35,617 nt of DNA from an uncultured virus (IMG/VR IMGVR_UViG_3300034012_002207) (IMGVR_UViG_3300034012_002207); one strand, 5' to 3'; shown: positions 1 through 35,617, counted from the stretch's first letter. The notes: generated by a model from the sequence alone, not told the origin. Numbers and translations are program-made.

Positions 1-1
1 T

Positions 2-1132
2 ATTATTAGTGTTCCACAAGGCCGTAAAGATTTAATTCCTCAAGGCTGGGAAGTAGTAGATAAACGAGTACTTGTTCCTGCTCCGTTTCCAGACCCTAAG
101 TTTGAGCTACGCCCAGAACAACAGGCCGTATGTGACGAGATTACAGATACCTGCTTTATTAATGCACTAGTAGGCTGGGGTAAAACATTTACCGCACTAC
201 ATCTTGCTAGAAAGCTGGGTCAAAAAACACTAGTAATTACTCACACTACAGCGCTTAGAGATCAATGGTGTGAAGAAGTAGAAAACCTATTTGGTATTAG
301 AGCTGGAATTATAGGTAGTGGTAAGTTAGATTGGGAAGATCATGCTATTACTGTGGCTAATGTGCAAACGCTTGTAAAGCACTGTAATACACTAAGCAAA
401 GAATTTGGAACAATTATTCTAGATGAAGCACACCACTGTCCAGCAACAACATTTACACAAATTATTGACACTTTTCACAGTAGATTTCGCATTGCTCTGT
501 CGGGAACAATGCAACGTAAAGATGGAAAACACGTCTTATTTCAAGATTATTTTGGAAATCATGTTATCAAGCCCCCACAAAGTAACACACTGGCCCCAAC
601 GGTCAGGACAGTTAACACTGGAATCACACTTAAACATGGCGCTACATGGGTTGAAAAAGTAAATACACTAGCAAACGATACCAGTTATCAAGAGTTTATT
701 GCTGGCATTGCTAAACAAGAAATAGAAACAGGGCATCAAGTACTTATAATTGCAGATAGGGTGGAGTTTTTACGAAATGTCAAAGAATACATCGGAGAAA
801 ATTGTGTGTTGGTTACTGGCGAAACCGGGTTTGATGAGCGTCAGACGATTAAACAACAGCTCCTTAACCGTGAAAAAATGTCGATTGCTGGTAGCAGACA
901 AATCTTCTCAGAAGGAATCTCAATCAACTCACTCTCCTGTGTTATCCTAGCAATACCAATGAACAACGATAGCTTGTTAGAGCAAGTTATTGGTAGAATA
1001 CAACGACAACATCCTGGTAAATTAGATCCACTAGTAGTAGATCTACAGTTTGCTGGTTGGGCTGATAAAAAGCAAAACAGAAACCGCCTAGGCTTGTACC
1101 TTAGAAAGGGCTGGCACATTGAAACGGTTTAA
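2..1132 (+). CDS. D10: SF2 DNA helicase, T5 D10-like (5' end outside window)
   Basis: The frame is open from base 2, upstream of the tracked 353 start. It contains Walker A ALVGWGKT, DEAHH, SGT (motif III) and QVIGRIQR (motif VI), and the synteny matches T5. Confidence 0.9.
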   Translation: MISVPQGRKDLIPQGWEVVDKRVLVPAPFPDPKFELRPEQQAVCDEITDTCFINALVGWGKTFTALHLARKLGQKTLVITHTTALRDQWCEEVENLFGIRAGIIGSGKLDWEDHAITVANVQTLVKHCNTLSKEFGTIILDEAHHCPATTFTQIIDTFHSRFRIALSGTMQRKDGKHVLFQDYFGNHVIKPPQSNTLAPTVRTVNTGITLKHGATWVEKVNTLANDTSYQEFIAGIAKQEIETGHQVLIIADRVEFLRNVKEYIGENCVLVTGETGFDERQTIKQQLLNREKMSIAGSRQIFSEGISINSLSCVILAIPMNNDSLLEQVIGRIQRQHPGKLDPLVVDLQFAGWADKKQNRNRLGLYLRKGWHIETV

Positions 1133-1143
1133 AAAATTTTGAC

Positions 1144-1172
1144 TTGCAAAATGTTCTACAAAGTGATATAAT
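1144..1172 (+). promoter_or_regulatory. sigma70-type promoter
   Basis: TTGCAA (1144-1149), 17-bp spacer, then TATAAT (1167-1172) with extended -10 TG at 1164-1165 and an A/T tract upstream. Confidence 0.8.
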
Positions 1173-1190
1173 ATTATTTTACTTCAAAGA

Positions 1191-1592
1191 ATGATCTTCT
1201 TTTTTAACCTAAACAAATTAGAGTTTGCTACAAACAACGACCCTGAATATTTAGTTGCAGCTCTACATAAGTGTTTTCTTGGTATTCGGATACCTAAAAA
1301 TGCACGAGAAAAGTACAAACCTATTTTGGGGCTAGAAGCAGGCAGTAGTTATTTGTTAAATCCAAAAGCACTATTTGAAGATAAAATAACAGATGCAATA
1401 TTTAAGGCACAGTATATTAGGCTAGCTGGACGCAGAGATTATCTTTCCTATAAAACCATAAAACAAAAACATCTTGACTTAACCTTATACCCAGACTTAA
1501 ATATAGCTACAATTAAACACAATCCGCTATTAATAATTAAACACGCACATATAAAATTTATATACGAGGAAACAAATGGCACTCTCATTTAA
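1191..1592 (+). CDS. hypothetical protein (T5-like position between D10 and D11)
   Basis: 133-aa ORF directly downstream of the promoter, overlapping the next gene. Confidence 0.75.
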   Translation: MIFFFNLNKLEFATNNDPEYLVAALHKCFLGIRIPKNAREKYKPILGLEAGSSYLLNPKALFEDKITDAIFKAQYIRLAGRRDYLSYKTIKQKHLDLTLYPDLNIATIKHNPLLIIKHAHIKFIYEETNGTLI

Positions 1593-2220
1593 ACAAACCA
1601 AAGGCAAAGCACAAACATCTAAAGTTGAATCTTACGAGTACAAAGACGGAGAAAACTCTGTTAGGCTTATTGGTGGGGTTCTTCCACGCTATGTATACTG
1701 GGTAAAAGGTACTAATAACAAAGATATTCCTATTGAATGTCTAGCTTTTAGTCGTGAAAAAGAAAAATTTGATAATCTAGAAAAAGATTGGGTACAAGAT
1801 TCGTATCCTGACTTGAAGTGCTCCTGGAGCTATGCAGTTAACTGTATTGATCCTAAGGATGGAAAAGTTAAAGTACTAAATCTTAAAAAGAAACTGTTTG
1901 AGCAAATCCTAACTGCTGCAGAAGATCTGGGCGACCCTACTGACTACGATACTGGTTGGGATGTAGTGTTTAAGCGTAATAAAACTGGCCCACTAGCTTT
2001 TAATGTTGAATACACCCTGCAAGTTCTTCGTTGTAAACAGCGCAGCCTTGGTGATAACGAGCGTAAGCTAGCTGATACCGCAGTATCTATTGATGAAAAG
2101 TATCCTCGCCCCACCAGCGACGAGGTAAAAGCCTTAATCGAGAAACTGCAAAAAGGTCAAGAAGAGGAACAAGAGAATCAAACAGATAGCGAACGTGAAG
2201 CTGTTAAAGATTTAGCTTAA
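1576..2220 (+). CDS. D11: T5 D11-like putative ssDNA-binding protein
   Basis: RYVYW..ECLAF..LNLKKKLFEQI..LGDPTD.D.GWD..F.R.KTGP..NVEY pattern with an acidic C-terminus. GAGG RBS and T5 synteny. Confidence 0.8.
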   Translation: MALSFKQTKGKAQTSKVESYEYKDGENSVRLIGGVLPRYVYWVKGTNNKDIPIECLAFSREKEKFDNLEKDWVQDSYPDLKCSWSYAVNCIDPKDGKVKVLNLKKKLFEQILTAAEDLGDPTDYDTGWDVVFKRNKTGPLAFNVEYTLQVLRCKQRSLGDNERKLADTAVSIDEKYPRPTSDEVKALIEKLQKGQEEEQENQTDSEREAVKDLA

Positions 2221-2226
2221 TAATCC

Positions 2227-2260
2227 AGCCTGCTAAGCCAAAAGTTTAGCAGGCTATTTT
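2227..2260 (+). terminator. intrinsic terminator-like hairpin
   Basis: AGCCTGCTAA...TTAGCAGGCT stem followed by ATTTT, just after the D11 stop. Confidence 0.7.
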
Positions 2261-2270
2261 ATCTTATATT

Positions 2271-3239
2271 ATGAAATTACTTTTTACAGCCGACATTCAC
2301 ATTAAACTAGGTCAAAAGAATGTGCCCACAGAATGGGCTAAAAATAGATTTCAGCTATTTGTAGATCAATTTCATGAGATGCAAGATAAAGCTGATATGA
2401 TTATTATAGGCGGTGATATATTTGACAGACTGCCTAATATGGATGAAGTCGAGCTATATTTTGACCTAGTAGCTAGCCTTCAAAAACCCAGTGTTATTTA
2501 TAGTGGTAATCATGAAATGGTTAAAAAGGATACTACCTTTTTAACATATCTAAAACGTGCAACTTGGCGATTAAATAAACTAGTAACTGTATGTGATGAC
2601 TATAGGAGTGATTTACTTGGTGGAGACATTGATATTATTCCTTATAATAAATTACGGGATTTTCAAGATAATTACAGTAATTTAGACTTTCAAGGTAGAG
2701 TACTAGTAACTCATGTTCGTGGAGATATTCCTCCACACGTTAAGGCAGAAATTAATCTAGAACTACTAAATCGCTGGCAAGTAGTACTAGCAGGAGATCT
2801 ACACAGTTATGAAAACTCTCAGCGTAATATTCTCTATCCCGGTAGTCCTTATACTACTAGCTTTCATCGTAACAGAGTTGAAACTGGATGCATCTTACTT
2901 GACTTGGACAATTTGGAACATGAGTGGCTAAAGTTTGATCTACCACAGCTTATTAAGCGAACAGTAGGCGTAAGCGACCCTAAACCGCAGACATACCCCG
3001 ATCATACAATCTATGAGATTGAGGGTAACTTGCACGAATTAAGTCAACTAGAAGATAGTGACCTAATCGATAAAAAAGTAGTAAAACGAGCACAAGATAC
3101 TCAGCTTATTCTAGACCCTAATATGACTATGGCTGAGGAAGTTCGTGAATATCTTACCTATATTCTAGAACTAGATCAGACTACAATTAATAGCGTATTA
3201 GAGGAATTTTATAATGCCAGAGACAAACTTACAGATTAA
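2271..3239 (+). CDS. D12: SbcD/Mre11-like recombination nuclease (T5 D12-like)
   Basis: Metallophosphoesterase motifs ADIH, GGDIFD, GNHE and GDLH, plus YPGSP. Confidence 0.92.
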   Translation: MKLLFTADIHIKLGQKNVPTEWAKNRFQLFVDQFHEMQDKADMIIIGGDIFDRLPNMDEVELYFDLVASLQKPSVIYSGNHEMVKKDTTFLTYLKRATWRLNKLVTVCDDYRSDLLGGDIDIIPYNKLRDFQDNYSNLDFQGRVLVTHVRGDIPPHVKAEINLELLNRWQVVLAGDLHSYENSQRNILYPGSPYTTSFHRNRVETGCILLDLDNLEHEWLKFDLPQLIKRTVGVSDPKPQTYPDHTIYEIEGNLHELSQLEDSDLIDKKVVKRAQDTQLILDPNMTMAEEVREYLTYILELDQTTINSVLEEFYNARDKLTD

Positions 3240-3486
3240 ACAAGTTGTTGTATGGTCGCAGCCAAACTGCCCTGGGTGTGATACGGTTAAAAAATTATTA
3301 GATCAACTTGGTGTTCTATACCAAGTTAACGTAATAGATACGCCAGAAACTAAACAACTATTTTTTAGTACACTACCGGGTGCACGCAGTGTTCCACAAA
3401 TTGTAGTAGATGGTAAATGGATTGGTGGACTACAGGAATTTAGAAGATTTTTAAATGATAACAATAAAGCACTTAAAATGGTCTAA
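3214..3486 (+). CDS. glutaredoxin
   Basis: CPGC active site, SVPQI cis-Pro motif and IGG motif. Confidence 0.88.
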   Translation: MPETNLQIKQVVVWSQPNCPGCDTVKKLLDQLGVLYQVNVIDTPETKQLFFSTLPGARSVPQIVVDGKWIGGLQEFRRFLNDNNKALKMV

Positions 3487-5251
3487 CTGTTTTAGTTACG
3501 GCAAAGATAATCAAATAAACTTTACTAGTGCTCCACTAATGCAATTAATTGGTAAAAACGGACACGGTAAAAGTTCTATAGCTCTTATACTTGAAGAAGT
3601 TCTATATAATAAGAATAGCAAAGGTATTAAAAAAGCAGATATTTTAAACCGATATGTAAAAGATAACTGGTATAACGTAGAACTTGCACTAACAAAAGAT
3701 AACGATGAGTATAGGATAGAAACAAAACGATCTGGTTCTCAGATTGTTAAGTTGTATAAGAATGGCAAAGATATAAGTGGGCATACTGCTACTACAACCT
3801 ATAAAATTATTGAAGACATTATAGGTATTGATCACAAAACTTTTACGCAAGTAGTTTACCAAAGTGGTGCAAATAGTCTAGAGTTTCTAACTAGTGCGGA
3901 TACGGCTCGTAAAAAGTTTTTAATTGAACTCCTAAACTTAACTAGGTACACAGAAACTGGTGATCAATTTAAACGCCTACACCAAGATCTAGGAGTACTA
4001 GTAGCCAGTGCAGAATCTAAGTTGCGAACAATTCAAGACTGGATTGATAAGTATAACAAACAAAATTTAGAACAAAAACCACTTCTACCAGTTCCTTCCC
4101 AGCCAGAAGATGATATAAGCCAATATGCTAGTATTCGAGAAACTATTAGTACTATAAGTGCTAAAAATAAAAAGATTTCTCAGAACAATACATATAAAAC
4201 AGTTCAAGGTAAATTAAAACTGTTACCTGTACCAGAAAAACCTACAGAAACTATTAGCGAATATATAACTAAACGTGCTGAACATGATAAAACTGCACAA
4301 GATGCTCAACAGTTTATTCGTAAACTAACTAATCTATCAGATTCTTGTCCTACTTGTTTACAAGCAATTAACAGAGAAAAAACTCAACAATTGCTTAATG
4401 AATATGAACAAATCGTTACAACTAGTAAAGAGTTTAGCCAACAAGTAAACACAAAAATTCAAGATATTGAAAACAGATTAAAACTGTGGAAAGAAGCTAT
4501 AGAAGCTCAGGCAGAATGGGAAAAATACTATCAACTAATTGATAATGATTTACCCAATGAACTCTTAGATGAAAAAATTCTACAAAAACAGCTAGATGAG
4601 TTGCAAAAATCCATACAACAAGCTAAAACTGCAATTCAAACTATTGAGCTAGAAAATCAAGCACGACAACAGCATAACAGTAAAGCAGAACTTTTAAAGT
4701 CTCAGCTTGCTGATATGCAAGAAGATTTAACTACTTGGCAAGCTAATCTTGCAGGTTTACAAAGCCGCCTAAATATACTAGCGATTCTAGTAAAAACATT
4801 TAGTACAACTGGTTTAGTAGCTTATAAAATAGAAAACTTAGTAAAAGATCTAGAGGTACTAACCAATCAATATTTAGCTGAATTAAGTAGTGGAAGATTT
4901 CAACTTGCGTTTGAGATTAGTGGTAATGACAAACTTAATGTTATTATTGTAGACAATGGTAATAACATTGATATACAAGCATTAAGCGGCGGAGAGCGTG
5001 CCAGAGTTAATGTAGCTACACTGCTTGCTATTCGTAAGCTAATGCAGAGTTTATCTCAAAATCGAGTAAACTTACTAATCTTAGATGAAACTGTAGAAGC
5101 TCTAGACCTAGACGGAAAAGAAAAACTTGTAGAAATCTTACTACGTGAAGAAAACTTAAATACACTACTAGTATCACACGGATTTACCCATCCCCTGTTA
5201 GAAAAGATTACAGTTGTTAAGAAACAAAATATCTCTAAGATAGAGGACTAA
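3455..5251 (+). CDS. D13: SbcC/Rad50-like ATPase (T5 D13-like)
   Basis: Walker A GKNGHGKSS, CPTC zinc hook in a coiled coil, LSGGE signature, LLILDE Walker B and VSH H-loop. Confidence 0.93.
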   Translation: MITIKHLKWSNCFSYGKDNQINFTSAPLMQLIGKNGHGKSSIALILEEVLYNKNSKGIKKADILNRYVKDNWYNVELALTKDNDEYRIETKRSGSQIVKLYKNGKDISGHTATTTYKIIEDIIGIDHKTFTQVVYQSGANSLEFLTSADTARKKFLIELLNLTRYTETGDQFKRLHQDLGVLVASAESKLRTIQDWIDKYNKQNLEQKPLLPVPSQPEDDISQYASIRETISTISAKNKKISQNNTYKTVQGKLKLLPVPEKPTETISEYITKRAEHDKTAQDAQQFIRKLTNLSDSCPTCLQAINREKTQQLLNEYEQIVTTSKEFSQQVNTKIQDIENRLKLWKEAIEAQAEWEKYYQLIDNDLPNELLDEKILQKQLDELQKSIQQAKTAIQTIELENQARQQHNSKAELLKSQLADMQEDLTTWQANLAGLQSRLNILAILVKTFSTTGLVAYKIENLVKDLEVLTNQYLAELSSGRFQLAFEISGNDKLNVIIVDNGNNIDIQALSGGERARVNVATLLAIRKLMQSLSQNRVNLLILDETVEALDLDGKEKLVEILLREENLNTLLVSHGFTHPLLEKITVVKKQNISKIED

Positions 5252-5899
5252 ATGTTAGAAACTATATGTGACATATTTCAAGAAGGGTACAGACGCGGCT
5301 GGGTAACTACTCGTGATGGTAATGCTAGTATTAGGTATCGTGAGCAAAAATACTTTTATGTAACTCCTAGTGGTGTTCGTAAGCAAACACTTCAACCAGA
5401 TCAGTTTAAAAAGCTAAATATTGTTAGTGGAATACATAGCGGAATAGTAGGGCCAGATATGTATTGGAAAGACTGGAAAGAGGCGGAACATACTCCTATA
5501 AGTAAAAACTTAAAACCTAGCGGCGAAATTCCTATGCACTTTGCTCTACAAAAGGAAATTAACACAGATACCAGAGTTGTTCTGCACTTACATCCTACAT
5601 ATACAACTGCAGCTATGTATAAGGGAATTGACTTAACAACTTTATCTAATGAGTTCCCTGAATTAAGTAGGTATACTAAAGTTGGAAAAACTGTTCCAGC
5701 ATTTTTACCACTAACTCAAGAATTAGCTGATGCGTGTGTTCGAAATCTTGAACTTGAACTAGACGGCTCATTAGGGTATAATATAGTAGGAATGGACAGG
5801 CACGGCGTTGTAGCTGTAGATACCAGTCCTTGGCGTGCTTTTGAACATATTGAAAGGTTAGAGCATATATGTAAAATTATTTTACATGGAGCTACATAG
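5252..5899 (+). CDS. class II aldolase/adducin family protein
   Basis: DGNAS, VTPSG, KPSGE..MH, HLHP and RHGV motifs (three Zn-ligand His residues and a phosphate pocket). Confidence 0.88.
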   Translation: MLETICDIFQEGYRRGWVTTRDGNASIRYREQKYFYVTPSGVRKQTLQPDQFKKLNIVSGIHSGIVGPDMYWKDWKEAEHTPISKNLKPSGEIPMHFALQKEINTDTRVVLHLHPTYTTAAMYKGIDLTTLSNEFPELSRYTKVGKTVPAFLPLTQELADACVRNLELELDGSLGYNIVGMDRHGVVAVDTSPWRAFEHIERLEHICKIILHGAT

Positions 5900-6081
5900 T
5901 GAAGCCCAAACGCTCAAAGATTGTAAAAGGCAAGCATACCACATTTGTTTATCACGCTGGTGGTAAACTAGACATGATAACTGATTGGAATGCCCTAGCC
6001 CTAGAAATAAATCAAGCCATAGATAACTGGAAAAATCCTAAGCCCGTGGGTGTAGTTCCAAAAATTCGTCGTGGTAGATAG
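5899..6081 (+). CDS. small basic hypothetical protein
   Basis: 60-aa GTG-start ORF that exactly fills the gap and overlaps both neighbours. Confidence 0.55.
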   Translation: MKPKRSKIVKGKHTTFVYHAGGKLDMITDWNALALEINQAIDNWKNPKPVGVVPKIRRGR

Positions 6082-6526
6082 CCGACAAAAGGGCGCTAGA
6101 ACAGAAACCAAAGTAAAAGAATTTTTACGAGAACATACCCAGTTAAAGTGGGAACGAGTTCCAGGTTCTGGTGCCCTAAATGAAAAACATGGCCTAAAAG
6201 GTGACTTATATATTCCGGGCGAAAAGAATATATACTGCGTAGAAGTAAAAGGCTATGCAGACGATCATCTTACTAGCCATATATTAACTAGTAAAAGTCC
6301 TACGCTTCTAGACTGGTGGCAGCAAACACTACGAGAAAGTGGTCAAGTCGGTAAACAACCACTACTATTCTTTAAGTTTGATCGTAGTAAAATATTTGTA
6401 GCCTTTCAAGATATACCTAATGACCTATATCCTTATGTGTATATAAACAGAGACGAGTATAAGTTTTTTGTTGCACTAGCAGAAGATTGGATAACAAATG
6501 AAAATATTGAGTTTATCAAAACCTAG
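6071..6526 (+). CDS. D14: T5 D14-like PD-(D/E)xK nuclease / Holliday junction resolvase
   Basis: SRQKGARTE, RVPGSGA, GDL..EVK and WWQQ motifs; T5 synteny. Confidence 0.85.
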   Translation: MVDSRQKGARTETKVKEFLREHTQLKWERVPGSGALNEKHGLKGDLYIPGEKNIYCVEVKGYADDHLTSHILTSKSPTLLDWWQQTLRESGQVGKQPLLFFKFDRSKIFVAFQDIPNDLYPYVYINRDEYKFFVALAEDWITNENIEFIKT

Positions 6527-6534
6527 GATTGTCT

Positions 6535-7545
6535 ATGATTAATAAATTAGTTGGAATTATTCTTGCTACAGCCTCTATTTCAGTTGCAGCTCAAACAATT
6601 ACAGCAGCAGGAGCTACTTTTCCTTATCCAATATACGCTAAATGGGCTGAAGCCTATCAAAAAGAGACTAAAATTGGATTAAATTATCAAAGTATTGGCA
6701 GTTCTGGCGGTATTCGTCAAATTAATAATAAAACAGTAACATTTGGAGCTACAGATGCTCCGGTTAAGGGTGAAGACCTAGATAAACTGGGACAAGTTCA
6801 ATTTCCTGCAATTATAGGTGGAACAGTTCCTATTATTAATCTTGACGGATTCCAACCCGGTGAGCTTGTTATTACCGGACCCGTACTGGCTGAAGTTTTC
6901 ATGGGTACGATTACAAAGTGGAATGACCCTAAACTTCAGCAACTTAATCCAGCCAAAAAATTACCAGATATGGCTATTACCGTAGTACACAGAGCTGATG
7001 GATCGGGAACTACTTTTAATTTTACTGATTACTTGAGCACAGTAAGCCCAGACTGGATGAGTCGTGTAGGACGTGGCGCAGCAGTAAAATGGCCTGCTAG
7101 TAGCAGTGTAGGTGGCAAAGGTAATGAAGGCGTGGCTGCTAATGTGCGTAGGGTACGTGGTTCTGTGGGATATGTAGAGTATGCCTATGTTAAGAAAAAT
7201 AACATGACCTACATGAAACTACAAAACAAGGACGGTATATTTGTTAATCCTGATGATACTACTTTTGCTGCCGCTGCGGCTGGTGCAGATTGGTTTAGTG
7301 TACCCGGTATGGGTCTAAGTATTGTTGATCAACCGGGTAAGAATACTTGGCCAATTAGTACTGCTAGTTTTATTATCATGTACAAAGATCCACAAGATAA
7401 AAAATCCAGCCAAGAAGCTATTAAGTTTTTTGATTGGGCATTTAAACACGGTGCTAAAATGAGTGAAGAACTTGATTATGTACACCTTCCAGAGACACTA
7501 CAAGCTCAAATTAGAACCCGTGTTTGGAGTCAGATTAAGCACTAA
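6535..7545 (+). CDS. pstS: phosphate ABC transporter periplasmic binding protein PstS
   Basis: Signal peptide, then AGATFP, YQSIGSSGG, FGATD, RADGSGTT, GKGNEGV and GYVEYAY. ATG at 6535 preferred over TTG at 6529. Confidence 0.96.
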   Translation: MINKLVGIILATASISVAAQTITAAGATFPYPIYAKWAEAYQKETKIGLNYQSIGSSGGIRQINNKTVTFGATDAPVKGEDLDKLGQVQFPAIIGGTVPIINLDGFQPGELVITGPVLAEVFMGTITKWNDPKLQQLNPAKKLPDMAITVVHRADGSGTTFNFTDYLSTVSPDWMSRVGRGAAVKWPASSSVGGKGNEGVAANVRRVRGSVGYVEYAYVKKNNMTYMKLQNKDGIFVNPDDTTFAAAAAGADWFSVPGMGLSIVDQPGKNTWPISTASFIIMYKDPQDKKSSQEAIKFFDWAFKHGAKMSEELDYVHLPETLQAQIRTRVWSQIKH

Positions 7546-7547
7546 AT

Positions 7548-8390
7548 ATGAGTAAATCATTTCAACAAGTAAGTGAATTAGAAAATACCTTAATGGTAGT
7601 GGATGCACTAAACTTAGCATTTCGCTGGAAACACAATGGCGCAACAGACTTTTATGAAGATTACTTGCGTACAATAGATAGTCTTAAAAAGAGTTACAAA
7701 GCTCGCTGGGTTATTGTGGCTGCGGATCAAGGTTCAAGCAGCTATCGTAAACAGATTTATCCTGAATATAAGCAAAACCGAAAAGATAAATTTGCTGAGC
7801 AAACTGAAGCAGAACGTGCAGCTTTTGAGCGATTTTTTGAAGACTACCAGCACACACTAGACTGGATTCGTACTCAGACTACATACCCGGTTGTTCAGTT
7901 TCCACAAACTGAGGCTGATGATATAGCCGCTTACATAACTCAACAGGTCAAAAACTATCCAGTTACCCATACTTGGCTAATCAGTAGCGATAAAGATTGG
8001 GATCTACTAGTGGGTGAAGATACTAGTAGATTTAGTTATGTAACACGCAAAGAAGTTACAGCTAATAATTGGCACACTCACTACGACTTTACACAAGATC
8101 AATACATTAGTATTAAATGCCTAATGGGTGATACTGGAGATAATGTTCGCGGAGTAGAAGGCATCGGCCCTAAACGTGCTCATCAACTTGTGGAAGAATG
8201 GGGCACTGCTCTTGACATAGTTGCAAATCTACCTATCTCCAGCAAACTAAAATACGTTAAAACACTTAATGATAGTGCAGATACTATCATGCTAAACTAT
8301 CAACTTATGGACTTAGTTACATACTGTGCAGATGCACTAGGTTCTAATACCCGACAAATAGACACCATCCTACAAGAGTATATTAAATGA
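7548..8390 (+). CDS. D15: 5'-3' exonuclease / flap endonuclease (T5 D15-like)
   Basis: VDALNLAFR, PEYKQNR, EADD, SSDKDWD and the H3TH motif GDTGDNVRGVEGIGPKRA. Confidence 0.95.
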   Translation: MSKSFQQVSELENTLMVVDALNLAFRWKHNGATDFYEDYLRTIDSLKKSYKARWVIVAADQGSSSYRKQIYPEYKQNRKDKFAEQTEAERAAFERFFEDYQHTLDWIRTQTTYPVVQFPQTEADDIAAYITQQVKNYPVTHTWLISSDKDWDLLVGEDTSRFSYVTRKEVTANNWHTHYDFTQDQYISIKCLMGDTGDNVRGVEGIGPKRAHQLVEEWGTALDIVANLPISSKLKYVKTLNDSADTIMLNYQLMDLVTYCADALGSNTRQIDTILQEYIK

Positions 8391-8872
8391 TGATAACAAA
8401 TGGCGCAACACTAACAGGAACAACTAATATAGCAGGATTTTATGCTAGTACACTTAATATTCAATGTTTACGACTAACGGCAGATGCAGAGCTACCTAAA
8501 CGTCAGCACCCCACAGATGCAGGAGCCGATCTGTGTAGTGCGGAAACTATTGATCTTTATCCTGAAGAAACCAAAGCTGTTGGTACAGGTATAGCAGTCA
8601 AAATTCCAGTAGGCTTTGTCGGGTTAATCTTTAACAGATCCAGTCAAGGAAAAAGGGGAATCATACTGCCTAATAGCGTAGGCGTTATAGACAGTGATTA
8701 CCGTGGCGAACTAAAAGTTCTGTTAAAAAATATTTCAGGCGACCTATATAAAATTTCACAAGGCGACAGAATTGCCCAGCTAGTAATAGTACCAATTCAA
8801 TTAGCCACATTTACAGACTGCTGGAATGATACCCAACGAGGTACAGGTGGCTTTGGCAGCACAGGAACATAG
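8387..8872 (+). CDS. dut: trimeric dUTPase
   Basis: AGADL, RSS, GVIDSDYRG, DRIAQL and RGTGGFGSTG motifs. Confidence 0.97.
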   Translation: MMITNGATLTGTTNIAGFYASTLNIQCLRLTADAELPKRQHPTDAGADLCSAETIDLYPEETKAVGTGIAVKIPVGFVGLIFNRSSQGKRGIILPNSVGVIDSDYRGELKVLLKNISGDLYKISQGDRIAQLVIVPIQLATFTDCWNDTQRGTGGFGSTGT

Positions 8873-8881
8873 AGGAGTAAC

Positions 8882-10843
8882 ATGACAAGCACACGAGCAC
8901 AAGTAATTACACGCAGAACTTATAACAGACCCATCAGTGATGATGGCAAACAATTTGAAACTTGGCAAGATACTGTTAGCCGAGTAATCTCACATCAGGC
9001 ATGGTTGTGGGAACGTGCTGCCGGTAGGCAGCTGCTTCCCAATGAGTACGCAGAACTAAATCGCCTAGAACAACTTATGCTTGAGCGTAAAGTTTCTATG
9101 AGCGGTCGTACCTTATGGCTAGGCGGCACACAAGTAGCTAAAAATCGTGAAGCATCACAGTTTAATTGTAGCTTTACAGAGGTTGAAACTGTATATGACG
9201 TAGTAGATGTACTATGGCTACTTTTACAAGGTTGCGGCGTAGGATTTAAGCCTATTATAGGCACACTAAATGGATTCTCAAAACCTATTCAAAATATCGA
9301 AGTGGTACGATCACAGCGTACTGAAAAAGGTGGCTGTGAACATAATGTAGAAACTTGGGACCCGCAAACAAAAACTTGGCGTATTCAGGTTGGCGATAGT
9401 GCAGAAGCATGGGCTAAAAGCATTGGTAAACTAATGGCAGGAAAATATCCTGCTGATACTCTTGTTCTAGACTTCAGTCAACTGCGTCCTGCTGGTGAAA
9501 GGTTAAAAGGCTATGGATGGATTAGTTCGGGTGACTCGGCTATCAGTACTGCTTATGTTGCTATCGCCCGTATCCTTAATGGACGGGCAGATTCACTACT
9601 CACCAGAATGGATATCATGGATATTGTTAATTGGCTTGGTACCATTCTGTCTAGTCGCCGAAGTGCTGAGATTGCGCTTTTCGACTACGGCCAACCGGAG
9701 TGGCAAGAATTTGCAGTAGCTAAAAAAGACTGGTGGTTGCATGGCAATGCACATCGTCAGCAAAGTAACAATAGTCTAGTGTTTAATGAAAAGCCTACCT
9801 ACGAGCAACTAAGCGAAATCTTTGCAATTATGCAAGAAGCTGGCGGAAGTGAGCCAGGGTTTATTAATGCACAAGAAGCACGTCGTCGTGCACCTTGGTA
9901 TAAGGGAGCAAATCCTTGTGTTGAGATTCTACTCGGAAACAAATCATTCTGTAATCTTACAGAAACAGATATTGGAAAGTTTAAGGGAAATACCGCAGGA
10001 CTTCACGAAGCTATACGGCTTGCCGCCCGAGCTAATTACCGTCAAACCTGTGTTAACCTCAAAGACGGTATCCTTCAAGAAGCATGGCATCTCAACAATT
10101 ACTTCTTGCGACTGTGTGGTGTAGGCCTAACTGGTATTGCTAAGCGTCCAGACATGACTGGTTACGATTATGAATACCTAAAACGTACAGCTACTAGTGC
10201 AGCAATTGGTATGGCTGATGAGCTAGGCTTACCACGTCCCAAGAATATTACTTGTGTTAAGCCTAGTGGCACGTTATCGAAAATTATGGATACCACTGAG
10301 GGAGTTCATAAGCCTCTAGGCAAGTACATTTTCAACAATGTACAGTTTAGCAAGTACGATCCAGTTGTAGATAAATTGCGTGAAGCAAACTACCGAGTAT
10401 TTAATCATCCCACAGACGATACCGGTGTTCTAGTAACCTTTCCAGTAGAGTGGTCGGATGTTCCATTCCACAAACAAGATGGCAAAGAAGTTAACCTAGA
10501 AACTGCTATTGACCAACTTGAACGATATAAACTAATTCAAACTTCGTGGACTCAGCAAAATACCTCAGTAACTATTAGCTACGAGCCGCATGAAGTTCCA
10601 CAAATTGTAGATTGGTTAATGAATAATTGGGACTGCTATGTTGGAGTTTCATTTATTTATAGAAGTGATCCTACAAAAACAGCCAAAGATCTTGGCTACC
10701 TATACCTACCACAAGAAGTTGTCGACGAATATACGTTTCGCACATATGTTCAAGACCTAAAAGCCGTCAATATAGATAGTGCCAATAGTTTTGACGCAAT
10801 CTTAGATGACGAATGTTTAACCGGCGCATGCCCAGTAAAGTAA
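8882..10843 (+). CDS. nrdJ: class II adenosylcobalamin-dependent ribonucleotide reductase (monomeric RTPR type)
   Basis: GRTLW, FNCSF, GCGVGF, RRSAEI, NPCVEI, CNLTE, KPSGTLS and C-terminal CLTGACP. No beta-subunit gene is adjacent. GAGGAG RBS. Confidence 0.92.
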   Translation: MTSTRAQVITRRTYNRPISDDGKQFETWQDTVSRVISHQAWLWERAAGRQLLPNEYAELNRLEQLMLERKVSMSGRTLWLGGTQVAKNREASQFNCSFTEVETVYDVVDVLWLLLQGCGVGFKPIIGTLNGFSKPIQNIEVVRSQRTEKGGCEHNVETWDPQTKTWRIQVGDSAEAWAKSIGKLMAGKYPADTLVLDFSQLRPAGERLKGYGWISSGDSAISTAYVAIARILNGRADSLLTRMDIMDIVNWLGTILSSRRSAEIALFDYGQPEWQEFAVAKKDWWLHGNAHRQQSNNSLVFNEKPTYEQLSEIFAIMQEAGGSEPGFINAQEARRRAPWYKGANPCVEILLGNKSFCNLTETDIGKFKGNTAGLHEAIRLAARANYRQTCVNLKDGILQEAWHLNNYFLRLCGVGLTGIAKRPDMTGYDYEYLKRTATSAAIGMADELGLPRPKNITCVKPSGTLSKIMDTTEGVHKPLGKYIFNNVQFSKYDPVVDKLREANYRVFNHPTDDTGVLVTFPVEWSDVPFHKQDGKEVNLETAIDQLERYKLIQTSWTQQNTSVTISYEPHEVPQIVDWLMNNWDCYVGVSFIYRSDPTKTAKDLGYLYLPQEVVDEYTFRTYVQDLKAVNIDSANSFDAILDDECLTGACPVK

Positions 10844-10852
10844 TATTTAAAT

Positions 10853-11029
10853 ATGAATAATGATCCTATCTTAACACTTACACTTAGCGTAAACGAAATT
10901 AATGCACTCTTAGCAGGCTTACAAGAATTGCCTGCTAAAGTTTGCAATCCTCTAAGTCAAAAGATCCAAAAAGAAGCACAAGAACAACTACAAGCACTTC
11001 AGCCTCCACCTGAAACGCCTGCTAGTTAA
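10853..11029 (+). CDS. small conserved-looking phage protein, 58 aa (not in the ORF track)
   Basis: Manual translation gives MNNDPILTLTLSVNEINALLAGLQELPAKVCNPLSQKIQKEAQEQLQALQPPPETPAS. It fills the gap between nrdJ and the terminator. Confidence 0.75.
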   Translation: MNNDPILTLTLSVNEINALLAGLQELPAKVCNPLSQKIQKEAQEQLQALQPPPETPAS

Positions 11030-11070
11030 ACAAAAAGCCCCGTTACTGTAAAGTAACGGGGCTTTTTGTT
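11029..11070. terminator. bidirectional intrinsic terminator between the convergent arms
   Basis: Perfect 19-bp inverted repeat AACAAAAAGCCCCGTTACT / AGTAACGGGGCTTTTTGTT with a GTAA loop and T tracts on both strands. Confidence 0.93.
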
Positions 11071-11719
11071 ATCTGGGTGAATCGTCAGTGTCTTGGTCAC
11101 TATCCTCATCATCCATATCATCCGAACTATCTTCATCACTATCGTATAAGGTACTAACTATTTCTACTAGTATGTCGCGATAAGGTTGGTCTACGTCTGG
11201 TAAGTCTTGTAAGTATACATCAACATGACCATTACGTAGTAGTTCTGCGTGGTACATAAACTGACCAAAGGCTTCTACTTCTTCTGAGATACTTTCGTTA
11301 GCATAGTCTTCAATTGCTTCGGCTACAATGTCTAGATATTCCTGCTTTACATATGCTTTTACTGTTAGGCTTAGTAATTTAAGAGCTTTGCCTTCGCGTT
11401 CACGCATAATTTGATTGCGTTTAGCCTTGCTCCACGAATAACCACCATCGCCTCCCCAGAGATCCCAAGCTACTCTACCCTTACTAGGAAAACCTTCTTC
11501 GCCGCTACGAAAACCTGTAGCCCTTTTGTCTACTTCATGACGAGAAAAAAAGCTGTACATTCGTAGGACAGTTGAAGCGCTTAGTGGATCACGATCCTTT
11601 AATTGATTAGCTCTGGCTAAACCTACTAGGGTACCACCAGGCTTACCTTCGTCTTTCCACTTTAGGGCACGACGAGCTGCCGATGCCATGCCACTAGTGG
11701 GTTTGTAAGTTTTTGCCAT
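11069..11719 (-). CDS. conserved phage hypothetical protein (basic N-domain, acidic C-tail)
   Basis: GGT.VG.ARA.QL..RM.SFFSRHE.DK..PS.G..AW.LWGGD.G..W pattern, recognised as recurrent in phages. D/E-rich C-terminus. Confidence 0.8.
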   Translation of the reverse strand: MAKTYKPTSGMASAARRALKWKDEGKPGGTLVGLARANQLKDRDPLSASTVLRMYSFFSRHEVDKRATGFRSGEEGFPSKGRVAWDLWGGDGGYSWSKAKRNQIMREREGKALKLLSLTVKAYVKQEYLDIVAEAIEDYANESISEEVEAFGQFMYHAELLRNGHVDVYLQDLPDVDQPYRDILVEIVSTLYDSDEDSSDDMDDEDSDQDTDDSPR

Positions 11720-11720
11720 T

Positions 11721-12410
11721 TTAATCCTTATATGCTAAAATTATTTGTTTACACATTTTGCTACGAACTATATCTTGATCTAAAAATCTAATTACTTCAA
11801 TACCTTCAATACCTTCTAGCCGTTTTATAGCGTCCTCTAGTCCTGAATTATTTAAGTCTCGCTGATCTGGGTCACCGCTTAAAATTACTTTACAATTTTT
11901 ACCTATGCGTGATAAGAGCATTTTTAGTTCAGTTTTAGTTAAGTTTTGCGCTTCATCGACTAAAACTATTGCATTATCAAATGTTGCTCCACGCATAAAT
12001 CCTATAGGCCGGGGTTCTATATCTTTATTTTTAAGTGCATATTCATAGAATCCTTTACCTAAAGATCGTTGAAACACGTTGTCAAATGGTTCTAAGTATG
12101 GGGCATACTTTTCCTCTAATTCACCTGGTAAAAATCCTAAGCCGCGGCCAGTTTCTACATTTGGACGGGTTAGTATAATTTTATTTATGCGTCTATGAAA
12201 AAGCTCTCCTGCAGCATAGCTAGCAGCTACAAATGTTTTACCTGTACCTGCACTGCCTACTCCAAAAACTACCTCATTTTGTTTTATAGCATTTAAGTAT
12301 TGTTCTTGTATAAAATTAAGAGGTTTTACATCTCTAAATCCATACTCAATTGGGTTTGATTGAGTATTGGTTTGTTGTTTACGAGCTTTTTTACCTGATC
12401 TAGTTGCCAT
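11721..12410 (-). CDS. phoH: PhoH-family ATPase
   Basis: GSAGTGKT, LTRP, LGFLPG, FMRGATF, DEAQN and GDPDQRD motifs. Confidence 0.95.
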   Translation of the reverse strand: MATRSGKKARKQQTNTQSNPIEYGFRDVKPLNFIQEQYLNAIKQNEVVFGVGSAGTGKTFVAASYAAGELFHRRINKIILTRPNVETGRGLGFLPGELEEKYAPYLEPFDNVFQRSLGKGFYEYALKNKDIEPRPIGFMRGATFDNAIVLVDEAQNLTKTELKMLLSRIGKNCKVILSGDPDQRDLNNSGLEDAIKRLEGIEGIEVIRFLDQDIVRSKMCKQIILAYKD

Positions 12411-12450
12411 TGATTCGACCCTGTTAAGAAGTTAAGGTTAAACACTTAGA

Positions 12451-12648
12451 TTACTTTTTTGTGTCTGGTTTTACCTCACTAGGCTTTTGAGCCCCTTCTA
12501 GTTTCTTATGGATCTTTATAGTTTTACAAACTTCTTGCTCTTTACCTTTGCTATCCTTTTGGATCTCACAGACCCGTTTTGTTTCGGGTTCAGCTGCCAC
12601 ATAGCCTGTAGCAAACAACGAAATTAATACCGCTAAAATATATTTCAT
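12451..12648 (-). CDS. small secreted protein with 2 Cys
   Basis: Sec-type signal peptide ending in VAA, followed by a C-x13-C hairpin and a basic tail. Confidence 0.7.
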   Translation of the reverse strand: MKYILAVLISLFATGYVAAEPETKRVCEIQKDSKGKEQEVCKTIKIHKKLEGAQKPSEVKPDTKK

Positions 12649-12650
12649 GA

Positions 12651-12869
12651 TTAGTCCTTTTTGTGTGGGCTAAACTTTTCAGTAACAATTACACCTAAAC
12701 CTACTAATACTATGTACATCATACTATCGTATAGTGTTCCGTCTACCTTATACCCAAAAAATAAATTAGCTACAAAACCTAGGCTACATAGCATAAAAGC
12801 TAAAAATGTTATTACACGTTTGCTGCTTAGGCTGCCATCTACTCCATCTTGTAGTAGTGATTTAAGCAT
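12651..12869 (-). CDS. 2-TM membrane protein, holin candidate
   Basis: SSKR followed by two hydrophobic helices and a charged C-terminus; lies near the endolysin. Confidence 0.65.
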   Translation of the reverse strand: MLKSLLQDGVDGSLSSKRVITFLAFMLCSLGFVANLFFGYKVDGTLYDSMMYIVLVGLGVIVTEKFSPHKKD

Positions 12870-13313
12870 TTAAATCTCCGGGTGTGGTGCTTGTGGAGGC
12901 TTAGGTTTTCCGCCGTATCCCGCTTCTGGCTGACCACTAGCAAACAGTACTGGCTCTTGTCTGACGTGCTGCGGTTTAGGTTCTGGTGTACGTATAGCCT
13001 CAATAGTAGCTTTAAATCCATCTTGTTGTTGTTTTTGTGCTTGAAGCATTACTTCTTGATCTTCTTTTTTAGCTCCTGCAAGCATAATACCACTAAGTGT
13101 ACCAGTTAAAAATGTTGCTATAGGTACAATAAGTTCAAAGAACTTTTGATCAATTGGACTCATAGCATTAAGTGGCTGTGTAACAAATATTATACTGTAT
13201 AAAACTACAAATACAATGCCTGTTAGTGTAAGTGCTAGACAAACTCCTATAAAGAATTTAAGTCTAGCCATTAGTTGTTCTTCGGTATAAATTAAAGTCT
13301 CCTTATTTTGCAC
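12870..13313 (-). CDS. 2-TM membrane protein
   Basis: Two hydrophobic segments and a Q/P-rich tail; GGAGG RBS. Confidence 0.75.
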   Translation of the reverse strand: MQNKETLIYTEEQLMARLKFFIGVCLALTLTGIVFVVLYSIIFVTQPLNAMSPIDQKFFELIVPIATFLTGTLSGIMLAGAKKEDQEVMLQAQKQQQDGFKATIEAIRTPEPKPQHVRQEPVLFASGQPEAGYGGKPKPPQAPHPEI

Positions 13314-13593
13314 CTTTAGCTCCTCCTTTATCTGGTTGACACTGTTGACAAGTTTGAGTCATTGGTTCTTGCCGGGTCTCTGGCGGCCCTAGTCTAGGAT
13401 CTCGCTGCCCTTTAAATATATGCTCTGGACAAGTACGAGTAACATCGCATAGTGGTTTCTGACACTGCTTAGTTTCCCAGTTTTGAGGATCTTGACAAGG
13501 ATATCTAAACCTATCGCTACCAAAAGCAGCTAGTGCAACAGGTAGTGCAAGTAAAATTAACAAGAATAGAAATAGTTTTTTATCACTAATCAC
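13303..13593 (-). CDS. exported/membrane-anchored Cys-rich protein
   Basis: N-terminal hydrophobic segment, then RYPCQDP.NW..CQKP.C...RTCP. Confidence 0.72.
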   Translation of the reverse strand: MISDKKLFLFLLILLALPVALAAFGSDRFRYPCQDPQNWETKQCQKPLCDVTRTCPEHIFKGQRDPRLGPPETRQEPMTQTCQQCQPDKGGAKGAK

Positions 13594-13595
13594 CG

Positions 13596-14219
13596 TTAGC
13601 CTCCTAGTATGTGTAAGGCGTGCTCGTAGTGTTTTTTACGATCTTCTATGCCTATTGTACCACCATTAATTCGTTTTGTCAAGGTTAAAATATCCCCTTG
13701 GTCTGCCCAACGATTTAAGCTATTAGTTTCCCAAAACCAGCACGCACTTTGAGCAGCTCCTTCAAAGGTTTCTAGGTAATCTGCTGCTTCTTCTGGTTTG
13801 ATTTCTATGCTGTGAGCAAACCAAGTATAATTATCTTTACCAGTTAGCTGAATAAGTCCTCGGCCACGGTATCGCCATCCATCACCTGAAGCCTCATCGC
13901 CATTACCCATACGATTAGCATATACACGGTTAGCTATTGCCTCTTGCTTATTGGGTTTACCAGCATACTGTTGTGCTAGTTCATCCGTAGGAAAGTATTT
14001 AGAAAATACTTTGCGTAAGCTTTGCCAACGATAGTTAAGATTTTCTTGTAAGACTGTAAACTCAGCCGACTCATGTGCACACTGTGCAATCCAAGCTGCT
14101 TGACGTAGTGGAGTGTTAATTTCGTAATCTGGAAATAGCTGATTAATAACTTGTAACCAATAGCTTGTATATTTATTTCGTGGTATTAATTTTTGTAATT
14201 GTTCTAAGGTTAAGGTCAT
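13596..14219 (-). CDS. endolysin, glycoside hydrolase family 19
   Basis: AQCAHES, ENLNY, YANRMGNG, GWRYRGRGLIQLTGKDNY and TKRINGG motifs. Confidence 0.93.
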   Translation of the reverse strand: MTLTLEQLQKLIPRNKYTSYWLQVINQLFPDYEINTPLRQAAWIAQCAHESAEFTVLQENLNYRWQSLRKVFSKYFPTDELAQQYAGKPNKQEAIANRVYANRMGNGDEASGDGWRYRGRGLIQLTGKDNYTWFAHSIEIKPEEAADYLETFEGAAQSACWFWETNSLNRWADQGDILTLTKRINGGTIGIEDRKKHYEHALHILGG

Positions 14220-14479
14220 TTTATGTCCTCAAATAATTTACGTTGAGTTTTGTACCACTCCTGCCACATACTAGATTTTAAGCTACAATCATGGTAAAGG
14301 TGATAATTTTCTGTAACCGTTTTAGCTACATCACTAAGTTTAGCATTTTGTTCTAGTGGTTTTAAAGATCTGCAAGGCTCTAGTAATACCTGTGGTGCTT
14401 CTGGAAATTTGGGTTTTAGTGGAACAGGAGTGCTACAGCCTACTAACGCTAGTGATAATACTATTACTATCGATTTCAT
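14216..14479 (-). CDS. o-spanin (Rz1-like lipoprotein)
   Basis: LALVGC lipobox, Pro-rich segment and two more Cys; 4-bp overlaps with the i-spanin and endolysin genes. Confidence 0.82.
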   Translation of the reverse strand: MKSIVIVLSLALVGCSTPVPLKPKFPEAPQVLLEPCRSLKPLEQNAKLSDVAKTVTENYHLYHDCSLKSSMWQEWYKTQRKLFEDIK

Positions 14480-14910
14480 TGTATTTTTTCCGCCGCACGA
14501 TTATGTGCGTCTACAAATGGTTGTGGAATTTCACACCGAGTATCATACTTAACTACTTCTCGGTCAACATACTGTACTATATTTTGACCGCGTTCGCGTA
14601 CTATTTTCTGTTGCACAACTACTTTTTCTACTATCTTAATATTTTCTTTTGCCCCTTCAGCCTCAGCTTGTGCTAGTTTAACTTCTAGTTCTTTTATCCT
14701 AGCCTGCCAAGCACGTTCATTAGCTATAGAGCCCAGCATATAAACTCCGATAACTACAAGTATAATAGACCCAATTTGTAGTGGAGTTTTGTACACATGA
14801 ATTATGGGTAGTGGAATAAACTTAAGTAAATAAGTTACCACTAGTCCAAATAATCCTAAGGCTAGTACCATATAAAATAGCCACCAAGGTAGCCATTGAA
14901 GAATCCACAT
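14476..14910 (-). CDS. i-spanin (Rz-like)
   Basis: N-terminal TM helices, a coiled coil and C-terminal C.IP..FV.AHN.AA. Start at MWILQW chosen because of the GGAG RBS. Confidence 0.78.
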   Translation of the reverse strand: MWILQWLPWWLFYMVLALGLFGLVVTYLLKFIPLPIIHVYKTPLQIGSIILVVIGVYMLGSIANERAWQARIKELEVKLAQAEAEGAKENIKIVEKVVVQQKIVRERGQNIVQYVDREVVKYDTRCEIPQPFVDAHNRAAEKIQ

Positions 14911-14918
14911 TGCGTCTC

Positions 14919-15437
14919 CTACCATCGGCCTGCTTCGCGGCCAATATCAAATAACCATACAAAAAATTTAATTGCAATAGTAAGTGTTATAACTAGTAAG
15001 GTTCCCCAGAATAGGTTTTCAATAAACCGTTTTCTACGGCGAGCTTGATCACGAATCATACGCTCACGGCGCTCACGAATTTCACGACGTAGCTGATTAA
15101 ACTGACTATAGCCCTCTGCTCCTAGGTGTTGAAGTTCACCATAATAAAACATATGATATATTTCAGCTTCCATTTCTCGCAATTTTTGCTGTGCTATAAT
15201 TATATCAAAGGCTTCTGCTGTTGCGGTTTTACCAAATCCTATTTTTTCAAACAAGCCAGGTTTTTGCTCACCCGTATCCGTTTTATTATCATTGATTAGT
15301 TGTTGAAGTTGCCCTGCAGCATCCGCCCACTTACTTAATTGACGGTATACTCCCTCGACTTCTTGACCTACTTTTACAGCAGCTTTTAGGCCATTAAATG
15401 CAGCTGTTACCGTACCCATTAGCGTTAGCGGATCCAT
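14919..15437 (-). CDS. conserved hypothetical membrane protein
   Basis: MDPLT start with AAGGGGAG RBS, amphipathic N-terminus, Arg-rich stretch and C-terminal TM helix. Confidence 0.8.
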   Translation of the reverse strand: MDPLTLMGTVTAAFNGLKAAVKVGQEVEGVYRQLSKWADAAGQLQQLINDNKTDTGEQKPGLFEKIGFGKTATAEAFDIIIAQQKLREMEAEIYHMFYYGELQHLGAEGYSQFNQLRREIRERRERMIRDQARRRKRFIENLFWGTLLVITLTIAIKFFVWLFDIGREAGRW

Positions 15438-15447
15438 ACTACTCCCC

Positions 15448-16116
15448 TTAATTAGCAAGAGGATTATCTAGTGCCTTTTTAATCTTGTCATCTACCTCAC
15501 GCCGAATAGCTCGTAGTTCACCGTTAGTATCACGTTCAATTCTGTTTACACGTTCATTTACGGTTTGTACAGTTGCATCAACTTGTTTTTGCATTTCACG
15601 AACACTGGTATCAGCACTACGACGTATTTCTTTTATTTCTGTATCTACTTGTCGTCGTATTTCTTTAACATCGTCATCAACTTGTCTACGAATACTAGCC
15701 ACTTCTTTTTCGGTTTCACGCTGAGCAACTTTAGATCCCCGCTCTACACCTTCTAAGACAGTTTCTGTGCGACGAATATCGCCTTTTAGATTTTGATTAA
15801 TATCACGAGTATAGCCTACTACTTTTTCACTATTTTCTTCTAGTTTAATTATGCGAGCCTCATATTCACTAAAGTCGGGTGCAACATAGCTTGCAATCTT
15901 TTTCTTCATATTTTCGTAGTCTTTGTAGGCTTCAAAAACTCCATACATGCCGCCGACTACACTACTTATAATACCGGCCGCAATCATTAGCTTTGCAGGT
16001 GTAAAACTGTACCCGCCTATACTAATCACAGTATCTTTACTAGCGTACTTTTTTAGGGCAGCTTCTGCAGCTTCTACCTTTTTGTTAATGTCAACATTAC
16101 TTTCTGTATTGCTCAT
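15448..16116 (-). CDS. single-TM coiled-coil protein with 11-aa repeats
   Basis: TM helix at about aa 43-62, hendecad repeats (EIRRQVD) and an ALDNPLAN end. Confidence 0.8.
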   Translation of the reverse strand: MSNTESNVDINKKVEAAEAALKKYASKDTVISIGGYSFTPAKLMIAAGIISSVVGGMYGVFEAYKDYENMKKKIASYVAPDFSEYEARIIKLEENSEKVVGYTRDINQNLKGDIRRTETVLEGVERGSKVAQRETEKEVASIRRQVDDDVKEIRRQVDTEIKEIRRSADTSVREMQKQVDATVQTVNERVNRIERDTNGELRAIRREVDDKIKKALDNPLAN

Positions 16117-17545
16117 CAATCATCTCCTGGTGAAGCCGGTCGCTGCGCTGTGAAAGTGCGCGCTGAGCACGCGGATTATCTGGTAGTGTACGATTACGAT
16201 AAATTTCCTTGCTAGTATAAAATACAGCGTCTGGTAGGTTAACTTGTTGATACTGATCAAACCCCGGTACTGTACCCATTTGTGCAACTTGTTGTGCTTG
16301 TTGCTGCTGCTGGGGGTCTTGCCGAGCGCGCTCCGCGCGCTGGGTTTGAGCGGCTTGGGTTCGACGTTGCTGCTGTGCTGTAGGTTGAGGTGTAATACCG
16401 GATACAGTTAAACCTGTACCAAGTTGTGGGTTTATATTAATTTGAGAAGTAGGACTGGTGGTACTAGTAATACTTGGTACAGTAATTGCTTGCTGCGCTT
16501 GAGGGTCCCCTATTAATACAGTTTCTGCTAGTTTGCTAGTATCGGTTAAAGAATTTGATTGACTAGGGCTAAGAGTAGGAGTAGTATAATTGGTACACTG
16601 TGGACTACTCTGCGAATTAGATTTACACGCATCTGTTACCTGTTTTTCTTTAAAAGCGTTTGCATATCCTGAACAACCAGAATTGTATAGAGGATTTGCT
16701 GTGCATTGTTGATTGAAGTATGCCTGCGGGTACAGTAAACAGGCCGTAGAAAAAAGGGGGTTAGAAGCACATTGTTGATTTAGATATGCTGATTCGTATC
16801 CGGGACACTCAGGAGAAAACAAAACATTCACTGAGCATTGTTGACTACGATATGCTTGTGCATACCCCTGACAATTTGGACTGTATATAGAATTAATATT
16901 GCATTGAGATTGAAAATATGCTTGTTGATAGTTTGGACAGGTTGATGCATAAAGTGGATTCACAGCGCACTCATCAACCACATACATTGCATTTAAAGAA
17001 ACATTTTTAATCTGCGGTCCATAATAACCCGCCCAATACCTATCATCTTTTCCATTAAAACTTACATCAAACCTATCAACAAAATCTAAATTAAATGGAC
17101 TGCCATAATTTCTTTTACCACTTACAGTTTCCCATCCATTTGTTTGATTAAGTGTATAGTTGTCTTTTTGTTTACTGAATCCAAATTGATCTTTTAGATC
17201 AACAGAAAAAGAAACAAATCCTCTATTAAATTCACTATTCATGTATTGAAAAGAATAGTTGTATCCATAAAGTCTTAGATGAGTACCTTGTAGAGCTTCA
17301 CGTAATCTTATTTCTTGGTTAACAATTTGCTGTGTATAACCAAATAGTATTGTTTGTGTTTGAGGATTATAGGCTGCGCGATTTCCTCCAGATGTTCCTC
17401 CTGGAGTATAATTACCTGTAACAGTATTTGCCCAGCTATTTTGAATTAGATTGGGTGTTGTATGTATATCCTGAGCACTACAGGAGAATGAGAAGAATAG
17501 CCAGGACGCCAAGCCCAGCACTAACTTTTTGCCAGAAACTTGCAT
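16097..17545 (-). CDS. exported protein: putative lectin-like domain, Cys repeats and S/T/Q-rich linker
   Basis: Signal peptide, GKDDRYWAGYYGP motif and about six 22-aa two-Cys repeats. Confidence 0.8.
   Translation of the reverse strand: MQVSGKKLVLGLASWLFFSFSCSAQDIHTTPNLIQNSWANTVTGNYTPGGTSGGNRAAYNPQTQTILFGYTQQIVNQEIRLREALQGTHLRLYGYNYSFQYMNSEFNRGFVSFSVDLKDQFGFSKQKDNYTLNQTNGWETVSGKRNYGSPFNLDFVDRFDVSFNGKDDRYWAGYYGPQIKNVSLNAMYVVDECAVNPLYASTCPNYQQAYFQSQCNINSIYSPNCQGYAQAYRSQQCSVNVLFSPECPGYESAYLNQQCASNPLFSTACLLYPQAYFNQQCTANPLYNSGCSGYANAFKEKQVTDACKSNSQSSPQCTNYTTPTLSPSQSNSLTDTSKLAETVLIGDPQAQQAITVPSITSTTSPTSQININPQLGTGLTVSGITPQPTAQQQRRTQAAQTQRAERARQDPQQQQQAQQVAQMGTVPGFDQYQQVNLPDAVFYTSKEIYRNRTLPDNPRAQRALSQRSDRLHQEMIDEQYRK
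16587..16975 (-). repeat. about 6 degenerate 22-aa (66-bp) Cys repeats
   Basis: C-x2-N-P-L-Y/F-S-x2-C-x2-Y-x2-A-Y-x2-Q-Q units in the translation. Confidence 0.85.
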
Positions 17546-18023
17546 TGTTACTCTCCTTTACGGATTCAGGTTTTCGTGTTGGATTGGTGTCCCATATTCT
17601 CTTAGCTTCTTCGCCGATCTTACCATCCACTGGACAAGGTGTTCCAGCATTCATCATGGCAGTAAATACTCGATCATCTTGGCATAGTGTGGATACCGCT
17701 GCAACCTTCATGCCCATGTCATAAAGATTCTTTGCAAGCTTAATACGTTCACAGTTCATATCCCGAACAGTACTACCACCACTAATACCTAAGATTTGAG
17801 TTTGTACTGCTCCTGACACACCAACAGTACAAAGATCATTGTTAATTACAGTAATACCTGGACTAATAGCACTAGGTGGGGGCGATTTAACTGTAGTTTC
17901 ATTTACGCTAGTACTAGTCGAATTAGATTGACTATTACTTGTTGATTCTGAAATAATCCTGTCTGTTGTTTGGGCAAGGGCAAGGCTTGAAATCAAAAAT
18001 AATAGCCAAACTAATTGTCGCAT
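17478..18023 (-). CDS. exported, C-terminally anchored Cys-containing protein
   Basis: Signal peptide (ALA-Q), Ser/Thr linker, four-Cys domain (NCERIK, GMKVAAV, AGTPCP) and a hydrophobic C-terminus. Confidence 0.82.
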   Translation of the reverse strand: MRQLVWLLFLISSLALAQTTDRIISESTSNSQSNSTSTSVNETTVKSPPPSAISPGITVINNDLCTVGVSGAVQTQILGISGGSTVRDMNCERIKLAKNLYDMGMKVAAVSTLCQDDRVFTAMMNAGTPCPVDGKIGEEAKRIWDTNPTRKPESVKESNNASFWQKVSAGLGVLAILLILL

Positions 18024-18038
18024 AGTAACCTCTACGTA

Positions 18039-18416
18039 TTATGGATTAATAGGTGCGGGTGGTGCAGTAGTAGGTGTAGGTGCAGGAGCCCAAGGTAGTG
18101 TAGCTTCAGTTACTGGAGTTAATTTATCATCAATCTGTTTTTGAATTTGAGCATTAACGTGTTCTTCGTAACCGCCAACGACTACAGCTTTAATCCATTC
18201 TAAAACCATTTCTTCCGTAAGTTGGTCAAAAGGAATAAATGTATATCCTTCAGGCATTCCTACTGTAGTAAAAGGTGTTGCACCTGAAAATGTTCCTGTA
18301 TTTCCATTTTCATCAGTACCAGTTTTTGTCCAGTATGTTTGAACAATAGCATTTTGATTTGAACCTTCAGTTTTAGTTTTTGCTGAAGTTACTTTCCATG
18401 TATAAGTAATTGCCAT
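18039..18416 (-). CDS. conserved tail-fibre-associated phage protein
   Basis: TYTWK...FIPFDQLTEE.VL.WI...LPW pattern, usually found next to fibre genes; AGGAG RBS. Confidence 0.75.
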   Translation of the reverse strand: MAITYTWKVTSAKTKTEGSNQNAIVQTYWTKTGTDENGNTGTFSGATPFTTVGMPEGYTFIPFDQLTEEMVLEWIKAVVVGGYEEHVNAQIQKQIDDKLTPVTEATLPWAPAPTPTTAPPAPINP

Positions 18417-18440
18417 TATTTTCTCCTAAAATGTTGGCGC

Positions 18441-18533
18441 TTGTTTTGCTAGTAGTTATCTTACTAGCATTTTTAACTTGTTGATTTCTGACTGTTATTA
18501 TTTGATGGGCGTAACTAAGAGGTTACCATAGTA
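18441..18533 (-). pseudogene. decayed C-terminus of a peptidase S74-type intramolecular chaperone
   Basis: The intergenic frame reads YGNLLVTPIK**QSEINKLKMLVR*LLAK, with TAA where E/Q codons are expected. Confidence 0.55.
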
Positions 18534-18541
18534 ATTCCTTA

Positions 18542-19000
18542 TTATACGGGTTGGGTTGGCCATTCTACTGACCAAGGAAAGTTTGATTGTGTGGTAATAT
18601 TTCTAAGAGCTTGTCTATACGTTGCCCATGTTTGTTTATCTACAGGGGTGTCTGCTACTTGTGTCCAATCTGTGCTTGAAAGTAGTTCATTTCTCCGTTT
18701 TCTTATGTCGTATGCAGCAGCATCAAATCTAGTTTGAATGTGTTCTGGAAGTGCATCAACTACACTCCAAACCCTTGTCCAAGTTCCGTTTTGTAGAGTT
18801 GGTTGTAGTTCAACTAATTCTTTAGTATGATCAATCTGTGGCATTACGCTTTCTGCTACCCTAAAAATACCTCTACTATTCAGAGAATCTTCTTCTACAG
18901 GAATAGTAAACGATGTATTAGGAAAATCTACTCTTAAATCGTACAGATTATAAGGGTATTTCTCAATTTCACCATTACTATTTAATTTTACATATATCAT
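18542..19000 (-). CDS. tail fibre assembly chaperone-like protein
   Basis: C-terminal R..RN.LL..TDWTQ..D.P....WA.YRQALR.IT.Q..FP....WP..P motif. Confidence 0.88.
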   Translation of the reverse strand: MIYVKLNSNGEIEKYPYNLYDLRVDFPNTSFTIPVEEDSLNSRGIFRVAESVMPQIDHTKELVELQPTLQNGTWTRVWSVVDALPEHIQTRFDAAAYDIRKRRNELLSSTDWTQVADTPVDKQTWATYRQALRNITTQSNFPWSVEWPTQPV

Positions 19001-19013
19001 TAGTTTTCCTTAA

Positions 19014-19688
19014 TTAGTAGTCTGTACCTGCCATATAGTATCCAGTATATATAGTCCATGCGGTACCGCCCGAAGCATTGCCTACAAAAACATAGCTTTG
19101 ATTTGCTGAAAAGTATCCTGCAGGAGAGGGTGTAGCTAGATAAGAGTTTGTAGTAGCTATGCCAGATGCACCACTCGTTCTATTATGATTACCAAATAAT
19201 ACTTCTAGTACAGGTACTCCGCCTGTTTTTGCGCTATTAAAAAAAGTAGCTTCATATACAATACCAGGTGAACCAATAGTACCGCTAGTACTACCATTTC
19301 CTTCATATCTAATTCTTGTATAATCAGTTCCAGATTGAATCATTGAAACTTGTTGATATGAATTATCGGCAGCTCCTAAGTGAATTTTATGTAGAGCAGG
19401 ATTACTTGCACTTAAACTACTAAAAACAGTTGAACCACTGCCAAAAGTAATATAAGTATTTGAACCGATATAGGCTGTTGTAAAACTATTTAGATTAAGT
19501 GCAAAGCTTGGTATAGTAACACTAACAAAACTATCATCAACATTTCCATATGATAAACCTGTCCAACCACTAGGAGGATAATTAGGATGTCCACCAGCAC
19601 CTAGGGTTGGCGCTTTAGTTCCGGCTGTTAGTGTATACCCTCTGGGTTGACCACTAGCCATAAAATTATTAAAACTAATTGTATCCAT
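19014..19688 (-). CDS. putative fibre-tip/adhesin-like beta-rich protein
   Basis: Gly/Ser/aromatic-rich, with a nidogen-like DDSF..V.IP.F...YIGSNTYITFG segment. Lies between the fibre and chaperone genes. Confidence 0.55.
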   Translation of the reverse strand: MDTISFNNFMASGQPRGYTLTAGTKAPTLGAGGHPNYPPSGWTGLSYGNVDDSFVSVTIPSFALNLNSFTTAYIGSNTYITFGSGSTVFSSLSASNPALHKIHLGAADNSYQQVSMIQSGTDYTRIRYEGNGSTSGTIGSPGIVYEATFFNSAKTGGVPVLEVLFGNHNRTSGASGIATTNSYLATPSPAGYFSANQSYVFVGNASGGTAWTIYTGYYMAGTDY

Positions 19689-19689
19689 T

Positions 19690-22600
19690 TTAATTATCGT
19701 AGTTAGTTAAATAAGAACCACGCCATCTACTTCCAGCATCATCTGTAACAAACATAAATAAGTGAGTTTTACCTGTTGTTAAGGAAGGAGCAGTGTTACC
19801 CGGCCATTTTACAGTTGAAGGCCAAGTAATAGTACCACTAGTGTGTGTTACTTCAAGTGTAAATGAGTATGCAAGAGTATATCCACTTAAACTAGTTACA
19901 TTACTAAATGTAAATGTACTATTACCAGCAATTGTTTTTGTAAAGTAGTTGCCTTGCCTACAATCAATATCTAGTGCTCCAGGAGTGATACCGTTATAAT
20001 TAGCAGCTTTTAAATGAAAAACATAGTTTTCACCAACATATATATTAGAAGAACTACCTGCTGTTATAATTACACGATCTCCTGTACTACTACTAGCCTC
20101 TATGTTTAGATCTTGGGAGGTTTGTCTATTATAAGTAAAAATTTGAGTCAATACATCATTACCACCAGAATTCCTATCAGCAAAACGTATAAATGATCCA
20201 AATCTAGCTGCTGTTGGAGTTTGTGTTCTTCTAATAACAATGACAGGATATTCAAGAAAACTATTACTAGTATTTTCGATTAAAAATGTTGATTGAGTAC
20301 GAGTACTACCAGACATATACATGGGTATGTCTGTTGCCGTTCCATATGCATTATCGCTAGGATCATTAGCAGTATTAACTCGTAGTTTAAGAAGTCTAGA
20401 AGTGCTTGCTGGATCTACATAATAAGCAGTATTATCACGATCATACATTAAGTTTGAATAAAAACTACCACTCTCTACTCGAGTATGTTCGTCACCTTTA
20501 TTAATCGAGAATCTTATTGTTTCAAGACCTTCATTGTTGTAGAATCTAATACCACCATAGCCAGGTTGAGCACCCATGCGAATACCGGTGTGCCAACGTA
20601 AATCGAGCTTGGTATATGTGCCACCATAGTTTTCAAAGTTAGTACCAATATAGTAACTGCCAGCCGCGTTATCATCGCCGCCACCAAACATAAGGCGAAT
20701 ACCATCAACGCTACTATAAGGGTTAAGACCATTGTAACCGCCTATAGTGACTCGTCTATAATTTGTTGGATGAAGATTTATTGTCCAATTACCCGTGCTA
20801 TCTAATAAACCAAATCCAGCACTGTCCCAATAAATAGATCCTTTTCTTCCGGTTGAGCTATTTTGAGTGCTGTTAAACTGGTCATAAAATATTAATCCGC
20901 CAACTGAAACACTACCATTATCTGGATTAATGTGCCAGTAATTAGCACCTGCAGAATAAAAATGCGAATCAGTTGCAGTATTGTATAAACCAGTCGCAGA
21001 ATTTTGATTTCTAAACCAACCATAGTTGTATATCTGATTAGGAAATACATCATTGAGTCTGCTGCTGCCGTTAGGATCGCAGTAGTAATTGGTGTCGTTT
21101 TGATCGTAAACAATAGGCGTGCGTACATCTGTGTATGCTTGTAGAATACCATCAACCTGTAACGCTGTAGGTGTTCTAAAGTTTCTTAAGTCGCTAGTTA
21201 TATTTGTAAATGACTCTGTTGTGGTTTGAGCTACGCTGTATGATCCACCAAGATCCATTGCATTGTTATAAAACGAAGCATTATGAATTTTTCTTAATCT
21301 TACAGTACCGTAGTTCCACTCTGATCCAGAAGTTCCAATGACTACACAATACTGACCGTCTTTAAATCCTAGTCTTACTTGTTTGTCAATGAACCCAACT
21401 ACATTACAAGAATTATTATACCAAGCACTATTCCAATTATGTCCGCCGACTATGATTGTAGCAGTGCGAGGAGAATTGTACTCGTAATAATCAAATACCA
21501 TGTGTACCATACCATAGTTACCGCTACCACCTGGTAACTTGAATATGATCATACCAGTACTACTTCCACTCGAAGACCACTCTACGTTAGGGAAAGCATG
21601 ATTTTCGCCTAGTTCAATTGCGCCTGCGATTTTTAATGAACTAGTAGTACTATTTGGATCTAGATAGTATGTGGTATCATTAGAGTCATAGAAAATCTGC
21701 GCTCTCATAGAGGAGCCATCTGCTACAGAATAATCATCTCCAACAACACGCAGTCTCCAACTAGCCCCACTGTTTAAAAATCCAATATTATTACTACTGT
21801 CTGCATACACATATCCACGAGACGTGCCTTGATGCCCGCCCGTTCTAAAAATAATACCAACATTAATGCCATTATTTCCAGCTAAGTTCCAGTAGTCGTT
21901 GCCAGTTGCATACCAGTGATTTCCATAAGACTCATTATACAAACCTTGTTGTCCGTAGTTTCTAAACCAGCCGCCAATATAAACTTGGCCAGCTATGTTT
22001 GCATTGTTGCCTGGATCGACATAGTAACCAGTGTTATTTATCTCATAGAATATTGGTGCGCGCATATCATCGCGAGCACGAATACTTCCTGAAACGGCTG
22101 CTAAGAAACCTCCATTTTCTAAAACTAGGAGGCCGTGTGTGTTTAGATTGCCGGCTGTTCCACCAGCATTTGGGTGTGACCAAGCTAGTCCATATAAGCT
22201 TCCAGTAGTAGTACCATCTGCAGGAAGTTTATACGAATCTCCCATTGCAAACACGCCTTGGTATCTATAAGAAGAATATACACCAACTATACCTTTACCG
22301 TAGTCGTCAAATACAATATTACGACCATAAGTAATTCTTGTGGCATCACGGGTGTCGTGGTAGTGAATTAAACTATCTGTTCCAGCATATCGGCTATAAC
22401 GATATGCAGTATATTGGCTATCCCAATACCATCGGTCACCATACCAGCCACTACTATCTTCACCAAATCTGAATTCAGAAGTACCAGAATCGTGTGCTCC
22501 TAGGAATAGGCTTCGTTGAAACGAAGTGCTATTTGGGTCTAAATAGTAACTAGTATCATTAGAATCATAGAAGATTGGTGAACGCATGTCAACAGGAGCT

Positions 22601-25600
22601 GTAACGTTACCGCTAGTATTGATGGTTAAATATGGTGCTCCCCATCCAGTACTAGCATCTGTCCATCCACCATAATATGCTCTATGACCATGATTTTTAG
22701 TTATACGAAATGTGTCGTCACTGCCTGTTACAAATCCTACAGACCAAGAAGTATTTACCTGATTACTTGAAAATAAAATAGAAGGTCTATCTCCGGCTCC
22801 ATCAATTCTATATTCTGCCACTACACCCCATGAATGGTTTCCGTGAAGATTTCTAAATAAGAATCCGGATCCGTTATTTGTTGCACTTACACGATTATCA
22901 AAGAAAGCTGCGTGTCCATTCACTGCGTTGTTGCTTCCAATAAAGTGTAGATTATATCCAGGAGTATGTGTTCCAGATCCACCTGAAACAGTCCAGTCGC
23001 CTTCAGATCCTATTCCGATGTAGCCGTTTGTTCCAACATGGAAGAATGAAGTACCATTATATCCAGAAATACCATTGTGAGGATTCCAGTCACCTGCAGA
23101 AGAATAACCCATTGACAACATAGTACCAGTACCATTAGTACCAATAACAAATTGATGCCCTGTGCCATTAGATGTAAACTGAATAGTTGGTCCATGCTGT
23201 GTGTTAGACGTAACAGTATGATTTAGTGATATTACCGGATACGCGCCATGTGCTTGAATAATTGCTCGTTGATTAGTATCTTGAAGAGAGTATTGTACAG
23301 CAGTAGCGCCAACAACTAATTCATTCCCGTAGATGCCAGTAGCTCCACCACTTATAGTCAAAAATCTAGATTGACGTGTTCCACCTGTACCATCAAAATA
23401 ATAACCAGTATCATTTGAATCATAAAATATTGGTGCGCGATAACTATTGTTGGTTTGAACCGCAGTGGCATACTCAAGGATCCCACCTCTGTAATTTTCT
23501 AAAACTACATCACCATAACTATGGCGCAAATTAAATTGGGCAGGACTTCCAGCAGAAGTATTCTGCGATTGTAAAATAGCTTGTACATCATTTCTAAATA
23601 AATTTATGTACCCAGCTGTGCGAAAAGATAAATCGGCACCAGGGTCGACATAATAACCAGTATCATTATAATCATAGTATATCGGTGAACGCATCTGACT
23701 ATCGGCGTCGACGCGTGTATTATAAGATGTATGTGCTCCAGAAGCAGAATCCCAAACACTATTTTGAGCTGATGAAGTTGGTGATACACTCTGACTATTA
23801 ATACTGTAAGTACTTGATTGTGCAGTAGCACCTAAATTGCGACTAAAATAAAAGTAGTAGGTGCCACCACCGCGTAGCCATACAACTTCAGTACTACTAT
23901 GTATCATTTGCGTAATACCACCACAAATAGTCAAATTAGTAAATCTTTCGTGGTATTGTTCTACCCTTCTCTTAACTTCAGTAGTTCCCCAGCTACTACC
24001 GTTAGTCCACCATCTTAGATTTAAAGTAAATCCGCTTGGGTGTGTAGCCCAAGATGGAACGTTAGAGTTTAAATTATTTTGAATCTCTATCCAGCATCCG
24101 CCAGTTGGAACTTGTATAGTTACAGGATAGTAATTGCTTGTGCTATATGTCGAAGTGTTCGACATGTCAACTGTTTGTGGTTTATACAGTTGTACATTGC
24201 CGTCATCAATAGTAATTGAGTTTAGTCTGGATGTGCTTGCTGGATCTGTATAGTATGCTGTATTATTTGAATCATAGAATATAGGTGCTCTAGATGAAGA
24301 AGAAGATGTTGTATCTCCACTGCTAATTGTAAATGACCAAGTCGATCCATATCCAACATTATTAAATTCATAGTAGTTAGCGTTAAAGTATCTACTGCTT
24401 CCTGATGTATAATCTCTCGATCCCCAGCTACCAGCTGATCCTGCAGTCCCCGCCATGTAAAGGAAGCCTGATACATGTGCATCACCACTAATACTTAATC
24501 TTACGTCTGGTGTGGCACCACCTAATCCAAGATTTACGAGTTTAGAATTTGAATTTGGATCTACATAGTATGCAGTATCATTAATATCATATAATCCTGG
24601 CATCCTTGGCCAAGTGTCAAAATAAAATGCCCCACTTGGTGCACTTAAATTAATATTACCATCACCAATTGGTGTTATCGTATTTAAATAAGTTCCAGAA
24701 CCTACATTAATGTTCCCAATTCGCGAAGTGTTTAATCTCGATGTGCTAGCTGGATCTAAATAATAATTAGTATCATTAGCATCATAGAAAATTGGTGAAC
24801 GAATTGATCCGTTGTAAACGTATCCTCCGTCATTAGCGCCTTGTGCCATTAACGTTAGCGGATGATTAGACATCGTTCCAATTTTGCCCACGCCTTGACC
24901 AGTGTGTGAATACATCGTAGTGATAATGCCATCACTATTGCTAACTACATCTAATCTCGCATGAGCAGAACCAACAAGATTCATTCTAGCATTCCAACTA
25001 CCATCATTGCTGGAACTTACGTTTCCAGCAAAAATGTGAAGTAGTCTAGAGCCACTGTTTGGATCTAGATAATAATTAGTATCATCAAGGTCGTATATAA
25101 ATGGAGCATACAGCGTAACGTGTGATCTAACATTATTATCCCACATTCCCGTCGAGAATAATAGTGTTTCTCCACCATCACCATGACCATTCATATCAGC
25201 ATCAGTTGTCGGAGAATTATTATAGAATCGTGTTCCTCCGTAATTATAATAACCACCTATTCTAATTCCAGTATGGTGTCCAATGATATAGTCTTTATAT
25301 GGATATGACCAACTACTATAGCCATTAGCTATATCCATACCCTGTGAATAATGGCCCCCACCAAATGAAGTTCCACCAGAACCAGATCCATGTTGTATTT
25401 TACCTGCATAAAGTTGAATTTCATTTGGAAGAATGCTATTTAACCTAGATGTACTTGCAGGATCTGTATAATATGCAGTATCGTTTGAATCATAGAAGAT
25501 AGGAGATCTAAAATCACCAGATGCATATCCGGTACCGTTGATACTTACTCTGTGAGATGAATTGTGATTGTTTTCACCAAAATACCAATTTCCTGAAGTC

Positions 25601-27381
25601 GATAAAGACATTAAATAGTAACCAAGAGAATCGCTATATAAGCCAAATCCATTTCCTACACCATAGTTTGGCACGTGTCCGGCAATCCATCTCCAATCAT
25701 TATTTCCTTGTATGTATAAGTTACCCGCTGTACTACCACCAGGTCCACCGCCAACTCTCAATTCAGCTAAACGGGATGTGTTATTCGGATCGACATAATA
25801 ACCAGTGTCAGCAGAATCATAGAATATCGGTGCTCTTATATCAACAGAGTTTGTTGCTGAAGAACCAATAGGCATTGCATAATTAGTGTAGTTAGTTTCA
25901 TCAAGTAAAATTTTCCAAGAAGTCCAAAGATTATTTGTTTGATTGATTGATCTAACTCTTAACCCTAATCCTCCATAGCTTGCACCATGTCCCATGAATA
26001 ATTGAAAATTTCCACCCGGATCTACAGGAACACGTCCCATTACACTTAATACAACGCCGTATTGTGGCCACCCTTCAGCAGAAGAAACAAATGATGTCTC
26101 CACCCCGGAGTTATACCCAGATGGCAGGGTTGAGTTGCTCCATTGATATGCAGGGACTCTGTCAATCCACTTAGAGTATCCTGTAACGTTACCCGAAATA
26201 GCATTACTAACAGTTAAACCCGAAAGATTTGACGTACTTGCTGGATCTACATAATAACCAGTGTTATCTGAATCATAGAATATTGGTGCTCTCGCACTAC
26301 CACTCATTTGTGTATATGCACCATAGATAAAATGATTAGCGCCTGCAGTAGTGCCAAAAGTAGCAAAAGTGTAGCCGTCGCTATTATTCCATAACTGGAG
26401 TCTGCCAGCTCCATCTGTGTTACTGGTATTATTGGAAATAAACCATAGATCTTTTCCAGATGCTGCTGTAGATTTAAGAGAAAGTTTTGGACCACCAGTG
26501 GAATTGTTTTGAATAATAAGCCCAGAAGAAGATTCTGTGCCATTTATAACAGCACTTGATGAACTCGCAAACAGATAAAATCCTGCTGCTGGATCTAAAT
26601 AATAAGAAGTATTAGTAGCATCATAGTATAGTGTAGCGCGCATGTCACTCGCAGACTCAACTCTATTCGCAAAATACGTATATCCAGTATCCCAATAGTG
26701 TGTTATGCTATTGGTGCCTCCGGTAAATAGACGCCAATTAACTTTAGATCCTGAAGCATTACCTCCGTCGTTAAAATGAGGATAGTGATTTCCAGCAGAA
26801 TCCCAAGGAAGAAAATAGAAGTGACCACCAAACTGATTCCCCGTTCCACTCAGTGTAACTGAATTACTTGTACTTGCACCTCTTGCAGTTACAGTTGCGA
26901 GTGTATCTGTTTCTGTATAACCGGTAATATAGCCTGGACCATTAGTAAGTTGGTTAAGATTTGTTAAGTTGCCAGCATGCCAAACCTGATTGCCATTAAT
27001 TTCTAAGGATTTATTTAGCTGCCACTTGTCGCCACTGGACACATAGGTAAAGGTTGCACCTGCACCACCAATAGTAATACCTGCACCATCTGCAGCAGCT
27101 GCATTAGGGGCATCCGTAGCTAATTGTAGGTTTAGGTCATCAATAGCTACTGTGGTAGAGTTAATTGTAGTAGTTGTACCGTCTACTTGTAAATTACCAC
27201 GAATTACTAGCGTACCTGTATTATCACCGATACCGGCAGGGTCAATATACATAGTAGCTGGGCCACGAAGCTCGCCACTAATGGTAACGTCTGAGGCCGA
27301 GACTGTGCCTGCAGTTACATTTCTGCTGCCGTCTACAAATTCTTGGGCACCTATTCTGATACCATCTTTTACTTTAAACAT
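19690..27381 (-). CDS. long modular tail fibre protein (2563 aa)
   Basis: G/S/T/N/Y-rich with about 15 copies of R(A/S)PIFYDSNDT.YY.DP.STSRL. Followed by a chaperone gene. Confidence 0.88.
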   Translation of the reverse strand: MFKVKDGIRIGAQEFVDGSRNVTAGTVSASDVTISGELRGPATMYIDPAGIGDNTGTLVIRGNLQVDGTTTTINSTTVAIDDLNLQLATDAPNAAAADGAGITIGGAGATFTYVSSGDKWQLNKSLEINGNQVWHAGNLTNLNQLTNGPGYITGYTETDTLATVTARGASTSNSVTLSGTGNQFGGHFYFLPWDSAGNHYPHFNDGGNASGSKVNWRLFTGGTNSITHYWDTGYTYFANRVESASDMRATLYYDATNTSYYLDPAAGFYLFASSSSAVINGTESSSGLIIQNNSTGGPKLSLKSTAASGKDLWFISNNTSNTDGAGRLQLWNNSDGYTFATFGTTAGANHFIYGAYTQMSGSARAPIFYDSDNTGYYVDPASTSNLSGLTVSNAISGNVTGYSKWIDRVPAYQWSNSTLPSGYNSGVETSFVSSAEGWPQYGVVLSVMGRVPVDPGGNFQLFMGHGASYGGLGLRVRSINQTNNLWTSWKILLDETNYTNYAMPIGSSATNSVDIRAPIFYDSADTGYYVDPNNTSRLAELRVGGGPGGSTAGNLYIQGNNDWRWIAGHVPNYGVGNGFGLYSDSLGYYLMSLSTSGNWYFGENNHNSSHRVSINGTGYASGDFRSPIFYDSNDTAYYTDPASTSRLNSILPNEIQLYAGKIQHGSGSGGTSFGGGHYSQGMDIANGYSSWSYPYKDYIIGHHTGIRIGGYYNYGGTRFYNNSPTTDADMNGHGDGGETLLFSTGMWDNNVRSHVTLYAPFIYDLDDTNYYLDPNSGSRLLHIFAGNVSSSNDGSWNARMNLVGSAHARLDVVSNSDGIITTMYSHTGQGVGKIGTMSNHPLTLMAQGANDGGYVYNGSIRSPIFYDANDTNYYLDPASTSRLNTSRIGNINVGSGTYLNTITPIGDGNINLSAPSGAFYFDTWPRMPGLYDINDTAYYVDPNSNSKLVNLGLGGATPDVRLSISGDAHVSGFLYMAGTAGSAGSWGSRDYTSGSSRYFNANYYEFNNVGYGSTWSFTISSGDTTSSSSSRAPIFYDSNNTAYYTDPASTSRLNSITIDDGNVQLYKPQTVDMSNTSTYSTSNYYPVTIQVPTGGCWIEIQNNLNSNVPSWATHPSGFTLNLRWWTNGSSWGTTEVKRRVEQYHERFTNLTICGGITQMIHSSTEVVWLRGGGTYYFYFSRNLGATAQSSTYSINSQSVSPTSSAQNSVWDSASGAHTSYNTRVDADSQMRSPIYYDYNDTGYYVDPGADLSFRTAGYINLFRNDVQAILQSQNTSAGSPAQFNLRHSYGDVVLENYRGGILEYATAVQTNNSYRAPIFYDSNDTGYYFDGTGGTRQSRFLTISGGATGIYGNELVVGATAVQYSLQDTNQRAIIQAHGAYPVISLNHTVTSNTQHGPTIQFTSNGTGHQFVIGTNGTGTMLSMGYSSAGDWNPHNGISGYNGTSFFHVGTNGYIGIGSEGDWTVSGGSGTHTPGYNLHFIGSNNAVNGHAAFFDNRVSATNNGSGFLFRNLHGNHSWGVVAEYRIDGAGDRPSILFSSNQVNTSWSVGFVTGSDDTFRITKNHGHRAYYGGWTDASTGWGAPYLTINTSGNVTAPVDMRSPIFYDSNDTSYYLDPNSTSFQRSLFLGAHDSGTSEFRFGEDSSGWYGDRWYWDSQYTAYRYSRYAGTDSLIHYHDTRDATRITYGRNIVFDDYGKGIVGVYSSYRYQGVFAMGDSYKLPADGTTTGSLYGLAWSHPNAGGTAGNLNTHGLLVLENGGFLAAVSGSIRARDDMRAPIFYEINNTGYYVDPGNNANIAGQVYIGGWFRNYGQQGLYNESYGNHWYATGNDYWNLAGNNGINVGIIFRTGGHQGTSRGYVYADSSNNIGFLNSGASWRLRVVGDDYSVADGSSMRAQIFYDSNDTTYYLDPNSTTSSLKIAGAIELGENHAFPNVEWSSSGSSTGMIIFKLPGGSGNYGMVHMVFDYYEYNSPRTATIIVGGHNWNSAWYNNSCNVVGFIDKQVRLGFKDGQYCVVIGTSGSEWNYGTVRLRKIHNASFYNNAMDLGGSYSVAQTTTESFTNITSDLRNFRTPTALQVDGILQAYTDVRTPIVYDQNDTNYYCDPNGSSRLNDVFPNQIYNYGWFRNQNSATGLYNTATDSHFYSAGANYWHINPDNGSVSVGGLIFYDQFNSTQNSSTGRKGSIYWDSAGFGLLDSTGNWTINLHPTNYRRVTIGGYNGLNPYSSVDGIRLMFGGGDDNAAGSYYIGTNFENYGGTYTKLDLRWHTGIRMGAQPGYGGIRFYNNEGLETIRFSINKGDEHTRVESGSFYSNLMYDRDNTAYYVDPASTSRLLKLRVNTANDPSDNAYGTATDIPMYMSGSTRTQSTFLIENTSNSFLEYPVIVIRRTQTPTAARFGSFIRFADRNSGGNDVLTQIFTYNRQTSQDLNIEASSSTGDRVIITAGSSSNIYVGENYVFHLKAANYNGITPGALDIDCRQGNYFTKTIAGNSTFTFSNVTSLSGYTLAYSFTLEVTHTSGTITWPSTVKWPGNTAPSLTTGKTHLFMFVTDDAGSRWRGSYLTNYDN
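20390..26650 (-). repeat. about 15 dispersed ~25-aa junction repeats in the fibre
   Basis: Copies near 20411, 21074, 21656, 22013, 22534, 23392, 23642, 24242, 24557, 24752, 25061, 25460, 25787, 26242 and 26591. Confidence 0.9.
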
Positions 27382-27405
27382 ATCCTCGTCCCTATTTATC
27401 AGAGG

Positions 27406-29922
27406 TTATATCAATCTGCGAAACTTAAATGTGTACTGGTATGCCGCACTATTCGTAGTTGTTCCAGCTACCTGTAGCTTTAAATCGTCTGCGTTTTCAC
27501 CAGGAGTTCTTTGAACTCTTAGGAATATTGTTCCACTATTTGGTGCGTGCCCTGCTCGGTGCAAGACAATTTCATCAGTTACTTCACTATTAGTATTGCC
27601 AGCAAACCAACTCATTACGCCAGTATAGTATTCTTGATATTGAGTACCACCTACTGTATGGTCACTTACGTTAGTTACTTGAACAATATAACTACCAGTT
27701 GCAAGTTCGGCAGCATTTACTCCAGTATCTTGCCAGCTAGTAGTTAGTGTGATGCTTTGTTGATGAGTATATACTTGATCTATACCAGTACCGGTACTAG
27801 GAGCTAGGCCTGCGTGTGTTAGGGTTCCGGCAACATGTAAATTTCCACCAATACCCGTTCCACCGGCAACTACTAATGCACCAGTAGTAGTTGAAACAGC
27901 AGAAGTAGTAGAACTAATTATAGTTTGTGTTCCACCTATTGTAGTAACACCCAGTGCTCCCGAAACTGTTGATCCGATGTTAATTGTACTAGTCGAACCT
28001 GCAAGACCGGCGGTACCAATATTAATAACTTTAGTCGAAACTGCGGTAGTAGCACCCGATGATAAGTTTAAAGTCTGATTAACTGTGGACTGACCGACGG
28101 TGATTACACCAGTGGCTGCTGTTCCGCCTACAGTAATTGCACCAGTTGTTTCGCTGGTAGCGATGCTTAAAGCACCCGACGTTAATCCAGAGAATAATGT
28201 CGCACTACTCGTAGCAGAACCAACAACTAAATCATTACCAAGAACTGTAATATCACCCCCGATAACAAGATCTCCAAGGGTGTCAACTCGACCTTCAAGT
28301 ACTGTACGTCCGTTAACGTAAAAGTTATTTGTAACTCTCGTGTTGCCAGCAAGTTCAATTTTACTGGTAGTAGTTTCTGCGTCAATCTCTACTGCCTGAC
28401 GATCTGTGCGGAATTTTAATACTACATCACCACTAGATCCGCATAAGAATGCTACGTTAGCAGATTCGTTAATGTATATACCGGTTGGAGTAGGTTCAAA
28501 CCAACCTGTGTAGAATTTATCATAAAATACAGCAGTGGCAATGTCCCACGCTGTGCCCAATCTATATTCATTTACGTCGTCTCCGGTACTACCGTATACG
28601 TACATGCGTGTACCAGCAGTGTTAAATCTCAGACCAGTTGGGCCGCTTTCTTGGCCACTAACACTAAATTGTTTAGTCCAGGTTGCCGTTGCAACATTAT
28701 ATGCCGAACTCAACGCAAACTGATGCACAGCATCAGTAGTTGAATCTATGATGTACATTATTGTACCATCATTCTTAAAGTCTACCGCCTGTGGTGCAGT
28801 CATTGCTGCTGGAATACCACCTGCATCACCTATGGCAAATCGTATTGAACTTACTAAACTAGCGGTTGTTATATCCCAAGGTGTACCTAAGGTAAAATAG
28901 TAAGCTCTATCTTCGCCTGCAACACCTGAACCGTTGGCAATAACAACTCCACTGTTACCAGAGGTTATCATCTTAGTACCATCTGGACTAATAAACAATC
29001 CTAATGTACTAACGTCAATTAGTGACATTGAAAATGTTGAGCCTGCTACTGCTGTGGTGATATCCCATGCAACTGACAAATTATACTGGGTAATTGAATT
29101 AGAAAACGCTAGATACATTATTAAACCGTCTGGTTTAAAGAATATATCAACTGGATTAGCAACACTAAATGTGCTGTCGTAAGCCCATCCTGCTACGCTG
29201 TCTATGCCAGCGGTAATAGCAGTATTTTTAATACCTAGTCTATTACCTTGTAAAGTTAAGGTTCCGGCAACATTAAGCCCTGTTGAAGCTAAAGAACCTA
29301 TGGAAGTTCCATTTGCATACCAAGTATGTGTACCCTGTCTAGAATTATACCGTACATTGCCGGTGTTATTTTCAGTACCAATATAGACTTCCCAAGTACC
29401 AGCAGTATTGTAGTACTCAATACCAGCAAAACCAGCACGTGTAAGGGTTTGAGTCCCGCTCATGTTAATAGCACCAGTCATGGTGCCACCAGCAAGCGGC
29501 AAGTAATTAGCTAAACTACTTGCAGTAGCGTACGTATTAGTATCTACCTCATAAGTATCAGCACCCGACTTGCGTAAAAAGCCACTACCTGCACCTGTCA
29601 TGGTGCCAGCTAGTGCACTAAGTGCTGGACCAACATTAACTTGATAGGTTGTATTAGTTGCAGTATTAGCACTAAATCCTGTACCTGTACCAATGGAAAC
29701 ACTAGTGTTAGTTAGGCCCGCCTGAGCCTGGAGTGTCAGGGTGCCGTTGCCAGGTGAAGCACCTGCGCCAATAGCACCAATTGTATTATCAGATTTTTTG
29801 TAGTAGAGTGTACCAACTGCATAGTTAAGGGCAAGCTCACCGTACTCAAGGTCGCCTGGCGCAGGTTGTTTTGGTGCACCATCGGTAATAACCGCTGATT
29901 TTTTAAGTATTAATCTAGCCAT
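27406..29922 (-). CDS. tail fibre/spike-like virion protein with a beta-propeller insert
   Basis: N-terminal P....L.YGELALN...G.LYYK fibre motif, YLPLAGGTMTG, and five F.PDG..MY...Y.L..AWDITTA blades. Confidence 0.8.
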   Translation of the reverse strand: MARLILKKSAVITDGAPKQPAPGDLEYGELALNYAVGTLYYKKSDNTIGAIGAGASPGNGTLTLQAQAGLTNTSVSIGTGTGFSANTATNTTYQVNVGPALSALAGTMTGAGSGFLRKSGADTYEVDTNTYATASSLANYLPLAGGTMTGAINMSGTQTLTRAGFAGIEYYNTAGTWEVYIGTENNTGNVRYNSRQGTHTWYANGTSIGSLASTGLNVAGTLTLQGNRLGIKNTAITAGIDSVAGWAYDSTFSVANPVDIFFKPDGLIMYLAFSNSITQYNLSVAWDITTAVAGSTFSMSLIDVSTLGLFISPDGTKMITSGNSGVVIANGSGVAGEDRAYYFTLGTPWDITTASLVSSIRFAIGDAGGIPAAMTAPQAVDFKNDGTIMYIIDSTTDAVHQFALSSAYNVATATWTKQFSVSGQESGPTGLRFNTAGTRMYVYGSTGDDVNEYRLGTAWDIATAVFYDKFYTGWFEPTPTGIYINESANVAFLCGSSGDVVLKFRTDRQAVEIDAETTTSKIELAGNTRVTNNFYVNGRTVLEGRVDTLGDLVIGGDITVLGNDLVVGSATSSATLFSGLTSGALSIATSETTGAITVGGTAATGVITVGQSTVNQTLNLSSGATTAVSTKVINIGTAGLAGSTSTINIGSTVSGALGVTTIGGTQTIISSTTSAVSTTTGALVVAGGTGIGGNLHVAGTLTHAGLAPSTGTGIDQVYTHQQSITLTTSWQDTGVNAAELATGSYIVQVTNVSDHTVGGTQYQEYYTGVMSWFAGNTNSEVTDEIVLHRAGHAPNSGTIFLRVQRTPGENADDLKLQVAGTTTNSAAYQYTFKFRRLI

Positions 29923-29968
29923 AGTGTTTCCTAAAAAGGACTTGTACTAGTAGTTAAAAAACTACCTT

Positions 29969-31390
29969 TTAATAACTTCCGCCTTCAACTACACTTATAG
30001 TTACCCAGCCACTGTCAACTGTAAAGTTTGCACTATTAAATTTTGCTAAGCCTAGTGTAGCTGCACCGCTAGTTGCTGCTGCAGTTGCAGTTGGAATTGC
30101 TGTTGTGGTTACTGCAGTTACTAAGCCTTTGGCATTAACTGTTACTGTAGGTACTGTATAACCATCACCAAAACTACCAACATTTGCATTAACAGTAGCT
30201 AGGGTAATTGCAGCGCTTACTGCAGCACTACCATCTACGCCTACTAGAGTAGCAGTAGCATCACCAGTTAGGCTTAAGTCGCGGGCTGTTTTCCATTTAG
30301 TAGTTGTAGCACTATTACCAATAACTTCTGTAACTACTAAGTTTTTGTTTAAATTCCAGCGATCATCTGCACTGGTATAAGTAAGTGTTGCACCAGCTCC
30401 TGTTACTGTTAAACCAGCACCATTAGCTTGAGCAGCAGTTGTAGCATCTTTGGCTAGTTCAATGTTAATATCTGTAATTGCAACGGCCGTACTATTTACA
30501 GTGGTAGTAGTACCTTGAACAGTAAGATTACCAGTAATAGTAGCATTACCTGCTACACTAATATTTGCAGCTGTAATATCATCACTGCTTAATTGACCAT
30601 TTACTGTAACATTATTAAACGTTACATCACTGGTAGTACCAACAGCTTGACCTATGCTAATAGTTACTGTATTATTAGTAACTGCAGTAGTAACGCCAGT
30701 ACCGCCTGTAAATGTTAAGGTATCAGTGAGTAGTGCAACCGCATCAGTACCTGTACCGCCAGCAATATTTAGGTTAGTGGCAATATTTTCAGTATTAACA
30801 CTAGTAATTTGACCTTGTGCATTAACGGTAAGTACAGGTATTGCAGTTTGAGAACCGTAACTTCCAGCTGTTACGCCAGTAGCAGTGATACTAATTGTAC
30901 TAGTATTACCGGGATCACTATTAGTTACAGTAATACCTGTACCAGCAGTAATTGCTCCACCTACAGTGTCGTAGATATACTCAGCAAGACTAGTGCTGGC
31001 ATCGGTATAAATATTTTTAATTATGGTAATACCGGTACCGTCTGGAGTAATATTTATATTACCATTGCTATCAGTGCTAGTGATGCTATTACCATCTATT
31101 GTAATATTATCTACTAGTAGTTCATTGATCTTTTTATTTGCATCAACGATAATGGCAGAACTAGCTGTTAGTGTACCACGTGTATGATCTAGTAGGTCAG
31201 TAAAGTATTTACCACCAATTACTACGTGATTAACAGCGTTACCATTATTTTCGTTACCCATACCAATGTATAGGCGGTCACCGCCATTTGAATCGTTATT
31301 AACTAATCCAGAGTAGGCCATTTCGCCTGCAGCTAGAACACTTGGATTTCCAGCTACCTCTGAACGTTTAATTCTAATAATAGAAGCCAT
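29969..31390 (-). CDS. tail fibre-like virion structural protein
   Basis: I.IKRS...P..LA.GE.AY N-terminus, Thr/Ala/Gly-rich shaft, duplicated GSYG...IP..TVNA.G.IT motif and a C-terminal GG.Y. Confidence 0.8.
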
Positions 31391-31401
31391 TTTTGTCCCT
31401 T

Positions 31402-31668
31402 TTAATATTGGCCTGAATCAACTGTTTGTTGATTCAGCAAGGTAGTTGAAATCCATTTTTGAGTTTGTGTATTGTATACTAGTATACTTCCGGGATTTAA
31501 AGAGGTTACATCAACATCTTCTAGGCCACTTACTGTAGTTTTTCCAGGAGGCCCCATTATACCGGTTATAACAGTTCTGGGAGTTTGGTCTCGTACAACT
31601 ACAGTATTTACTGTTTGTTCCCGTATAGTTACTGTAGTATTTTTATCTACGACTACTGTAGTTGTCAT
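31402..31668 (-). CDS. small virion-associated protein
   Basis: GPPG, L.DVD....GS.LVY.....KW and C-terminal DSGQY, typical of fibre-associated proteins. Confidence 0.7.
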
Positions 31669-32264
31669 CGGGTTACCTCCTTAACTAGTACTAAATTACC
31701 TGTTAAGAAAGGAGTTACTCTACCTTGTTGATCTACTAATTCTACAGAATATACAGCAGTTTCAAAAGTAAAATCTTCGGTTATGCCGGCAGGAATAGTT
31801 ATAGTAATTGTTTTGTAGACTTGATCAAGGACAATTTCACCGGTTTGGGTTCCGCACTGATATATTATGGCAGGACTTTCAACAGTTTCACGAATTTGCA
31901 TACGTGCTGTAAGATTGTTTAGTCCAACCCAGTCATTATACTCTACTACTCCGCCACTGGTGTACTGAGTATAACTCAAACTATTTACCTGATTTATGGT
32001 AATTTGCGTACCACTAACCCCAGTAGCTATATACCAATTATCCTCACCCACACTATTAATTTCTTTCATTCCGCCAGCGCCCGCCACACGAAATCGCCAG
32101 CCAATGGGAATGTTTGATGCAGTAGTTGTAGTTATTACACAAGGCGCACTCCGAGAAATTTGTGAGATGGGTGTGTAAACTTTTGTTTGCGATTCCCAAC
32201 GATAAATTTCTTGAAAGGTTGCACCCTGATACACTTTATAATTAATTTTAGCTGGTTGTTGCAT
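31665..32264 (-). CDS. virion structural protein with an inserted FCCH-like beta-barrel
   Basis: QGATF ... TARMQIR ... YSVEL ... G...L..EVTR scaffold, with an internal GMKEIN...YTSGG segment. Confidence 0.7.
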   Translation of the reverse strand: MQQPAKINYKVYQGATFQEIYRWESQTKVYTPISQISRSAPCVITTTTASNIPIGWRFRVAGAGGMKEINSVGEDNWYIATGVSGTQITINQVNSLSYTQYTSGGVVEYNDWVGLNNLTARMQIRETVESPAIIYQCGTQTGEIVLDQVYKTITITIPAGITEDFTFETAVYSVELVDQQGRVTPFLTGNLVLVKEVTR

Positions 32265-32601
32265 CTAGGTATGCTCCTTGTTTTGCTAGTCGTTTAAATA
32301 TACCGACTTCATTTGTTAGTGCAACTACCTCAACCTGTAAGCGTTGGTTTTCGAGTGTAAGCTTTTCTAGTTCCCTGTTCAGGGCTATAATCTGCTCGTG
32401 TAGTCTACCAAGCTCTAGGCTTAGTTTAGTATTCTGCTCACCCATTCGCTCTAGCTCTCGGTGCATAATTTGTATAATTCCCGACTCTGCTTGGGTTGCT
32501 TTCCAATTTTTTATTAGCTGCTGGATGCCAAAAAATGCGGCTACAACGGCTATAGCAATAAGGCCCAAGACTTGAATGACTTGTTCTGATATTTCTAACA
32601 T
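32248..32601 (-). CDS. N-terminal TM plus coiled-coil protein (holin-like candidate)
   Basis: Hydrophobic aa 8-26 followed by Leu heptads; first gene after the promoter. Confidence 0.7.
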   Translation of the reverse strand: MLEISEQVIQVLGLIAIAVVAAFFGIQQLIKNWKATQAESGIIQIMHRELERMGEQNTKLSLELGRLHEQIIALNRELEKLTLENQRLQVEVVALTNEVGIFKRLAKQGAYLDATTS

Positions 32602-32682
32602 TCTTTACCCTTTCTTTCCGTGCAGTAGCCTAAAAGGTTTGGCTCCTTGAAAATTTTAGTTTTGAAACGGACATTTTCAACT

Positions 32683-32711
32683 ATTGTAACACAAGAGCAT
32701 AAAGTTGTCAA
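32683..32711 (-). promoter_or_regulatory. near-consensus sigma70 promoter
   Basis: Minus strand TTGACA, 17-bp spacer, then TACAAT with an extended -10 TG. Confidence 0.85.
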
Positions 32712-32714
32712 TGT

Positions 32715-32753
32715 AAAAAATACCCGCCCTGGTTTAGGGTCGGGTATTTTTTT
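32715..32753. terminator. intrinsic terminator (T tracts on both strands)
   Basis: AAAAAATACCCG-CCCT / AGGG-T-CGGGTATTTTTT hairpin just after the stop at 32763. Confidence 0.88.
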
Positions 32754-32762
32754 AGTAATAAT

Positions 32763-35617
32763 TTAAATATAATAAACTATAGTTTCTATAATTCCTGATG
32801 GATAAGATATAGCTCCTACTTTACCTCCGTATAATTGAGGCTCTATTGTAATTGTGGACTGCCAAGGTATTGAAAACTGTCCCCATATACTTATTGTAAC
32901 ATTATTAATACTTCTAATTAACGGAGGACCAAAAAATACTTTATCCCAATCCGAATTACTTATAGGTATAATAGGTACATAACTTGTATCTCTTCCAAAA
33001 CCAGATCCATCAAATGTAGCTAAATTTATTTCTGTACTGTTAGGTTTAGTATATATTGCAGATCTTTTAGGAATTCTTCGACCACTTACAGTCATACCAA
33101 TATTTAAATCAGTACTAGTATTAAATCTTAAGTATTCACTATTAGCCGCAAGTGTAGGAGTTCTTCGAAAATAAGTAGAAGGTAGTCCTGGGCCCCTAAC
33201 AATATAACCATATTTTATATCATATAGTCCAAGATGTGGTATTGGTATTACTGTATCACCTCCATTATAGTACGTAAAATTATTTGTTTGAACAGTTACT
33301 CGATCTTGGCCGTATTGCATACTAAAGAAATAAATATGATAGCTATAAGTTTTACCATGTTGAATTGCGGTATAGCCAGGATATAAACTATTAGCAGCAT
33401 CATCTGTAGATTCTAAAATATCTACAACTATATCTTTGGTCTCTTTACCCCACTCTGCATCAATGCCTCCATAGATATATTTTTTAAAAACATGCACAGT
33501 GCCTACAGGAGGATTAATTCCAAGAGTATGTTTAAATCTTAAAGAATCTACTGGTGCATATCCATCACCAATATTAGTTCTATACACAAGTATACCGTAT
33601 ACTCCGGTAAATAAATGCTGTGAAATTTCCATTGTAAGAGTAAATTTTAAATTTACTCTATAACTTTTAGTTGCATCTGTATTTCCTGGAATAGTAACAA
33701 TAGGTCTAGCTTTAGTTCCATCATTTGCTATGCTAGACAATTCAAAACCATTAACAAAATTTTCACCATTATAACCTTGCGTATCAAAATCCTCATCTGG
33801 TGCCGCCGGGCTTGTTATACCATAAAGATATTTAATTTGTGAAATACTCTGTATTACTCCAAAATTGGCATTATTACTACTTACTAATTTTCCATTAAGA
33901 GCAACAACACCATCTTTTACTACAATATTTGCTGTACTATTACCAAATGCTACAGTATTGCTAGCATTACTACTTCCCCCAGTAATAACGGCTCCGCTAC
34001 CGGATGTAATGGTTGTTCCTGTTACTACTGGATTACCTACTGTTAGTGATTGATTTACCAGTATAGTATTGCTACTTAATTTATCGGCTGTAATACTACC
34101 AGCACTAATTTTATCAGCGGTAACAGCATTAGCCTCTATTTTAGCAGCAGTAACAGCATTAGCATTGATTTTATCAGCAGTAACAGCATTAGCATTGATT
34201 TTATCAGCAGTAACAGCATTAGCATTGATTTTATCAGCAGTAACAGCGTTAGCCTCTATTTTAGCAGCAGTAACAGCGTTAGCATTGATTTTATCAGCGG
34301 TAACAGCGTTAGCATTGATTTTATCAGCAGTAACAGCGTTAGCATTGATTTTATCAGCAGTAACAGCGTTAGCACTAATTTTATCAGCAGTAACAGCGTT
34401 AGCATTGATTTTATCAGCAGTAACAGCGTTAGCCTCTATTTTAGCAGCAGTAACAGCATTAGCATTGATTTTATCAGCGGTAACAGCGTTAGCATTGATT
34501 TTATCAGCGGTAACAGCATTAGCCTCTATTTTAGCAGCAGTAACAGCGTTAGCACTAATTTTATCAGCAGTAACAGCATTAGCATTGATTTTATCAGCGG
34601 TAACAGCGTTAGCACTAATTTTATCAGCAGTAACAGCATTAGCATTGATTTTATCAGCAGTAACAGCATTAGCATTGATTTTATCAGCAGTAACAGCATT
34701 AGTAATAATTTTATCAGCAGTAACAGCATCATTGGCTATTTTTACACTAGTAATAGCATCAGTAGCTATTTTTACACTAGTAATAGCATCAGTAGCTATT
34801 TTTACGCTAGTAACAGCATTAGTAATAATTTTATCAGCAGTAACAGCATCATTGGCTATTTTTACACTAGTAATAGCATCAGTAGCTATTTTTACACTAG
34901 TAATAGCATCAGTAGCTATTTTTACACTAGTAATGGCATTAGAAACTATTTTTTCACTAGTAATGGCATCAGAAACTATTTTTTCACTAGTAATTGCATT
35001 TGTTTTAATATTACTTGTACCTACTATATCTCCATTAAGAGCAATAACTCCATCTTTTACTACAATATTAGCAGTACTATTGCCAAAAGCTACAGTATTG
35101 CTAGCATTACTACTTCCGCCAGTAATAACGGCTCCACTACCTGATGTAATAGTTGTGCCTGTTACTACTGGATTACCTACTGTTAGTGATTGATTTACTA
35201 ATATAGTATTGCTACTTAATTTATCAGCTGTAACAGCATTAGCACTAATTTTATCAGCGGTAACAGCGTTAGCACTAATTTTATCAGCAGTAACAGCATT
35301 AGCCTCTATTTTAGCAGCAGTAACAGCATTAGCATTGATTTTATCAGCAGTAACAGCATTAGCATTGATTTTATCAGCAGTAACAGCGTTAGCATTGATT
35401 TTATCAGCAGTAACAGCGTTAGCACTAATTTTATCAGCGGTAACAGCGTTAGCACTAATTTTATCAGCGGTAACAGCGTTAGCATTGATTTTATCAGCAG
35501 TAACAGCATTAGCCTCTATTTTAGCAGCAGTAACAGCATTAGCATTGATTTTATCAGCAGTAACAGCGTTAGCATTGATTTTATCAGCGGTAACAGCATT
35601 AGTAATAATTTTATCAG
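32763..35617 (-). CDS. 3' part of a large tail/central-fibre (host-specificity-type) protein; starts outside the window
   Basis: The frame stays open upstream of the tracked TTG at 33740 and continues through the in-frame repeats. It encodes (ANAVTADKIN)n and AGSITADKL motifs typical of tail-tip proteins. Confidence 0.85.
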   Translation of the reverse strand, partial: DKIITNAVTADKINANAVTADKINANAVTAAKIEANAVTADKINANAVTADKISANAVTADKISANAVTADKINANAVTADKINANAVTADKINANAVTAAKIEANAVTADKISANAVTADKISANAVTADKLSSNTILVNQSLTVGNPVVTGTTITSGSGAVITGGSSNASNTVAFGNSTANIVVKDGVIALNGDIVGTSNIKTNAITSEKIVSDAITSEKIVSNAITSVKIATDAITSVKIATDAITSVKIANDAVTADKIITNAVTSVKIATDAITSVKIATDAITSVKIANDAVTADKIITNAVTADKINANAVTADKINANAVTADKISANAVTADKINANAVTADKISANAVTAAKIEANAVTADKINANAVTADKINANAVTAAKIEANAVTADKINANAVTADKISANAVTADKINANAVTADKINANAVTADKINANAVTAAKIEANAVTADKINANAVTADKINANAVTADKINANAVTAAKIEANAVTADKISAGSITADKLSSNTILVNQSLTVGNPVVTGTTITSGSGAVITGGSSNASNTVAFGNSTANIVVKDGVVALNGKLVSSNNANFGVIQSISQIKYLYGITSPAAPDEDFDTQGYNGENFVNGFELSSIANDGTKARPIVTIPGNTDATKSYRVNLKFTLTMEISQHLFTGVYGILVYRTNIGDGYAPVDSLRFKHTLGINPPVGTVHVFKKYIYGGIDAEWGKETKDIVVDILESTDDAANSLYPGYTAIQHGKTYSYHIYFFSMQYGQDRVTVQTNNFTYYNGGDTVIPIPHLGLYDIKYGYIVRGPGLPSTYFRRTPTLAANSEYLRFNTSTDLNIGMTVSGRRIPKRSAIYTKPNSTEINLATFDGSGFGRDTSYVPIIPISNSDWDKVFFGPPLIRSINNVTISIWGQFSIPWQSTITIEPQLYGGKVGAISYPSGIIETIVYYI
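33891..34080 (-). repeat. 190-bp duplicated spacer domain (second copy at 35031-35220)
   Basis: Manual alignment shows about 13 mismatches in 190 bp, nearly all synonymous. Confidence 0.92.
34081..35010 (-). repeat. 31 tandem 30-bp coding repeats
   Basis: Units such as TTATCAGCAGTAACAGCATTAGCATTGATT, giving peptides ANAVTADKIN, ANAVTAAKIE and TDAITSVKIA. Confidence 0.95.
35221..35617 (-). repeat. 13 or more tandem 30-bp coding repeats (truncated by the window)
   Basis: Same unit as in 34081-35010. Confidence 0.95.

Follow-up and report, generated by a model that had tools for sequence, protein, structure and literature searches.

A conserved three-gene cassette of predicted envelope proteins in aquatic phages, possibly acting at lysis or release of the infected cell

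Genes and predicted products at the locus

The window analysed here is a whole stretch of 35,617 nucleotides from an uncultured virus (IMG/VR IMGVR_UViG_3300034012_002207), a lake-water phage; the gene trio described below is common to very many water-borne phages. The genes from the fibre to the lysis genes form a single unbroken minus-strand run. Within it, four genes, here referred to as A, B, C and D, lie directly downstream of the fibre, a fibre-assembly chaperone homologue and a DUF7936 gene (Table 1). The overlap between A and B is 68 nt long and that between B and C 20 nt (C from ATG) or 23 nt (C from TTG), and C ends 10 nt before D, whose reading frame from TTG would be 14919-15458 (179 aa). 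The sequence-only reading had described four tightly coupled genes with a 68-nt and a 20-nt overlap and a 10-nt gap; the ORF calls, all on the minus strand, bear this out and reproduce every spacing. Terminator-like sites in the window are at chance level (6 found, 5.9 expected), and sigma-70 promoter-like sites number 37 against 24.5 ± 4.9 expected. In a single metatranscriptome run, short contigs agree with stretches of A, B and D at 0-12 differences. They do not cover the whole region, and the gaps in their cover carry no information; DNA carry-over is possible in that library, and the contigs are weak evidence for transcription of the cassette.

Table 1. Genes and predicted features of the cassette and of the adjoining lysis region (window coordinates).
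Feature	Coordinates	Strand	Extent	Description and basis
Gene A	17478-18023	minus	181 aa	ATG start; ORF call
A signal peptide		minus	residues 1-17	predicted; n-h-c leader ending ALA/Q
A domain order			residues 1-181	leader, Ser/Thr-rich spacer, invariant PPPxAxxP, 4-Cys domain, hydrophobic tail
A conserved core domain	17574..17891	minus	residues about 45-150	conservation in relatives
Gene B	16097-17545	minus	482 aa	ATG start; ORF call
B N-terminal beta-sandwich, lectin fold	16976..17458	minus	residues about 30-190	AF2 model, pLDDT mostly >90
B Cys repeats	16616..16978	minus	residues about 190-310	five predicted helix-loop repeats of ~22 residues, pLDDT >90
B C-terminal conserved helical domain	16100..16378	minus	residues 390-482	alignment and AF2 model
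Gene C	15448-16119	minus	223 aa from TTG; 222 aa from ATG one codon on	
C layout			residues 1-222/223	conserved N-terminal segment, membrane helix, variable-length coiled coil, DNPLA(N/K) tail
Gene D	14919-15437	minus	172 aa	from ATG at 15437, the start used by relatives
D layout				MDPLTL N-terminus, helical region, Arg-rich stretch, then C-terminal membrane helix (145-163)
Canonical lysis genes, together	12870..14925	minus		directly after D
i-spanin, Rz-like	14476-14925	minus	149 aa	Pfam/PHROG match
o-spanin, lipobox-bearing (LALVGC)	14216-14479	minus	87 aa	Pfam/PHROG match
Endolysin, GH19-type	13596-14219	minus		profile match
p96, exported, 6-Cys	13303-13593	minus		sequence features
p147, two-helix holin candidate	12870-13313	minus		sequence features

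The four cysteines of A (C65, C91, C114 and C130) fall in the conserved 4-Cys domain, and residues 163-181 form a C-terminal hydrophobic stretch; a membrane helix at this end is predicted in the window protein and about half of its relatives. An alignment of 65 relatives contains 44 invariant positions, and the core domain is the only part of A with nucleotide-level matches to Pelagibacter phages. The leader carries an n-h-c pattern with an A-x-A site in all 68 distinct homologues, and the signal peptides of both A and B were called from this pattern in homologues. A conserved lipobox is absent from the 68 homologues, the window leader ending SLALA/Q. Protein clusters matching A number more than 8000 at 90% identity, and the Atlas clusters closest to it are 94-100% viral. 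Moreover, the 46 relatives found in bacterial genomes include no isolate prophage, all of them coming from metagenome bins or single-cell assemblies of uncultured organisms. A Pfam search found no domain in A; its longer forms, which have long Asn/Ser/Thr spacers or are apparent A-B run-ons, also lack Pfam domains apart from one probable chimera. Comparison of A with solved structures by sequence gave noise only. Because AF2 models A poorly (mean pLDDT 57) and a wide structural search with the result gave no fold match, with nothing above a VIA Z of 3.7, we draw no conclusion about the fold of A.

Protein B contains 13 cysteines, and its leader ends CSA/Q (FSCSA/Q); across the B alignment the leader with its A-x-A site is maintained and a conserved lipobox is absent. 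The AF2 model (mean pLDDT 80) predicts a beta-sandwich, Cys repeats with the consensus QQCxxNPLYxxxCPGYxxAY, a disordered linker (residues 325-389) and a C-terminal domain. A Foldseek search of the PDB matched the sandwich to the sugar-binding domains of Fbs1/Fbs2 (E 3e-7 to 6e-6; probability 1.0 at E 3e-7) and also to CBM4, CBM16, CBM22 and CBM11 (E 3e-7 to 3e-4 overall). The modelled sandwich superposes on these solved sugar-binding modules, which points to a jelly-roll carbohydrate-binding fold. It probably shares this fold with the FBA/CBM domains (Fbs1/Fbs2, CBM4, CBM22), but the sequence similarity is marginal, phmmer giving weak F-box sugar-binding matches at residues 158-187 (E 0.09), and the head of B, unlike those domains, is followed in one chain by Cys repeats and by a C-terminal domain specific to phages. 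Apart from this generic lectin fold, A-D match no described family: B has no match in Pfam, PHROG, NCBIfam or PADLOC, and the PADLOC defence models match none of A, B and D. A sequence match of B to TraV (E 4.5) was dismissed as chance. PapD-, FimC- or Caf1M-type chains occur neither among the 50 listed Foldseek matches of B nor among the VIA matches of A, whose model is poor. Searching the phage collection by tblastn with B found nothing because B is too divergent for such a search.

Protein C has a single hydrophobic helix (residues 44-62) followed by a predicted coiled coil built on a 33-nt (11-residue) repeat, its hydrophobic periodicity peaking at 3.6 rather than 3.5 residues. The residues D218-N219-P220-L221 of its tail are invariant, and the NPL ending is shared with HTVC033P, HTVC023P, HTVC202P, Mosig, Baldr, CRP-207, MW202481 and uvMED S28C10. 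Searches of NCBIfam and PADLOC with C gave coiled-coil noise only, its PADLOC matches being of coiled-coil type, to ZorA tails (best E 2e-5). The record of S28C10 annotates its C-like gene as DUF2730, a lead dropped because current Pfam does not reproduce the match at E <=0.1. Two further record labels were set aside: gp73 of CRP-207 ('putative lysozyme') is C-like, and the 'tonB' of MW202481 is the B-like member of its trio. D has no Pfam domain, and its closest Atlas clusters are all viral.

Conservation, genomic context and promoter motif

We compared 80 A loci of IMG/VR, the best 80 of at least 594 confirmed A relatives, a set that therefore leans towards closer relatives. A is followed by B in all 74 testable loci and B by C in 60 of 61, and D occurs in 30 of 49 testable loci. 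Between A and B, overlaps of 68, 4 or 1 nt are the most frequent arrangements; between B and C, these are an overlap of 20 nt or a gap of 1 nt. Gene order and overlaps recur across the 80 loci beyond chance, with the reservation that loci sharing ancestry are not independent events. Among distantly related phages that are cultured or have complete genomes, the trio is present in the Pelagibacter phages HTVC033P, HTVC023P, HTVC202P, HTVC115P, Mosig and Baldr, in the Roseobacter phage CRP-207, in MW202481 and in the T7-like marine uvMED S28C10. The A family is confined to aquatic phages among the relatives found.

By these comparisons the conserved unit is a three-gene core, A-B-C, and D is a lineage-restricted fourth gene. 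The sequence-only reading, which proposed a four-gene module, thus stands for A-B-C and not for D; the protein clusters of D number 180 and those of A more than 8000. Its expectation that the genes keep company and order across unrelated phages agrees with both the IMG/VR loci and the cultured phages. The export-type leaders and membrane helices likewise argue for its view of envelope-directed products, and the lack of any match of A-D to baseplate or virion families for its view that they are not known virion parts. It had named failure to co-occur, missing signal peptides and matches to virion families as what would speak against it; we encountered none of these. An A-B-C module is not described in the literature found, including the text consulted in PMC6811365, PMC9004378, PMC9599517 and PMC9038755.

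Across the sequences compared, B is hypervariable and A and C are highly conserved. In the alignment, relatives of B carry other domain types at the position of the N-terminal sandwich, and the repeat copy number, counted by the C.G[YW] motif, ranges from 0 to 14. The lengths of B and C are uncorrelated (Spearman -0.22, n = 50). The window and the related locus L034 are 95.5% identical over 11085-16041 and 91% identical over 18520-20389. Nucleotide similarity is undetectable in the DUF7936 gene, in B and in the terminal part of A; in the fibre gene the main body differs as well, and the last roughly 700 nt are 91% identical. B has been exchanged wholesale between these phages, whose sequences downstream of it agree at about 95%.

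In 57 of 68 distinct loci A is preceded, at a distance of 16-90 nt, by the motif [ACT]TAAATA, as compared with 28 of 217 other genes with an intergenic gap and 28 of 1360 random windows. It precedes none of the B (0/77), C (0/62), D (0/27) and DNA polymerase (0/25) genes. TATAAATA is the T4 late promoter, of which CTAAATA is a cyanophage variant. Judged by this motif, the cassette looks like a late transcription unit of its own.

Linkage to lysis genes recurs in separate lineages. A p96 or p147 gene follows C in five other loci (T4-like or other), directly in four of them, and both follow C in L062 and L080. An M15 peptidase follows C in HTVC023P, and a protein with two hydrophobic stretches does so in CRP-207; a lysozyme lies four genes upstream of the trio in HTVC033P and three genes downstream in MW202481. 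In S28C10 the trio has the tail fibre on one side and TerL on the other, a position at which T7 has its holin and Rz/Rz1, and 0 of the 54 features of the S28C10 record are named holin or spanin. The spanin and endolysin families of the window are found within the fetched stretch in only about 12 of 83 loci, and a separate Rz-like and lipoprotein pair adjoins the cassette in the window and 11 related loci. Many T4-like loci have as their closest neighbours genes for DNA polymerase, UvsX, helicase, RNR or ThyX, or else sugar-nucleotide and glycosyltransferase genes. Several loci have glycosyltransferases, a sugar epimerase, UDP-glucose dehydrogenase or mannose-phosphate isomerase/cytidylyltransferase near the cassette.

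Proposed role and alternative explanations

The late-type promoter motif speaks for a role in lysis or release, as does the recurrent proximity to lysis genes. Our main reading, to which we give a probability of roughly 40%, is that A-B-C is a late, exported envelope accessory acting when the infected cell is lysed or its progeny released. The trio would be a self-contained, late-transcribed accessory cassette of aquatic phages, to which D was added in the lineage of the window. Its products would leave the cytoplasm through the Sec machinery of the host and work in the envelope of the infected cell, where they would complement the canonical holin, endolysin and spanins without replacing them. 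C would sit in the inner membrane with its N-terminus inside and send a rod of 11-residue repeats across the periplasm, ending in the invariant DNPL peptide. A may be a highly conserved, disulfide-bonded periplasmic adaptor, whose expected docking partner is C or a conserved component of the host envelope; the C-terminal helix of the window protein would also tether it to the inner membrane. B would join A and C through its conserved C-terminal domain, and its exchangeable lectin head would link the assembly to a strain-specific envelope glycan, D being a putative tail-anchored cytoplasmic partner. What we infer here is that the proteins bind one another, how they lie in the membrane, which kind of ligand B has and how lysis or release is affected; a joint structure prediction of A (20-160), B (385-482) and C (63-223) scored 0.00 and is uninformative either way.

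Several observations count against a lysis role: many contexts of the cassette are not lysis contexts; the variable lectin has no obvious lysis role and is a better fit to host-surface recognition; and no known lysis step is vacant in the window, which already encodes a holin candidate, an endolysin and both spanins. Pfam and PHROG searches gave no match of A-D to the T4 lysis-inhibition proteins RI/RIII or to holin T, which they might still resemble in function. The sequence-only reading had suggested receptor masking, superinfection exclusion, lysis-timing sensing or cell adhesion, and the present evidence singles out none of the four.

The main rival is receptor masking, superinfection exclusion or progeny protection, which we consider unlikely, yet a serious competitor. 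Here the head of B would bind the strain-specific surface glycan that serves the phage as receptor, in the periplasm en route or on envelope fragments after lysis, so that infected cells and debris cease capturing particles, with A and C holding or delivering B. B is indeed the hypervariable member, without detectable nucleotide similarity between the window and L034; its N-terminal domain is exchanged among different lectin-type folds, its repeats vary from 0 to 14, and its predicted jelly-roll fold is also used by phage receptor-binding proteins. The surface-glycan genes near several loci and the restriction of the family to aquatic phages point the same way. T5 Llp, phi80 Cor, T4 Imm and Sp are likewise phage-made envelope proteins acting on the infected cell, and among masking or exclusion proteins a variable host-specific recognition part, as in B, would fit. 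However, these known proteins are single and small, often lipoproteins, and several are made early, whereas A-D are three or four proteins without a lipobox, under a late-type promoter motif. Moreover, in the absence of a recognisable outer-membrane translocator B is unlikely to get to the cell surface before lysis, and the 91% identity at the end of the fibre gene leaves co-variation of the fibre tip with B unsupported.

A spanin-like, non-canonical disruption of the outer membrane is improbable. C would be the inner-membrane strut and A and/or B the outer-membrane partner, redundant in the window phage and essential in podoviruses without Rz/Rz1. By predicted topology C has the i-spanin architecture of Rz/Rz1 and T7 18.5/18.7, namely a single membrane helix near the N-terminus, a coiled coil in the periplasm and a conserved end at the C-terminus, and the trio resembles two-component spanins in its exported partners, overlapping genes, frequent lysis-cassette location and apparently late expression. 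A unimolecular spanin of the T1 gp11 type combines an N-terminal lipoprotein signal with a C-terminal membrane helix, and about half of the A relatives pair a signal peptide with such a helix. In addition, HTVC202P, Baldr and S28C10 carry the trio just upstream of TerL without an annotated spanin, an annotation gap that does not amount to absence. On the other hand, neither A nor B has a lipobox Cys (ALA/Q, CSA/Q), the leader of A being of signal peptidase I type, and the true lipobox protein of the window is the separate gene listed in Table 1. The trio therefore lacks the lipoprotein partner of two-component spanins, and it has three components, one of them a hypervariable lectin of 400-900 aa without spanin counterpart. 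The Rz and Rz1 models of Pfam and PHROGs recognise the adjacent 149-aa and 87-aa proteins and none of A-D, and such a pair stands next door in the window and the 11 related loci.

Still less probable is a surface adhesin by which infected cells stick to neighbouring hosts or particles, the 'sibling capture' put forward for phage curli genes. The layout of B would suit it, with a predicted lectin at the tip, a rod of disulfide-bonded repeats whose length varies, a stalk rich in Ser/Thr/Pro and a conserved end for anchoring; so would carriers infecting dilute planktonic hosts. There is a precedent in the curli (CsgG/CsgF) clusters exchanged among pelagiphages, which, in the available text of PMC9599517 and PMC9004378, are multigene envelope modules absent from the host, common to unrelated aquatic phage families and proposed to serve lysis timing or aggregation. 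The A-B-C proteins are unrelated to these and have no outer-membrane pore; A-D have no Pfam or NCBIfam match to CsgG/CsgF or another curli family, and no usher, autotransporter or secretin match that would offer a recognisable outer-membrane route. Furthermore, the C-terminal helix of A would hold it in the inner membrane, and late expression would leave little time before lysis.

Virion or tail-fibre accessory proteins with hydrophobic N-termini that are not export signals would agree with the window genes following the fibre, its chaperone homologue and DUF7936, and with a head fold of B also known in tail fibres and minor tail proteins, but this is very improbable in view of the A-x-A leaders in all 68 A homologues and across the B alignment, paired cysteines implying an oxidising compartment, membrane anchors, a location in most loci among replication genes far from structural genes, and the lack of virion family matches.

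Implications for aquatic phages

A bolder form of the reading of A-B-C as a lysis or release accessory is doubtful, and we offer it tentatively. The trio may be late envelope machinery of a new functional class, found in nearly all phages of fresh and marine waters, in which rod and adaptor position an exchangeable lectin on a strain-specific glycan. It would gate or complete bursting, or cloak receptors for progeny escape, as a fourth lysis or release component beyond holin, endolysin and spanin. The family is abundant, with more than 8000 clusters of A at 90% identity and at least 594 confirmed IMG/VR relatives, and the carriers of the trio, cultured SAR11 and Roseobacter phages among them, infect bacteria that rank with the most numerous in aquatic habitats. 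If a lysis or release role is true, the present view of how phages of planktonic hosts exit or protect their progeny is incomplete, and models of viral mortality in lakes and oceans would be affected. The swappable lectin of B would be a second determinant of host specificity beside the tail fibre. With CRP-207 and HTVC023P as cultured carriers, the function of the trio is open to direct experiment.

Gene layout and conservation of the module

The four minus-strand genes of the cassette, referred to as A to D, are tightly coupled. A and B share 68 nt (17478-17545), where the hydrophobic C-terminal tail of A and the signal peptide of B are encoded in different frames. B and C share 20 nt when C is taken from its ATG, C and D are separated by 10 nt, and D reaches 7 nt into the following gene. 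The same two overlaps and 10-nt gap had been given in the sequence-only reading, and its statement that endolysin and both spanins are encoded outside the module agrees with the downstream neighbours. These are an Rz-like i-spanin, an o-spanin that has a lipobox and a sub-threshold Rz1/LysC match, a GH19-type endolysin (PHROG endolysin match, E 7e-76) and then two small proteins, p96 with a signal peptide and six Cys and p147 with two membrane helices (PHROG 25359), which may be an exported partner and a holin, respectively. Two database proteins, P0121 (460 aa) and P0218 (382 aa), are apparent A-B run-ons and could be frameshifted calls or genuine fusions. Read from its first start codon, the i-spanin ORF has two hydrophobic segments (residues 8-26 and 41-59) and its PHROG spanin matches do not start until about residue 50; translation may begin at an internal codon, or an unusual N-terminal extension may be present.

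Features of the cassette and its surroundings in the window
Feature	Coordinates	Strand	Description
Gene A	17478-18023	minus	ORF, 181 aa
Gene B	16097-17545	minus	ORF, 482 aa
Gene C	15448-16119	minus	223 aa from TTG; 222 aa with next ATG as start
Gene D	14919-15458	minus	ORF; start used by relatives is ATG at 15437, giving 172 aa
i-spanin ORF	14476-14925		from first start codon
p96, p147 region	12870-13593		after endolysin
DUF7936 gene	18039-18416		between fibre chaperone and A
Fibre gene	19690-27381		2563 aa
PstS-like and PhoH-like genes	6529-7545 and 11721-12410		phosphate-related auxiliary genes, typical of aquatic phages

Upstream of the cassette lie the fibre gene, a gene for a protein of 224 aa, a homologue of tail-fibre assembly chaperones and the DUF7936 gene. 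Terminator-like sites in the window show no excess over chance (6 vs 5.9 expected), so the fibre-to-lysis stretch reads as a single late gene run. The remaining window holds replication, RNR, PstS and PhoH genes. Its GC content is 35-42%, and lake-water metagenomes contain DNA nearly identical to it.

At least 594 relatives of A were confirmed in IMG/VR, and B, C and D were sought with profiles built for this analysis in the best 80 of these loci, a set that favours closer relatives. Among these best 80 of at least 594, B follows A in all 74 loci whose sequence extends 300 nt or more beyond A, B is in turn followed by C in 60 of the 61 testable loci, and D is present in 30 of the 49 with at least 1.5 kb beyond C; the order A, B, C is invariable and the small overlaps are mostly identical. 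Since B and C are nearly always present and D in 30 of 49, we take the conserved unit to be the trio A-B-C and D to be a lineage-restricted addition. More distant D-like forms of 260 aa occur in four loci. Thus, of the four-gene module proposed from the sequence alone, the co-occurrence and order of A, B and C stood and the membership of D did not; the trio also keeps its order in unrelated phages, across IMG/VR loci and distant named phages. The latter comprise the Pelagibacter phages HTVC033P, HTVC023P, HTVC202P, HTVC115P, Mosig (a myovirus) and Baldr, Roseobacter phage CRP-207, Manatee Spring podovirus MW202481 and the T7-like uvMED S28C10. In all of them except HTVC115P the C-like protein ends in NPL, even at a length of 74 aa.

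Protein clusters amount to more than 8000 for A and 180 for D, and the nearest Atlas clusters of both are 94-100% viral. In bacterial and archaeal genome assemblies, A was found on only 46 contigs, all from metagenome bins or single-cell assemblies, and on none from isolates, as judged by record title. The module is genuine and very widespread.

Two public annotations look wrong. Annotated as 'putative lysozyme', CRP-207 gp73 (locus L086, 3292-3873) is a membrane coiled coil of the C type, with ADNPL at its end. The MW202481 'transport protein tonB' (locus L084, 4272-5378) lies in the position of B, between A-like and C-like genes; its N-terminal region is rich in Cys and its linker in Pro.

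Features of the four proteins

None of the four proteins matched a curated family in Pfam, NCBIfam or PADLOC, and in PHROGs only unnamed families were found, for A and D. Protein A has a classical leader (MRQLVWLLFLISSLALA, then Q), followed by a Ser/Thr-rich spacer, an invariant PPPxAxxP motif, a domain of about 100 residues with four invariant Cys, and the hydrophobic tail. Among relatives, the spacer spans about 40 to over 200 residues with Asn/Ser/Thr repeats, and the tail is missing from about half. The AF2 model of A is poor (mean pLDDT 57), with the lowest confidence at the most conserved stretch (45-88), and it gave no fold match to solved structures (best Z 3.7).

Protein B was modelled with good confidence (mean pLDDT 80). 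After the leader, residues 30-190 are predicted to form a beta-sandwich. Its Foldseek matches, at E 3e-7 and weaker, include the domains of Fbs1/Fbs2 that bind sugars and members of several CBM families. Five helix-loop repeats with two Cys apiece come next, then a disordered linker (325-389) and, at the C-terminus, a helical domain. The structure matches of A and B, the two proteins that were modelled, showed no pilus-chaperone-like fold. Among 57 homologues the head is swapped for other domain types or duplicated, and in 50 complete distinct trios the repeat count by motif varies from 0 to 14 and the total length between 332 and 804 aa. The parts retained are the leader, the C-terminal domain and the repeat motif.

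Protein C consists of a conserved N-terminal segment, a single membrane helix, a coiled coil and the tail DNPLA(N/K), in which D-N-P-L is invariant in the alignment. The coiled coil is built of 11-residue repeats, with a 33-nt repeat in the DNA and a periodicity maximum at 3.6 rather than 3.5 residues, and its length varies among relatives through insertions and deletions. Protein D begins with MDPLTL and is helical; an Arg-rich stretch immediately precedes its C-terminal membrane helix, which by the positive-inside rule implies that the body of D would be cytoplasmic.

Neighbourhood and timing of expression

In HTVC023P, HTVC033P, MW202481 and the lineage of the window, the trio has lysis genes beside it. 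Membrane proteins of holin-like size come after C in CRP-207 and five other loci; in these five it is p96 or p147 that follows (both in L062 and L080, one in L037, L038 and L041). The trio stands immediately before TerL in the T7-like S28C10, HTVC202P and Baldr, whereas most T4-like loci have replication, nucleotide-metabolism or sugar-nucleotide/glycosyltransferase genes as neighbours. A metallophosphoesterase and a glycosyltransferase gene come after C in two loci. In L078 (about 8813-10575) they are placed between C and D; in L008 (7043-8908), which lacks D, the i-spanin comes after them. Several other loci have sugar-nucleotide genes directly upstream of A.

In 57 of 68 distinct loci (L006-L083), the motif [ACT]TAAATA stands 16-90 nt ahead of A, compared with 28 of 217 other genes with an intergenic gap and 28 of 1360 random windows, and in the compared loci it was not found upstream of B, C, D or replication genes. 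The T4 late promoter is TATAAATA, and CTAAATA is a variant of it in cyanophages. Many carriers are T4-like, with homologues of family B polymerase, UvsX, RegA, gp44 and gp23. The cassette thus looks like a late transcription unit of its own. The motif also occurs upstream of homologues of Hsp20 (5 of 9 loci) and ThyX (3 of 5). It is absent upstream of A in the window, where the cassette is located within the late fibre-to-lysis run. In one metatranscriptome run, short contigs match portions of A, B and D and weakly support their transcription.

Variability of B and possible roles of the trio

Phage L034, a close relative, is 95.5% identical to the window over 11085-16041 and 91% over 18520-20389. 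Between these stretches, no nucleotide similarity is detectable in B, the DUF7936 gene and the end of A, yet identity is 81% in the conserved part of A. The L034 version of DUF7936 is 28% identical and was swapped together with B. The fibre, with many motif copies like RAPIFYDSNDTxYYxDPxxTS, differs in its body, and the last ~700 nt of its gene are 91% identical.

We tentatively read the trio as an exported accessory of the envelope that is made late and would act at lysis or release, with a probability of roughly 0.4, because control appears to be late, lysis linkage recurs in separate lineages, C is built like an i-spanin, and small membrane proteins follow the trio. Receptor masking or protection of progeny, the foremost rival, accounts best for the exchangeable lectin and for the glycan genes close by, but the three-part build and the late timing fit it less well, and we consider it unlikely. 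The cassette itself is not the spanin, endolysin or holin here, since a spanin pair, an endolysin and a holin candidate are already adjacent in the window; that it acts as a stand-alone spanin-like disruptor is improbable, as neither A nor B carries a lipobox. A surface adhesin is slightly less probable again, with no outer-membrane crossing route found. A virion part is very improbable, at odds with the conserved leaders, paired Cys and membrane anchors.

Among known systems, the cassette is nearest to two-component spanins, to pelagiphage curli clusters and to exclusion or masking factors made of a single protein; for each of the three, a defining feature was looked for and not found in it. 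The literature searched holds no description of the module, which, as far as searched, is undescribed in print and outside all families tested. Being swapped between otherwise nearly identical phages, B behaves like a host-specificity cassette, and A and C like parts obliged to fit something invariant.
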